Source: Cyanophora paradoxa CCMP329 (taxonomy: Eukaryota > Plantae > Glaucophyta). Taken from it: 64,000 nucleotides of DNA. A model generated the notes under the pieces. It made no database searches and had not been told where the DNA came from. It saw nothing but the letters and a program-made list of their open reading frames with translations. The position numbers and the translations under genes are program-made. Within the stretch, counting starts at the first letter, position 1, and each line of letters begins with the position of its first letter. Below are positions 1 to 64,000 of this stretch, piece after piece. The stretch is taken from contig QPMI01000393.1 in the NCBI GenBank assembly GCA_004431415.1, positions 1-64,000 on the forward strand, in the 5' to 3' direction.

Positions 1-1319
1 ATCCGAAGATCTAGATGCAGAGAGCAGGGACTTAAGCATAAGCTTAAGCTTAAGAAGGCGCGCGGTGCACGTGGGCGGGCGAGCCGCCGGGCCGGCTCCG
101 AGGCTGGCCATGCCAGGCGAGCTGTCCTCGCGATCGAGGCGAGCTGTCCTCGAGAGGTAGGTAGGCCTCAGGGCCTAGCTATATAGGGCGCGGGCCCCGG
201 GGGCGGGGGATGGCTCGCAGATTGAACCTTGTATGGACGTGCTCGACCTCCTGCGCATGCCCCGCGCGCGGTCGTCGCGCGCGTGAGGCGTGGCGGGTGC
301 ACGAGTGCGCATGTGCTGCGGGTGCGTCACGGCGTGGCGCGAAGGCGCGCGGCGCCTAGGCCTAGGCCTAGGGGCTGGCGCGGCCGGCGCGCGCCTAGCT
401 ATAGGCCTCCGCGCGATCTGGGCGCGGGCGCGGGGACGCTGCTCAAGCTCACGCTCCGCTCAGAAAGCGGCCGGAGGGTCCGTAAGGGCGCTTGCGCAGC
501 GGGCCAGCTCATGATCAGCGGCTGCAGCAAGCATGCGCATCGCGCGCGCGCGCGGGGGGGGTCTGCGTCGCGCGCGCGCGGGGGCTCTTCGTCGCGCGGC
601 GCGCGCGCCGCGCGGGCGTCGGCTCGTTGCAAGTGGCATAGCCGGCCAAGTGCGGCCGGCTTGCGGCCGTCTTGTGCAATTGCGTCGGGGCGTGCGCGGT
701 TGGCGCGGCTAGCCGCTGAGCCACAGCAAACTGCCGCGCGCGCGAGAGGCGTAACCATTGTTGAGCCGAGCCGAGCTGCGGCGCCCGGGGGAGAAAGCGG
801 CCGGGGGGTACTTTAAGAGGTTTCTCAGGGTAAGTTCGCACTCTCCAATGTGATTGGCTAGCGCGCACGGCGTCCTCCCTCGCGACCGCGCTCGTGCCCG
901 GCCTCGTTCCTGCAGAACGGAATGTTAAGCATGATGCAAGCATTGACCTCGAACTGGTCTGGCCCGTATATCTGCTCCCTGTGCGTCGCTGGACCCATTT
1001 TTGTCCCGGGTGTTGGTGCCTGTTCCTGGATCACCCTTTGGTCGGACGGGACCGGGAGACACGGTTTCGGGGTCCCCTGGGGATGGGCTTTCAGGGTGTA
1101 CCGCGCGGCCCTGGTTTTGAGGAGGTCGGGGAAACGCGATTTGGGGTAGGGTTGGGCCCAAAGGAGAGGGACAGGGGAAGTGTTTTACCCTTCCCCAATT
1201 AATTGCAATTCTTCGATCTCACACGAAGTGAAGGCGCGGCCGCTGCAGCTATCGATGTCTATAGCTAAAGCTGGCACTATACCTGGCTAATCACAATAAC
1301 AATCAAGCTTGCTTGAGCC

Positions 1320-2456
1320 TCAGCCGAGCACGTCGTCGAGCCAGGCGTCCAGCGACTTCGCCTCCCCCGCCGCCCCGCCCGCCGCCGCGGCCGCAGTCGT
1401 CTGGGCGGCCTGGGCGGGCTGGGCGGGCTTGGGATTCGAGCTCGCCGTGAGCGGCGGGGCCGCGGCGGGCGCCTGCGCCATCGCAACGTGAGCCGGGCCA
1501 AGGCAGGAGAAGGGGCGGCTAGCGCTCGCCTGCGGGGCGGCGGGCGTCAAAGCGGACGGGGCGGGCCCCAGCAGCTCGTCGAGGAACGCGTCGTCGTCCT
1601 CCGCGGCCGCCACGCGCGGCGGAGGCGGCGGGGCCGAGGCGAGGACGGGGGCGGGGGCGGGGCGGTGGGCGTTGGGCGGGGCGGGGCGGGGGCTGCGGCG
1701 GGGGCGGAGGCCTGGGCCGTGGCGGGGGGGCGAGAAGCGGGTGCGGCGCTGGCGGGGGGTGAAGCGGGGGCGGCGGAGGTCGAGCGGGCGGGGGGTACAG
1801 AGACAGCAGGCGCGGGGGCGAAGGGAGGGGGCGCCTCGGAGGGCACGAGGTCCTCGGGGAGGCACTCGTGGGGCTCCAGGCGGAGGCGCTTCGCAAGGCT
1901 CAGGAAGCGCAGGTTACGGCCCACCGCCTCGTAGTCCAGGGCGATCGCAAGGGGCGCCGGGCGCCCTTCCTCCGGGGCGGCGTCCTGCGGGTCGGGGGCG
2001 CGCGAGTCGGCGGAGGCGGGGAATGACGGTGCGAGCGGATCGAGGATTTCGGCCGCACCCACTCCTTCTCGCCGCGGAAGCGCCAGAACGTCTCCGCGCC
2101 GCGGCTCTCGGCCTCCTCGGCGAGCTTCACCATGTCGCGGTCACCGCCCGCGCGCCCGCCGCGGGAGGAACCCGCCGCTCCCTCCGCGTCGTCGTCCGCC
2201 TCCTCGTATCGGTACGCGTTCGACGCCAGCCGCGGCCGGCGGGCCTCGGCGGCAGCGGCAGCAGTTGCCGCCGCATCTCCTCCCGCCGCCGCGGTCTTCT
2301 CTGCGCACGCGCCAGTCCAACGATCAGCGCCGACGACGCTCCAGAGGGCCGCGCGGCGCCGAGGGCGGTCTCCGCACGCTGGCCGAGCTTCTTGAACTTG
2401 TGGTAGGAGCTCGCGTGCGGGTGCGCCTTCCTGAACGCCAGGTTCGAGCGCCCCAT
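1320..2456 (-). CDS. Aven-like (cell death regulator Aven / plant CER16-like) protein, spliced
   Basis: Spliced translation MGRSNLAFRKAH...LASNAYRYEE...FWRFRGEKEW...LDYEAVGRNLRFLSLAKRLRL...SLDAWLDDVLG* matches the Aven pattern SNWxRY / FRFxxEKEW / LxxLPLxxRL / C-terminal LExWLD. Confidence 0.7.
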
Positions 2457-2601
2457 CGCCGCTGTGTGCCGAGGGGCCTACTTGGGCTCCGCGGTGCTCG
2501 GCGAGGAAAGTCGAAGTCGAAGCTTGGGGGTAGAGTCATCGCGAGCTCGCATCGACCTGCCACTCTCCTGGGACATCGGCGGAGCTTCATTCGCACGAGA
2601 C

Positions 2602-4450
2602 ATGGCCCCGTACACGGCGGAGGCGTACGCGCGCGCGATCCGGGAGGAGCAGCTGAGGCAGGCAGCGACAGTCTTCGCCGCCATCTTCGACCCGTCCGGC
2701 GAGTACCTCGTGTGCGCGGACTCGCTCGGGAGGATCGTCGTGTGGTCCTTGAATGACCTCATCGTGCGCCGCCGCCGCCCGCGCCGCCGCATCGGCCGAC
2801 CGCCGATCCCCGCGCCCGCAGCACACGAACTGGCACGTCACTGGGCAAAGGTGCGCTTAGCTCCGCGAGTCTGTCGCCGCTCAAAGGCCCCAGACGCCCG
2901 CGCGAAGCTCGCCTCACCTTCGTCGTCGCTGCAGCCCGCCCCGGCCGCTGGCGAGCTTCCGGGCGCACGAGTGCGGCATCTACTGCGCGACATTCTACCC
3001 TGGGAGCCCCTCGCCGCGGCTCATCACGTGGGCTCCCGGCCGCTCCCCTCCTCCGGCTCCCGGCCCCGCTCACAGCCCGCCCTCAGCGGGTCGGACGAGG
3101 ACATTCGCGTGTGGGACTTCCAGAGCATCGTCCACTGGGGCCGCGCGGCCGCGCAGGGCTCCGGTGCGCCGCTCCGCGCCGGCTCGCCACCGGAACCCGC
3201 GATCCCGCTCACTGAGTCACCGGCGCGTCGCAGCGCCCAGCCCGCTGGCGACGATCGAGAACCCGCGGGCGACCAGCAGCCGCGGCGCGCAGGGCCCCCG
3301 CAGCGAGACGAACGGACTCGCCATAGACGCCTCGGTGCGCGCCGCCCGCCGCGCTCAGATCACTCGCCGGCCCCGTGCCGAGCCGAGCCGAGCCGGGCCG
3401 GGCCCCGGGGCCGCCGCACCTGCAGGCCGGGCTGTTCTTCTCTGCCGCGGGCGACGGGAACGCGTACGGGTGGGACGCGGAACGCTGCCAGCTGGTCGCG
3501 GAGTTCCGAGGGCACAGGTCAGCCGCTTTCGCATCGCTCGAGCTCCGCCCGCCCCGCCCGCGCTCCGCCCCTCCGACCGCCCGGCCGCCGCAGGAACTAC
3601 CTGCACTGCGTAGCCGCCCGGCCGCGCTACGGCCAGATCCTCACAGGCTCTGAGGACGGCACCGTCCGCCTGTGGGGTACGCGATTGTTCGGAGTAAACT
3701 ACTCTACCCCCCACCCGCCCGCCTTGAGCTCGCCCTGCAGACGCCCGCCGCGGCGGCAACGCCGGCTGCATCGCCGTTCTCGACCCCGCCAAGGGCGCCA
3801 CAGGTACCCCCTTTCTTCGATGTAGCCCCGCCTTTCACTCCTCACTGTACCCCAGCCGAGAGCGGCGCGCCCAAGGGCGGCCCGTGGGTCGGCTGCGTCG
3901 CCGTGGATCCCGCCGAGAGCTTCCTGGCGCGCCAGTACCCCCCCCCCGCCCGCGACCTGTCCCGCGGGGGTACAGCCTCTTACCTTCCCGCAGGTCTGCG
4001 GCGGGGGCTCCTCCTCCATCTCTATCATCCACCTCGGGCCCGCGGGCCACATGCCCCTCGTGGCCTCTACCCCCACCGCCGGCGCCCCCCAGTGCCTCTC
4101 CTTCGCCGACGAGCAGGCGCGTACCCCGTACCCCGTCCCTCTTCTCCCCGCCCCGCCCCTTCTGAAGAAGTCGCGCCTTCCAGATCCTGGTCGGTGGCAG
4201 CGGCGGCCGCGTCGAGCGCTTCACGGCGCGAGGCGCCCCGAGCCTCTCCCTCCGCGCCTCCGCCCCCTCCGTCTTCGCCGCCACTCTGAACGAGGCCGGG
4301 CCCCCCGGCAACCGGGTACCCCCCTCTCTCCCCCTCCCTCCCTCCCACCTTAAGCTTTCTTCACCGCAGGTTCTGGTCGCCGGGGGCAGCCTGCCCGTCG
4401 TGGACGTCTTCTCGGGCCTCGGAAGCAGGATGTTCTCCGTCTCGTGCTAG
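2602..4450 (+). CDS. THOC6: WD40 protein, THO complex subunit 6-like, multi-exon
   Basis: Exons encode EAYARAIREEQLRQAATVF, SGSDEDIRVWDF, ETNGLAID, AAGDGNAYGWD, FRGH/NYLHCVAAR..QILTGSEDGTVRLW and WVGCVAVDPAESFL/VCGGG, in the motif order of THOC6. Confidence 0.8.
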
Positions 4451-4794
4451 CGCTAGCGATATCGATATCGATAGCCGTGTTTGTAAGTTGTAAGTGCCAA
4501 GGTGCATCCACGATATGCGCATGCGCTGTTTGCAATTGGGTCCGGTGATGCGGCCGCATGCGCATGACACTGCGGCCGCGGGCATGCGCATGCTTTTTTA
4601 CATTTATGTATTTACATTGCATACTAGTACTTGCAATTGCGCATGTAAACTAGAGCGAAAAATGCCAGCAGCTTTCCCCTGCAAGGGAGGGGACGCCTGC
4701 AACTTAAGCTATCTGGGATGCAAATTAAGGGGTACGGTGAGGTTGAGAGTTGGATAGAGTTTGGGGGATAGCTCGAGCTCGAGCCTATATATAT

Positions 4795-6487
4795 CTAACT
4801 GCGGGCGCGCTGCGGCGAGAAGGCCCCGGAGGGGGCGAGCGGCGGGGCCGGCGGCTGCATCTGGTAGCCGCCGAAGGCCGCGGGGGAGGAGGCCGTGGCG
4901 GCGGGGTACAGGGAGCTGGAAGGGGCGTGCTGGAGGTCGCCGTCCTCGAGGCGGGCGGAGAGGGGCAGTTCCGACTCGTGCAGGAACCGAACCCGCTCCC
5001 GCCCCATCCGCAGCTCCATCCGCTCCTGGAGGGGGGGTACGCGTACGTATCAGCGGGGTACGGCGGCCCTGGACCGGAGGGGTACGGGTACGCACCAGGT
5101 CGATGGTCATGCGGAACTTCATGAGGAGGTCCAGGCCTGCGGGGGCGGAGGGGGCGGGGGTTACGCGATCGGAAAGGGGGGTACGCGGTCAAGGGAATCG
5201 GGAGGGGTACCGAAGAGGAGGTCGATGGATGGATCCTCAAGGATCGTGAAGGAGGCGGGCAGGATCGTCTCTCCGAACTGGGTACAGCAATGAGGAAAGT
5301 CAGACGGGGTACAACACAAGTAAAGCGCAAGGAGAGGGGGGTACGCGCCTTCAGGTCGGAGAGGTGGACCTTGCCGATGATGCGCGCCATGCCCTGTGGG
5401 GGGTATGCAGTGAGGGGGCTGCGGGGCCTCGTCGAGGACGGGTACAGGCGCGCACGACGCCGCGAGCGACCCCTTGGAACCGGTTGTCGATCAGGCGGGC
5501 GAGTCTGCGCCGGGGCGGGTCGGAGGGCTCAGAGGAGGGACGGGCGTCCGAACGGAGAGCGAGAGGAGAGCCGCGGGGCCGCCCGCCCGCCCGCTCGCCG
5601 CGGCGCACCCGCAGCGCTGGGCGCAGGGAAGGGACATAACCGACGTCTGCGCTCCCGTATCCACAAAGGCCTTCACCGGCGTCCCGTTGACCCTCACGTC
5701 TATGTACAGCCTGCGGGCAAAGTCGCTCCGCGGGGGCGGGGATCAAAGCTGGGAGCAGGCGGCGCACATGTTCAGCTTCACAAAAGACTCCGGAGAGACT
5801 TCGTACGCCGCCTCAAGGTTCGCGTCTGCGGGCGGCCGCGCGGCCGATTCGCGTCAGCTCCCGGAATCGATCCGTGCGCGCGTGCACGTGCGGCGCGGCG
5901 CGGCGTGCTCGCCTATGTTCCGGCGGCGGATTTCCTCCTCTATCCTCCGCTGCGCCGCGAGCTCCTCGGGGCTGATGTCGATGCTGGGCGCCCGCGAGAT
6001 CTGCGGCTGCTGCTGAAGCGGCGGCGCGCGCTGCTGCATGAAGGGAGACGCCGGCTGTCCATACGGCGGCCCGTACGGCTGCTGCTGGGGAGGAGGCTGC
6101 GGCGCCCTTGCGGGGCTGCCCATGAAGCCGGGGCCGAAGCCGAACGGGCCCGCTCCGAGGGGAGAGCTCATCAGCCCCTGCAAGCGCGGGTCAGCGAGGC
6201 GCGCGCGGGGTGCCATCGCGCGCTCAATTTCATGCCCCGCCGACCCCCTCCGCTTCGACCGGACCGACTAGCACACCGCCGCGGCCGGCGGTCAAGGGAC
6301 CGACCTGGCTGGGAAACGTGTTGTGCGTGAGCTTCGCTGCAAGCGCTGCGTCCTCCTCCTCCTGCACAGCCCTTGCGAGCGCCTCGTCTGTCGTCTCATG
6401 CGCCGGCATGCTGCTGGGGCCGCCGTTCTGCGATCTGCTGCGGTCGCGGTCGGATCTGGAGCTGCCGCCGAGGAACCCGAACACCAT
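4795..6487 (-). CDS. DDI1: DDI1-like retroviral-type aspartyl protease, multi-exon
   Basis: [84 protein letters not shown]: the DDI1 RVP domain with catalytic DTG. Confidence 0.85.
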
Positions 6488-6598
6488 GGCGTCAACCGAC
6501 GTCAAGCTGCGCTTTTCACATGCACCAGACGACTCGAGAAAGTTCTCCTCCAGCTAATAAGCTCCGGTACCCGTCACGCGTTCAACCCCGGGTCGACG

Positions 6599-7096
6599 AT
6601 GTTCCGCGCTGCGAGGAGAGTGCTCGCGGCGGCGGCAGACGCTGCGGCGGCACCGGCCGCACGCCCGCCGAAAGCCTGGACGGGTCCGCCCCGCTTCGCC
6701 GCGCTCGTCTTGCCGGCCTCCACCGCTGACGCCTGCTCGCCTACGCAGAGGAGGAGGTGATTAAACAGATCTTCAAGAGCTCGGGGAAGCTCGGCCAATC
6801 GTCGGTCTCCAAGTTCACCAGCGTCGAGGAGCTCCTGAAGTGCGATACATTCGCGCTGAAGGTGCGGCACTCCTCAGAAGCGCCGAAGCGCTGCGACCGG
6901 GGTGCTGACGCGCCCTCCGCGCCCGCAGGAGAAGGGCGTGCCGCCGAAGGTGCGCAAGGCGGTCCTGGCCAAGATGCACAGCATGCGGACGCGGCTAGCC
7001 GTCGCGAACGAGAAGGGGATCCCCATCAACCCGCGGCCGCTCCCCTCCGCAGCAGCCGAGGGCGCAGCCGCGCCGGCAGAAGGGGCGAGCGCGTAG
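6599..7096 (+). CDS. Mitochondrial IGR-domain protein (mS41/Fyv4-like), 3 exons
   Basis: N-terminus MFRAARRVLAAA looks like a mitochondrial presequence. The core KFTSVEELLKCDTFALK/EKGVPPKVRKAVL resembles the IGR/SAM-like mS41 motif. Confidence 0.6.
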
Positions 7097-7574
7097 GCAG
7101 GTGCTAGATGCGTCAGGGCTTCGTTGTACTATAGGAATTCATCACGATAGCTTCATCTCTCGATCGTTTGCGCGGGGGAGAAGCCGCCGCGTGTTAATCG
7201 GTCTCTCGCGTCAAGCGGCTGGGGCAGGCCCGGGGCAGCCCACCCTTGAGCTCCCAACCGCTGGAGTTCCTTGCATACTGCCCCCCGTACCGTTATCATT
7301 CCCCTCTCTTCATGGGAGAAGATAGCTAAAGGCGCCCCGCCCAACCTTCAAGCCGGACCCGGCCCCCCATCCGCCCCGCATGCTGCTATAAGGAGCACTC
7401 GCAAATCAAATTGAAACAGGCACGCGCTTAATCTCGGGAGTCTCGCCCGAGCTGGCACCCGACCGACCGCGCACGCGCACGCGCACACACGCGGGGGGAG
7501 CCGCCGGGCGTCTAGATCTAGATCTGTACATGGCTAAGGGGGCCGAGGCCAGGCCCAAGGCCTAGGCCTAAGGC

Positions 7575-9105
7575 CTACAGCTCGGCGGTGATGACGGAGG
7601 CGCCGAAGGAGGAGTAGTAGAGGGCGGCGAGGAGGACGGCGAAGGGCACCGCGACGGCCCACGACGAGGGGTCCAGGAACGCGTCCCGTACCCGGTGGTA
7701 CGGGCACGCCGACTGCGCCTTCGCCCCCGCTTCGGAGGCCGCCTTCCCGTTCCCGTTCGACGCGGCGGCGGCGGCCGCCGCCTCCGCCGCCTCGCCCGTC
7801 GCCTTGCCGCCCTTCTTCGCGTGGAAACGAACCGAGAGCACCGTCCCGTTCTGCGGCGGGGCGTGAGCCAGCGCAGAGGGAGGGAAGCGGGGGGGGGGGG
7901 GGTCAGGGGTACGACGGCACCCTCAGGTTGAAGGAGCAGAGCTTGGCCTCCGGGGGGAAAAGGACCTTGTTCTCCTCCGTGACGAGGAAGAAATCCGCGG
8001 CGCGCGTCTTGTCCGGCAGCGGGATCGACTGGCGGCCCTCACGTGAACCGGCGCGACGCGAAGAGAGGGGGGCGGAGGGGATGGGGGGTACTCCAAAACG
8101 CACGGGGTTAGACATGATGATCTGCTTGAAGGAGTGTACGTCGATTTCGGAGGGGACGGGCCCCATCTCGCAAAGGTCCTCCTCGCCCGGAAGCGCCAGC
8201 CGCACCGACACGTCTGCGCACGGCGGTGAGACGCTTCGGCGGCGCGCGGGGCGGATGCGGAGTGCGCCCACCCGGCTGCTTGTGCCGCACCTGCAGCGGG
8301 CGCGCGCGAGGGCGCGAGGTTAGCGGTGCGCTGGAAAGGCGAGGGATCGGGACGCGCGCACGATGAGCCGCGTGCCGTGCTCGAGACCGAGATTTGCCAG
8401 CTTGGCGTTCTGCTCGCAGGCGTCGGGCGCGCCCGGGGCTCTCGGAGCGAGCGAGCGAGCGAGCGAGCGAGCGCACGGCCGGATAAGGTTGCGGTGCGCC
8501 GTCCTTCGTCACTGTGATCTCGTGCAGCGGCGTATCCTTTGGGATTGCGGTGACGGCGTTGCTCGTCATGAGCAGCTGCACCAGGTCCTCCACCGCGAGG
8601 AAAGTCGGCACCTGCGACCCCCTCTCCGCTCCAGGCCGCACGCGGCCGAGGCGGGAAGGCGCGAACGTTCTTCATGTCTATGTCCTTCTCCTGCCCCTCG
8701 ACGGCGGCGAAGAGAGTAAGACCACCCGTCTCTGCGGGGAGGACGTCAGCTCTTGACGACGGCGGCTTAACTCTAGACGTGTGCCGCCGGAGCGTCCTAG
8801 CGAACACCGAGCTCCTCATGCACGTACTCATAACGGGGCAGCTGCATGCGGCGGGTCAGCGGCGGCTGGGGCCCAAGAGCGAGCATGCGAACCACGACTG
8901 CGGCTCATCCTCCTCGTCGTAGCCGGCGGGGCCGTCCTCGGCGTGTGCTGCAGGCGCCCCGGAGGACACTCCACTAACGGGGCACTTGCTGCTCGCGGGG
9001 CCTCAGCGGGGCGGCGGGCGGCAAGCAAGCAGTCACGGCGACACGGCGGGGGGTTGGAGCCGCGAACCTGCCCTTCGAGACGAGTCCAGCGAAGGGGCAC
9101 GCCAT
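7575..9105 (-). CDS. Uncharacterised tail-anchored protein with two ubiquitin-like domains and four Cys-Pro motifs
   Basis: Spliced model MACPF..SKCPVSG..CCPVMK.. followed by two beta-grasp-like repeats (ending ANLGLEHGTRLI.. and LCSFNLR/NGTVLSVR), then SACPYH and a C-terminal hydrophobic helix WAVAVPFAVLLAALYY. Confidence 0.6.
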
Positions 9106-9357
9106 CTCGAACGCTGCTCCGGGTCGTCCGCCGGAGCAAGGTACTTTAGAGACTGTACCCTTGACTTGGGCAGTCTACCGGCACAGGGGAGCGTCGGCGT
9201 ACTTGTCCTAGCACTCTAGTTCTAAGCTCCAGCTCGCTCTGGTATCCAACAGCTCTCCGCCCGGTTGCCCTGGTTCGAACCGCGGTTGCACCCCTCCAAG
9301 CTCGCAGCTTCGCTGCGCATACAATCAGCAGCAGACAGTGCTGCGCAAGGCTGCGGC

Positions 9358-12300
9358 ATGATGTTCAGCCTAGATGGACTGCGGTCCTTCCTTCCCTTCA
9401 ACGACAGGTACGCTCCCGCGCCCCTACGCGCAGCGCCCCCACGCGCACTCTAGAGGGCACGGGATTCCTCATGTCATCAATCCCGATGACGCGTGGGCCC
9501 GGCTTCGCTCCTTGAGGGAGCACGTTGGGCCCTAACGTCCCCCGCGCCCCGCCGTAAGCGCGCACCATGGGGCGCGTATGCGAAATCCGGACGCTGTAGT
9601 TTTGATTAGCGATTGTAAGAACGCTGGGGCGTACGCCCGGGCGCACGCGCCCGCTCGGAGGGGGCTTGACGCTTGCCCCGCAGCGCCCCGCCAGCCGCGG
9701 GATCGATAGAGGCCATTCTCAAGGCGGAGAAGGTTCTCCTGGACCGCGTGAAGAGCAACCTGCAAAGCGTGCACGTCCGCGTGGGAAACTACTGGATCTA
9801 CACGCTCGTCGTCACGGGTGCGCACGTTCCTTTTTGGCAGCCCGCGGCTCGCTTGCGGGGCTTGTGTACCTTAGCTAAGCTTGATATTGAACCCGACGGT
9901 TGTTTTCGGACCCTCATTCCCCGCTCCGCAGCGCCAGGGAGCGCGCCCGGGGACAAGCCGCCCATCCTGTTGCTCCACGGACACTCTTCCGGCGCGGCGA
10001 TGTGGTTCACGATCTTCGATAAGCTCGTGGAACACTACACCGTGTACGCGATCGACATGCTCGGCTGGGTGCGCGGCTTCTTCGGGCCCCTGCCTTCCCT
10101 TCCTTTCCGCCCACTTCCCGCCTCGAACCCGCGCTTTCGTTCCAGGGGCGGAGCAGCCGCCCGGCGTTCACGGGCGAGACCGGCGAGGACGCCGTGACGT
10201 GGTGGCTCGACAGCATCGACGCATGGCGGAAAAGCCTGAACCTGGGCAAGGTGCCGCCGCCTCCTTGCCGCCCCGCGCGGCCGGCGTACTCGCGCGCCCA
10301 CGCCCGTCCGTCCCCCCGCTTAGATCACTGTGGTCGGCCACTCGCTCGGCGGCCTCATCGCCACGCGCTACGCCGTGAAGTATCCCGAGGTGAGGACGGG
10401 CCAGCCAGCCACCTATCCCCGAGCCTTTCTTTCTCTTGTTTCTGACGCCCCGCTCGCCCGCCCGCCCGCCCAGGTTGTGATCCGGCTGATCCTGATCGCG
10501 TGCGGGGGCATCCTGCACACCACGGGGCCCTACTCGTGGTACTGGGCGGTGCGCCGCGCCCGCCCGACCTGTGGCCTGTGGCACGGCCTGTGGCGCGGGT
10601 TCCCCGCGGGTTCCCGGGTTCCCCTAGGCTGCTCCCGGGTCCCGTGGCCCGTGCCCCGGGGTCCCCGCGGAGGAGGGATTAGATGTCCCCCCGCCTGACC
10701 GCCGGCCCCTGACTGACTCTCGGCTCCGCCGCGACCGCAGCTCTTCTTCTACTACAGCTTCCCGCAGACGTTCGCGCGCTCGATGCGGGACCTCGGCCTC
10801 CGCCTCTTCCGCGAGTTCGCCATGCGCAAGTTCCGCGACTCGTGCGCGCCCGTGGCGGCCCCGGGGCCCCTAACCGAGGCCCCGAGGCCCGCTTAGCGTA
10901 GCTTATATTTAGTTCCGCGGGGCGGGGCGGGGCGGGCCGGAGCCCCTCGCTCAGCTCAGCTGTTCTGACATTCCGTCCTTCTGACCGCTTCTGACCTTCT
11001 TCTGGCCTGGCAGGTGGGAGCTGAACGAGTACCAGTTCCAGCTGGCGGCGCAGTCCGGGCCCTCCGGCGAGTACGCCATCACCAAGGTGCGCGCCGGCGT
11101 GGGCGCCCCCGGCCGGGCCGGGCGGGGCGGGGCCGGGCGTGGCGGGGCGGAGCGGGGCGGAGTGAAGCCGGGGCTTGGCCGATTGATAGACAGCCGCGGG
11201 GCCGGCCCTCCCGGCCCAGCGGAGGCGGAGCGGAGCGGGGCATGGAGCCTGGGACGGGGGCTAGGCTGAGAGCGCAGGCCCCCTGCGAATCCTGGGGGCC
11301 GGCCCCTCCCAAGCTGCCGCCCAGCGGAGCCCTCGCTGACGCCGCCCCTCCCCGCCCGGCCCCGCCCCTTGGGCAGATGATGACCTTCTGCAACGGGGGC
11401 ACCTCGGCCTACTTCAACGTGCCCCTCATCGCCCACCTCCACAAGGTCGGACCCGGCCCCGGCCCCCAGCGTCGGCCCCCCGAAGAAACGCCGCTGACGC
11501 GGGTGGGTTGCGTGGGGGCAGCTGACGATGCCGGTGACGCTCGTGTGGGGCGCCGAGGACCCCCTCATCCCCCTCAAGGTGCGGGGGGGGCGGGGGCGAG
11601 GGCGGGGCTCGGCCCGGCCCGGCGGCCCGGCCCGCGGCGGCATCTAATCTAGAATCCCATCTGCCCGGCTGAGCTCCCCGCCCCTCACCCGCCCCTCTCT
11701 TCGCCCCGCGCAGTTCGCGATGGTGGCGCTGCGGCGGACGCGGAGCGCGCGGCTCTACGTCGTGCGCCGCGCCGACCACGGCGTCGTCTCTACGCACCCC
11801 GACGAGGCGAGCAAGCCTGCGAGCGGGCGAGGGGGAGAGGTTCTAGATGATGCTAGATCCTACGAGCGGGCGAGCCTGCGAGCGGGCGAGGGGGAGAGAG
11901 GGAGGGGGAGAGGGAGGGAGGGAGAGGGAGAGGTATAGATCCTACGTGGCGCTAGGAAGTCTCCACCCACCCCGACGAGGCGAGCCAGCCAGCGGGCGAG
12001 GGGCAGAGAGGGAGGGGGAGAGGGAGGGGGAGAGAGGGAGAGGTATAGATCCTACGTGGCGCTAGGAAGTCTCCACCCACCCCGACGAGGCGAGCCTGCG
12101 AGCGGGCGCGCGAGAGAGGTTCTAGATGATGCTAGATCCTACGAGGCATTTGCGCGGCGCTAGGCGAGCCAGCGCGGGGAGGGCGGCGCGGGGCGCGTCT
12201 AGCGGGGCGGCGCCTGGATTCCTAGATCATCCAGAGCCCCAGAAGAGGGCGGGAAGGGCGGCATCCGGGCGGGGCCCGAGGCCGCGCTGATCGGCGCGCG

Positions 12301-14471
12301 CGGCGCGGCGCGGCGCGGCGAGCGGGGCGGCGCCTAGATTCTAGAGAATCGCCTAGCGCGGCGTGAGGGAGTCCCCGCCCACCGACGTCTCGGTCCCGGC
12401 CCCGGCCTAACGGGGCGGGCGGGCGCGGCGCGGCGCGCAGGTGATGCACGCGATCGTGGACCACGTGCCCCCCGGCGTCGAGCGCTACCTCCCCGACCCC
12501 GGTCCGTCCGCTCTCCGGTTTGCTCGTAGGCTACGACGACGACGTTGCGGGCTGACGTATTCTTCTTCGTCTCGGCAGCGCCGTCGGAGGGGCCGGGCGG
12601 GGCCGCCTCCTTCTGCTGCGAGGGCGCGGCGTGCGGCTGCGCGCACGGCGGGGGCGCCCCCTGCGGCGAGGCCGAGGCGGAGGCGGAGGACGACCGGTGC
12701 GGCCCGGCCCCAGGGCAGGCAGGGAAGATAGGGGTCCATAGGAGGGGTCTACAGCCCGCCCGCTACCCTTCCGTCTTCTGCGCCCGCGGCCGCGCGCCCC
12801 CCTACGATCCTGAGTAGTAGTAGCCACCTGTAGTAGTAGCCCGGGGGCCGCGCGCGCGCCCCGCCTCTCTATCTCCTCGCCCACCTCTCCTCTCTATCTA
12901 TCTATCTCTCCCCGCCTCGCCTCGCTGACCCTCCCCTCCCCCCCCGCCCCTCAGGGAGGTGCGGGACGCGCTCGCGGCGGTCGGCGCCGACGCGGCCGAG
13001 GCGGAGGCGGAGGCGGAGCGGGCCGACGCGGAGGACCGCAAGCGCCGCGCCAGGTGCGAGGGGGAGGGACGGAGGAGGGTGGGGCGGGGCGGGCGGGCGG
13101 GAGGGGTCAGGACGAGAAGCTAGCTAGCTAGCTCACGGTTGGGGTGGTGGCCAGAGAGAGAGGTGCGAGAGGAAGGGAGGGAGGTAGGAGGGCGGGGGTG
13201 GGGCCAAGAGGAGAGGCAGGAGCTGGCTAGCTGGCTAGCTCACGCTTGGGGTGGTGGTGGCTCACGCCGCGCCAGGTGCCTGCCCCAGGGCGGGGCGGGG
13301 CGTGGCGGGAGGCGGGTTATCTGGACGAGAGGCAGAAGCTAGCTAGCTGGGGTGGCCAGAGAGTGACCTCGCAGCTGACTGACTGCGCCGCAGCGTGCGG
13401 GCGTCGCTGGGGGAGGAGGCGGGCGAGGGCGAGGAGGACGGGGGCCGGCCGGGCCCCGATCGCGATCGCGAGGCGGCGACGCCCTCGGAGGAGGAAGGGG
13501 GCGAGGGCGAGGGGGAGGGCGCGGGGGGCCTCTCGGCCCTCCAGGCGGCCGCCGCCAGCGCCCTCGCCGGCGTTCGCGCCTTCCTCGCCGAGCGGTGCGC
13601 CCCTCGGTCCCTCCGCCCGCACCGCCTTCGTCCCTCCGCGCCTTCTAGGGAGCGGCGCCCCTCCCTGCCCCGCCCCGCCCCGCCCCGCTTCCCGCTTCCC
13701 GCTTCTAAGGAGCGCCGCCTTCGTTCTGGGTCCCTGCAGAGAGGCCCCAGGCCCGGGTTACTGTTCCCGCTGCTAGGATTCACGCTGCCGGGGTTCTTTC
13801 TATGCGCCCCGCGCTCGTCGCCGGGCACCCCCGGCGCGGCGCGAGCGAGCCTAGGCCTCTAGCCCCTCCGCCTGCCCCTCCCCCTCCTTCCATCATCCAC
13901 CCCCTTCTCCCTCTCATCCCCCCGCCCGGGCTCGCGCAGGGCGGCCGCCGGCATCCTCTCGCGCTCCTCCTCCTCCGCCACCGTCGACTCGCTCGCGCAC
14001 TCGACGGCCTCCTCCTCGGGGCCCTCGGGGCACCCCATGCGGCCGCCCCACGTGCACCCCCACCCGGAGGAGCCCGCGGGGTACGAGGCCGGCGCCGCCG
14101 CCGCCGGCGTCGCCGGTACCCCCAGGGACGCCGTCAAGGTTCACTCTCTTCTCTCTGCTTCCTCCTCCGTACCCCGCCTTCTTCTGATCCTTCCCCCCCC
14201 CCCCCCCCCCCCCTCAGGGCAAGGCGTGCGAGTGCCTGCACCCGTCGCACCTGACGGTGGGGCCGGCGTGGGCGAGCCCGCCGTGGCCCACCGTCGCCCT
14301 GCAGCGCGAGGACGCCCTCATCGAGCGGTGCGCTTACGTAGCTCTGGCCGGCTTCTTCTCTCCCCCCCCCCCCGCGTTCCTGAAATCGTACCCCCCAGGC
14401 ACCTGCGGTGCAACGAGCACTCGCTGGAGGCTGAGCACGCGCACTCGGCGCACCGCGTCGTCTTCCTGTAG
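9358..14471 (+). CDS. Alpha/beta hydrolase (ABHD4/ABHD5/Ict1-like), many exons; 3' exons less certain
   Basis: PILLLHGHSSGAAMW, VYAIDMLGW/GRSSRP, nucleophile elbow VGHSLGG, acid WGAEDP and His in RRADHG. Confidence 0.75.
11794..12150 (+). repeat. Imperfect tandem repeats in an intron, each repeating the exon end and GC donor (CACCCCGACGAG|GCGAG)
   Basis: CACCCCGACGAGGCGAGC occurs near 11795, 11968 and 12078, with repeated TAGATCCTACG and GAGAGGGAGGG blocks between. Confidence 0.75.
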
Positions 14472-15915
14472 CCCCCCCCCCCCCCCCGGTCCCGAGCCGT
14501 CGAGCGAGCCGTCGAGCCGCAGAGCCGTCGGATCTAATCTAAGTAACGCCCCCTTTCGAGACTTAGTCGCTGTGCCCCTTTCAGATATGCGCCGCCGCGT
14601 TCAGTGCCTTTCTCAAGTTTCCGTCTGTGATTTCTGTCCATACCTGTCGAAGACTCTGTGCAGTCCTAGTCGTAATTCGTTAGGTGCGTGGCGTGTCCAG
14701 CGATGTTGTTTCTTTGTGATCGAACAGATCCCCGCCCCCCCTCTCAGACTCTAGATCTATAGCCAGGACCAATCCAACCCCGTAACACAGCCAGGTAGCT
14801 GTAGGATGTAGCTCGGCAGATCGATATATGTTTTCGCCCTTGCAGCTGTTCCTGCGCAGTTCGACAGTTCCAGTGAACTAGTTTGATGTGAGCTGCAGTA
14901 TGTATGAAGCCGAATCGGCGAGAAGTGACGCAGCACTAGTACTTTCAGTGTACTTTCAGCGGCCGCGGCCTCCCGGAGTCCTGTAGTGCGCCGTGGCACT
15001 CACACGGCAGCCTGCAGCTCAGCGGCTGGCATGCACAGCCTGGCATGCACAGCTCATGAAATATTGATCGGCTCACCGAGTCAGCGGCTGCGGGACTTCA
15101 CTTCGGCTAGGCCTCGCCGCGCCTGAGGGCCCGGCCCGCCCCCGAGCCCAGACTCTGCGCGCGAGGCCCGGCGGCCCTGCTGAAGCTGCGAGAAGCTCCC
15201 GGTTGCGGTCCGAGGCCCGAGGCCCGAGGCCCGAGGCTCAAGGCTTGAGCTCAAGACATTCAAAATTCATGAATCAGCTGCCGCAGTGCTCCCGAGTCCC
15301 CCGGTCACCGGGCCGGGGGTGCCACAGTATACGTACCGTAGTACGTGATCATGATCATGCCATGATGAGCTAGCGTCATGCATATGAGCTAGCCGCTGAG
15401 CGCTGTCCATCGGTCAGGCCCCGGGCCCGACTTGGCGAGGCCCTCAAAGCCTGATCATGAGGCTGCGCACTGCGGCATGCAGCTTAGCCTCGGCGACTGG
15501 CACGGTCGACGTCAGCCGCGGAGCCCGGCCCCCCGGGCCGCCGGGCCTTGATCATGAGCGCCGCGCTCACTGACAGTGATTTGAATAATTCCTGATCACG
15601 GATTTGTTGATATTTCAAAGCTTCCAAGATCAAGATTCCACTAATGGTTCATTGGCCAGGGGATTGAGACTTGAGAGAAACCCATAGAAAGAACGGGAAT
15701 TGCCCCCGCCCCCGGGCCCTACTACGGGACTTCGGAATACGCGACCCAGGAAAACCGAATACCGAACCAGCCTAAACGCTGTTATTCTGCCGCTGATGCT
15801 GCTGCTGGTGCTGCTGAACTAAGACTGCCCTGGGCAACGTTATAGGCTGCACTGGACCCTCGGGAGCTCCGAGACAGGCGCGGATCGCTACGAATCTGAC
15901 CGGTTTCGCGATCGA

Positions 15916-16087
15916 TCAGGGGGCCGAGCCGCGGCCCGCAGGCTCGCCCGCCTCGCCGCCCCCCTCATCCTCCTCCTCCTCCTCCGCGTCCTCCTCATCC
16001 GCTTCGGCCTCGCCCTCGCCCTCCGCCTCCGCCTCCGCCTCCGCCTCCTCCGATTCGTTCCCCGCCTCGTCCTCTTCCCCCCCCCCT

Positions 16088-16127
<40 letters not shown>

Positions 16128-17367
16128 CGCCGCCGTCGCCGCCGCCGCCCTCCTCTTGGCCGTGGTGGTCCCTCCCGTCGCCGCGCCGCCGTCCGCAGAC
16201 GCGCGCCGCGCCGGCGGCTCGCCGCGCCGCCGCGGCCCGCCCGCCGCCGCGGCCGCCGCGGCCGCCGCGGCCGCGCTCCGACTTGGCGCCCCGCCTTCGG
16301 CCCCCCGGCCTCCGAATCGCCGTCCTCGCCACCGCCCCCGCCGGCCCGCGCCGGCGGCCTTCCGTCCGCAGAAGGCGGCGGGTGCGCCGCCTCGCCGCCC
16401 GCGCCGCCCGCGCCGCCGCCGCCGCCGCCGCCGCCGCGCTGCTTGCCGCCCGCCTCCGCATCCGCGCCGCCCCTCCCGCCTCGTCCCGCCGGCGCCGGCG
16501 CCCCTTCTCAGGGCCGCGTTCTCCTCCTCCAGCTCCCGCACGCGCTTCAGCGTCGCGGCCAGAGTCTTCCTCAGCCCCGCGTTCTCGCTCCGCAGGCTCT
16601 TGACCTCCGACCGCATCTGGGACGAGTGAGCGGGGGGGCGGGGGGGCGAGAGGGGGCGGGCGGGGCGCAGCACTCGGACCCCCGCCGCCGCCCCCTGCGT
16701 GTCCTTCTTCTTCCCGCCGTCCGCGCCGCCGCCGCCGCCGCCCGAAGGCCCGCCCTCGTCGCCGCCGTCGCCACCGCCGCCGCCCGAGTGCCGCCGGAGG
16801 GCGCTGGCAATCGCCTCCAGCGCCCCCGCCGCCGTCTCGAGCTCGCCGTACCCGTCCGCCGCCACCGCCGCGAGGGACTGGCAGAGCGCCCCCTGCTCGT
16901 CGTCCGACCCGCCGCCGCCGCCGCCCCCGCGCTTCGCGTGCCCCGCCCTGAGCCGCCTCCGCGCTGCGACGCAGAGGGGCGGGATCAGGTCGAGCGCGCG
17001 CCCGCGGCGCGCGCGCGGACCTCTGGAGGAAGGTGTGGCCTTCCCGCCGCGCTCGGAGGCCGCCCCGCCGGCGGGCGACGTCATCCCGGGGGGTAGGGGC
17101 GGCCCCGGCGGCGGCATGTTGTCCGCCCCCGGGAGCCCGGGCAGCGGGGGCGGCTGGCCGAAGGGGTACCCGAACGCCGGGCCGAACGTGAAGGGACCGA
17201 AGGGGCCGCCCATGGCACCGAAGGCGGGCGGGGGGCCGGCCCCCGGCATCGGGCCGCGCCCGGGGGGTCCCATCATGGGGAAGGCTCCTTGCGGGGGCAT
17301 GCCCTGCGGGCCCATCGGGCCAGCGCCCGGGCTCGGCTTTCGCCCGTTGGGACCCGAGCCCTTCATC

Positions 17368-17402
<35 letters not shown>

Positions 17403-17721
17403 CCCGCCGCCGTTCATGGACCCCCGGGGGCTCCCCGGGCCGTCCGAACCCTCCGGCGGCCCAGACTTGACCGGCTTGAAGCCGTCTGTTCCCCCGGCCG
17501 GTCAGCGGGCGGCTCGAGAACGGGGGGTGGGGGGAATGAGAGGGCGGGTACGGCGCACATGGGTTTTCGGGGTCCGTGATGTTAATCAAATCGAAAGGAG
17601 TGTCCACGAGGGGGGTACAGGAGCACTTGACCGCCCGCCAGCGCTTGCCCTGCGCGCCACGCCGTCGGCATGGTGGAAGGCGGGGCGGGGGAGGGAGAGC
17701 AAGGGGGCGGGGGAGGGGGGG

Positions 17722-17773
<52 letters not shown>

Positions 17774-19010
17774 AGGAGGAGGGAGGGGCGGCGCACGAGC
17801 TTCGCCTCGTCCTCATACTCGGGTATGACAACGATGCCGAGCATCTTTGGGCAGTATCCCAGGATCTGGAGGCGTACCCGGGGTCAGGCAGAGCCGGGGG
17901 CGCGCGGCGCGGCAGCCTGGCGCTCGCCTTCAGGAGACCGTCCCCTTGATGCCTGTGCCGAAAGGAGGATAAGCACGCGTCGGACGGAAGGGGGGAAAGG
18001 CCGGCGGGGGGTACGAAAGCACCAAACGTAGAAGGCGTCCAGACGCTGCTGCCGGTCCACAGTTGCGTAGTACCTGCGACCCTCGGCGTCCGTCGCGAAG
18101 TTCTTGTTGTCGCGGCCCTGCGCGAGGCGCGGCGCGGCGGGCTCGAACGGAGCGGGGCGACGCAAGGAGGGCGCGCAGCACACACCTTCGTCTCTAGCTT
18201 TGCCCCCGATGTGACGAGCTCGGCCAGGATGTTCCTGCCAGAGCATGCGTACTCGGCATCGTAGAGGACTTGCAGGCTGCGCGCGGGGAAGAGCGACGTG
18301 AGCGCGGAGGCGCTGGCGGGCGCGGCCCGCGCCGCTCCGCGCACATCTTGAAGAAGACGCCGGCGGCCGATTTGAACTCGTCGGTCTCCGGCACGAAGAG
18401 CTTGAGAGGCGACGGGTCCGTGGGGATGGTCTGTGCTTTGAAGTGGCGCCAGTCGAACCGGGCCTGCAGCACGTGGGAGGGTGAGGGCCTGGCGGAAGTG
18501 TGCAGTGCATTCGATCGTTAGCTAGTCGACTTGCTTTGCGCGAGAAATGCGCGAGCGTCGCCGCGTGCAGTTGCGGCTGGTTTGAGGAACTCCCGGGAAT
18601 CAAAAGCACGGCAGATGCGTGCGATCGCACCTTGTATCTGCAGTTCACGACCTGCACGGCCGTAGGGAATCGGAAAGCGGCCCAGCGCGGCGCAGCCGCG
18701 AGGCGCACCCGCTTCTTCTTCGTGCCCTCGTCGAATTCGCTATCAAAGTCCTGCTGGGGAGCCGGTCGTTTCAAGCCACTCATGCCTGCCATATCGTACT
18801 CATTTCCTCCGCCGAACGGGCTGAAAGGCAGGTTCGGTGGCATCGGAGGTCCAGGCATCGGACCGCCCGGAAAGTGCGCCAGCGGATGCGGAGGTCCGGG
18901 CGGCGGCCCGCCCGGACCCGTTAGCGTCGGAGGTGGCTCCAGCTCGCTGTCGAAGGTGCTGGCACTGCCCGCGTAACTTTTGCTTCCTAAGAGTACCCCC
19001 CGGAAGCCAT
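15916..19010 (-). CDS. Uncharacterised Pro/Gly-rich protein with a central globular domain, coiled coil and acidic tail; start uncertain
   Basis: Consistent spliced exons: KRP..KKKR (NLS-like), RFDWRHFKAQ..LQVLYDAEY..RLDAFYVWCF..KRWRAVKCSC, coiled coil SEVKSLRSENAGLRKTLAATLKRVRELEEEN, then a Glu-rich end. Confidence 0.55.
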
Positions 19011-19051
19011 TGAGCAGACTCGGCACAGAGCTTGTCAAGGGATAGCTAGCT

Positions 19052-20500
19052 ATGGCCTCGAAACCAGCCGCCGCGCCTTCGAAGCCTGCTGCGGCAGCAC
19101 CTGCGAAGTCGGGGGCGGCTGTCAAGGTGTGTACGCCGCTAAATGTCCGCGTCCCGCTTGCTAAGGTCTGCGTCCCGCTTGCGTGCAGCACAAGTCCAAA
19201 TACAGCAAGACCGACGTTCTGATGCTCAAAGCCGTTTTCGACGGCATCGACACGGTGCGCAGCGTTCCGCGCGTTCCTGAGGAGCGCTGCTGACGCTATG
19301 CAATCTCTCAGAACGGCTCGGGCAAGGTTTCTACGTACGGTCCGTTCGCGCCCTGATCGGATCGGCCGCGCTTTCGGTGTGCTGATCGGATCCAGCGCAG
19401 AGTTCGCTGCCGCGTTGAAGGCCTCGCCGAGTTCAGCACACCTCGCCGAGCACGCCGCAGATCTTGTAAAGCACTCCGACAAGGACAAGGACGGCAAGCT
19501 CAGCGCAGGTACTCCCCAGCTTTCTGGATCAGCCGCGCCACGTCGCCAACCCACGGACGCCCCCCTCCCTCCCCAGATGAGACGCTCGCCCTCCTTTATC
19601 CTTTCGCGAACGAGCGCGACAAGCACATTATGCTGCGGTGGTGGAATCCGCCCGGTCAGCGCCTGCGCCCCCTTGGCCCGCGCCCTCAAAGGGCTCCCCT
19701 CACAGCCAAGCGCAGCGCCCAAGGTCGCCCCGCCTCCCCCTCCGGCCCTTTCCGATGCGCAGAAGCGGGCGAGTTATGTTTCGCTGCTTTCCATCTTTGG
19801 CCGCCCTCTGACCCCGCCCCCCGGGCAGGAAATCGCGTCCATCTTCAGGTGAGCCGGAGTCGGCCCCACGGCCCTCCCCTGCTTGGCCGCGGCCCCCTGC
19901 TGGCCGCTGAGATCGCTCGCGTAGTGTATATGATAAGAACAAGGACGGCATGCTTACAGTCGGTGCGCGCCCGCCGCCGCCGCCGCCGCCGCCTGTCCCC
20001 TTCCCTCATCCCAGCTCCTCATCCGCCCGCCCCCCCGCCCGCAGAGGAGCTCACTGAGGCTCTTCAGGCACGCCCCCGCCTCAAGCCGAACGGCACGACT
20101 TCGCCGCCTCGCTGCCCGCTGACGCCCGGCGCCCCCAGAAAATCATGTCGAGCGAGGAGGTGGAGGAAATGTTCCAGCGATGTGCGCCTCCTTTGGCCCT
20201 CTAGATCTGCGCTTCCCCGGCCCGGCCCCCGCTTTGGCTCACAGGTCCCTCCAGACGACGCCGACAAGTCCAAAACCATCTCTCCCAAGGAGGTACATCC
20301 CCCCCCCCCCCCCCCCCCTCTCCCTTCCCCCCTCCCCGCGCGTCCTCTGCTGACACTCTACCCCGGCTGGGCCGCCAGTTCGAAGAGATGATGTTCGAGG
20401 TACGCCTCTCTGCAGCTTTCCGAGCTCTGGATTGATTTGCAATTTGCCGCTGATGCACTTCCTTTAAACCGCGCAGAGCTATTTGGGCGCCGCGAAATGA
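19052..20500 (+). CDS. Four-EF-hand protein, outer dynein arm docking complex DC3 (ODA14)-like
   Basis: Spliced MASKPAAA..KYSKTDVLMLKAVFDGIDTNGSGKVS.AEF..DKDKDGKLSADETLALLYPFANERDKHIMLRW..QKREIASIFSVYDKNKDGMLT..DADKSKTISPKEFEEMMFESYL. The LYP-A..M..W linker and terminal SYL resemble Chlamydomonas DC3 as I recall it. Confidence 0.7.
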
Positions 20501-20975
20501 TGTGCACACTTGTGTGCATACTGTCAAAATTACTGTACGTACAAATGCAGTGTACATATGCAAGTGTATGCAACTTCGAAAGAAGTACATGGCGATGCTC
20601 TTGGACAGAGGACTCCGGGAGTAACTAAAGCTAGTCATGGGCCGGGCCGGGTCTGTAGTAACTGATCATGAACGCGGCACTGCGGATGCTGTCTAGATCT
20701 GCAGTGTTGAAGATCGCGTGATGGTTGATAAAACTACGAACGCCAAGTAGCAAGAGAATGTCTGCTAGCACTCGTCTGAAAGAGCCTACGACTGCTAGCT
20801 ACCAGTTCTAGACCTGCAAATTAAATACTGTACAAACTGCCAGCCAGAACTGCTGCTGAATGTGAAAAACACAGAATATGCAAGCACGCAACAGATTGAG
20901 TATGCAAGTAGAAGCACGAGGAGGGGCAAGAAAAAGAGGTGGGGATATGCTGAAGTTGCCTAGCCCTAGCTGTAA

Positions 20976-22019
20976 TCACTGTACCCCTCGCTGGCGCTTG
21001 GGGCGGTCCATGCTGGGAACAGGGGCCTCCTTGCGCTTCGTGGAGCCGTGGCCGCCCGCGTTCTTGTCCGCTGTTTCCGCCTTGCAGTAGCAGCCTGTGG
21101 GCTCGGTCAGCATGCTGTGTACATGTCGACAGAAAGCGGAGACGTGCGCACGGTAGGCGGGCGTGGTGCCCTCAGCGACGACGGCTTCCGGGGCTTCCGG
21201 GGTGGCGCAGCGAGTGATGACGACGCGGCACCGAAGCTGCTCTTCATGCAGCTTGTACGCCGCGAGATCCTTCGCCTTCAGCCAGAGCCGTGACTCTATG
21301 ATCATCGCCTGCCGTGTATCTAGGTCAGGGGGCGCCAGATAAAAGGAGCGCAAGGGCGCGCAACGCAACGCACCCCGTGCTCGTCGTACGAGATGCTGCC
21401 CGTTTCGAGGGAGGGCGAGATGAGCTCCGGGCGGAACTTCTCACCCAGGTACTCGGCCCCGGGGACGGGAATGAAGACATTTTTACAGATGCACATCTCC
21501 GGGATCAAATTGAGCGCGTACGCGCCGGGCTGGCCCCATCCAGGCAGCGCACACCCCAGACCGACCGTGGAAGAGCCACGCTTGACAGTGACGGCGAACT
21601 TTTGAATGTGGTTCTGCACGACCGGCGCATTCTGCGCGAATATCGATGAAAACTGTGCCGACGCAGCAGCATGCATCGCATAGAGAGCTCACCTCGGCGA
21701 ACGTGGTCCTGACGCGAAGCTCTTGCAATTGACGGGTTTTTGCGTCGGGGGCATAGGAAAGGCACGCACCCGAATCCATTATCCCACCGACCGCCAACAA
21801 CCCCGAAGCCGTCGCCGTCGTCGTGGAGAAAGCAGCGCAGGCCTGCTCGTCTTGTTCCTGGAAGTTGTTCAAGTCGAAGGTATGCGGCAGGGAGTCATGC
21901 AATGCCGCCTCCGGGATGTGAGCGCTCGCCAAGAGTAAGCCGGAATCGCGCGCGGCGTCCATCACGCCCTGGTCAGCGCATACATCTGCCATGAACATCC
22001 ATGCCTCGATGCTGGCCAT
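20976..22019 (-). CDS. Unknown protein, copy A of an inverted paralog pair (2 introns)
   Basis: ORFs 21483-22019, 21320-21676 and 20976-21368 can be joined by short introns. The C-terminus is EAVVAEGTTPAYR..SAFCRHVHSMLTEPTGCYCK..KRKEAPVPSMDRPKRQR. Confidence 0.55.
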
Positions 22020-22380
22020 CGTGCCGCTCGTGCAGGTTTGGAGTGGAATGGGCTGCTTTGCTGCGTGCGATGCTTCTGGTCGCTTGTGGAATGAGCGGAT
22101 TTTTGCAATTATTGGCCGTGTGACTTGTGTTGCTCGGGATGCCAGCTGACCGCCAAAGCTTCAGCTGACCGCCTAGGCTTCAGCTGACAGCAGCGGAGCG
22201 GCTGTACCCCCCAACAGTACCCCAGTGTAACCCCACTGTAACCCCAGCCACTGCAGCCACAGTGCACCCACCCTGCCACACAGCACAGTGCAGCCAAAGT
22301 GCAGCCATAGGCTCACAGCCGCCACACTGCTTCACCGAGCCACTCTTGCTCTGCAGCAGCTCCGCGCAGGCTTCTGCAAA

Positions 22381-23142
22381 ATGCCTCCACCAGCACATCA
22401 GCTTTTCGACACGCCGGACAACGATGCCGTTCTTGTACAACTTGTCGACTACGACTCGGACGTCGATGAGCTCGATGGCGGACGTGTCGAACTTGCCGAC
22501 GACTCGGGCGTCGATGAGCTCGATGGCGAGACGCTTTCGCCCTATAATGACCTGAACGACCTGTCGATTGAAGTCCCTGGCCATCGCTCGGAAGTTTTCA
22601 GCGCTGGAATCGACACGCGAACGCTCCCCTTCGACCTTGGGCTCGACTGCGCGAGCAAGGGGGATGCATTCTCCTGGCACGATGCGACTGCGGAGCAATG
22701 GTTGGCTGCAATGGAGCTGGCGGCGACGCTGGCTTCACCACGTTCGCCCCCGCCGGCGCCGCTGTCCTCGTACGACGAGATGCCCGGCGAGCAGGCGGAG
22801 CAGACGACGAGGCCTGCGAGCCCGACTCCGGGGTTGTTGGCGTTCGGTGGGCTAATGGATTTGGCTGCATATGCGCGCCTTTCCGCCCCCGAAGCAAAAA
22901 CCCGTCAAGAGCTTCGCATCAGGACCAGCGCGGAAGCCGTCGTCGCTGAGGGCACCACGCCCGCCTACCGTAAACTCACCTCCGCTTTCTGTCGACATGT
23001 ACACAGCATGCTGACCGAGCCCACAGGCTGCTACTGCAAGGCGGAAACGTCGGACAAGAACGCGGGCGGCCATGGCTCTACGAAGCGCAAGGAGGCCCCT
23101 GTTCCCAGCATGGACCGCCTCAAGCGACAGCGAGGGGGATAG
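22381..23142 (+). CDS. Unknown protein, copy B of the inverted paralog pair (internally deleted, intronless)
   Basis: Shares GLLA.GG.MD...AP.AKTRQ..ELR.RT and a near-identical C-terminal ~70 aa with copy A but lacks the middle exon. It also has an internal DS.VDELDG repeat. Confidence 0.55.
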   Translation: MPPPAHQLFDTPDNDAVLVQLVDYDSDVDELDGGRVELADDSGVDELDGETLSPYNDLNDLSIEVPGHRSEVFSAGIDTRTLPFDLGLDCASKGDAFSWHDATAEQWLAAMELAATLASPRSPPPAPLSSYDEMPGEQAEQTTRPASPTPGLLAFGGLMDLAAYARLSAPEAKTRQELRIRTSAEAVVAEGTTPAYRKLTSAFCRHVHSMLTEPTGCYCKAETSDKNAGGHGSTKRKEAPVPSMDRLKRQRGG

Positions 23143-23961
23143 TGATTACAGCTAGGTGACTGCAGCGTGCCCCCACCGCTTTTTTCCCCCCCGCCCCGTG
23201 CTGCTCCTTGCATTTACATTCAGATATCGATGTCCTTTTAGTATCACAGTCTTTGCAGTTATAGCTATTCTTTGCAGCTAGATTAGTACCCATTGCTGTT
23301 CTTTAATTAATGTTTCGAATTCGCAATCGACTCTGCTGTAGGCCTTCTGCTTTTATTAAAAAGCATCACGTTATTGCATTTGTATCATTCAATATCTTTG
23401 TCACAGTGTGATTTGATAAAATCTGTAGATATCATAGTTTAGCACTGCGCTCGGGCTCGAGTTTACCGTAGTACTCGTAAGGTAGTTTACATAGGTCTCT
23501 GCAGTAGACCCGCTGCTCAATTCTTGCAATTGGATAGGACTTAAAAGCTTGCATGTAATTCATTCCGAAGTTCTCAATCTCGCAGTCTAGATCTGGATCT
23601 CTCATGATCAGAGTCTCAGAGTCTAACTTAGTAAACTGGCGCTCGCATGCCATTGCATGCATGTGTAGACTGAGGATCCCGGAGCTTGTACATGTCCAGT
23701 GTCTTTCGAAGCAAATCATCAATGCCATCAGCGGTGAGGCTATTCACTTCTCTTAATCTACGTTACCAATCTCCAGCTGAACTTTAGAAAGGAACAAACA
23801 AGAGCACAAGCTCCAGCTGTGCTACTGGCCCATTGGTGCTGGCCGCAGCTGGGCACGTACGTGAGGTCAAAGCTAGAAGTACACGACGTCAATGAAATAA
23901 GACGCAAAGGAGAGAGGAGAGAAAAGGGGCAGCTGCAGGCGAATGCGTGCGCATGCATGGC

Positions 23962-26227
23962 TCAGAGCTTGCCAGTGCCAGCAAGGTCTTCAGAAGCACC
24001 AGTGGCCTTCCTGAGCGCTTCGTCCGCAGAGGGCTTCGAGAGGGATGCCCCGGGCGCAGCCTCCTCCGCCTCCTCTTCCTCCTCCTTTTTGTCATCTTCC
24101 TCGGGGAAAAGAAGGGAGAGGGTGATGCCACCGCCAAGAACGCCAGCCACGACGGACAGGGAAAGATACCTGCACCAACGATTCAGATGAAAGCATAACG
24201 TGGGAAGAACCCGTTGATCCGGCAAGTGCTAATATCGAATAGTGCATATCTAGCTTGCTTAAGATGGCACGGCGCCGATTCCATGTGGCCCTTCTACGTA
24301 GAGCTGCCCGCCGCGTTCAGACTCAGGCGCACGTGGAAGTGTGGAAGCCAAAGTAGTCGGCGACCATCTTCGCGCCGACGAAGCCCAGGACGATGGCGAG
24401 GGACGGCTGCAGGTACCGAAGGCCCGCAAGCACCGTCGAGATCAGGAAGAAGAGGGACCTGGCCCAGCCGGATGAGCACGGCCAGCGAGCGTGGTGGGTG
24501 GGTGGGCAGGCGGGCGCACCGGAGGGAGAGGATGGCGAACATGTTAGAGGTGAAGACGATGAAGGGGTCCGAGGTGACGCCGAAGACGGCGGGGATGCTA
24601 TGGAGCGTTCGAATAAGAAAAGAAAAGAAAAAGGAAAAGAAGGAGAGGGGTACCTGTCGACGGCAAAGACGACGTCGGAGAGCTCGATGACGATGAGGAC
24701 GAGGAGGAGGGGCGTCGCCTCGCCCATCGCGTTGAAGAACCTGCGCGTCTCCTTCCGGTCATGTCTCGCACTAACACCACGGCTGGACGCTGAGCGCACT
24801 TCTCGCCGTCGTAGTGGTCGGAGACCTTGACAAGCTTCCGCGCGAAGAGTACGATCTGCGAAAGAAGCGATTCGTGAGCGCAGAGAGACGACAGAGAATG
24901 ACACGAGGCCAGCGAGGCGGCGCGCCTTGTTATCCGAGAGATCCTCCTCATCGTCGTCGTCGCCCCCTTCCGTGAGGAGCTGCGGGGCACGTCAAATTCG
25001 AGGCGGGGCGGGGCGGGGCGGGGCGGGGCGGGGCGGCGAGCCTTGAAGGACGACCAGAGAAGCACAGCCGCGAAAACGAGGAACAGAGCCTCGAACTGAA
25101 AGGGGTATCATTTTGAGAGGGAGAGGGGAGGGGAACGCGGGGAAGGGGGGGGGGTACCCGCTCGAGGGCGGCGGCCCCAAGGCCGATCATGACGGCGCGC
25201 ATCGCCGCGGCGCCGATCAGACCCCACTTCAGGACGCGCTTCTGAGACTGCTGGGGAACCTGTACAGGGGGGTACGGTGAGGGGCGCGCAGGCGGTGGGG
25301 GGACTGGGGCCAAGCTGGCAGGGGTACCTGGAAGTAGTTGAAGACGAGGAGGAAGACGAACAGGTTGTCCACCGAAAGGCTCTGTTCGACGATGTACCCC
25401 GAAATGAACTCGGCCGCTGCGGGTACGTCGTTTGGAGACCGGGGGAGAAGGAGCGCGGGCCCGGCGGACCCTTCTCGGCGCCCTGGAAGTAAGAAATGCC
25501 GCCCGCAAAGGCGAAGGCCACCGCGAACCAGCACGCCGTGTTGAATATGGCGCTCTTGGCCTCTTTGGCATCCGCATCTGCGCCTACCCGCGTGAGCAGG
25601 CGCAGGACGGCTCGGCGCTGTGCGGAACGGACCGTCGAAGGAGACCGTCAGCGGGCCGGAGCGGGGCGCGGGGGCCGAGAGCTGGTACTCCTGCTCATCC
25701 GAGTCCGTCTTTCGCTCGCCGCCGGCCTCCGCCACGATGCGCAGCGCCTGCGCGGAGCGAGCTCGGCGCCGGCGCGCCACGTGAGGGGGAGATCCGCACC
25801 CGGCGGGCGTGCTCGAAGGCCCTCCGCGCTTGATGAACGCAGCCTGTGCAAGAAGACTCCGAAGCGACCCGGAAGCGGCGGCCGAGGGCCGGCGACGCGC
25901 TGAAGCCAAGCTGCCGCTGTGCACGGGGCGCCGAAGGGGCCAGCCGGGTCGAGTGTGCCTACGAGAGGAACGCAGGACTCAGCACCAGCGCCGACGCCGA
26001 CGCGGACCCGTGCGGGGCGTTGCGGTGCTCTGGGCGCAGCCGCACCGGTGCATATAATGCGGAGCTCAGCGGGCCCGTGTGCCTGCAGGAAGCAAGGCGG
26101 CAGTGAGCGACATCCAGAAGAGGAGCCGCAGCGCTGCTCCGGCAGCGCGGCGACGAGGCGCGAGGGGGGGCGGCGGATGGGCCCACCTGATCCCGGACAG
26201 GGCGCTCAACGCAAATGCTGACGCCAT
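23962..26227 (-). CDS. TERC: TerC-family integral membrane protein (thylakoid TERC-like) with a putative plastid transit peptide
   Basis: [111 protein letters not shown]. The Ser/Ala/Arg-rich N-terminus starts MASAF. Confidence 0.9.
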
Positions 26228-26490
26228 TGCAGAATGAGGCGACCGTGGCCGCGCTCCAGACGATGCCACCGCGCACGCCCTGTACCCGTCGTGAAGGCGT
26301 CGTGTACCCGCATTGCGGTTTTCCAAACCGCTGCCTAGGCCTTTAGTTTGGAGCCGAGGAGCTTGGAAAGTGGTAGCAGTACTGCGCCAGCGCCAGTCCG
26401 GCCCTTCCGCGACCGAACCATCGTATATCCTGCTCTGCAAACGGAGCTCCGAGTAGAACCTTGATCTCTTTAGCCAGGAGCAGCATAGGG

Positions 26491-29400
26491 ATGGGCGGTC
26501 GAGGCAGCAGGAGTGGCCTGCTCCTCGCCCTCATCGGCCTTGCCGCTCTGGCCATCGCCGACGCCCAGCTCAAAGAGTACCGCACCGGCGATGGAGTGCG
26601 TTCCGTTTGACCTGCCTTTGTGCCTCATCTATCCCGCCCGCCTGCGCCGCGGCCCCGCCACCGATCCGAAACGCTCGTCACCCACGCTCCGCCCGACGCG
26701 CAGACGGGAAACAACGCCAAGAAGATCAACATGGGGAAGGAAGGGGCCCGGTTCTACCGGACCCTGCCCGGTGCCCAGCTTCCTCCGGCGCCCCTCGTGC
26801 CAGCCGTTTCCTCACGCCCTGGCAGCCTATTACAGCGACGGCATGAACATCCCGGTTCCCAATGTGTCGCCGGTGCGTCGCAGTGCCGGCCGACGCGGAT
26901 GGTCCCGCTCAGCTAGAGGTTGCGAACTACTCCTCGCTGACCCGCGCGTGCCCGCACAGCGGCTCGTGTCCGAGCGACTCTTCTCGCGGGGCCCGTTCGC
27001 GTACAACCAGCAGTCGATTTCCTTCATGGCTGCCGCCTTCGGACAGTGCGTCGCGCTCTTCCGCCCGTCGGCCCGCGATCCGCTCAGCCGCGCCGCTCCG
27101 CAGGTTCGTGGCTCACGACCTCATACTGACGATGGACACCGCGGAGCCGTGGCCCATCCCGGTCCAGCTCTGCGACCGCGTGATGGATCCCACGTGCGAC
27201 GGCTACAACATCACGTTCGCGCGCCTGAAGTACGACCCGGCTACGGGGAACGACCTTGAGGCGCGCGTGCCGCTCAACGGACAGACCTCGTTCCTCGACG
27301 CTTCGACGGGTGCGATCCGCCATCCACGCGCTCCGCTCCGCTCCGCGCCCGCCTCGCCGCCGCGCCCAGCGCCCGCCCCTTCTGACCGGCCGCCGCAGTC
27401 TACGGCCCGAACGACGCCCGCTCCCGCCTCCTGCGCACTTTCACGTGCGTTGGCCCCTAGCGCCCGGGCGGCCGACCGCCCCGCTCGATCCGCCTGACCG
27501 GCCGGGGGCCACCGCTGTGCAGCGGGGGCGAGCTGATCGAGGACCCCACCGACGGCTGCCCCACGAACCCCAACGGCCACGCGATGGACGGCCACAACGC
27601 GTTCACGAAGCAGCGGCTGACGGGGGACGTGCGCGGCAACGTGAACCCCGGCATTCTGGCCGTCCACTGCACGTTCGTGCTGGAGCACAACTGGTGGGCG
27701 CGCAAGCTCGCCAAGGCGAACCCGTCCTGGTCGGACGAGGTGCTCTACCAAGAGGCCCGCGCCCGTGTCATCGCCGAGGTCCAGGCCATCACCTACCAGG
27801 AGTACATCCCCGTCGTGCTGGGGTACGCGGTTTCCGCGGCTCCCGCCGTCGCGTCGCCGTCGCGCCGCCGCCGGGCCGGGCCGGGCCGGCCTGACGCCCC
27901 CGCAGGCAGCTGGCGTCGCAGATCCCGGCCTACTCGGGGTACAAGGCCGACGTGGACCCCAGCGCCGACCTCTTCTTCGCGATCGCTGCGTACCGGTACG
28001 GCCACTCGGGCATCAACTCGCTGTACCTCCGGCTCGAGAAGGACGGCTCCATGATCCCGGGCGGGCCCGTGCTGCTCCGCAACGCCTTCTTCAACCCGTC
28101 GTACCTCATGGACGGCGGCATCGCGTCGCTGCTGCGCGGCCTCATCGTGCAGCCGGAGGCCCTCATCGACACGACGATGGTCGACGACGTCCGACAGGTC
28201 CGCGAGCGCCGCGCTCGCTCGGCGCCCCGTTCGTTCGCCCGCCCGCCCGCTCGCTCACGGCCGTCCCCGCCGCAGTTCCTCTTCGGGCTGCGCTCCGACC
28301 TTGCCGCCATCGACATCCAGCGCGGCCGCGACGTCGGCCTGCCCCGCTACCGCCGCGCCCGCCAGTACTACGGCCTCTCCGTGCCCACCTCCTTCGGTGC
28401 CGGCCCCTTCCCGCTCCGCTCCGCTCCGCCCCGTTCCGCGCTCACGCCGCCCCGCCCCGCCCCGCCCCGCCCCGCAGCGGACATCACAGACGATGTCCAG
28501 GTGCAGCAGGCGCTGGCGGACGCCTACGGCCACATCGACAACGTCGACGCGTGCGCGCAGCGCCTCGGCGCGATCTAAGGCGATCCCGAGGCCGCCGAGC
28601 GCTGACGGCCCCCCGCAGCTGGGTGGGCGGCCTGGCGGAGAAGCACGTACCCGGGGGCCTGGTGGGACCCCTCTTTGCGGCCTCCATCATCGAGCAGGCG
28701 ATCCGCACGCGGGACGGCGACCGCTTCTGGTTCGAGGGCTACCTCCCCGCCGAGCTCGTCGCCGAGATCAAGTCCACGACGCTCTCGGACATCATGGCGC
28801 GTGCCGTCCCCGGCATCGGCGGCTCCGGCGTGCGCACCTCCCTCCCCGCTCGCTAGCCCTTCGTAGTCGGATTCCGACCTGATCCCGTCCGTCCTCGCTC
28901 GCCGCAGGCCATCCCGCGGCAGGCGTTCCGCGTGCCGACGGCGGGAGCCTACTGCTTCACGGGCGCCTGCCCCAACGCCGGCCCGTCCTCGCCAGCGACC
29001 GCCCCGACGGGGACGCTCCCCTCGACGGGCGCCGCCACGCCTGCGCCGGTCATCACCAACGGGACGGACTCTTCCTCCTCCTCCTCCTCAACGACCACGG
29101 CGCCGGCGGCGTCGTTCGTCACCAAGGAGATCTCGGACTCGCTGACGTTGAAGCACTGGCCGATCGAGAGCAACCAGGTGCAGATCGAGTTCTCGCTCAA
29201 GGGCAAGGGCTGGGTCGGCATCGGCATCGGCTCGGGCATGGTCGGCGCAGACATGACCATCTGCCGCTACCCGGACCCCGCCGCGTGCGTCGCCGCTGCG
29301 CCCCCTCCCGCTCGCGACTCTCCTCACTCACGCCCGCCGCGCCGCGCAGCACGGCCGGCGTATGCGAGGACTACTCCAGCGGGGGGTACGTCGTTCCCGT

Positions 29401-32400
29401 CAAGAAGGGTACCCAGACGAGCACACTGGTGCGCCATGACCACGTACCCCTGCCCCGCGCCTCTTTCAAAGCTCACGCGCCGGGCGCCAGGTCTCGACGG
29501 CGCGCGACTCGTCGACGACGACGTACACCTTCAAGCGTCTCGTGGGCACGAGCGACCCGGCGGGTGAGAGAGAGCCGACCAGGCCCTTCTCTCGCCACAA
29601 AGCCGAATCCGTCGCCTCACTCGCTGCGCCCGACGACGTCGCGCAGGCAAGTCGATCTCGACGTCGGGCACGACCAACGTCGTCGTGGCGTGGAGCACCG
29701 ACTCTGACACCCTCGCCTACCATGTGCGCGCCGCCCCTGCGGCGTCCGCCCGATCGTCGCGCCGTCTCACGTGGGGCTGCTTCCACGCGACAGGGCCCCA
29801 ACCGCTTCATCGGGACCGTCGATTTCACGGCGGCGCAGGCCGCCTCGACCACGTCCACCACGACGACGTCGTCCTCGTCGGCTTCCTCGTCGACCTCCTC
29901 CTCGTCCTCGTCCTCCTCCTCGTCGTCCACGGCGTCAACGACAACGACGACGACGTCGACGGGCACGACGACGACCGGCATGGGCTCGGGATCGGCGACG
30001 GTCACGGGCTCCTCGGCGCGCACGTTCACGGGCGTCCACATCATGCACGGCACGGCGATGTTCGCCGTCTGGGGCGGGCTCGTCCCCGCCGCCGTCTTCA
30101 CCATGCGCTACCTGAAGCACACGTCCTTCTGGCTCACCTTCCACAAGGGCGGCATGACCCTCTCGGCGGCGCTCACCTTCTCGGCCGTCGGCTCCGTCCT
30201 CTCCATCGGGAACCAGACGCCGTACCACTTCGTGCTGGGCGTCTGCATCGCGTCGCTGCTCGCCGTCGAGGTGGTCCTGGGCGTCATCACCGCCTACTTC
30301 CACTCGTCGGAGAAGGCGTGGGGCCTGCGCTCGATCCTCAAGCGCCTGCACCCGATCGTCGGCTACCTGCTCATCCTCCTCGCGATGGCAAACGTGTGCA
30401 TCGGGCTCAACCTCATGCAGTCGCCCTACTGGGCCATCGGCGCCGCGTGGCTCGGCTTCCTCCTCGTCGCGTTCGGCATCGCCGAGGTCCGGCTGCAGCG
30501 CGAGCGGCGCCAGTCGGCGGACGCCAAGTACCGCATCGCGGACCTCATGCCGCGCAAGCTGACGCCGCTCACTGTTGAGGAGGTCCGGCAACGCGACCCG
30601 CCTTCGCGGCCGTGGCCGGCGCTGACGTCGATGTCGCCCGCGCCGCCCACGCCGCGCAGATCGACCGGAACATCAAGCTGGGCGCCAAGTGGGTCACCAT
30701 GGGCCCCTACGTCTACGACGTCGGCGAGTTCATGCACGACCACCCGGTACCCCTTTTCCCGCCTCGGAGATGGCGGTACCCCCCTTCCGACCCGTTTGCG
30801 CCGCGCAGGGCGGCCTGAACTACCTCCTGCGGTGCGTGGGCCGGGACATCGGCTACTACTTCAACGGGTCCGAGTCGCTGGACGGCGACCGGCCGCACGT
30901 GCACGGGCGGCGCGCCCACGAGATCCTGGCCCGGCTCGCCGTGGGCATCATCGACAAGAACGCGGCAGCCGCCGGCAACGACCTGATGGTGCACACGGGG
31001 CGCGACCGGAGCAAGCGCGGCAGCATCAGCACGGTCGGGTACGAGAGCAAGGCGGGGCGGCGGCGGCGCGAGGAGAGCGAGGGGGCGCCGGGGAGCCCGG
31101 ACGCCCCATCCGACGACGGGTTCGAGAACCTGTCGGACCGGGAGGGCAAGCCGGCGCGGCGGCGGCAGCGGGACCTGCCGCCCATCAAGCTGAAGGGGCG
31201 CCACCGCAACCAGGTGGTGCCCGTCGACGACGGCGCCGGGAACGAGCACGCGCCGCCGCGCCGCGCGCCGGCCCCGCGCCGCTCTGCCACCGTCGCCTCG
31301 CCGTCGTCGCCGCCGCAGTCGCCGCCGCTCGGGCCGCAGCGCGGAGGGCGGCCCGTAGCCTCCGTCTCCTCCACCTCCTCCGCCGCCTCCCGAGAGTCGG
31401 AGGCGGCCAAGGAGCCGGCCCCCGGCGACGCCCTCATCATCAACCTCTCCACCGCCGCCGCGCCGCCCCGCCCCGCCCGCCCCGGCCCCGCGCCGGCCCC
31501 GGCCCCGCCCCCGCGCTGCCCGCCGCCGCCAAGCGGCCCTCCCTGGGCTCGTCCTCCCAGCCGGCGGCCTCGGGCCCCGTCGGCTCGTACACGCTCATCG
31601 AGCGGGAGCTGGTCACGAAGACGGGCAAGCCGGTGGCGCGGCTGCGCTTCCGGGCGCCTCGGCGGCCGCCCTCGACCAAGAAGGACGTCCGGATCATGGG
31701 GGAGTACTATGAGGTCTTCGCCACCGTCGACAACCAGGAGGTGCCTAAAAATACACTAAAATACACGCCTTTCAATTCCACCTAACAACCGAACGCGCGC
31801 CGCAGATCTCGCGCTACTACTCGGTGTGCCAGGTCAACATCGAACCCGAGGACGAGGAGGGCGAGGGCGTCATCGACCTGTACGTGAAGCGGTACCCCAA
31901 CGGGCGCGTCTCGACGTTCCTCCACACGCTCCCGAGTGCGTGTTTACGCGTACCCCTGTCCCCCGCCCCCCCCCCTCCTCCCCCGCCCTGCCCCTCGCTC
32001 CTCCTTTCGTGCCGTCCGAGGCTGAGCGGAGCGGCCGCCTCTCGCGCAGTTGGGCAGACGGTGCGGATGACGGGGCCGATGGGGATGGGCCTGCGCCTCA
32101 CGCCCCACACGCGCGGCAACCTCGTCGCCATCACCGCTGGTGCGCCGCGCCGTCGTTCTTCGATCCCGACGCCGTCGTTCGTCGATCCCGACGCCGTCGT
32201 TCGATCCCGACCGCAGGGACGGGCATCATCCCCTTCCTGGACCTGATCTACCACCTCACCTTCTCCCCCTCCTCGAATGTCACGCTCCTCCTCATCGCCT
32301 GCTTCGAATCCGCGGCGGACATTCTGCTCCACGAGTGGCTCGAGGCGTGCAACGCGCACGCCGCCGGGTCGCCCGAGCGCCGGCTGGAACTGCACATCGC

Positions 32401-32605
32401 TCTCAAGACGGCGCCGCCGGACAGCCACTGGGACCTCGAGAAGCACCACATCACGGGCCGCGTCACGCCGGCCATCATCGACGGCCTGCTGCCCGTCGGC
32501 GGGCCCGAGTCTCTGTACATCTGCGGGAACCAGCGCTTCAGCATGGAGATGGGGCGCGTGGTGGCGACTCTCAAGATCAGCCCGCAGCGCGTCGTCGTCC
32601 TCTAG
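26491..32605 (+). CDS. Signal peptide + animal-type heme peroxidase + DOMON + cytochrome b561 + cytochrome b5 + FAD/NAD(P)H ferredoxin-reductase-like fusion protein
   Basis: Peroxidase: YRTGDG/TGNN, FGQ/FVAHD, TSFLDAST/VYG, GDVRGN, AAYRYGHS, IQRGRDVGLP, RDGDRFWFE. DOMON: GWVGIGIGSGMVGADM..LAYH. b561: IMHGTAM, FHKGGM, YHFVLG, LHPIVG. b5: VYDVGEFMHDHP/GG..HVHG. Reductase: SRYYSV, LYVKRYPNGRVSTFL, TGPMG, AGTGIIPF, YICG. Confidence 0.85.
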
Positions 32606-33789
32606 AAAGAGACAGGTTAAAACAGAACCCGTTTACTTGCTTATTTACTAGTACTACTTCCTGATCCTAAGGATTACCTAGAGCGGGCGCGCCATCTTCT
32701 TTCGCGTAGCGCTTTCTTTGCTGCGTGCTCGTAGTGCTCTGATCTCGCGGGCCGTACGCGTGGCGTGGGGTGCGGTTAGTCAGTCCGCCTCTGGGCGACT
32801 GTTCCGATGTATTCATATACAGATCTAGAGCCAGACGTGTCTCTCTTCTTGCGTGCAATTAGGCCAGCTCCAGCTTAAATTATGCAGAATTATGTAGCTC
32901 TCCAGGGCTAAAGACTATATACTAGCCTGTAGCTGTTATTTGGTTCTCGCGTTCTCGAGCGCGTTTGGTCGTGCGTGTGACTCAGTGAGGGTTCGAGTGG
33001 CTAGTCTGCGCAGCGGCGATCGGGAGCTGCGCATGCTCTCCCCTCTCTTTCACAGTGTGTTTCATCGATATATATCGGGAGGCGAACTTTAATTTGTACG
33101 GTTGTATTCATGATTGCTGTATTTAATTTGTACCGTAGTACGACTCAGTTGTAACTGCTTCGCCAATTTGCAACAGTCACCGTGGCACTGAGCCATGATT
33201 ATATGCTTCATGCCATGATATCGCGATCGATGGCATTGGACGCGCTCATGATCCGATGACTCAGTGATCATCATCGATCATCATCATGGCATATGCATAT
33301 GCATGTATACGTACTACGCCGTGACGGTATGCATATGCGTGTCTTTATCATGATCCGATGATCAGCGCTAGCCCCGCCGGGCCGGGCCCCGCGGCGGCAC
33401 GCGCAGCGCCGGCGCCGGCCCGGCGGCCCGGCGCGCGGATCCGCAGCGCTCCGGATCCCGGAGCCCGGCCCGCCAGTGCGCCCCCGGGCCCCCGCGCGCG
33501 GGACGTGCACGATCGCGATACTGTTTAATTCATTATTACGCCATGGCATCACATTTAATTTACAATATCGAAAGGCGAAAGGTCGAAAGTCGAAAAATAT
33601 ATTACTATATCCGGTGCTCATGAGACTTGAGCTCGCCGGGCTCGAGAAACCAGAGCGGAAGCGAGAACTCATGATCACTGACTGGTACTTTATCTAGATC
33701 TTCGGGCTTACAATCAGCTCAGCATATGGCTCACTGGCCATGGAATCCGAAGCTGCCACTGAGCCTGCCAGGCCGCGGGCACATTGAAT

Positions 33790-35566
33790 TTACTGGTGGC
33801 GCGAGAATGCCACAGCGACGAGGGCACAAGCAACGGAAGCCAGCGCGCCCCAGACAGAAGGTGCTTGCGTGCCGGCCAGGCTTGGTACGAACGGCCTGCG
33901 TCCGACCCGGACATGCAATGCCGTCAACCCTCGAGCAGATTGCACAAATAAATATTTTAATGAATGCGAGTTATGACGCACACGTTGACGGTACCGGTTG
34001 ACGTCCACTGGAAGGCCTGCGCACATGGAAAAAACAATTGACGCAAGGGACACGTGCACCGATCATGGAGACTATGAGATGTTAATCATTAAATTTTCTC
34101 GCACGTTCGCGAGGGTGAACATCTGCATGAAGCGAACACAAACCCAGTGAGCCTTGAGACAGGGGCCAGAGCGGAGAGTGATCGTGTATAAACATTCATT
34201 ATCATTACTGATTTGAGCGGACTCACTTGGAAGGCGTCGTTGACGCTCTTGATCTGGAGGCTGTAGCCGGTGCCCTGGGAGAACTGGAGGAGGCTACGCG
34301 TCGTCTGCCGGTTGCAGTTCGCCGAGAAGGGCGGGACGCCTGCGCATGCGCGTACGAATAAGGTAATAAGATAAGAGATGACAGTTTGTGTGAGACCGAG
34401 CCTGAGCGGAGCAACATTTGATTTACGCACGGAAGGCGATCTCGGTCGAAGAGACGATGCGGGGGTTGAGGGCGGGGCAGCTCACGCCGGACGACGAGAC
34501 GATCAGGATCTCGATCGGCTCCCCGACTGGGAACCCTTCACCGTAAAGGCTCACTTCTCCGCCCGTCTGCGGAAGCACAGGATGTGATCAGTATCGGCTG
34601 CAGGAGTCACCGGGTCTTTTGGCGTCCTAGGCCTTCAAATTAAACAGCGTGTCCAGCAATTTTGCAAACAGCGCGGGCCGTGCGCACGGGAGGGGCCTGG
34701 ATGACTGGCCGCGGGAGGCGGGCGGTGTTGGTCGCGTCGAACTCGAGGGTGGTGCCGGGCAGGCCCGTGCTGACGCCCTGCACGATGATCCTCGTGATGT
34801 TGATCGTCTGCGGGTGTGCAACGGCAAAGGCGCATGGGACTCGCGTCAGTTCGAGAGGCATGGAATATACCGTAGTACGTATATACACGATTTCAATTTC
34901 GTGTACCTTGTGGATCGCGGGCGTAGCCGCGGCCGGCTTGGCGGTCGGCGCCGGCGACGGCGTGGCCGTGGGAATGGGAGCAGTGGGAGGCGTGGTTGGG
35001 GTCGGGGGGCCAGCGCTGGGAGTCGGGGTCGCAGCGGCGGCGGTGGAGGGCGACGGGCTGGGGCTGGGGCTCGGGCTGGGGCTCGGGTCTGCGATTGCGG
35101 AGGGGCTCGGCGATGGGCTGGGGCTGGGCGAGGGAGACGGGGAAGCGGACGGCGACGGCGAAGGCGACGGCGTGGCTTCAGCTGGGAACACGCAGACGTT
35201 GCTCACGTTCGTGGCCGGGGCCTGGCAGGCGCACGCGGGGCGCGTGAAGGTTACAGGAGCCTGGATGAGCAAACTCCGTCGAACAAACATATTGACTGCG
35301 ACAGTCCGGTACATCTCCTGCCCGTTCGTGCAGTTCAAAACGCAGTAAGCCGGTGTTCCTTCGGTCCAGCCCCAGTCGGTGGTGCTGCCTTCCGCCCAGG
35401 AAACGGTCACGTTGGGAGCGTTGCAGCTGCAGCCCTTAGCATTGCCGCCGGATGTTCCCACAGGTTGGCTGACTGACGCATCGCACTCCGTCTGAGCGCT
35501 GACAGCGGAGATGCCGAACGCCACGATGGCGGCGGCGAGAAGCAGCACGGCGGCGAGCTTCGCCAT
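33790..35566 (-). CDS. Secreted Cys-rich/(SP)n glycoprotein with an IPT/TIG-like domain and C-terminal hydrophobic (GPI/TM) tail
   Basis: Signal peptide MAKLAAVLLLAAAIVAFGISAVSA, Cys-rich domain and (SP)n/TP stalk. Later exons encode PQTGGEVSLYGEGF..PRIVSSTEIAF/GVPP (IPT-like) and WGALASVACALVAVAF*. Confidence 0.65.
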
Positions 35567-36169
35567 CCCGGACCGGAGCTAGCCTGGGGAAATTATTAGG
35601 AATCCCGCGCACGATTGTCGCGATCGGACTCCGGGACTCCGCGGCCGCCGGGATCCGCCGGAATACCGGTCGCGGGGGGGTAGTACTTGAAAGTTGAAAC
35701 TCCGGCGCCTTACCCGAATTAAATTACCGGGACTCGGGAATTTAATTTTGCGGGTCTCTAAATTGCCGTAAATTGCCGATTCGACAATTAATGTTGTTAA
35801 AAAAAGTTGGGGTAAACATTTTCTTAGGCCGCCGTAGATCGAGCAAGCGTCTGCATGGCCTCGAAATTAAACCCCAATTATTTTGGGGTCTTAAATTACC
35901 CGAATTACAGTACGCGTAAATATATTTCCTGCTTTACAGTAATATATCGTGCGCACTAATATTGTGTTTTTACGTTCCGAACCGCACCAACTTAATTAGT
36001 AATTCAACGGTTGATCATGAACTTCCGAGTTCCTTTTTTTTGAAGTAACTCCGGCGGCGCCGGCCTAGGCCTAGGGTACCGGTTACCGCACCGACAATTC
36101 GGAGCTTCGTCAGACGGTCCGAGGTAGGGTTACCGTCTGACGGTAATGTCGGCCCCCCAGCCTCCGACA

Positions 36170-36553
36170 TAGGGTTACCGGGCCGAAATTTCGGCCGGCC
36201 GAAATTTGCGAAAGATTCGAAATTTCGGCGACATTTCGGCACCCTCCGATCCGAATTTCGCCGAAAGAGAATAAAATAATCAATAAAGTATTTGGAATAT
36301 CCATATTTCGGCCGTGGAAGTGGGGGGTTGGGGTGCCCGGGGGGCGGGGACTGGCTAACTGCGCCCGTAGGCACTGCTAAACACACTAGTAGGCATTGCT
36401 AGGCAGTCTGTTTTAGGTTAAAGGGGACTCAACATGTTGTTTAGGGCGGGGGCTCGCCGAAGTTTCGGCCGAAATTTCGGAAATTTCGGCGGGCTGATTC
36501 CGAATTTCGGCGCTCCAAAATCCGAATTTCCGAAATTAAATTCGGCAACCCTA
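36170..36553. mobile_element. hAT-type MITE, 384 bp, with 8-bp TSD
   Basis: Ends are TAGGGTTACCG... and ...CGGCAACCCTA, flanked by identical CTCCGACA (36162-36169 and 36554-36561), with internal AATTTCGG subterminal repeats. Confidence 0.85.
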
Positions 36554-36954
36554 CTCCGACATCGACAATGTCGAATGTCAGGTGGATTTCGGTGCGATCC
36601 GACAGAGGGGGGGGGTAGGGGTCATCTCCGCCGGCAGAATGCGCCATAAATTATATTTTAAGGCTTCTGGTGCTCCAGGAAGTTATTCTAAGCATGTCTG
36701 AACACATTCCCCACCTTGGGAATCCATTGAAGCGTGGGTTCTAGGTGAGCGACGGACCGGCGACGGCAGGGAGGGGGCGAAAAAAGCATTAAAAACTATT
36801 TAAAAATGCATTATTTTAATCATTATTTTCGACATGTCGGTCGCCCTCGCCGACACCGCACCGACATTCGACATTGACGACCGTTTGACGAAGCTCCGAA
36901 TTGTCGGTGCGGTAACCCTACATTCGACATACGTACTGTACATATATGCATGTA

Positions 36955-37315
36955 GCTATAGAACGGGAAATATTTAGGACACTGAATCTTTTTAGTATTA
37001 AATTCTGGAGGCCTGATTACTAAATATTTATCGTATACTAAATCCGAAGGTTGGGGTGGGGGGGTACGTAGCCCGTGCAGCCGAAGTTGCAGCGCAGGAG
37101 AAGCATGCCGCGCCGGCGCCGCCGATGAGAGCGCAAAAGCGCGCAGCGTTTCTCCTGATTCCTGACCCCTCGCGCGCGCCGCGCCCACCCCTTCTAAAGG
37201 CCGCTACTAAAGCGCTCCGCGCGGCTGACTCTTAAATATTTTCAGCCTACTAAACCAGCCGAACCCCGGAATTACTAAATATTTTGGGGTCTTAAATATT
37301 ACCCGTTCTACAGTA
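36955..37315. mobile_element. Degenerate MITE with ~40-bp imperfect TIR (..TAGAACGGG.AATATTTA.. / ..TAAATATTACCCGTTCTACAGTA)
   Basis: Imperfect inverted repeats at both ends. Related ends occur at ~35880-35913 and ~37499. Confidence 0.45.
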
Positions 37316-37910
37316 ACGACGACCGTCGGACATTGTCGATGTCGGACAGTCGATCGGAGGCTGGGCCCGGGAGACCGACATTAATTATATATAATTACCG
37401 TCAGATGCCTGACAGACGGTAACCCTACTCCGATCCGGCCTGACGGTACCCGCCTAACATAAAACATTGACAGCTGCATGCAGTACGTACGGTGCCAGTA
37501 CTGTAGAACTGGTTAATTTAGTACAGGAAAATAATTAGTACTTCGCCAAAACTGCCACTTTAGCGGCTGGTAAAACTTTAGTAGGTCAGTCTTCGCAGGG
37601 CGTTTGTATGGCGGAGGCGGGGCTACCCCTACAAATTCAATGCGATTCTCGGCTTTAGCAGGCGAGAAATATTTAGTAGATCGCCCAAAAACTTTTAGTA
37701 CTATAAATATGCAGCCCACTAAATATTTCTAGCTCTCCAGTACCTCGGACCGTCGGACCGGATCCGTGAGTCCGGATCCGGCCGGGTCACCGTGGCACCG
37801 CCGACTCACCGGCCCGGCGCCGGCGGGTCCTCTAAAATTTTGAGCGCAGTTATAATTATATCAACTTATATGCATATATGGTAGCGCAGTACTAGTATAC
37901 GTAGAATCGT

Positions 37911-37912
<2 letters not shown>

Positions 37913-37946
<34 letters not shown>
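37913..37946. repeat. (TA)n microsatellite
   Basis: About 17 TA units visible directly. Confidence 0.9.
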
Positions 37947-37949
<3 letters not shown>

Positions 37950-38205
37950 AGCGCGGTAATCGATGATGCCATCATTGCCATGATGCCGATGATGATACCG
38001 GTATATGGCAACCTCGATCGCGAGCTCCGGCCCCCGGGATCCACAGGCGGGGAAGCACGAGGGGTACCGGTATATCACCATATCACCGTATACTAGTATA
38101 CGTACCGGGTACTACCGGCCCGGCGGACTCCGGGACGCGGCCGAGCATGCACAGTGCATGCGCACCTAGCTATACTAGTAGCCTATACTATATGATAGGG
38201 TTACC

Positions 38206-38819
38206 TAGGCTTGCGGCTAGCGGGGTCGCGGGCCGGCTCGAGCCGAGCCTAGCCAGCCCGAAAAGCGGCTCGAGCCGCTAGCTAGCCTGGCTAGCCTCGG
38301 CCGCTTTTCGCCTTCCCTAGCCGGCTAGCTAGCCTGCTAGCCCGGCTAGTCTCTCCCCCCCCCCCCTCGAGCTCCCCTCTCTCGCACGAAGTCCACAATG
38401 ACTCCACATACGATCGCGGCGGTGACGATCTGATTCGCCTGCTTCTGATCACGGCGGTGACGATCGATCGGATGCTGCTGTCGGAGGCGATTGACGTGAA
38501 CTGGAGGCGACCGGAGCGAAATGCTGGAACATGGTCGGCTGCTGTGCGGCGTGGAAGGTGCGGCTAGGCGCAAACTTCGGCCCCATCGCGAGGCTACGCG
38601 AGCGCTGCAGCTGGCTACGAGCCGGCAGTGCGTTGTATAGCGTACGCCAGCTACGGCTGCCCCGGCTAGCCCCCCCCGGCTAGCCAGCAGGCTAGCCTCC
38701 CCCCGCGCTAGCCGGGCTTGCAAGCCGGCTAGCCATTTCCAAACGGCGGCTCGAGCCGGCCGCCAAAGTCCGCTAGCCTAGCCGGCTTGCTAGCCGGCTA
38801 GGCTCGAGCCGCAAGCCTA
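38206..38819. mobile_element. hAT-type MITE, 614 bp, with 8-bp TSD, inserted into the terminus of another element
   Basis: Ends are TAGGCTTGCGGCT.. and ..AGCCGCAAGCCTA, flanked by GGGTTACC (38198-38205 and 38820-38827), with GCTAGCC subterminal repeats. Confidence 0.85.
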
Positions 38820-38913
38820 GGGTTACCGCACTGGGGCACCGACAATTCGAATTCGGACCGCCGGCCGCGCCGGGCCGGGAGCTCGACCAGCGCTGGCCGT
38901 GGCCATGGCACTG

Positions 38914-41900
38914 ATGATGGCAGGCAGTGGCAGCACCTCGATCGACCGGCCCGGCGGCGACGTCGACTCGCGAATCGCGATCGGCGAGCTCAGACCGTCG
39001 CCGGGCGGCCGGGGCGGCCTGCAGCTGGCACACGCGTACGGCCGCACACGCAGCCTGGCAGGCGTAGGGCCGGCGGCGGTTCATGCGTTTCAAATTCGCG
39101 ATGCATATAAACGCGTACGGGTTCTGGATCGCGTCTGCGAGCTGCGCAGTCGTCGCCATTTGGGCGGTCTGCGGCTGGCCATGCACTCCAGGCCTGGCGA
39201 TAGGGGCACTCGCTGATCATGAACTCGACCACGTGCACGAGCTCGAGCTCGAGCTCGTCTGCTGGTGGCTTCAGCGGGCTACGCGTCCCAGCCTGCTCGG
39301 ACCTCCGGACGATCTGTATGTTCGAAGTGAGCGCATCTTTCGAATTCCTGTGCACGTGGGCGTCTAGATCTCATGCATGCGCATATATATGATCATGATC
39401 CGGCCGCGGGCAAACGTACGCGTCGACATATGCATGGGCCAGCGCTAGCCTATATATGCATATTAACGGCAGCATGCGCATGCGCACGTGCACGTGCATC
39501 CTAGTACTAGCTATAGTACCAGTATACGCAAGCTAACACTGCGCATGCGCATGCGCAGGGCTGGTCCGTCACGTGCGAGATGCTAGCGCTGTTGACGTCG
39601 GAGCTGCGCTTACGCACGCCCTCCGCTGCCTGTCGGCGCGGCTGGAAGACCGGCGACTCGGATTCGTCGCGGCGTCCAAGACCCTCGCCGTGGCGCACCG
39701 CATCATCGACGCCACAGCTGCGGATGCCAGGGACCGATCAATATCGGTCATGAAACACGTGCACGGTACGCGTACGTCCGCGTCGTGCGCGTGCGCGTGT
39801 GGGCAATCACATGTACGCATACTAATAAAATTCCGTATGCGCAGCGAACACGACGATGCGGCAGGCGTCGAATGAGCTGACAGCCGCCGTCGAAGCGCTT
39901 TCCGCGCGGTGGGACCGGGCGGTAAATTCAGCCGAGAGAGAGGAGCACCAGGACGCGTCTGCGGCTGCGATCATTCAAGAGTCGACGTTCGTCCTGTCGT
40001 CTCTCGCCGCCATGCTGGCAGAGAAGCTGCGAGCGCTGTCGAGCCATGATACCGATTCTGCACATGCCGGCCGGGGCGCTTGCCAGTGCGTGATCCGATT
40101 TGATGATCAACGCCATAATACATAATAGTCTTTAATTTCTACGATATTCTCTCGCAGGGGCGCTGGTGGCTTGCAAAAATTGACAAGAGCACTGAACGTG
40201 GTCCCTGCCATCGAAAAGGCCCTGCAAGTGGCCCTCTGGTGCGCTTTGTTCTCTCACTTCACCATGCATAAATATTTGACGAATCCGAATACATATCGAC
40301 GCCGCTGACGTCGACGGGGCTGGGGCTGGCCTGGGCGCCGTCTCGGACAGGCACGCGGACGGGCGCCGGGCGCTGGAGGAGGGCGCGGCGCTCTCCGCGG
40401 GCCCCGACGAGAGCTCCTCCGACTGGGAGGTCATCTCCCGCCAGGCGAGTCCATATTCATCTTAGATTATCTAATTATAATAATATACGAGTGTATGCGC
40501 ACTATTTTGGAAACAACTGACCGCAATATTATCAAGCAGAAGGCTGCGTCGCTCCCTCTGCTGCTGTGCGAGGCCAGAGCTGTTCTCGGCTCCGCACTGA
40601 TCTGCCTCGGGGATTTACGAGGTGCACGCCCGCGCGAAGCGCCCGCGGGACGCGCTGCGAGCTTTTGCCACATAGCTCTTAGCCTTCCTCGCCGAGTCAG
40701 GGCCTACCAGGCCCCCTTCCCCCCCCCTCCCTCCCCCCCCGCCTCGAGCTCCCCCCCCAGTTTCCCGCGCTCCCCCCCCCCCTCCCCCACTCCCGTCTCC
40801 TCCCGTCCCCGCTTCCCCCCCCCCCTCCCTCCCCCCCTCTCCCCCCGGCCCGGCCCCGTTCCCCGCCCCCACTCTCCGAATCCCCCGCCGGATAGGCCAT
40901 GTATCCCTGCCCCCGCCGTAAATCTCTCGCCCCCCCCCCTCCCCACACCCCGCCTTACGGGCCCTTCAGCTTTATATCCGGATCCGGATCGGATGATCTG
41001 TATTTGCTGACTGTGTGATTCAGCTTTCTCGCAGGAGCTCGCGATCGCGACTGAGCTCAAGGCCGGTCGTGACATCGTTCGCAACGCACACCGATCGCTG
41101 CTGGTAATATGAACTATTGTTCGATCGACATTGCGAAGGTTGGGCGTGAAAAATTAGTGATTGTGGGTGCGGACGCGCAGGCGTTGTCTCGAGAAGCAGA
41201 AAAGATACACGAAGTGCGAGCTGCGAGGATTGGTTTGCCCGATATTAATCTAGATCATGAGAATGAGAACGAGCTCAAATTTGAAGTAAGCTTGCTTTGC
41301 GCATGCTTATATAATTATATATACACAATATTTAATTTGAAACATAACTAATATTATATTCCCGAGCGCTAGCTCGAGCTCACGCGTATACTTATATACG
41401 TACAGAATTCGAACTTCGACCATGCGCATCAAGCCTACCGGCCTTGCGATTGGGAGACCTTCGAGTTCTCCCGGCCGATTGCAGATGGCCAGGATGATCT
41501 CGAATGGGCCGACGCCGGATTTGAATCACCGCATCGACACTTCGAATTCGACGCGTGGAGAATCGACACCCGAAAGGTGCGTGTGTGCATGCGCACTAAG
41601 ATAGTATACACACCTGCAAGCTGCAGCTGATTTGAGCGTGCAGTTGAGAATTGGCAAGCGAATTGCGCGAGACACCGGCGGTCACGATGACACGCTCGTC
41701 GAAGTTTTTCAAGGACAATACAGAGGTTTGTTTAATGAACCAGACCTGCAGCGCTAGCTGTACTACGGTAGACATACGTATACGCAAGCTTTGACGGCTT
41801 CGCGATTGCAGGCAAGGACGTCGCCGTGAAGAGGATGACGCACAGGGACGAGTACGCGCACGCGACCTGGGACACCGAGCGGCAGATGTTCCTCAGACTG

Positions 41901-43481
41901 CGGGGCGAAGCCGACCTGCACTGGTGCGCTTCCCACCCGATCGCGATTTATATTCGGCAATATAAATGCCACGTGCATTTTCATAGATGTCACATCATTA
42001 TTTAAAAATCGTGCTCGATTGCGAGCTCGTGTTAACGTTAACGTTGTGCAGGTCCCTGCAGTCTCCGCGGGTTGTAGCCCTCGTCGGGGCTTCGCTCAGG
42101 CCCCCCGGCCCCGTGCTCGGTGAGAATTTGAAGTTCATGCGCATGCGTAGCCACGTCCCGTAGTACGACGGAGGCTTTATTTAAATCCAACAGTGACGGA
42201 GTACATGGCACGAGGGAACTTGAAACAGATTATTCGGGTGCGCTCTGCGCTTGCGCGTGTAATAATTCAATGATTACCTCAAGCATTAAATAATTTAAAT
42301 CATGATTATGCGCACACGCGCAATAAGAATTCTTTAAAAGACCTCGTCTGCGTGCACGTGCACGCGTACATTCACCGTGGCACATCAATTCATCATGGCA
42401 TCACGTTTGAGTTTAATTCCCGAGTCCGCAGAACAGCTCCTTAATCCAGGCGCTGGACTGGAGTAGAATTGTGATGATGGCTCTTCAGGCTTCCGAAGGT
42501 GCGAGAACTGTTGACATTACGTATACTGATCATTAATATTAATTTTGAATATTTCGTTCTGCGCCCAGGCCTGCATTTTCTCCACAGCAGAGCGCCCCCT
42601 GTGATACACAGAGACGTCAAGGTGTGCAATTCGTGAAGCGTCCGCGTGTCGTTTACTGATACTTCAGCATACGCAAAATCATATATAATTTCTTGACCAT
42701 GTGATTAGTCGGAGAATTTCTTTGTTGTGCGTAAATGATCGTCTACAAGTTGCATGCGCTTTCTCGATTCGGATCTGACTGTGCAGGAACATAGGACGAC
42801 CGGTTTAACGTCAAGATTGGCGGTCCGTTAACGTTACCCATTTCTTAAGCTTGTCCTCGAGTTTTGTTGGGGATGTGGTTTGATGCGTTGCGCAGACTTG
42901 GGTCTTGCGCGATCGCTCTTAGATGGGCCTCTGTCGCAGGAGGGAATCCACCCCGTCGGCGACCGCCACGTACGTGTACCCCTCTTCGAATTACATTAAA
43001 AACCCCATTTCGTCTGCGATCGACATCGAGCTCACGATCGCCGCGCGGCGGCCGCGGGCAGTACCGGGCGCCGGAGGTGGAGCGGATGGGGCCGTACAGC
43101 GAGCGGAGCGACGTGTTCGGCCTCGGGGTCGTCCTCTGGGAGCTCCTCGCCCGCCGCCCCGTCGACGGCTGGGTCCGCCACGAGCACGTGCGCCCGCACG
43201 CCCCGCTTTCGTGAGCTTGCAATAAATATATATCACAATTGGCTTAGCGTTTAGTTTGCCCACTCGTTTGGCGTGATCCGTGCAACGTTGGCGTGATCAA
43301 CGCGTACGCTGCGCAGATCAAAGCGCGGGTGATGGAGGGGGGCGAGCGGCCGCCCGTCCCGCCCGACCTCCCGCCCGCCCTCGCGCGGCTCCTCGCGCGC
43401 TGCTGGGCCGAGGACCCCGCCGCCCGGCCCCCCACCGCCGAGATCGTGGACACCCTGCGGCGGGCGGTCGCAGCGACATGA
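38914..43481 (+). CDS. TKL-family protein kinase (kinase domain ~41640-43481); N-terminal exons and start uncertain
   Basis: Exons: GKDVAVKRM, VVALVGAS, VTEYMARGNL, GLHFLHSRAPPVIHRDVK/SENF, VKIG/DLGLAR, YRAPE..YSERSDVFGLGVVLWELL, CWAEDPAARP. Confidence 0.8.
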
Positions 43482-43705
43482 GCCCTACAGCTAGTTATAG
43501 GCCTTGACGGCATCTATCGACTGTGCAGATTAAATGCGTGATGACGCATATGACCGGCAGCTGCACCTGGCACATGGTATCCAATGATCTCGCGAATTTT
43601 CAAATGGGCGCGGCCCGGCGGGTGGATTGGCATGCGCAGCACCGCAGCGCGTGCAGCCATATGCTATTAATATTGCTAGCGCTAGATTCTCTCTCGGATC
43701 CCGCT

Positions 43706-45491
43706 TCAGCTTTCTTCAATTTGCTGTGCAATATACGTAGTGCTCTGAAACCGGCGGGCCTTGGCCATGGCGTGGGGGGCCACGTCGGGGTGCTTCTCTC
43801 CGAGGACCGCCTGCCGCGCCCGCAGGCACGCCATGCCAGCGCATGCCGGCCGAAGCGGAGGCTCAGGGGGGCGCCGGGGGGCGGATCCGGAGGGCTGGGG
43901 AGGGGGACGGCGGGGTGGGGGGTACGCGCCCTGTAGAGGCCCTCCGCCTCCTCGTACCGCTGCCGGCGGGGGTACCTTTGTCAGCGCTCGCCCTGGTCGG
44001 CCCGCCCGGCGCCGCGGGGCGCTCGACCGAGACGCTAGGGCGACCCCCCATCTATTCCAAGCGGGCGCTCCCCTCGAGCTTCCCTCCAGGCTCCCCCGCG
44101 CCCCCCGGAAAGAGGATCTGGCTGCAGCCGGGCCCGGGGCGGCCCGCCCGGCGCGGGGCGGCGCGGGGGTACCGCTGCCGGCCGCTGAGCGCTCGCCGGC
44201 GCGGCGCGGCGCTGGACCCAGGCGCTATGGGCGACCTCCTATCCATCCCCAGCGGGCGCCCTCCTCCATCGCGAGCTCCCCCCGGCCGCGGCCCCCCCGC
44301 GCCCCCCGGAAAGAGGGTCTGGCTGCTGCCGAGCGGGAAAGGCGGGCCTGCGCGGCGAAGTGGAGGCCGGCGGCGTCAATAACGTTGCTGAGGGAGCTCG
44401 CCGTCTCGGGGTGCGAGGCGCCCAGCGCCCCCTCCCGCGCCCCCCGCGACCGCTGCGAGGGTGGGGGGCGCCCGCGCATGAGGGGAAGCCGCCGCTGCCG
44501 TCATCGGAGGCCGCGAGGTTGGACGGAAGGAGCGCCCTCGGGCATAGGCTCTAAGAGCGCAGGGGCCGCGGGCCCGGGGCCGCTCGCGGCCGGCAGTAGG
44601 GGCCCGCGAGGCTACTAAAAGCGCCTGCGGTGCTACTGGGAGCGCCCTTGGGCCGCGGACGGCGGTGGGGGCCAGCGGGGCGTGGCGGGGCGGGCACGTC
44701 GTAGAGGGTGGAGGCTTCGTGGAAGTGCCCCTGCGTGCCCCGCGGTTAGCCGGCCGGGCGCCTCCAGGGCGCGGCGCTGGGGCAGCTGGCTCCGCCCCGC
44801 GCGCCCCCCGCCGCCTCCCGTGCAACCGAATACGAAGCTCCTGAGCACCCAAGTCTAAGCTTAGACCTAATCCTCAGCCTCCGAGACGGACCTGGGCGAA
44901 GCGGAGCTTGCCGAGGGCGTTCACCGAGGCCGCCGTGTCCGGGTGGCAAGCCCTGCGGGGGGGAGAAAGGGTGCCGCCGCCGCTCAGGCCGAGGGAGCGG
45001 GGCGGAAGAGAGAAAGGGCGGGGCGGGGCTGTGGGCAGCCGTCTCCCAGAACTATATATACCCGGATCTAAACCAAGAGAGGAAGGGGAGAAAGGCGGGC
45101 GTGGCGGGGCGCGCGGACCCGAAGACGGCCTCCCTGACCTCGATGGCCCGCTGCGCCCCCGGCTCAGAGAGAGAAGGGGCGAGGGGCCTAAAAATAGCTG
45201 GGGGAAGGGGGGGTAGAGGTGCCTGCAGGAGCGCCTCGGCCTCCTCGTAGCGCGCCTGCCACGGCCTCAGATCGGCGGGGGGAGGGGGGGGGGAAGGGGG
45301 CGCGCCTGGGCGGTGCGGAGGCGGCCCATGGCGGTGAGCGTGCTCGCCACGTCGACGTCGGGGTGCGAGCTCGAGGGCCTGCGAGCTCGAGCAAGCCGGG
45401 GCGGGCCGGCTTAGAAGGGGGAGGGGAGAAGGAGGATGGGGCGGGGTACCCAAGGGCGCAGCCGCAGCGCTTTCTGCGCGGCGCAGAGCTC
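43706..45491 (-). pseudogene. TPR (kinesin-light-chain/TPR_12-like) gene, degenerate and 5'-truncated at the viral insertion
   Basis: Exons: DVASTLTAMGRLRTAQ/ARYEEAEALLQ/RAIEVREAVFG, HPDTAASVNALGKLRFAQ, ALGASHPETASSL, RYEEAEGLYR, VLGEKHPDVA. No start codon is found before the switch to AT-rich sequence. Confidence 0.6.
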
Positions 45492-45536
45492 AGAAGGAGG
45501 AGGAAAATAAAAGCAGCCATAGGGCGAAGCCATAGG

Positions 45537-45633
45537 GACACATATGTATAAACTTATTTAAATCCCTCGTTCATCTCGATCGCTTCGCGATCTCGATTCA
45601 CTCAGGATTTAAATAAGTTTATACATATGTGTC
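45537..45633 (-). other. 97-nt terminal hairpin: 29-bp perfect stem, three tandem GA/GA mismatches and a GCGAAGC apex on the minus strand
   Basis: 45537-45565 is the exact reverse complement of 45605-45633. The inner part reads cTCgtTCatcTCgatcgc-ttc-gcgatcTCgatTCacTCa. Confidence 0.9.
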
Positions 45634-45943
45634 AAAATTAATACTAAAATACGTATTTATCGATTAAATTCTTTAACTTTTTATGCAAATTTTGTATAAA
45701 TTAATGCAAACTTTGTATTAAAAATGAAAAACGCGTTTAACTTTATGCATATTTACGATTGCATCAATTGATCTTATATCGATTGATTATGTTCTTTGTC
45801 GATTACATATATAACTGCGATAGATTAACATTAAACTACTTAAAGATCGATATAATCGCGATTAAATTGCATAAATTCGCATAAACTCGATATATCTCAT
45901 CGGTATTGAAGTAGACCACCGCCCATTGTGTATCGAAAAACGC

Positions 45944-46203
45944 AAAAAGTGTCACAGAGTTGCATTGTGTCCAATTGAACAATCGATGAGATTGCTGATT
46001 TGCATTTTTGCACCCAAAAACTGTCACAGAGTTGCATTATCTCCCATTAAACAATCGATTAGATTGCGGGATTTTCTATTGGAATATATCGGAACTGCAT
46101 TATGTCCAATTAAACAATCGATGAGATTGCGGATTTATATTTTAGATTGAAAAAAGTGTCACAGAGTTGCATTATCTCCAATTGAACAATCGATTAGATT
46201 GCA
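45944..46203 (+). repeat. Four ~50-bp direct repeats (AAAAGTGTCACAGAGTTGCATTATCTCCAATTGAACAATCGATTAGATTGC consensus) with ~20-bp variable spacers
   Basis: Copies near 45944, 46015, 46093 (partial) and 46150. Confidence 0.85.
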
Positions 46204-46315
46204 TATGTTCTATAAAACAGAATAATTGAGATCAAGTGTGACAGGTAGTATTCAAATGATATTCAGTAAGAGATAGTTTTGTTTTTGAGAAAGTCAGTAA
46301 GAGGGGTGGAATGTC

Positions 46316-46418
46316 TGTGACGCCTGTGACGGCTGTGACGCCTGTTTTCAGAAGTCTGTCATTTTTGAAAATTTTAAAAAGTTTGAAAGTAGGTGTCACA
46401 GGCGTCACAGGCGTCACA
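46316..46418 (+). repeat. Inverted-iteron module 1: (TGTGACGCC)x3 - AT-rich core - (GGCGTCACA)x3
   Basis: 103 bp, read directly from the sequence. Confidence 0.9.
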
Positions 46419-46606
46419 CTCAATTAAATTAGGTGTCACAGCGAAATTGCAGACCATTTCCAGTAAGACAACTTCGCATTTTCAAAAAGGTTGATTAATG
46501 GATAGTGTTTTGTAGGTGTCAGAGGTGTCACAAGACGGATTTCAGTAAGACAAGAATATATTTTCGAAAATCTCAGTAAGAGAAAGAGATTCCATTTTTA
46601 ATTGGG

Positions 46607-46709
46607 TGTGACGCCTGTGACGGCTGTGACGGCTGTTTTCAGAAGTCTGTCATTTTTGAAAATTTTAAAAAGTTTGAAAGTAGGCGTCACAGGCGTCACA
46701 GGCGTCACA
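46607..46709 (+). repeat. Inverted-iteron module 2, near-identical to module 1
   Basis: 103 bp with the same AT core, TTTTCAGAAGTCTGTCATTTTTGAAAATTTTAAAAAGTTTGAAAGTA. Confidence 0.9.
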
Positions 46710-46942
46710 GTCAATTAAAGAGGCGTCACAGTCAATTAAATAGGTGTCACAAGACGGATTTCAGTAAGACCATCTGAAATTCTGAATATCTCAGTGTCAA
46801 CTAACTCGGAAATCGCAATACTCTATGTTTCTCCGATTTCTCCAACCCTGAAAACACACCTGTTATTCTCTCATCTATCTCATGAGATACTCTCGTTTCG
46901 CCAAAAATTGACAAACGATTTCCCATCATGCTGTAAAGGAAA

Positions 46943-47210
46943 GATGCCGATTAACCAGCAATATCACAATTTCCATGGGACTTACATCTTGATTGTGAAT
47001 AGAATGCAAGATCATTATGAGATCTTTCAAGAGATGGGATTGCGAATTACAAGGAGATCAACTCTTTGTAGATTCTTGAAAAGGAATGGTGCTAAATGGG
47101 ATAAGACAATTCGCCGATGGTATACAGAAGATCCAAAGAGTCCCCTTCTTAATATTTTCGAGACAGATGGAGAGTTCTTCTATCAGGATCGGTTTAATCA
47201 TTACCAATAG
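46943..47210 (+). CDS. Small viral protein with a DUF5710-like motif
   Basis: LKRNGAKWDKTIRRWY resembles the DUF5710 GAxWDxxxxxWY motif. Confidence 0.45.
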
Positions 47211-48125
47211 CCAGAAACTCCAACTGGAATGAGTTGTCAATCCCATTCATGTCTACAAGATCACCATAATAATCTCGAAACTCAACTGTTAACTCTCTAA
47301 TCACCAGGTTTCGATCGGTTATTTTTATGTATTCACTGTGCTCTCCACTGTGATAAACATACTGTCCAATATCTTTACTCAATTGCAATCTGAGAATCGC
47401 CCCTTGATTCTGTGGTTGTGATCTTGGGACAATATTGTGGTTTGTAGCAAATGGGGAGAGTTCTTTAATGTGCATGTATAAATACTGTTCTGCATTCATG
47501 TCTGTCATCTTGGATGCTTCTAACTTGTAGTTTAAGCGAGATGCCTCGAATTCATATCCTGTGAATGTGATTCCCCATTGGGGATGGTTTGGGGTGATTG
47601 GGATTCCTGCAAAATAGAGGAAATTCTCGGGGCATATAAAGACCTTGCAGACTCTGGGAAATCGTAGGTTTGCTCAATTGAAGCGACCCACTCCACAGAA
47701 CTAACCCCAAGAAGTTTACCCAATCTCTGTGTAGATGCTACCATCTCGAATTGAACATTACTGTAAAACTCCAATTTGTAGGAAGTAGGGTTGTAGTAGA
47801 CCTTGAATGCATATGTGAGATTGTTGCTTCCAGTAAAGGTGAAATTCAGACCATAATTATATGGACTGGTGACCCCGAAATGCCCTTGATTAATATAACC
47901 ACTTGGGAGAAGGTATACCTGTTTGGTTTCAGAGATGCCTTGGTAGTAGAATCTGACAAGAAGGTGATCTGTTCCAATGGAGTTATAGATGCTGTTGGGG
48001 ATTTCTGCATACAAAACTCGACATTCTCTTGGTTTAGTCACTGGGGTTGTGAGTGAAACTTTGTAGGAGTTTTCTATTTGTCCATCTGATCGGTCTCTGC
48101 TATCTATATTGACCAGCCGAATCAT
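47194..48125 (-). CDS. Minor capsid/penton-like protein 1 (one frameshift near 47530-47610)
   Basis: N-terminal IDSRDR...VLYAEIPNSIYN and C-terminal YLYMHIKEL..LTVEFRDYYGDLVDMNGIDNSFQLEF are typical of PLV/NCLDV single jelly-roll penton proteins. Confidence 0.75.
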
Positions 48126-48153
48126 TTTAATATATGTTTATAGATAAAAGAAG

Positions 48154-49162
48154 ATGCCTGTGGATTACATCGAAGTGAGCTCTTTCAATACAATTTCGGG
48201 AGATGGACCAACTTCGAGTTTTATTGCTCGCCTCCCCAGCACCTATGAATTTGTGAGAGCAGTAAGACTGGTTTCAGCAGAATTTTATAACAGCATTCCC
48301 ATGGTGAGTGGTGAAACCAAAGTAGGAGATGTGACAATTGATAATGCAATCTACCTTTATTGGTCTGAATATTATTCTGGTGCAGGAAGCACTGGTATTC
48401 CAACTGATCGACCTGCTGCTGATTATGAATCATGGAAACACATTGTGATAAGTCGCAGCACACCCATTCAAAACCACCAACAACTGGTGAATGTAATTAA
48501 CTCCAAACTTGCATTGAGAGAGCCACCAGTAGCAATTCGCTGTAAATGGGATGATACACTGAAACGAGTAATATTCCATTCCACCATACCGTTTTACCTG
48601 GCTTTCTCAACTGCAATAAACCCAACCCAGGCGCAGATTCAGAGGTTTTTGAGTTCTGCTCGACTGCTTGGTCTTGATCCTGGGAGATATGGTAACACCC
48701 CAATCCAATCACAAGTTTATAATACTCTGACTGATGGTATCTTTACTGGGTCGATGGTGCATGGTATCATATCTTCATTTGAACCTGAAAAGACCAGGAT
48801 AGTGTTCTGTTTGTGAGAGTAAAGGAGTTGGGTGATCTGGTTCAATGTGGTGATGGTCTCCTCACTGGATATTTCCACAAAATCGTTGTTCCAGATAAAG
48901 ATTATGGTGAGCATGTCGTTTATAATTCGACAGAAGCCATCCGATTTATAAATACTATAACAAGAATCTGGGACTTTCCACATTTTCGGTTGATATTGTG
49001 AATGCAGTTAATGAACCAATTGATTTCGAGGGTCAACCTGTCCACCTCACCTTCGAAATTCGATATGGTGATGAACCTGCTGGTGATCCTGTGTACGAAT
49101 ACTTCAAGAGGAGAATGGCGGAAACACATCCATCTTATCCGGTTATTGCGAATTTTGCGTAA
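48154..49162 (+). CDS. Minor capsid/penton-like protein 2 (two frameshifts)
   Basis: SSFIARLPSTYEFVRAVRLVSAEFYNSI..ARLLGL..CLRVKEL..FSVDIVNAVNEPIDFEGQPVHLTFEI follows the same motif series as penton 1. Confidence 0.65.
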
Positions 49163-49216
49163 AATCAAGGATCATTGGTGAATTTTTTATGTTGCAGTAT
49201 AATAAAAGAGATAATC

Positions 49217-50589
49217 ATGGATATTACTTCGACCCTCCAACGTCTTTCTCTGAAAGAAGCTCTAACAACCCCGGAAGAAGCCAAGGCGTTCTTCTTGGAC
49301 AACTCTCTCATGCTTGGTCTTGAATCCAAGTCGAAGCCAGTTCTTGTTGTTGTGAACCCAAGCAACACTTTCGAGAATAATGCTGGAAATCGCATTTCTT
49401 TCAAGCTCCCTCGCTACAATTTCTGTGGAAAACTCGAACTTGCGTTTGACCTTCCAGCTGTCACTTTTGCTGGTGATACCGACCTTGTTCGCAATGGATA
49501 CGTTCGCCCAGTTGGTGCTCTTGTCTCTCGACTTGAAATTACCTATGGATCTTACACCTTCCATGTGCCTTCTGATTTCCTTGCTCATTTCCCTCTTATC
49601 TATTACAGTGAGGATCAACTCGCCAAGAAGAAGCGTTCAATGGGAATGGTTCATGGTATCCCTGCCCATGGAACCAACCGACTTGGTGGGTCATTTTTCA
49701 CTGAAATCCCAGTCCCATGGCTAAACCACTACCTACCTCTTGGTGCTCTCTCAGGAGAAATGGTGGTAACTGTCTGGTTCAAGGATGCTGGAAAGGGTTA
49801 TGTTGAGACTTCTTATGGTGGTCGTGCTCTTCCAGTTGTTGGTGGAACAGCTGCTGATAAGACAGAGGATGATGGACTTGGTGCTACTGCTAATGCTACT
49901 CTTGCCCATGTTGGTCAACAGATCACCACTTTTGGAATTGGTGCAACAACAACCCCGAAATTAAAGTCACTTCTCCTCGTCTTTACATGCATGCTATTAA
50001 TGTTTCTGATGAACTGTTTGCTACTGTCATTGAGAAGGTGAAGACCACTGGTATGGCTATTCCTGCTCTGGATATTGGTTTTGTTGACAGTGTCAATTTT
50101 GCTGCAAAAGGCAATGCTCAACCAAATCGTATTAACCTGTCACAGATCTCTGGTCTTGTCTATGGTCTTCTTGTTTCAGTTCGTGATGCCGCAGGTATTG
50201 ATGGTTTCAATGGTTCCCACAGTGTCCTAAAAACGCATGCTAACTCAAAAGACATTACTTTCACTGTTGAAATTAATGGTCAACGTCTCTATGCTACTGA
50301 GCCCATCCCTCTCCTCAAAGGTGCCGAATTAATTGCGGATGCCTTCAAGTGCTCGAATATGGACAAGGTTGCAGACAAATATGTCCTCAGTGGTCTACCA
50401 TTCTGTGTTGATGGAGAGAAAGCGATTCGCAACATTGCCCAGTCTGGCTATGTTGATCTCACGAACTCCTCCTCTTCTTTCCTTACTCTATACATGCCTT
50501 CTGACCAGACAATCACAGTTAATGTTCGTGCTCTCATGCACAGTTTCATTATTGTTGACAAAGATGGTCTTCGTCGCATTAATCTGTAA
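49217..50589 (+). CDS. Major capsid protein, double jelly roll (frameshift ~49960-49990)
   Basis: About 450 aa, beta-rich: GNRISFKLPR..LELAFDLP..LVSRLEITYG..IPVPW..YLPLGAL..EMVVTVWFK..SGYVDLT..VNVRALMHSFIIV. It sits between the pentons and the ATPase. Confidence 0.75.
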
Positions 50590-50651
50590 AACCATTATCA
50601 GTAACGTTTCGTTATTTTTATCTATCTTTAATAAGAAAGATCTACAAAGCC

Positions 50652-51433
50652 ATGTCTGACGTTCCCGAATTTAATGCTGCTGAGATGATTAACCCCCTTT
50701 TCGCGTATTAGCAATCGGAAAAAGCGCGACGGGCAAGTCAGAAGCCGTAAAATATTGGCTAAAACAACTTCACGATGCGAAAAAGTTAGATGTTGTTCTT
50801 GTTATAAGTGGGACATCATTCAATCATTTTTGGGATGATGTCGCAACATTACAGCTCGGTAAATGGGATGCGCCTTACATCGCTAAACTTCTCGATGAAA
50901 GACAAGAGAAAATTGAGAAAGGAGAACCCGTTAATCAATTATGTGTTGTTCTCGATGATCTTATAGACAATGAGATTGTAGACCTTACCCGTGATAAAAT
51001 TATTGGATCTCTGTATTCGCGCGGCCGCCACTCGGCGATTACAATTTTCTGCATAACTCAGAAACTGCGTAAGGTTTCTTCAACCATTCGCGTCAATTCG
51101 GATTATGCAATGTTCCTCAGTGCCGCCAATCGCAAAGAACTGGAAGCCATTGAAGAAGAATACAATATCATGCGGGATAAAGACGCTTTCTATAAGATGT
51201 TTGAGGAATACGTTCACTCCTATCAGTTTCTCATTTGGAGTTCTGCGAATTATTCGGTGGAATACTACGTTGATAAAGCGGAACTCGTTAAAGACTTTAA
51301 GTTTCCTCGGTTCCACAGGAAGCCCAAAAAGAAAGAGGACGAATTACCACCTCCACAGAAAGAGGAAGCCCCCAAAGAGGTCAAGAGTGGTGTTCATTCG
51401 AATAAACTGATGCGATATAAGAGAGGTTTATAA
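50652..51433 (+). CDS. A32-like DNA packaging ATPase (frameshift in the homopolymer near 50695)
   Basis: Walker A VLAIGKSATGKS, Walker B CVVLDD, SRGRHSAITIFCITQ and IRVNSDY. Most of this frame is missed by the ORF track. Confidence 0.9.
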
Positions 51434-51461
51434 AATAATCTCTGCTTCTAATAAATATACA

Positions 51462-52196
51462 ATGCCTTCCAAACGCAAAGTTGGTGTTCCTGCTGGTGCT
51501 ATGTCATATTCTGCATCCTCTGGAACCGGTTCTATTAACACAGAGCCCATGAAATTCAATGGTGTCAATGAAGTTAAAGCATCACAGCAACAAGAAGATC
51601 CCCTCAATGCTGCTTACGAAGAATCACCAGATGATAAAGCGCCCCAGACATCCACCAGTGATCAACTCAATATTTCGCCCGAAACCTCTAAGATGAAGGC
51701 AGTTGGTGAAGGTGCTCGTCGAATTATTGGTGCTGCTGATGACAAAGGACTGGGTCTCCAAGATCTCTCACTTGCTCGCAAAGGTGAAGGTGTCTCCAAG
51801 GAATCAGACAAGGTAATTCAATCCATGGCTGGTGAGGTGACCTACAAGGTCGCACCTACACAGAATATCCACCGAATTCCCAAAGCCCAATGGGACGAAA
51901 TGACTGCGAAACTGAAAGATCTGGAAGCGAAATCCAGTGCTCTTGAACAGTATGTCTCTGAGAAGAAAGAGAGAGCGAAATTGAAGGAGATGCTGCGAAA
52001 GGAGGTGTATAGAATGGGAATTACTGGTCTCCCAGATAAGCAATTCATTGGTAAGAAAGAGACTCAAATTGATGAGCAGGCAGTTGATGAGATGAAGACG
52101 AAAACCCAGAAGGGCACCATTGAACCTGGTGCTACCAAAGCAGAGGTCGACAAAGGTGTTGCCCCCACAGTATATAAACGACGAGTATGGCTTTAA
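51462..52196 (+). CDS. Hypothetical Lys-rich viral protein, 244 aa
   Basis: Intact ORF with an AT-rich upstream context and a coiled-coil segment; no family recognised. Confidence 0.7.
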   Translation: MPSKRKVGVPAGAMSYSASSGTGSINTEPMKFNGVNEVKASQQQEDPLNAAYEESPDDKAPQTSTSDQLNISPETSKMKAVGEGARRIIGAADDKGLGLQDLSLARKGEGVSKESDKVIQSMAGEVTYKVAPTQNIHRIPKAQWDEMTAKLKDLEAKSSALEQYVSEKKERAKLKEMLRKEVYRMGITGLPDKQFIGKKETQIDEQAVDEMKTKTQKGTIEPGATKAEVDKGVAPTVYKRRVWL

Positions 52197-52223
52197 TTAT
52201 CTCGCATTAAGAGAGAGAGCATC

Positions 52224-52457
52224 ATGGATTTCTTGCGAAAAATCATAGAGATGTTTAATCTCCACATTGTGAGCAATTGTCACAGTGGCTGCTGTGATAC
52301 AAAAGTCGAAATCGAATTCTCTGACACTGAAAGTCATGGATCTGGTGGTAGGCGATTATCCACAGACTCGGTGGATTTCGAGGAGCATATTAAAACAGAG
52401 ACTGTGAGGCGACGCTCTGTATCTTTCACAGATCCGAAATTAAATCTCGGTAATTAA
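52224..52457 (+). CDS. Small viral protein (HIVSNCHSGCC motif)
   Basis: Intact 77-aa ORF directly after the previous gene. Confidence 0.55.
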   Translation: MDFLRKIIEMFNLHIVSNCHSGCCDTKVEIEFSDTESHGSGGRRLSTDSVDFEEHIKTETVRRRSVSFTDPKLNLGN

Positions 52458-52657
52458 TATCGAATGCTCAGTCTCTCTGAGATCTATGCTATCCTTGAAA
52501 GGAAATCCGCTGAATATGCAACAGAAGACGCAATAAAAAAGCGTAGACAGGAACTGGTCTCGATCTGCAAAAAATGACAAGGGATTTAAGGGTAAGGTGT
52601 GTTTGATTGGTGAACCGGACAAATTATTTTCTCGTCCCATTATAAGGAACATATCAA

Positions 52658-52885
52658 ATGGAAACTGAATCTGTGGTCGAATTCGAACTTGCAATGAGCG
52701 AGGTGGATCCCAATGAGAGGAAAAGGTTGTATGACCGCTTGTATTTCCAGAAACGCTATCAAGATGAGGAATTTCGAGAATTATATCGTAAAAAGGCACT
52801 GGAACGATATTATCGCAGGAAAGCTGCTGAGATGGATCCCAATAATCCAGTGAAACGCCCAGTAGGTCGTCCCAGAAAATACTGA
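52658..52885 (+). CDS. Small basic AT-hook DNA-binding protein
   Basis: KKALERYYRRK..KRPVGRPRKY; GRPR is the AT-hook core. Confidence 0.7.
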   Translation: METESVVEFELAMSEVDPNERKRLYDRLYFQKRYQDEEFRELYRKKALERYYRRKAAEMDPNNPVKRPVGRPRKY

Positions 52886-53078
52886 ACCGCCCCAAAGTCC
52901 CAGATATCCGCTGAATCCTTTTTGTTACCATGATCAATCGACTTTTCGATGGATCATTACCATACATCGAGCGCCAATCGGAGAACCCAAAGGTATTTAA
53001 AGGTTAGGCGCCAAAAAATGACAAGCGACCGGAGAAATTAATTTCTCCATTAAGGATAAGAAGCCCCCGATTGTTGAA

Positions 53079-55441
53079 ATGAACGCTGCCGCCAAGAAAT
53101 CCCTGAAACGCCTTGTTGAATGGCTTCGTGAAGACGATGTCCTGTCTGAGAATATCGTTATTCCTGTTGATCCTGATACCAAAAAGCCACTTTTCGCTCA
53201 TAAAGACGGAACCTGGTCTTGGGATAAATTCGATGAAGCCCTGAAATCCGGTAAATATACTGCTTGGGGCATTCTCGCTCGTAATATCCTGGTAATTGAC
53301 TTCGACCAAGAGGAGGATTTCGCCAAATTCGAGGAGCAATTCCCTGATGATTTCGGTGGTGTTAATCCTCTTGCTAAAACCAAAAAAGGATATCATGCAT
53401 TCTTCGCTCGACCTGCTGAATTCGACACCATTAAGATCTGGGATAAAGCGGGTGCATTCAAAGGAAACCCAAGATCGACTGCAAAACGATTGCATCCACT
53501 GGGACTGCTGGGGTGATTAATGTTTGCCCCAGTCCCAACAAAACATGGATCAGAGAGCCATGGGCATCTGAGTGTGAGTTAAATGAACCCACTGCTGAGT
53601 TGCAAAAGTGGATTGTTGAAAACTACGAATTCCCCAAAGGTGCACATTCTTATTATGCAAGGTGCGCTGAGGAGAATTTGCAGAAACATATTCTTTCTAA
53701 ACTCGAAGAATTCGGTTTCATCTTGCCCACAATCATCAATGAGACCAAGATGGGATACAATTTCACTGCTGAGAACAAAGGTCTGGTCTGTCCCTGCTGC
53801 AAGGGAAGCCATGACTCGAACAATTGGTATATTGTTCAAGGGAAGGAGAAGGACAAATATATTGTTTCGAGTTACAGTGCAAACTGCAAGAAGCGACTTA
53901 TCACAATTCGTGTGAAGGAAGAGACAGATGCGAATATCGAAAATCTGATTGATCGGTCTGCTGGATCTGATGGTGCCCATTATGATGTTGCACAGGTTGC
54001 CTATCTTGTTCTGCAAGACAAATACAAGTATTCCAACAAGACCTGGTTCAAGTTCAATGATGTATGTGGGATTTGGGAGATGGATGAAACTGGGAAGCGA
54101 ATCTTTCTCTGTTTGAGCTGCAAGGTCTGTCCAGTTTATCTTCAACGTTCTGTTCAACTCGCACAGAGAGCTCTTCGTGATGAAGAGAACCGCAATTCCT
54201 TGGAGGAAAGGTCAAAGATTCTGCTGGGAATTGCTAAGAGCCTCAAACAGACTACATACAGAACTGCACTTATGTCTGATCTTTCAGTTCTGTTCAGTGA
54301 CAAGACCTTTTTCGAGAGACTTGATACTGTTCCCAATATCATTGGATTCACAAATGGTGTGTTTGACTTGAACTCCATGACTTTTCGAAAGGGACTCCCA
54401 GATGATATGGTGAGCAAGACTGTCGGCTACGATTATACCACAGAAATCGACCAAGAGAAGGTTGCAAAGATTAAATCCATCTATGCAGACATTATTGAAT
54501 CGGATACAGACCGCGAATTCATGCTGGGATTAATCGCCTATGCCCTGAGTGGTTTGACAGAAAATCAGAGATACACTTGCTGGACTGGAATTGGAGCAAA
54601 TGGGAAATCACTGCTCCAAGAGTTGGTGAAAGACACATTTGGTGAGTATTATGGGTCACTGGACATGACATATTGGACTAAACCCAAGAAGAGTTCGTCA
54701 GAGGCTTCCCCAGAACTCGCTTGCATTCTTGGTAAACGAATTGTTTTCAGTAATGAAGCAGAAGATGGTGACATGCTTCAACTGAACAAAATCAAACAGG
54801 TTACTGGTGGGAATGAGATGAAGGTTCGAGCTCTTTTCAAAGATCTTGTTACATTCATTCCCATGTTCCAGTTGTTCTTGTCCACAAATGACAACCTGGG
54901 AATCAGTAAACCAGATGCAGCAATCCAAAGGCGAATTATCTACTACCGATTCGAAAATGTCTTCAAGGTCGATCCTCAGCCTGGTGAGAAGAAAGCAGAT
55001 ACCACTCTAATGCGCCTAATGAAGAATGATGACGATTATAAAATGGCGCATATGTCCATTCTCCTGGAAATGTGGAGAACCCATTCTCTCAATGAATTCG
55101 TCACCAAACCACCCCAGTCCATTGTTGATCAAGGTGTTGAATATTTCAATGAGAATGACAAGATTGGAGAATGGATTCGTGAGAGTTATGAACTCACCAA
55201 GAGTCAAGGGGATTTCGCCACAAGTGAGTCCATTATCAGTCACTTTAAGATGGATCACATGGGCAAATATGATGAGAAAATCACAGAATGCACTATCTTG
55301 AAGAGACTTCGCGAAGTCTTTAATGTGAAGGCTGAGAGAAAGCGAGTCAATGGTGTTCTTGCTCGTGGCTACTTTGGGATCAAAAAGAAGCATAGTCGCA
55401 AGTTGGTGGATGACAGTGATGTTGAAGGTGGGGATGAGTAA
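53079..55441 (+). CDS. Primase-polymerase (AEP/PrimPol-type) fused to a D5-like SF3 helicase (frameshift ~53465-53515)
   Basis: ILVIDFD (DxD), KTKKGYHAFF, Zn-like CPCCKGSH, D5_N IGFTNGVFDL..FRKGLPDDM, Walker A TGIGANGKS, IVFSNE, KQVTGG, FLSTN, RRI. Confidence 0.9.
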
Positions 55442-55539
55442 ATAAACAGAATCGATTCTAATACTGATTGAATTTCTTATTTTTTAAAAACCTTACTGTA
55501 AATGGTTTGTGTGACAGCTGTGACACCTTTTTAATTGAG

Positions 55540-55642
55540 TGTGACGCCTGTGACGCCTGTGACGCCTACTTTCAAACTTTTTAAAATTTCAAAAATCTAC
55601 AAACCTCTGAAAACAGGTGTCACAGGCGTCACAGGCGTCACA
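55540..55642 (-). repeat. Inverted-iteron module 3, inverted relative to modules 1-2, ~100 bp downstream of the helicase stop
   Basis: 103 bp: (TGTGACGCC)x3, core CTTTCAAACTTTTTAAAATTTC.., then (GGCGTCACA)x3. Confidence 0.9.
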
Positions 55643-55794
55643 CCCAATTAACCACAGACTCCCCCCTGTGGGTCGATGACTTTTTCGATTCTTTATCGGA
55701 CAATATAAAAACGTATCGTAAATCGGTGTGTTTTGACAAAAATTGACTGGCGATTTAAGGGATCATTGCGTTTTCCCTTTGACTTTGACAGAAC

Positions 55795-55986
55795 ATGGAT
55801 TATTTCGACGAAATTCAGCGGCAGCTGGTCGAAAAGAATGATATTGCAGAGGTAGCGGAATATATTGCAAAGATCAGAGCCAGTAATGGTATACCATATC
55901 AAAAGAAGCGATTGTATGCAAGCAGACTCGACACAGTAAATGTATATGTCCCCAAAGGCACGAATGTGCGAATCATTAGAACCTGA
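55795..55986 (+). CDS. Small hypothetical viral protein
   Basis: 63-aa ORF upstream of PolB. Confidence 0.4.
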   Translation: MDYFDEIQRQLVEKNDIAEVAEYIAKIRASNGIPYQKKRLYASRLDTVNVYVPKGTNVRIIRT

Positions 55987-56042
55987 AAAATGCGAAATGC
56001 GTTCAAATTGCCCAAAAATAATATGTTCCCTTAAAGTAAAAG

Positions 56043-59000
56043 ATGCCCCGCCAATCCAATAGAATCATCAAAGAAAAGAAAAACGAAATACTCGGTCTTT
56101 TAGGAACCCTTTTAGTCACTGGTGATATTACAGAATTCGAATATGATCGCCAGGCAGCAATCCTGGATAGGAGACCAAGGTTATCTCAACTCACAGAAAT
56201 TACAAATCGCCTCTATGATCGTTTTGAGAAAATGGAGGAATTCAGGGATGAAGGTTTAAGGTTGGGAACAATTGAACCCGAGATTGAGGATGGGGAAGCA
56301 ATGAACAAAGCATATTCTTGGTTAACCTATCGAGCAAGAGGGGAGGTTATCCAAGATGGGATTGAATTCTTGGAGAGAATTGCAACTACTCTACCTCAGA
56401 GACTCAGACAGAAACTCCAAGACCTGAGAGCAATTAAGACTCGGTTGACCTTCATCTGTAAATTCACCAAAGTGAGTGATCCAAGGGTGTGGATCACCAA
56501 ATTCATTTACAGTGATTACTTTGTCATCACAAGATCACGAAATATTGATGTTGAACTGCGAAATGCCCTTCAATCTATGCAGGAACAGATGATGCAGGTT
56601 GACAGTTACAGACTGGATCGCATTGAGATGCTGAGAGTGGTAATAATGTCTTATGCTCCTGTGGGTGGTTGCTTCTTCTCAACTCCTGAGTGGATTGGAT
56701 CAAAGAGAGCAACTGTGAATGTGAAGAATATTGATGGTCAAGACTGCTTCAAGTATGCAATCTTGGCTTACCTGCACCGAAATGATATTAATAAACACAA
56801 GAGCAATGAACCCAGCCAGTATAGAAGATGGTTAAACGAACTCAATTTCGAAGGCATCCAGTTTCCAGTTGCCTGTGATGCAGAGGTTATTGATCGATTT
56901 GAGGAGCAGAACCCTGAACTGAGTATCAACATTTATGGTGCAGATAATCAAGCACAGTGTTTCTATCCTCTCCATCAATCCAGCAACCCAGGAGAAAGAC
57001 CAAGATTAACCTTTTATTAATCGAAAACGAAGAGGATGATAGAGGGCATTATATCACCATCATGTCTCTGAGTAGACTTCTGAAAACCACCTTTGATAAA
57101 GCCCATGATGGTCGCATCTATTACTGTGAGACCTGTCTGTCTCGTTTCAGAACTCAGGAGAAGCTGGATGTTCATATAGATGCGAATCGTTGCATTGATT
57201 GGAGGGAGAGCAAAGGTAAATGCCCGAAATCTGGAAGTCACATTGCATTTGGGCTTCAACACCTTCGCAAAACTGTGTGGCTTCCCACTATCTGCTATGT
57301 GAAAATGGACAGTCACTCGGTTCCAATTGATGAGAACCGCAGTAAAAGAGAGGTCAAATCGGTTTCTTTAACAGTTGTGATGGGGATGAGGTGATCTCTC
57401 ATTATTTCGAGGGATCAGATCCACTTGGTGCTCTGTTTACCACTCTCACAGAGATCAGACCCCAAGTAATCCGCACTCTATTCACCAATATTCCAATGCA
57501 CCCACTCACAGAAGAGCAGAAAGCACAATACAAGATCACTAAACACTGTTATATCTGTGCTGAACGATTTACCCATGAGAATTTCCCAGTGAGAGACCAT
57601 TGTCATCAATCAGGAGCTTTTATTGGAAAGCATGTCGAAACTGCAACCTCCACAGGAGAATCTCAAAGCAAACGAAAGTAGCAATTGTGGTAGATCACAT
57701 GGATGAATGTGGACACGAAATATTCCGCAAAATTGCACAGCAAGATGATAAACTTCGTGTTGAGATCCTGAGCAAGAATTTCGATCAATACCTCTCCCTG
57801 CAATGGGGCATGTGGAAATTCATAGATGCTTCGCATTTCATGGACTTCCAGGCAGTGGATGCAAGTGATCTAATGGGTAAATTCCAGACATTCCGAGAAT
57901 TGGCGTTTTCCCAATATGGATTGGATCCTGCCCATTATGTTTCGGCTCCTGGATTATCCTGGGATGCAATGCTAATTTATACCAGAGCAAAGATAGAGCA
58001 GATCAGTGATGTAGGGCAATACGAATTTATTGAGAGGGCAATTCGAGGTGGGTTTGCTACAATGCCTACTCGATATGCAAAGGTGGAAAACCCAGATGAC
58101 CATATAGTTCTCTTGGATGCAAATAATCTGTATGGTTATGCTCTCAGTCAAGAACTGCCCATTGGCGATTTTCGATGGGAAGATGTCACAGAGGCACTTA
58201 AAGAGACCCAAGGACGAAGTGCCTTTATTGAAGTAGACCTGGAATACCCACAAACTCTCACAGATCATTACGATTTTCCACTTGTAGTTAATAAAGAACA
58301 TGTCACCACCGAAATGCTGGGTGGGTATCAAAGAAAGTTACTGGATATCACAGGTGAGAAGATAAGCAAAGACCCCAAACTCACAGCAACATTCACACCC
58401 AAAACCAATTATGTAATCTCCCAACCTCTCTTGGTCTATCTTGTGAGCAAAGGTATTACTATTAAGAAGGTTCACAGGGTGCTCTCATTTGCAACCTCTG
58501 CATTTATGAAGAGTTACATTGATCTAAATACGAAACTGAGGCGACAATCTGCGACCAGATTCGAGAGTGACTTCTTTAAGTTAATGAACAATGCAATCTA
58601 TGGTAAATGCCTCGAATCATGCAGGGGTCGATCTGTGGTGAAGATTGCTAATAGTGAGAAACTCTGCAAGAAATATGCTGCAAGTCCACTCATCAAGGCG
58701 ACCAATGTATTAAACGAAAATGCTGTTGCCTTTGAGATGTATTCCAAGCATGTTCACTTAGATAAACCAGTTGCAATTGGGGCTTTTGTGCTGGATTTTG
58801 CGAAACTCCATAATAGCAGGTTCTTTTATGATGTGGTGAGGAGAACTTGGGAAACAGCAGAGCTACTATTCCATGATACAGATTCTTTCTGTCTACTGCT
58901 GCATACCAATGATCTAAATAATGAGATGAAGCGAATTTCTGAACACCTGGATTGCAGTAATTATGATCCTGCTCACCCTCTCTTTGATAGGAGCAATCGT

Positions 59001-59320
59001 TTGATTCCAGGTAAATATAAAAACGAGTTTCCCAATGCAAAGATTGTGGAGTATGTAGGTCTGAGATCGAAACTCTATGCTTTCAGAACTGAGACCTTTG
59101 ACAAAATAAAAATGTCTGGAACCTCCTCAAAAGAGGTTACTTTGATGATTTCAAGAGATGCCTGTTTGAAGGCATCACCAAAACAGTAGCAGTAGTAAAC
59201 AAGCGAAGGCAAGACCACAACCTATATGATTTGGAGAGCAGAAGGGTGGCTCTAAACCAACTCGATAGCAAAAGGAAGATATTAGACGATGGAATTCACA
59301 GCATTCCATTTGGGCTCTAA
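56043..59320 (+). CDS. Polinton-type protein-primed DNA polymerase B (about four frameshifts)
   Basis: NVKNIDGQDCFKYAIL, CYIC..VRDHCH.SG..ACRNCNL, GLDPAHYVSAPGLSWDAML, IRGG, LDANNLYGYAL, KLMNNAIYGK, HDTDS, GLRSKLYA, DSKR.I..DGIHSIPFG. Confidence 0.92.
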
Positions 59321-59503
59321 TCTACTTCATTGATCTTTCTTTTTCTTTGGTTTCGCTCTCCAAGAAGTAACAAACCGCGAATTAAATGCAGCAGCCATAT
59401 ACATCTTAATCCTGGATCATTGGGCTCAATTGCAAAGTAGTTGGGAATTGTGTTCTCCTTCCACACAGAGTCTTGCATTTATTATATGAGAGATAAGGTA
59501 AAG

Positions 59504-60903
59504 ATGCCTTCTACACAAATAGGATTGAGACAACCACCAAGAATTGTGAGAAAAGAGGCAATTGAAGATCGAGGGAATATTCTGCCCATCACAGTTCCAG
59601 TGGAGGAGAAGAGCAGTCGAATATTGAAAAGATCAGAGATGGTCAAGCAATTAATCCCAGAGACCCTCCCAGCTGAGACAGCACCAAAAGAGTCGAAGAT
59701 TGCTAAGAAGTTCTATGATCCCAGGACAGGCTACAAGGGATTTACTGCAATGAGACAGGAACTACCAGAGGAGAACTACAAGAAAATGAGAGAATGGTAT
59801 GATAAGCAGGAGGTTGTCCAAATTAATGCACCTACCCTATCTCGAAAGAGAGATCCCATGATTCCAATTAGGCAACCCCTTGATACATATGTGATTGATC
59901 TGCTCTTCTTTCCTGCATACAAAAAGCAGAATGATGGTTATGATACATTTATGAGTGCAATGGAATCAACCCTGAGAACAGGGTTCATTATTCCAATGAG
60001 AGACAAAAGTGCTCTTACTACACTTGCAGCATTCAAGCAACTTGAACAGAGAGTCCCCAGACCAATTGTTCGCATTCAGAGTGATAGTGGAAGCGAATTT
60101 ACCAATGTGTTATTCACAGATTATTTGGGAACGAAATTCATTGAGCATCAACTAAGTGATGTTGCAGATCACAGAACCCAAGGTCGGATTGAAGCCTTTA
60201 ACAGACAGATCAAGAGATTAATCACAAACTACTGCATTGCAAATAATACTGCACGATTTTTTGATGTGTTGGGTGATATTGAGTATAATTATAATAATAC
60301 CATCCACTCTGCAACCAAGAGAAAACCAGCAGAGACCACAGAAGCCCACTACAAAGAGATAGTGAATATGGAGGATCAGAGATTCAAGAAATCGATTGAG
60401 TATCTTGATGCTCTGAAACCTGGAATGTTTGTGAGAGTGAAAGTTGAAAAGAATCCATTTGCAAAGCAGGGTGTTAATTGGTCTCGAATTGTTTATAGTG
60501 TGGAGGGCAGAGAGGGCTTCAAATTCAGAATCAGAAGTCCCAGTGGTGAGATAGTTGATGGTAGATTCGCTTTTCATGAACTGCTTCCCATTAAAGGTGT
60601 TGAGTATCATGAAACTCCCACAGTGGATGCCCTTGAACAGGCAAAAGAGGAAGCCAGGGTTGATTCAGCAATCAGAAAGGAGGGCATAGAAAAAGCAAGT
60701 GAAGTTCCAAAAGAACCCTCACAGAAGCAAGAGCACAAAAGAAGGGCAGAGTAGAGAAAGAGTTGAAGAAGTTGACCATAGCAGGAACCCAGAAATTATC
60801 AGAAGTTAACAGTCAGAGATGGTATAATGACTTTTCAACCACCAAGGAAACATATACTGCACCCCAAACTCGATTTAATTTACGAAGTGGTCAGAGGAAA
60901 TAG
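59504..60903 (+). CDS. RVE (retroviral-like) integrase, Polinton c-integrase type (late frameshift ~60720)
   Basis: DDE triad YVIDL / IQSDSGSEF / RIEAFNRQIK, then YNNTIHSAT..P, G..VRV and NWS..VY.V; no chromodomain seen. Confidence 0.9.
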
Positions 60904-60904
60904 A

Positions 60905-61148
60905 TTAACAACGCTTTCGGAATCTCTTAGACCTCTGGCGAATTTTCCTCATTTGTCTATCTTTTTCAATAATTTCCAAGAAGAAAGTTTCAAGATTTGA
61001 AACCAGTTGGTAATTATAAACAAAGAACAGTCTCACATGCTCTGGCTGTGACATGAAGAAATTGTAATAGAAAGCAGTTTTGAAATCATGGATCCAGTCT
61101 GATTGGGCAGCATGGATGATAGCAGGGTCTTGGTAGATGGGATCCATA
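60905..61148 (-). CDS. Small hypothetical viral protein
   Basis: MDPIYQDP..RKIRQRSKRFRKRC, convergent with the integrase. Confidence 0.45.
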
Positions 61149-61311
61149 GCAGAAGTTGAGAGAATCCAGAAAATCCTTGTCAATTTTTTATTTTGTTAGT
61201 GCCCGATCTCGACGAAACCTGATAGCTGCTGCCGAGAGGATTCCGAATCTGCTTTCAGAATTGAAAACGGAGCAGTTGGTAATAAAATACATATGTATGA
61301 CCGAGATTGAT

Positions 61312-61413
61312 GGAGTTTCAGTGATGTTTCGGTGAAGTTTCGGTGCGAAGTTTCGGTGAAGTTTCGGTGTGAAGTTTCGGTGAAGTTTCGGTGAAGTTTC
61401 GGTGAAGTTTCGG
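61312..61413 (+). repeat. Tandem 11-bp repeat GAAGTTTCGGT (about 8-9 units)
   Basis: Read directly from the sequence. Confidence 0.9.
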
Positions 61414-61442
61414 TCAATAGGATAATTCTATAAATCGAAAAA

Positions 61443-61670
61443 TGGTTGCGCGTCATCGCAACCATCATCGCAACCATGGTTGCATCATCGCAACCATCAT
61501 CGCAACCATGGTTGCATCATCGCAACCAGGTCGCGCAACCACTCAATCGGGAAAAAAATGGTTGCGCAACCACTGAATCGGAAAAAAATTGGTTGCGCAA
61601 CCAGGTTGCGCAACCAGCGCAACCATGGTTGCATCATCGCAACCATCATCGCAACCAGGTCGCGCAACCA
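61443..61670. repeat. Direct and inverted CGCAACCA / TGGTTGCG repeat cluster
   Basis: Many CATCATCGCAACC and TGGTTGCGCAACCA units around two A-rich spacers. Confidence 0.85.
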
Positions 61671-62119
61671 GTATGACGTCATGACATCACGTGTTTCGTC
61701 ATATATATACACCATACATTTCGTGTGACCCTGAGCCCCAGAGTCCCCGACCGACCAATCCGCTATTTTGTGGTCAAAATGTATATATGCGCATATATAC
61801 TTGACGGTTCGCGTTACTACTGTCGGCATCGCCTAACGTTCCCACTGTTGGGCTGTCGGCATCTTCAAACGCTCGTATCTCACCACCAGATCATCAGATC
61901 GTGACCGTCGACATAGCGCTGGAAAGCGCTTGAAAAGATCTACACGATGGTGTAGGTATCAAGTATATATACGTATAGATTACATACAAATATTTCGAAA
62001 AAACGATTAATCGGCTACTTTCTACTGTAAGGAACATACAGTAAAATAATGCGAAAATACAGTAGCTACTGTTAAAAAAGCCATAATCTGGCGCACCATA
62101 CATCAGAAGTCCTGATGTA

Positions 62120-63661
62120 TCATACACTTCGAATAAATGCACCTGTCACATCCACTCTCATAGTTGGGGCATTTATATATACCAGTGGATAAATACGAAT
62201 ATACCTTGTCCTCAGAGGGTAGCCAATATAGAAAACGTCTCTAATAGAGGTGGGAAACCCAGAACTGTATGAGACATCACCACTATTGTGGGCATTATTA
62301 ATGGTTTCACACATGAACACTCTATTCACACCTTCATACTTGATAAATGACCAGGAAACACCATCTTGTGATGTTGCAACATTGAAGGTCTTAACAAAGG
62401 CATTGGTCACACCAGAACCATATGCAATTATAGATGCTATCTCAAATATATATGGGAAGGATACTTGGAGATACTCAGTGGGAACACTCCATATCCCATC
62501 AGGAGCAGATGCATTTGCCTCCCAACCTGTTAAAGAAGGTCTTGCTTTAAATGCCTCCCTTCCAATTTTCGATGATGAAGCAGTGAATGCACCATCTGAC
62601 AGAAGATACCAGTTAGCATCAATGGGAGGTATGTTATTCAGAGTGGATGATATATAGAATCTTGCAGGGTTCTTAATTTCATAGTTTGCAACCAGTAAAT
62701 CACAAAGTCTATCAATCATTACACTGTTTGCTGCTATATACATTTCGGTTGCATCTATCATATCTGGTATCTTAGAGGTATCATCCAGAGAGTTTACTAT
62801 GGTCTTTGGAAGTGGAACAGAGAGTCTATAATATCTTGCATATCCTTGGTCATCATTATATGGGAGAAACTCTTGCATCTTTTCCAGGGCTGAGAGTTCA
62901 CTTGCAGCCATCAACATATTAATTAATGGACTCCCAGAGGTCGAAGCAATCCAAGAGAGGATACCCCAGCTGTTCACATCTTCATAGGAATATCCCACAT
63001 TGGGGGCATCTGTTTCATTAACCTCACCACAGGATATACTGATCACAATTATATCATCATCATCATCATAGATCTTCTTAGCATGGCTGTAACCACATAC
63101 ACTGGGATTGTTATTACCTGAGATTGCACCATCAATTAGAGACATCCCATCATAGTTCACAGGTGAGAAGTAAGTAGGAGCAGCAGAGGTGGATCTTGCA
63201 GCAATCTTGCTGGGGATGGATTTGTAGAAGTTATCATTGGTGATAAAGATGGGCTTCATACTCACAGTATCAAAACTTGTGATCACCACATCTTTTAGAG
63301 AGTCTTGGATGAGAGACTCACCAGTAACAGTGAGAATGGCTGTCTCCAATGGGGTCACATCATACTTGGTGTTGAAGAGTGCATTATCTATAATATTTCT
63401 GGGATTTGCAAAGATTAAGGGGAGTTGATTGAGATAAGTTGAATGCAAATCGGTTGCAGTGAGTTTGGGTTCGTTTGGAAATTCGGGATTTTTCACATTG
63501 AGACCAATCGCAATAATCCCACCAGTGGATGTTCCACTCACCAGGTCAACAAGGTCTATTACTCTTTTTCCAGTTCGAGTTTCGATTTCTTTTAGCAATC
63601 TCGTAATAATTATACCACGAGCTCCCCCACCTGAGAGACTGAGAATTACACGAAGGGGCAT
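62120..63661 (-). CDS. Patatin-like phospholipase fused to an F5/8 type C (discoidin) domain, intact 513 aa
   Basis: LSLSGGGARG, GTSTG, ARSTSAAPTYF and DGA motifs. C-terminal FTASSS..EYLQV..FVKTFNVATSQDGVSW..TRYIRIYP..MRVDV is discoidin-like. Confidence 0.9.
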   Translation of the reverse strand: MPLRVILSLSGGGARGIIITRLLKEIETRTGKRVIDLVDLVSGTSTGGIIAIGLNVKNPEFPNEPKLTATDLHSTYLNQLPLIFANPRNIIDNALFNTKYDVTPLETAILTVTGESLIQDSLKDVVITSFDTVSMKPIFITNDNFYKSIPSKIAARSTSAAPTYFSPVNYDGMSLIDGAISGNNNPSVCGYSHAKKIYDDDDDIIVISISCGEVNETDAPNVGYSYEDVNSWGILSWIASTSGSPLINMLMAASELSALEKMQEFLPYNDDQGYARYYRLSVPLPKTIVNSLDDTSKIPDMIDATEMYIAANSVMIDRLCDLLVANYEIKNPARFYISSTLNNIPPIDANWYLLSDGAFTASSSKIGREAFKARPSLTGWEANASAPDGIWSVPTEYLQVSFPYIFEIASIIAYGSGVTNAFVKTFNVATSQDGVSWSFIKYEGVNRVFMCETINNAHNSGDVSYSSGFPTSIRDVFYIGYPLRTRYIRIYPLVYINAPTMRVDVTGAFIRSV

Positions 63662-63710
63662 CTTTACTTAACTCAAATTTAATAAATCTCTATAAGTAGA
63701 GTAAACAGGG

Positions 63711-64000
63711 ATGAGTTTCAATTACCCAGCAAACCTACAAACCATTCCCTCATCAGGAAGAGGGAAGACAGATAACAAACATGTAAATTTCGATAACTTG
63801 ACAGCCAGAGGGTCAATCTCAATTGACCACAGTGCAGATGAACCCTCAAAGACTCACCCAAGAATGCATGCACTTTCAATAAACGAAATGGATCCTGAAA
63901 AAGAGGATGTGAGTGTTGCTTTCAGCATGGGGAATGTGAAATCGAATCAGGTAGCCCAGATTAAAGCAACCAGGAGCAGACCAAGAAAACTGAAAACCAG
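63711..64000 (+). CDS. Partial viral ORF running off the window (early frameshift)
   Basis: ATG at 63711, divergent from patatin. A shifted frame stays open to the window end. Confidence 0.35.
   Translation, partial: MSFNYPANLQTIPSSGRGKTDNKHVNFDNLTARGSISIDHSADEPSKTHPRMHALSINEMDPEKEDVSVAFSMGNVKSNQVAQIKATRSRPRKLKT

What the first reader, a model, noticed from the sequence alone, without database searches (positions are those of the whole stretch)
26491..32605. Self-contained transmembrane redox chain: peroxidase-DOMON-b561-b5-flavoreductase in one protein
One spliced ORF joins an extracellular heme peroxidase, a heme-type DOMON (Met and His ligands present), a four-His cytochrome b561, and then cytosolic cytochrome b5 (HPGG plus second His) and an FNR-type FAD/NAD(P)H domain. 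The predicted topology gives a continuous wire NAD(P)H > FAD > b5 > two b561 hemes > DOMON heme > O2 or peroxidase. This parallels DUOX (peroxidase + NOX) but uses unrelated parts: b561/DOMON replaces the NOX membrane domain, there are no EF hands, and b561 proteins normally rely on ascorbate rather than a fused reductase. It is a candidate convergent H2O2-generating and -consuming enzyme, or a surface metal reductase. I know of no characterised protein with this architecture.
Basis: partly seen in the sequence, partly recalled or inferred. Interest (0 to 1): 0.88.

Follow-up and report, generated by a model that had tools for sequence, protein, structure and literature searches.

The report
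Fused peroxidase–haem-wire–reductase membrane protein
A Cyanophora gene strings an outside peroxidase, a three-haem membrane wire and an inside NAD(P)H-driven reductase onto one messenger RNA. Uncharacterised relatives occur in many microbial eukaryotes, so it looks like an unstudied parallel to the NOX/DUOX enzymes.

Summary
The domains are real and in the stated order: signal peptide, animal-type haem peroxidase, Met/His DOMON, four-His cytochrome b561, cytochrome b5, and a cytochrome-b5-reductase-like FAD/NAD(P)H domain. The window is Cyanophora paradoxa. The public gene model g9780 (1507 aa) already carries all six domains.

Spliced RNA contigs, one of 5304 nt, cover the whole gene. A DNA run shows no splice joints.

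A predicted structure gives five membrane helices. That puts the peroxidase and DOMON outside and b5 and the reductase inside.

The architecture is not unique. About 30 divergent cluster representatives share the full layout and about 35 lack only the peroxidase. Named members come from arbuscular mycorrhizal fungi, chytrids and a stramenopile. Two are single uninterrupted ORFs. I found no paper describing the fusion.

One caveat remains. The b5-to-reductase reading frame is not continuous in this assembly. The public model bridges it with an atypical 53-nt intron that the listed RNA contigs read straight through. Third-codon-position G+C (GC3) places the frame change inside an A/T-free tract (31452-31516) whose length differs between the DNA and the RNA.

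The NAD(P)H-to-outside electron path is well supported by inference. The final acceptor is unknown, and H2O2 generation is thermodynamically doubtful. The scan noted this same stretch before (s1-528645), not other DNA.

The parts
26491..26595 (+). Exon 1: start codon, signal peptide (hydrophobic core at residues 5-27 of P0001) and the first residues of the peroxidase domain
   Evidence: Exact match to P0001 residues 1-35. Hydropathy peak at 9-27.
26491..28829 (+). Animal-type haem peroxidase domain, exons 1-11 (P0001 residues 30-514). It has distal Gln102/His106 (27114-27116), distal Arg223 (27632-27634), proximal His319 (28003-28005) and the Ca-site T..D.S. The ester-link positions are Ala105 and Val226.
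   Evidence: Pfam An_peroxidase E 2.8e-130. PDB 8s6c E 4e-105 and DdPoxA 6erc E 9e-86, with residue alignments. Exon joints in RNA. Splice sites.
28908..29153 (+). Ser/Ala/Thr/Pro-rich linker between the peroxidase and DOMON (P0001 about 515-600). It begins at the end of exon 11.
   Evidence: Composition. No Pfam hit.
29154..29820 (+). Haem-type DOMON beta-sandwich, exons 12-16 (P0001 about 601-729). Ligands are Met629 (29238-29240) and His720 (29721-29723).
   Evidence: Pfam DOMON E 1e-14. M629 is kept in 93% and H720 in 95% of 61 relatives. Fold Z 14.2 to the DBH DOMON and 12-13.6 to CDH/PDH cytochrome domains.
29830..30003 (+). Ser/Thr-rich stalk between DOMON and the membrane (50 of 81 residues in P0001 715-795 are S or T)
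   Evidence: Composition. pLDDT is below 50 in the model.
30013..30522 (+). Cytochrome b561 core with five transmembrane helices. Haem ligands are His805 (30046-30048), His837 (30142-30144), His865 (30226-30228) and His906 (30349-30351).
   Evidence: Five helices in the AlphaFold model, pLDDT 86.6. Z 13.3 to b561 4o6y and 12.9 to Dcytb 5zle. Profile hit to both at E 5e-5, with the four His aligned. The His are kept in 93-100% of relatives. Pfam b561 is below its cut-off (18-19 bits against 23).
30562..30952 (+). Cytochrome b5 domain. It starts in the same exon as the last b561 helix (to 30582), continues in exon 17 (30660-30746) and in the start of exon 18 (from 30809). The H-P-G-G motif is split by an intron. 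The second ligand lies in H-V-H at 30896-30904.
   Evidence: Pfam Cyt-b5 E 3e-9. Z about 11 to cytochrome b5 structures at rmsd 1.8-1.9. HPGG is kept in 98-100% of relatives (H and P in 100%).
30953..31584 (+). Disordered Arg/Pro/Ala/Gly-rich linker, about 200 aa. The listed RNA contigs are collinear with the DNA from 30808 to 31446.
31306..31358 (+). The 53-nt intron of the public gene model. It is probably not an intron.
   Evidence: The listed RNA contigs read straight through it. Its ends are GTCGCC..GTAG, against GTGCG..CAG in the other 20 introns, and it is the shortest. GC3 stays in the upstream frame beyond it.
31452..31516 (+). A/T-free (CCCCG)n-like tract in which the coding frame changes by one base. 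Its length differs between the assembly and the RNA contig.
   Evidence: Positions of A/T bases by codon phase. GC3 windows. The tool masked 31447-31521, and the RNA contig holds 33 nt where the DNA has 75. No GT or AG occurs inside.
31585..32605 (+). FAD/NAD(P)H reductase domain of the cytochrome-b5-reductase type. It spans the end of exon 18 (to 31740) and exons 19 (31806-31935), 20 (32050-32139) and 21 (32217-32605, including the stop codon). Motifs are R-Y-Y-S, G-R-V-S and G-T-G-I-I-P.
   Evidence: Pfam FAD_binding_6 E 9e-12 and NAD_binding_1 E 3e-5. Best PDB matches are the NADH-cytochrome b5 reductases 7rom and 2eix, with the motifs aligned. All three introns are seen spliced in RNA.

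Best explanation
This is one gene of Cyanophora paradoxa (public model g9780), transcribed as a single mRNA of about 5.3 kb. It belongs to a widespread, uncharacterised eukaryotic family of self-sufficient transmembrane flavocytochromes.

Layout:
- A signal peptide and five membrane helices put the peroxidase and the Met/His DOMON haem outside.
- The same topology puts the b5 haem and the FAD/NAD(P)H domain in the cytosol.

Inferred electron path: NAD(P)H > FAD > b5 haem > inner b561 haem (His837/His906) > outer b561 haem (His805/His865) > DOMON haem. The b5/b5-reductase cassette takes the place of ascorbate, the usual donor of DOMON-b561 (CYBDOM) proteins. I put about 0.75 on this wire.

Terminal step:
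- My preferred reading (about 0.35-0.4) is that the DOMON haem hands single electrons to the oxidised intermediates of the fused peroxidase. The enzyme would then reduce external H2O2 or peroxides at the expense of cytosolic NAD(P)H, much as a cytochrome feeds cytochrome c peroxidase.
- The peroxidase is catalytically equipped but its haem is probably not covalently bound.

Shown here: the domains, the ligands, the single transcript, the topology model and the conservation. Inferred: every electron-transfer step and the acceptor.
For: - All six domains are found on exon pieces and on P0001.
- Haem ligands are conserved in 61 relatives.
- The model shows a DOMON sandwich, five helices and a b5 fold at pLDDT 86.6. 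The best folds are b561, DOMON/CDH cytochrome and b5.
- Basic residues cluster on the predicted cytosolic loops, and only the signal peptide lies N-terminal.
- The reductase domain is most like NADH-cytochrome b5 reductases, with the FAD and NAD motifs aligned.
- The last b561 helix and the start of b5 lie in one exon.
- A single spliced contig of 5304 nt covers the gene, and the DNA run has no joints.
- The full architecture recurs in about 30 divergent representatives. These include two uninterrupted ORFs (P0021, P0008) and arbuscular mycorrhizal (Glomeromycotina) fungi.
- The CYBDOM precedent for a three-haem trans-membrane path with five helices and Met/His DOMON ligands is HYP1 (PMC10784544).
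- The peroxidase keeps the distal Gln/His/Arg and the proximal His.
Against: - In this assembly the reductase is out of frame with b5. The only bridging intron is unsupported, so the full-length product is not demonstrated for this copy.
- No cofactor binding, redox potential or activity was measured.
- About half of the family lacks the peroxidase. Some members, including the Cyanophora paralog P0002, have lost its catalytic residues. The wire therefore has acceptors other than a fused active peroxidase.
- The long flexible linkers leave the distance between the peroxidase and DOMON haems unknown.
- Pfam b561 scores are below the curated cut-off.
Confidence: 0.55

Rival explanations
1. DUOX-like generator plus user. 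The exported electrons reduce O2 at the outer b561 or DOMON haem to superoxide/H2O2. The fused peroxidase then uses that H2O2 to oxidise external substrates such as halides, phenolics or tyrosines.
For: - The overall logic matches DUOX: an outside peroxidase domain on an NAD(P)H-driven haem wire.
- Some relatives keep a peroxidase domain with degenerate catalytic residues, as mammalian DUOX does. That argues for a role beside catalysis.
- The peroxidase module was gained or lost several times on the family tree.
Against: - From general knowledge, b5, b561 and Met/His DOMON haems sit near 0 to +200 mV. NOX haems sit near -225 to -265 mV, so one-electron O2 reduction would be slow.
- All the haems are predicted to be six-coordinate.
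- Both ester-link residues are missing (Ala105, Val226), which makes chloride oxidation unlikely.
Confidence: 0.25
2. Surface metal reductase. The DOMON haem reduces external Fe(III) or Cu(II) chelates, as plant CYBDOM proteins do, but is driven by NAD(P)H instead of ascorbate. The peroxidase acts independently or protects the site.
For: - The peroxidase-less core (DOMON-b561-b5-reductase) is as common as the full form.
- HYP1 reduces ferric and cupric substrates through the same DOMON-b561 unit (PMC10784544).
- DOMON is also found fused to NOX-type ferric reductases (PMC3591440).
Against: It does not explain the repeated fusion to a peroxidase. No iron-regulation data exist for this gene.
Confidence: 0.2
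3. This particular copy makes a truncated protein (peroxidase-DOMON-b561-b5 plus a tail) without the reductase. A frameshift sits in the slippage-prone GC tract. Electrons would then come from a separate b5 reductase or from ascorbate.
For: - The DNA assembly and the RNA contig both leave the reductase one base out of frame.
- The model's bridging intron is atypical and the listed contigs read through it.
- Without a frame correction the spliced message would stop at 31885-31887.
Against: - The reductase exons keep GC3 of 0.95-0.97 and intact motifs, and all three of their introns are spliced.
- The tract is 65 nt of pure G+C, where both assemblies are weakest. The contigs of one RNA run break there and the DNA contigs do not cross it.
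- Relatives have the fusion in one ORF.
Confidence: 0.2
4. Several neighbouring genes were wrongly merged into one.
For: Contigs alone cannot prove a single transcript. The public model needs one doubtful intron.
Against: - One 5304-nt spliced contig spans everything.
- b561 and the start of b5 share an exon.
- No stop or start signal separates the modules.
- The same order occurs in uninterrupted ORFs elsewhere.
Confidence: 0.03

Closest known systems
CYBDOM proteins (DOMON + cytochrome b561; e.g. Arabidopsis HYP1/CRR, animal SDR2/FRRS1)
   Same: Signal peptide, an outside Met/His haem DOMON, a five-helix b561 with two His pairs, and a three-haem path across the membrane (PMC10784544).
   Different: Known members take electrons from cytosolic ascorbate and end after the last helix. 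Here a b5 haem and an FAD/NAD(P)H reductase follow in the same chain, and a peroxidase precedes the DOMON.
Dual oxidase (DUOX, NOX family)
   Same: An outside animal-type peroxidase domain, a two-haem membrane domain and an inside FAD/NAD(P)H domain in one chain. The peroxidase residues are degenerate in some members of both groups.
   Different: There is no ferric-reductase (NOX) membrane domain, no EF-hands and no extra N-terminal helix. The membrane part is b561 with an added DOMON haem and a b5 haem. The reductase is of the b5-reductase type. It is therefore an analogue, not a member.
b5 + b5-reductase cassettes (Ncb5or/CYB5R4, the nitrate reductase C-terminus, fungal CBBR)
   Same: An HPGG cytochrome b5 is joined to an RxY(S/T)/GTGIxP reductase that feeds a further redox centre (PMC12462446 listed).
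   Different: Those proteins are soluble or peripheral. Here the cassette is welded to the cytosolic end of a transmembrane cytochrome.
Cellobiose dehydrogenase and related flavocytochromes
   Same: A DOMON-like Met/His b-haem domain on a flexible linker carries single electrons from a flavin to an external redox enzyme (fold matches 4qi3, 1d7b, 6jt6).
   Different: CDH is secreted, has no membrane wire, and its flavin domain is of the GMC type.
Short peroxidases of the peroxidase-cyclooxygenase superfamily (PDB 8s6c; Dictyostelium DdPoxA 6erc)
   Same: These are the best sequence matches. The distal Gln/His/Arg, the proximal His and the Ca site are kept.
   Different: Both ester-link residues are replaced (Asp to Ala105, Glu to Val226), and the domain is tethered to a membrane redox chain.
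DOMON-bearing NOX-type ferric reductases (Naegleria, oomycetes)
   Same: An outside DOMON on an NADPH-driven transmembrane haem protein (PMC3591440).
   Different: Their membrane and reductase domains are of the NOX/FRE type, not b561 + b5 + b5-reductase.

Membership tests
CYBDOM (DOMON + cytochrome b561) | Haem-type DOMON with Met and His axial ligands, on the non-cytosolic side | tested here: met
   Pfam DOMON. M629/H720 are kept in 93-95% of relatives. Fold Z 12-14 to DOMON/CDH cytochromes. A signal peptide lies upstream.
CYBDOM (DOMON + cytochrome b561) | b561 core with four His on four consecutive helices, five helices in all | tested here: met
   The Pfam score itself is below the cut-off. 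Chytrid relatives carry precomputed PF03188.
CYBDOM (DOMON + cytochrome b561) | Ascorbate as cytosolic electron donor | not testable with these tools
   A fused b5/reductase suggests a different donor. This needs an assay.
DUOX / NOX | Ferric-reductase-type six-helix haem domain (bis-His on helices 3 and 5) | tested here: not met
   No Ferric_reduct hit on P0001. The membrane fold is closest to b561 (Z 13.3), ahead of NOX5 (Z 11.4).
DUOX / NOX | EF-hand calcium switch | tested here: not met
   No EF-hand family at E<=0.01.
DUOX / NOX | N-terminal extracellular peroxidase-homology domain | tested here: met
   An_peroxidase E 2.8e-130. DUOX1 7d3e matches at E 2e-55.
Peroxidase-cyclooxygenase superfamily, catalytically active peroxidase | Distal Gln-x-x-x-His, distal Arg, proximal His, Ca-binding T..D.S | tested here: met
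   Q102, H106, R223, H319 and T163/D167/S169 align to 8s6c and 6erc.
Peroxidase-cyclooxygenase superfamily, covalent-haem (MPO/LPO-like) type | Asp and Glu that form ester bonds to the haem | tested here: not met
   Ala105 and Val226 occupy those positions.
NADH-cytochrome b5 reductase type (FNR superfamily) | RxY(S/T) and GxxS FAD motifs and a GTGIxP nucleotide motif | tested here: met
   Alignment to 7rom and 2eix. Pfam FAD_binding_6 and NAD_binding_1 are above their cut-offs.
NADH-cytochrome b5 reductase type (FNR superfamily) | Translated in frame with the rest of the protein in this gene | tested here: inconclusive
   There is a frame offset inside 31452-31516, and the model's intron is unsupported.
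Cytochrome b5 | HPGG with a first His, and a second axial His about 25-35 residues on | tested here: met
   H1011-P-G-G is kept in 98-100% of relatives (H and P in 100%). The H-V-H-G-x-x-A motif follows. Fold rmsd 1.8-1.9 to b5.

The most novel reading that the evidence does not exclude
Eukaryotes built a NOX/DUOX-like machine a second time from unrelated parts. This is a family of self-sufficient NAD(P)H-driven transmembrane flavocytochromes (FAD, b5, two b561 haems, a DOMON haem) that repeatedly gained, lost or degraded an outside animal-type peroxidase. The family occurs in glaucophytes, arbuscular mycorrhizal fungi, chytrids, stramenopiles and ciliates. If it works as drawn, it would be the first b561-type protein powered by pyridine nucleotide rather than ascorbate. 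It may also be a surface enzyme that destroys or makes peroxide using cytosolic reducing power. A further possibility is that the slippage-prone GC tract between b5 and the reductase switches the reductase on or off.
Probability: 0.55. Interest if true: 0.85.

Novelty: new variant of a known kind. Interest (0 to 1): 0.72.

Why it matters
Trans-membrane electron export in eukaryotes is currently explained by two separate systems. NOX/FRE enzymes are NADPH-driven. b561/CYBDOM proteins are ascorbate-driven. This family would join the b561 wire to a built-in NAD(P)H supply, and in half of its members to an outside peroxidase.

That gives an independent, testable parallel to DUOX. It could explain how microbes that are little studied in this respect handle external peroxide, iron or copper. 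It is relevant to arbuscular mycorrhizal fungi, which live in the oxidising plant apoplast.

It also offers compact natural single-chain NAD(P)H-to-outside wires for bio-electrochemistry. Finally, the public Cyanophora gene model at this locus contains a probably false intron.

Tried and rejected
I then worked from coordinates only.
- A word-index protein search with P0001 residues 590-1507 returned only the query itself. Low-complexity words probably filled the candidate list.
- Literature searches on combinations of DOMON, b561, b5, b5 reductase, peroxidase, Cyanophora, CYBDOM, flavocytochrome, diatom and fungi found plant and animal CYBDOM work but nothing on this fusion. Iyer et al. 2007 on DOMON architectures is not held. 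An earlier in-silico mention of the core architecture therefore cannot be excluded.
- I looked for any other GT..AG intron of the right length class between b5 and the reductase. None resembles the local GTGCG..CAG consensus.
- I considered a 42-nt intron in the GC tract and rejected it. There is no GT or AG inside, and 42 does not change the frame.
- A hydropathy threshold of 1.6 misses the first two His-bearing helices. The helix count rests on the structure model.
- Separate genes: rejected.
- I did not build or search a joined translation of my own exon model. Window pieces were searched exon by exon by reference. Whole-protein work used the public model P0001 returned.
Full report
**Source and method**

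The window is nuclear DNA of the glaucophyte Cyanophora paradoxa. An exhaustive protein search used the b561 exon (window 30016-30594). It returned a 1507-aa protein at 99% identity (P0001). Its only record is EukProt Cyanophora paradoxa tig00020515_g9780.t1. All 22 blocks of P0001 match the window exactly between 26491 and 32602.

Window pieces were searched exon by exon by reference. Whole-protein analyses used the public protein P0001.

Pfam on single open pieces of the + strand gives the following hits:
- An_peroxidase, four pieces, down to E 1.7e-27
- DOMON
- Cytochrom_B561
- Cyt-b5
- FAD_binding_6
- NAD_binding_1

On P0001 the domains sit as follows:

| Domain | Residues |
|---|---|
| An_peroxidase | 30-514 (E 2.8e-130) |
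| DOMON | 601-710 |
| b561 | 799-925 (18 bits, below the 23-bit cut-off) |
| Cyt-b5 | 982-1058 |
| FAD_binding_6 | 1268-1360 |
| NAD_binding_1 | 1376-1486 |

Nothing else was found. In particular there are no EF-hands and no NOX-type ferric-reductase domain.

Because the b561 call is weak in Pfam, I tested it three more ways:
- A profile of 50 relatives hits the b561 structures 4o6y and 5zle at E 5e-5, with all four His aligned.
- An AlphaFold model of residues 598-1063 (pLDDT 86.6, pTM 0.76) shows a beta-sandwich, a disordered stalk, five long helices and an alpha/beta b5 fold.
- The helical part aligns best to b561 (4o6y Z 13.3; Dcytb Z 12.9), ahead of the NOX5 membrane domain (Z 11.4). The sandwich aligns to the dopamine beta-hydroxylase DOMON (Z 14.2) and to cellobiose/pyranose dehydrogenase cytochrome domains (Z 12-13.6). 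The last part aligns to cytochrome b5 (Z about 11, rmsd 1.8-1.9).

**Ligands**

In 61 relatives that share DOMON-b561-b5-reductase, conservation is as follows:

| Centre | Residues | Conservation |
|---|---|---|
| DOMON haem | Met629, His720 | 93%, 95% |
| b561 haems | His805, His837, His865, His906 | 100%, 93%, 100%, 100% |
| b5 haem | His1011-Pro-Gly-Gly | 98-100% (His and Pro 100%) |

The second b5 ligand lies in an H-V-H-G-x-x-A motif (His1042/1044). This corresponds to the H-S-x-x-A of classical b5.

The reductase domain is most like the NADH-cytochrome b5 reductases 7rom and 2eix. The R-Y-Y-S, G-R-V-S and G-T-G-I-I-P motifs align.

The peroxidase domain is most like PDB 8s6c (E 4e-105) and Dictyostelium DdPoxA 6erc (E 9e-86). 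It keeps the distal Gln102/His106, the distal Arg223, the proximal His319 and the calcium site. The two residues that ester-link the haem in myelo- and lactoperoxidase are Ala105 and Val226. The domain therefore looks catalytically competent, but its haem is probably non-covalent.

**One transcript**

Contigs of three runs of a guessed RNA type carry GT..AG joints at the predicted introns. A DNA run of the same organism carries none. Thirteen of the 20 introns are listed directly. Four more follow from the contig's own coordinates.

One contig of 5304 nt (run X3) lies on exons from 27523 to 32539. It extends 737 nt further 5' and 655 nt further 3'. That is enough for the 557 nt of upstream coding exons plus untranslated ends.

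The last b561 helix and the first residues of b5 are in the same exon, 29794-30582. All confirmed introns have very uniform ends: mostly GTGCG at the 5' end and always CAG at the 3' end.

**One ORF? Not shown at one junction**

- b5 and the following linker are read with codon starts at pos%3=2. The reductase is read with codon starts at pos%3=1.
- P0001 changes frame with a 53-nt intron at 31306-31358. The RNA contigs of X1 and X3 are collinear with the DNA from 30808 to 31446, without gaps.
- That intron is the shortest, and it is the only one ending in TAG rather than CAG.
- No other consensus-like intron of a suitable length exists in the interval.
- Codon-position G+C is decisive about where the frame changes. 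GC3 is 0.95-0.98 in the true frame of control exons. It stays at 0.93-1.00 in the b5 frame up to about 31440. It switches to the reductase frame (0.93-1.00) after that.
- A/T bases avoid the third position of the b5 frame up to 31451 and of the reductase frame from 31517 on. Between them lie 65 nt without any A or T.
- That tract is (CCCCG)n-like and was masked by the read tool. Between the anchors 31446 and 31522 the DNA has 75 nt and the X3 contig 33 nt. The contigs of X1 break there, and the DNA contigs do not cross it.
- Both lengths leave the reductase one base out of frame. Unbridged, the spliced message would stop at 31885-31887.
- Either both assemblies misjudge a very hard tract, or this copy carries a real slippage frameshift.
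- I put about 0.8 on an intact fusion, for three reasons. The reductase exons keep full coding signatures and motifs. Their introns are spliced. Relatives encode the fusion in uninterrupted ORFs.

**Family**

The 153 proteins in hand were the 150 listed search hits plus three cluster members. I scanned them with local profiles built from P0001's domains.
- About 30 representatives of 50%-identity clusters have peroxidase-DOMON-b561-b5-reductase.
- About 35 have the same layout without the peroxidase.
- The rest are ordinary DOMON-b561 proteins or fragments.

Pfam confirms the full set on P0002, P0003, P0008 and P0010.

Named members with the full architecture:
- Two further Cyanophora paralogs
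- The arbuscular mycorrhizal (Glomeromycotina) fungi Gigaspora margarita ('heme peroxidase' KAF0345547.1), Funneliformis, Entrophospora, Acaulospora and Diversispora
- Hyaloraphidium curvatum
- The stramenopile Platysulcus tardus

The peroxidase-less form fills the chytrids. Examples are Spizellomyces punctatus SPPG_00880 and SPPG_02277, Geranomyces, Powellomyces and others, often with an SH3 domain. A ciliate-rich ESM Atlas cluster also matches.

P0021 (in GCA_024449685.1) and P0008 (in a 31-kb Logan contig) are single uninterrupted ORFs of 1418 and 1354 aa. This is the strongest evidence that the fusion is one polypeptide.

On a tree of the DOMON-b561-b5 core, the presence of the peroxidase is clustered but needs five or six gains or losses.

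In several members the catalytic peroxidase residues are lost. These include the paralog P0002 and Gigaspora P0035.

Source names are only 'hypothetical', 'heme peroxidase', 'cytochrome b5 domain-containing' or 'NADH-cytochrome b5 reductase'. Nine full-text searches found no description of the fusion.

**How it most likely works**

Topology:
- There is a signal peptide (hydropathy peak at residues 9-27) and five helices.
- Basic residues lie on the loops after helices 1, 3 and 5.
- The linkers around DOMON are Ser/Thr-rich, mucin-like.
- Together these put the peroxidase and DOMON outside and b5 and the reductase in the cytosol.

By position in the helices, His805/His865 hold the outer haem and His837/His906 the inner one. 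HYP1 is arranged the same way. In HYP1 a continuous three-haem path, five helices and Met/His DOMON ligands were modelled, and ascorbate-dependent trans-membrane currents were recorded (PMC10784544).

The inferred path is NAD(P)H > FAD > b5 > inner b561 > outer b561 > DOMON haem. The b5/b5-reductase cassette is the same supply module as in Ncb5or and nitrate reductase.

The last step is open. From general knowledge (not measured here), b5, b561 and Met/His DOMON haems lie near 0 to +200 mV. That suits high-potential acceptors: peroxidase compound I/II, Fe(III) and Cu(II). It suits O2 poorly. My odds for the last step are:

| Reading | Odds |
|---|---|
| NAD(P)H-powered reduction of external peroxide through the fused peroxidase | about 0.35-0.4 |
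| DUOX-like generator and user of H2O2 | about 0.25 |
| NAD(P)H-driven metal reductase with an accessory peroxidase | about 0.2 |

Two facts warn that the wire also serves other acceptors. Peroxidase-less members are frequent, and some members have degenerate peroxidases.

**Comparison and novelty**

- It meets the structural definition of a CYBDOM protein.
- It fails two defining features of DUOX/NOX: there is no NOX membrane domain and no EF-hands. It is therefore an analogue of DUOX, not a member.
- It is a new architectural variant built from known modules. It is present in public databases and, as far as I could find, undescribed.
- The scan had noted the same stretch once before in an overlapping window (s1-528645), not on other DNA.

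**Surroundings**

From about 46 kb to the window's end the G+C falls from about 0.6-0.7 to 0.40-0.43. ORFs there hit a D5-like primase-helicase, a protein-primed family-B DNA polymerase and a patatin-like phospholipase. This fits the integrated Polinton-like virus noted earlier by the scan.

Noticed in passing
window 46000-64000: A low-GC block (0.39-0.43, against 0.55-0.79 elsewhere) has ORFs hitting a D5-like primase-helicase (53513-55438), a protein-primed DNA polymerase B (57600-59186) and a patatin-like phospholipase with an F5/8 type C domain (62120-63658, minus strand). This is consistent with the integrated Polinton-like virus that earlier scan notes describe.
   Followed up: partly
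window 31306-31358: The public gene model (EukProt tig00020515_g9780.t1) contains a probably false 53-nt intron. It seems to have been inserted to restore the frame. This is a gene-annotation error worth flagging.
   Followed up: yes
window 27329-27349, 28412-28480, 31452-31496: GC-rich short-unit repeats (CGCTC and CCCCG units) recur in two introns of the gene and in the exonic tract where the frame breaks. All 20 confirmed introns are 55-114 nt with near-identical ends (GTGCG...GCAG).
   Followed up: partly
window 32148-32210: Three tandem copies of a 19-22-nt unit lie inside the last intron (family D4).
   Followed up: no
P0042 (JGI metagenome, 4632 aa): This relative has 20 tandem DOMON domains in front of b561-b5-reductase. 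It would be an extreme extracellular haem array if all of them bind haem.
   Followed up: no
P0054, P0085, P0170-P0183 (chytrid relatives): The chytrid DOMON-b561-b5-reductase proteins carry SH3 domains (PF14604/PF00018). This hints at regulated assembly, as with NOX organiser subunits.
   Followed up: no
L001:2489-10257 (GCA_024449685.1 contig JAANST012413853.1): Family members lie in tandem. The full-length ORF (3001-7257) is preceded by a peroxidase fragment ORF and followed by another peroxidase-DOMON gene.
   Followed up: no
P0002 and P0007/P0151/P0152 (Cyanophora paralogs): Cyanophora has at least three genes of this architecture. In P0002 the distal His, the distal Arg and the proximal His of the peroxidase are all replaced.
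   Followed up: partly

Follow-up and report, generated by a model that had tools for sequence, protein, structure and literature searches.

The element and its boundary with host DNA

The window analysed here, 64,000 nucleotides of the Cyanophora paradoxa CCMP329 contig QPMI01000393.1, has a GC content of 65–75% in its host DNA and of ~41% from ~45.5 kb to its end. The low-GC part encodes a double-jelly-roll capsid protein, an A32 ATPase, a protein-primed family B polymerase (pPolB) as well as an alternative replicase, and an integrase (Table 1), the set of genes that marks Polinton-like viruses (PLVs). Judged by this gene content it is an integrated PLV, of which the left 18.5 kb is visible.

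Table 1. Features of the element's left end and of the adjoining host flank (positions in the window)
Feature	Position	Strand	Remarks
Host flank with 10-bp direct repeat (45515/45528)	45515..45537	+	Single-copy depth, outside the element
Terminal imperfect palindrome, 95 nt	45538..45632	-	Element's 3'-OH is at this end of the minus strand; predicted to fold as G·A hairpin
Outer arm, 28 bp	45538..45565		AT-rich, starts 5'-ACAC
39-nt centre	45566..45604	-	T·G pair, then three tandem GA/GA
Tandem GA/GA positions	45602-03/45567-68, 45598-99/45571-72, 45593-94/45576-77	-	From the pair table
GCGAAGC mini-hairpin apex	45582..45588	-	
Inner arm, 28 bp	45605..45632		Exact reverse complement of the outer arm
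Rest of likely terminal repeat	45633..46896		AT-rich, including 72-bp tandem units (45942-46202); inner limit putative
Mirror-image block, iteron-like	46316..46418		9-bp TGTGAC repeats
Second mirror-image iteron-like block	46597..46719		
Major capsid protein (MCP), double jelly roll	49217..50589	+	Two overlapping ORFs; 56% and 65% identity to P0001
A32-type packaging ATPase	50693..51433	+	Pox_A32 E 3.9e-7, above cut-off; Walker A
Prim-Pol (AEP) and D5-like helicase	53079..55441	+	Two ORFs; PHROG primases
Internal iteron-like copy	55531..55651		Directly behind the helicase gene; candidate origin, function putative
pPolB region	56043..59189	+	Three ORFs; DNA_pol_B_2 E 3.6e-14 on the third
rve-type DDE integrase	59441..60754	+	rve E 0.0018, below cut-off; PHROG transposase E 2e-11

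P0001, a Cyanophora paradoxa protein according to its source, has a structural model (pLDDT 59.7) that matches the PBCV-1 MCP (Vp54) with E 2.4e-17 and iridovirus MCPs with E ~1e-17. In the replication genes the D5_N match (E 3.6e-10) lies above the cut-off and the Prim-Pol match (E 2.6e-4) below it. The N-terminal ORF of the pPolB region has no PDB match that would reveal a terminal-protein domain, its model is unusable (pLDDT 35) and its look-alikes are unnamed eukaryotic proteins; we take the Cys motif in this ORF, which starts at 56043, to resemble vOTU. The ORFs at 47194–48816 match no family. Family searches revealed no maturation protease in the visible part of the element and neither an HUH nickase nor a resolvase in the visible 18.5 kb, the scanned ORFs have no match to Tap or Tpg families, and GC skew along the element gives no clear origin signal. 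The capsid, primase-helicase and pPolB genes (49217–59189) are each broken into two or three ORFs, by decay or by assembly error.

The boundary was defined from contigs of two sequencing runs aligned to 45505–45664. Their depth is 53.5 and 32.1 as far as 45534, and 5255 and 4708 starting at 45541. Alternative flanks are also found, one joining the element at 45538 and another at 45535 via three shared G. Since the depth jumps and the alternative flanks join there, we place the start of the element at 45538, so that, by the depth step, the palindrome directly adjoins host DNA at the very end of the element. The depth jump also shows that this is a many-copy element, summed contig depth not being taken as copy number, and the element was found in 20 of the 21 sequencing runs among those listed. 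High depth continues until ~46900, with a loose end behind 46896 in 4/4 runs; from the left boundary and the depth, a terminal repeat of ~1.36 kb is likely, its right counterpart being outside the window.

A sequence-only reading of this locus had placed a second GCGAAGC hairpin, at 45517–45537, beside the terminus as part of the viral end. We reject this candidate, which lies in single-copy host flank beyond 45538. Its fold reaches −2.8 kcal/mol (z −1.37, with 23 of 200 shuffles as good), both of its mismatches are single and not tandem, and it derives from the 10-bp direct repeat at 45515/45528. It is absent in the two other flanks listed, and GCGAAGC as such occurs in the window 20 times against 20.2 expected.

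Some further features were observed along the window. ATCGAT is found seven times within 568 bp (45633–46200) vs three times in the 17-kb interior, and these sites are likely to be binding sites. A second repeat region with units of 11, 12, 31 and 32 bp (61314–61660) sits between the integrase and lipase genes, the latter (62120–63661) encoding, within the element, a fusion protein of a patatin-like phospholipase with an F5/8 type C domain. In host DNA, at 20965–23156, a 226-nt inverted repeat (94%) surrounds 1.7 kb and may represent a non-autonomous transposon.

Fold of the terminal palindrome

The minus strand of 45537–45633 folds at −33.8 kcal/mol (z −13.5, none of 200 shuffles as good), with a pair table consisting of a perfect stem, T·G, three GA/AG steps and a GAA loop. 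The hairpin described in the sequence-only reading thus stands as to its stem, its three GA/GA mismatches and its GAA apex, but not as to a 29-bp stem or a fixed G·T pair: within the element the stem has 28 bp, the additional pair G45537:C45633 using a flank base, and the G·T pair varies among copies, as described below. For the plus strand, which the sequence-only reading had held to be the weaker partner, the pair table lists C·A, then TC/CT loops three times and finally a loop of TTC. It nevertheless folds at −31.9 kcal/mol (z −13.1), and for the 95-mer the difference between strands at 37 °C is only 0.8 and 1.9 kcal/mol of ~32 with the two parameter sets used. The computed energy is dominated by the 28-bp stem, and nearest-neighbour models can be expected to under-count sheared pairs; the strand asymmetry in stability that these models predict is small.

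All six GA dinucleotides are in a Py-GA-Pu context (TGAG, TGAA, CGAG, CGAG, TGAA and CGAG), and no other hairpin on the two strands of the 64-kb window combines a GNA loop with tandem GA. With the geometry kept and the mismatches redrawn from the base composition of the element, six ordered G·A mismatches on one strand have a chance of 7e-7, or 6e-8 if the loop is included, both being post-hoc figures. As far as the accessible parts of these papers go, the Py-GA-Pu arrangement gives tandem sheared pairs by NMR (PMC10085684), DNA is destabilised by a single G·A but not by two (PMC11014236), and for a pyrimidine triloop the stability is noted to equal that of the complementary GNA loop (PMC5449611).

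The G·A motifs and the GCGAAGC loop sit on the strand whose 3'-OH is the end of the element. Because the minus strand ends at 45538, the G·A strand carries this 3'-OH, fully paired in the fold. The arm-end sequence is identical on both strands, at 45538 and at 45632. A search for RNA elements in 45400–47000 gave 14 Rfam matches at E ≤ 1, none of them at gathering score.

Variation among copies

Variation was read from assembled contigs only, in which letters are partly hidden and from which rare forms are dropped. In one variant of the arm (run X1, loose end before 45556) 5 of 12 left-arm positions differ from the window, and the pieces concerned (depth ~6) have a window-like centre with one other letter. 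The loose end before 45638 in run X6 is the exact reverse complement of this variant arm, all five changes being matched; the match was made by eye and joins left and right arms from different runs, not from one copy. Compensatory changes in other copies, as anticipated for a selected fold, are therefore seen in this variant (5/5, arms from two runs), which indicates that the stem keeps its pairing rather than its letters.

A variant of the centre was found in both of two runs, from two studies, as a 17-letter loose end after 45568 and a 20-letter one before 45605. Each of these contains two tandem GCTTCGC, which are GCGAAGC repeats on the minus strand, and from the edges of the loose ends we infer at least three GCGAAGC units. 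On the minus strand the GCGAAGC run is flanked by purines and A·G replaces T·G; as judged from its letters, the variant could fold either as three mini-hairpins or as one stem with purine–purine mismatches. A contig of depth 796 (X6 record 16) leads from the variant centre through the arm into the interior of the element, in the orientation of the window. The deepest centre (X6 record 15) has 11 differences and no gaps, including 45604 A>T, its other letters being hidden. Subtraction from X1 records 2 and 7 suggests that these changes would cluster to either side of the outer ladder, with the apex left unchanged. T at 45604 dominates the depth in 4/4 runs, which together with the A·G of the tandem-GCGAAGC variant shows that the G·T pair is not a constant of the structure. 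Of the 45 pieces 16 were listed, together with 8 loose ends, and none of these has an inverted (flop) centre, which is weak to moderate evidence for a single orientation.

The earlier proposal of selection on a single-stranded fold is thus supported by the ordered Py-GA-Pu mismatches, by their position on the 3'-ending strand and by a sister centre that, with unrelated spacing, is again made of GCGAAGC on this strand, and we are confident that the fold of the 3'-ending strand is selected, a core that is common to several of the readings discussed below. Could the palindrome instead be a by-product, left by a fold-back repair that happened by accident, or does it serve as a hairpin promoter or as a landing site for primase whose place at the end is incidental? 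An accidental origin is raised for comparable palindromes in the accessible text of 10.64898/2026.07.28.741278, GNA mini-hairpins act in N4 promoters and at sites where phages and plasmids are primed (PMC13037366, accessible part), and G·A ladders are found in unrelated phage and Rep-bearing contigs. An accident, however, yields neither six ordered Py-GA-Pu G·A mismatches nor a second centre of like chemistry on the same strand, and we regard these possibilities as very unlikely. The GCGNAGC mini-hairpins of phage G4, RSF1010 ssiA and the N4 promoters share the apex chemistry, being nuclease-resistant and poorly bound by SSB, but as described in the available portion of PMC13037366 they serve prokaryotic replicons for priming or as promoters at internal positions rather than at the ends of a genome.

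A proposed cap for the 3' end

What is the role of the fold then? End protection or priming is likely. We tentatively favour a reading in which the palindrome is the left end of a PLV whose 3' strand folds into a G·A cap and docking site, and in which the end is completed by protein priming in a manner resembling Streptomyces telomeres; the reading is drawn from integrated copies of the element. The free linear genome would replicate from the iteron-like blocks with the help of the primase-helicase, or by pPolB strand displacement, exposing 3' single strands, for which lagging-strand run-out from an internal origin would be one route. At the 5' ends, where a terminal protein would be attached, no cap would be required. 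On the exposed 3' strand, and on that strand only, the G·A ladder and the GNA loop would, by their known chemistry, nucleate a fast and nuclease-resistant fold, rebuilding a 28-bp duplex that is the same as the genome end without a panhandle, while the mismatched 39-nt centre would keep the chromosomal duplex from behaving as a perfect palindrome. Terminal-protein-primed synthesis would copy the end from base 1, in which case the orientation would never invert. A trimmed 3' end could be repaired on the inner arm, keeping the arms exactly complementary, and the integrase would transfer the same 3'-OH to host DNA.

This cap is suggested by mismatches that are ordered beyond chance, unique in the window and in Py-GA-Pu context, by the sister centre with GCGAAGC on the same strand and no inverted centre among those listed, and by the presence of both pPolB and Prim-Pol/D5 genes in the element. 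Fold-back repair of trimmed 3' ends would explain the exactly matched arm changes, and a cap combined with protein priming would preserve the orientation without any extra enzyme. Polinton pPolBs carry terminal-protein and vOTU domains, according to the accessible part of PMC11161782. Jumping-back initiation (PMC5175343) would fit the template end, which is 3'-TGTG here; the 5'-ACAC end may suit it, a weak point, as such an end is expected 1 in 16 times by chance. Against the cap stand the small computed difference between strands (0.8–1.9 of ~32 kcal/mol) and the fact that, in the accessible text of 10.64898/2026.07.28.741278, the palindromes of Halocafeteria go mostly with non-pPolB replicases. 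Moreover, a 3'-OH that is fully paired could readily act as a primer, which would hinder protein priming, and the cap requires that its run-on extension be blocked.

The same paired 3'-OH is the starting point of the main rival to the cap, in which the folded end primes its own extension in a parvovirus-like manner and asymmetric resolution leaves only the G·A orientation. Here the template continues from the 3'-OH into the genome, the matched arm changes fit one arm being copied from the other, and hairpin priming has been proposed for Halocafeteria (10.64898/2026.07.28.741278, accessible text). Simple resolution, however, would invert half of the ends, and none is inverted among the records listed. 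One orientation would under self-priming need an asymmetric nickase, as in parvoviruses, where resolution of the MVM-type left end is asymmetric and the flip form alone is reported (PMC1185569, as far as accessible), and the visible 18.5 kb revealed no HUH nickase or resolvase. We therefore consider self-priming unlikely. The left-end hairpin of autonomous parvoviruses, as described there, resembles the Cyanophora end in its 3' fold-back, its GA-containing mismatch and its one orientation. Parvoviruses differ in their ssDNA genome, NS1 HUH nickase and single-jelly-roll capsid, as opposed to the double jelly roll and no visible HUH protein here.

Alternatively, the fold might chiefly be a tag by which the integrase or the packaging ATPase recognises the end. 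Because the end is palindromic, a single nicking specificity, cutting both strands just behind the arm, would set free a virus whose 95-nt 3' overhang is always the G·A strand, which agrees with the same arm-end sequence being present on both strands, at 45538 and 45632. Integrase and A32 genes are both in the element, and in vaccinia the hairpin mismatches serve packaging and virion maturation, not replication (PMC8956199, accessible part). Sheared G·A pairs, however, minimise extrahelical bases instead of exposing them, and two very different centres are tolerated, so that a tag seems distinctly improbable.

The least probable of the readings that we considered is a poxvirus-type covalently closed flip/flop telomere, with the integrated palindrome representing an opened hairpin. 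It would be in keeping with the D5-like primase-helicase and A32 ATPase, found also in hairpin-ended large DNA viruses, and with an AT-rich stem containing mismatches; indeed, poxvirus telomeres share with the Cyanophora end an AT-rich, incompletely paired terminal hairpin and these two genes (PMC8956199, in its accessible part). But both strands of a closed telomere must fold, and poxviruses have flip and flop ends, whereas here optimisation is confined to one strand and the records listed (8 loose ends, 16/45 pieces) contain no flop form.

Comparison with known genome ends

The closest systems are the end palindromes of endogenous virophages (subtypes 1, 2, 5 and 6) and a PLV (subtype 4) of Halocafeteria seosinensis (10.64898/2026.07.28.741278). 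In the accessible text, these also lie at the extremity of an integrated PLV or virophage with an rve integrase, and a replication hairpin is proposed. They differ in length (52 nt in the figured subtype vs 95 nt here) and in going mostly with non-pPolB replicases, whereas the Cyanophora element has both pPolB and a primase-helicase; the main text does not mention strand asymmetry, G·A pairs or GCGAAGC.

In sequence pattern, the Cyanophora end shares with Streptomyces telomeres a GNA loop and G·A pairs on the 3'-ending strand. In the accessible parts of PMC4513846 and PMC5449611, Streptomyces 3' overhangs form GNA loops with a sheared G·A as closing pair; Tap binds these overhangs, which undergo fold-back repair. 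The folds are likewise on the 3' strand, with GNA loops and sheared G·A, and in a single orientation; fold-back 3' repair, an internal origin and protein priming are further points in which the Cyanophora element may be alike. Streptomyces telomeres, on the other hand, consist of several short palindromes over ~170 bp vs one 95-nt fold here, and belong to a bacterial system with Tap and Tpg, to which the Cyanophora element has no match among its scanned ORFs; here, too, the 3' end is buried in a 28-bp stem. The Cyanophora end therefore at most works like a Streptomyces-type telomere and is not a member of that class. A full eukaryotic counterpart, in which internal iteron origins leave 3' overhangs, one-strand G·A caps protect them and a terminal-protein polymerase patches the ends, is possible but in our view rather doubtful.

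If such a counterpart exists, Polinton-like viruses would have a third strategy for replicating their ends, one that may stand between protein-primed ends and the hairpin telomeres found in giant viruses. If the cap reading is right, eukaryotic viruses, actinobacterial telomeres and parvoviruses would have arrived independently at capping 3' ends with sheared G·A, and in these elements sheared G·A motifs would betray single-stranded phases at the sequence level. The one-strand fold is predicted for a 95-mer, natural variants preserve its chemistry and three candidate enzymes (pPolB, primase-helicase and integrase) are encoded in the same element, which makes this end a cheap and sharp test case.

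Occurrence of the design in other sequences

The sequence-only reading was not aware of any description of such structures for Polinton TIRs. This needs qualification, as palindromic PLV and virophage ends have been reported; the G·A/GCGAAGC design itself was not found for PLVs or virophages in the literature searched, which included few subscription papers and no Halocafeteria supplements. Nor are such PLV ends described in the accessible parts of PMC11296320, PMC12085832, PMC6061790, 10.64898/2026.10.13.758929 and 10.1101/2022.07.28.501842.

Searches of viral contigs gave no match to the exact apex pattern, and no confirmed copy by way of the helicase and MCP loci. The ladder-spacing pattern had 74 matches in viral contigs, none of which combined the ladder with a long outer stem (0/74), and the stricter Py-GA-Pu pattern kept 9 viral contigs, all with short ladders that lack a stem. 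A degenerate arm pattern matched prokaryote genomes 24 times, in no case with a second arm or GCGAAGC, and these matches were dismissed as chance. Seven loci from a metagenome pattern were likewise set aside as prokaryote-type G·A arrays; neither of the two that were read for ORFs is PLV-like. Since G·A ladders with GCGAAGC are thus also present in unrelated phage and Rep-bearing contigs, we regard the GCGAAGC/G·A ladder as a generic single-strand module, the new part being its use on the 3' end of a PLV.

These contigs deserve mention in their own right. Nine viral contigs (L075–L083) have a GA/GA ladder with a GCGAAGC apex, eight of them in near-identical surroundings. In L005 the ladder (2001–2029) lies ~160 nt upstream of a gene for the large subunit of terminase on the opposite strand, and it is possible, going by this placement, that in tailed phages the ladder is a packaging or origin signal. 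The metagenome contigs L084–L090 contain one-strand GCGAAGC/CGAG ladder arrays, and L088 carries a REP_ORF2-G2P replication protein, in line with such ladders being employed by replicons that pass through a single-stranded phase.
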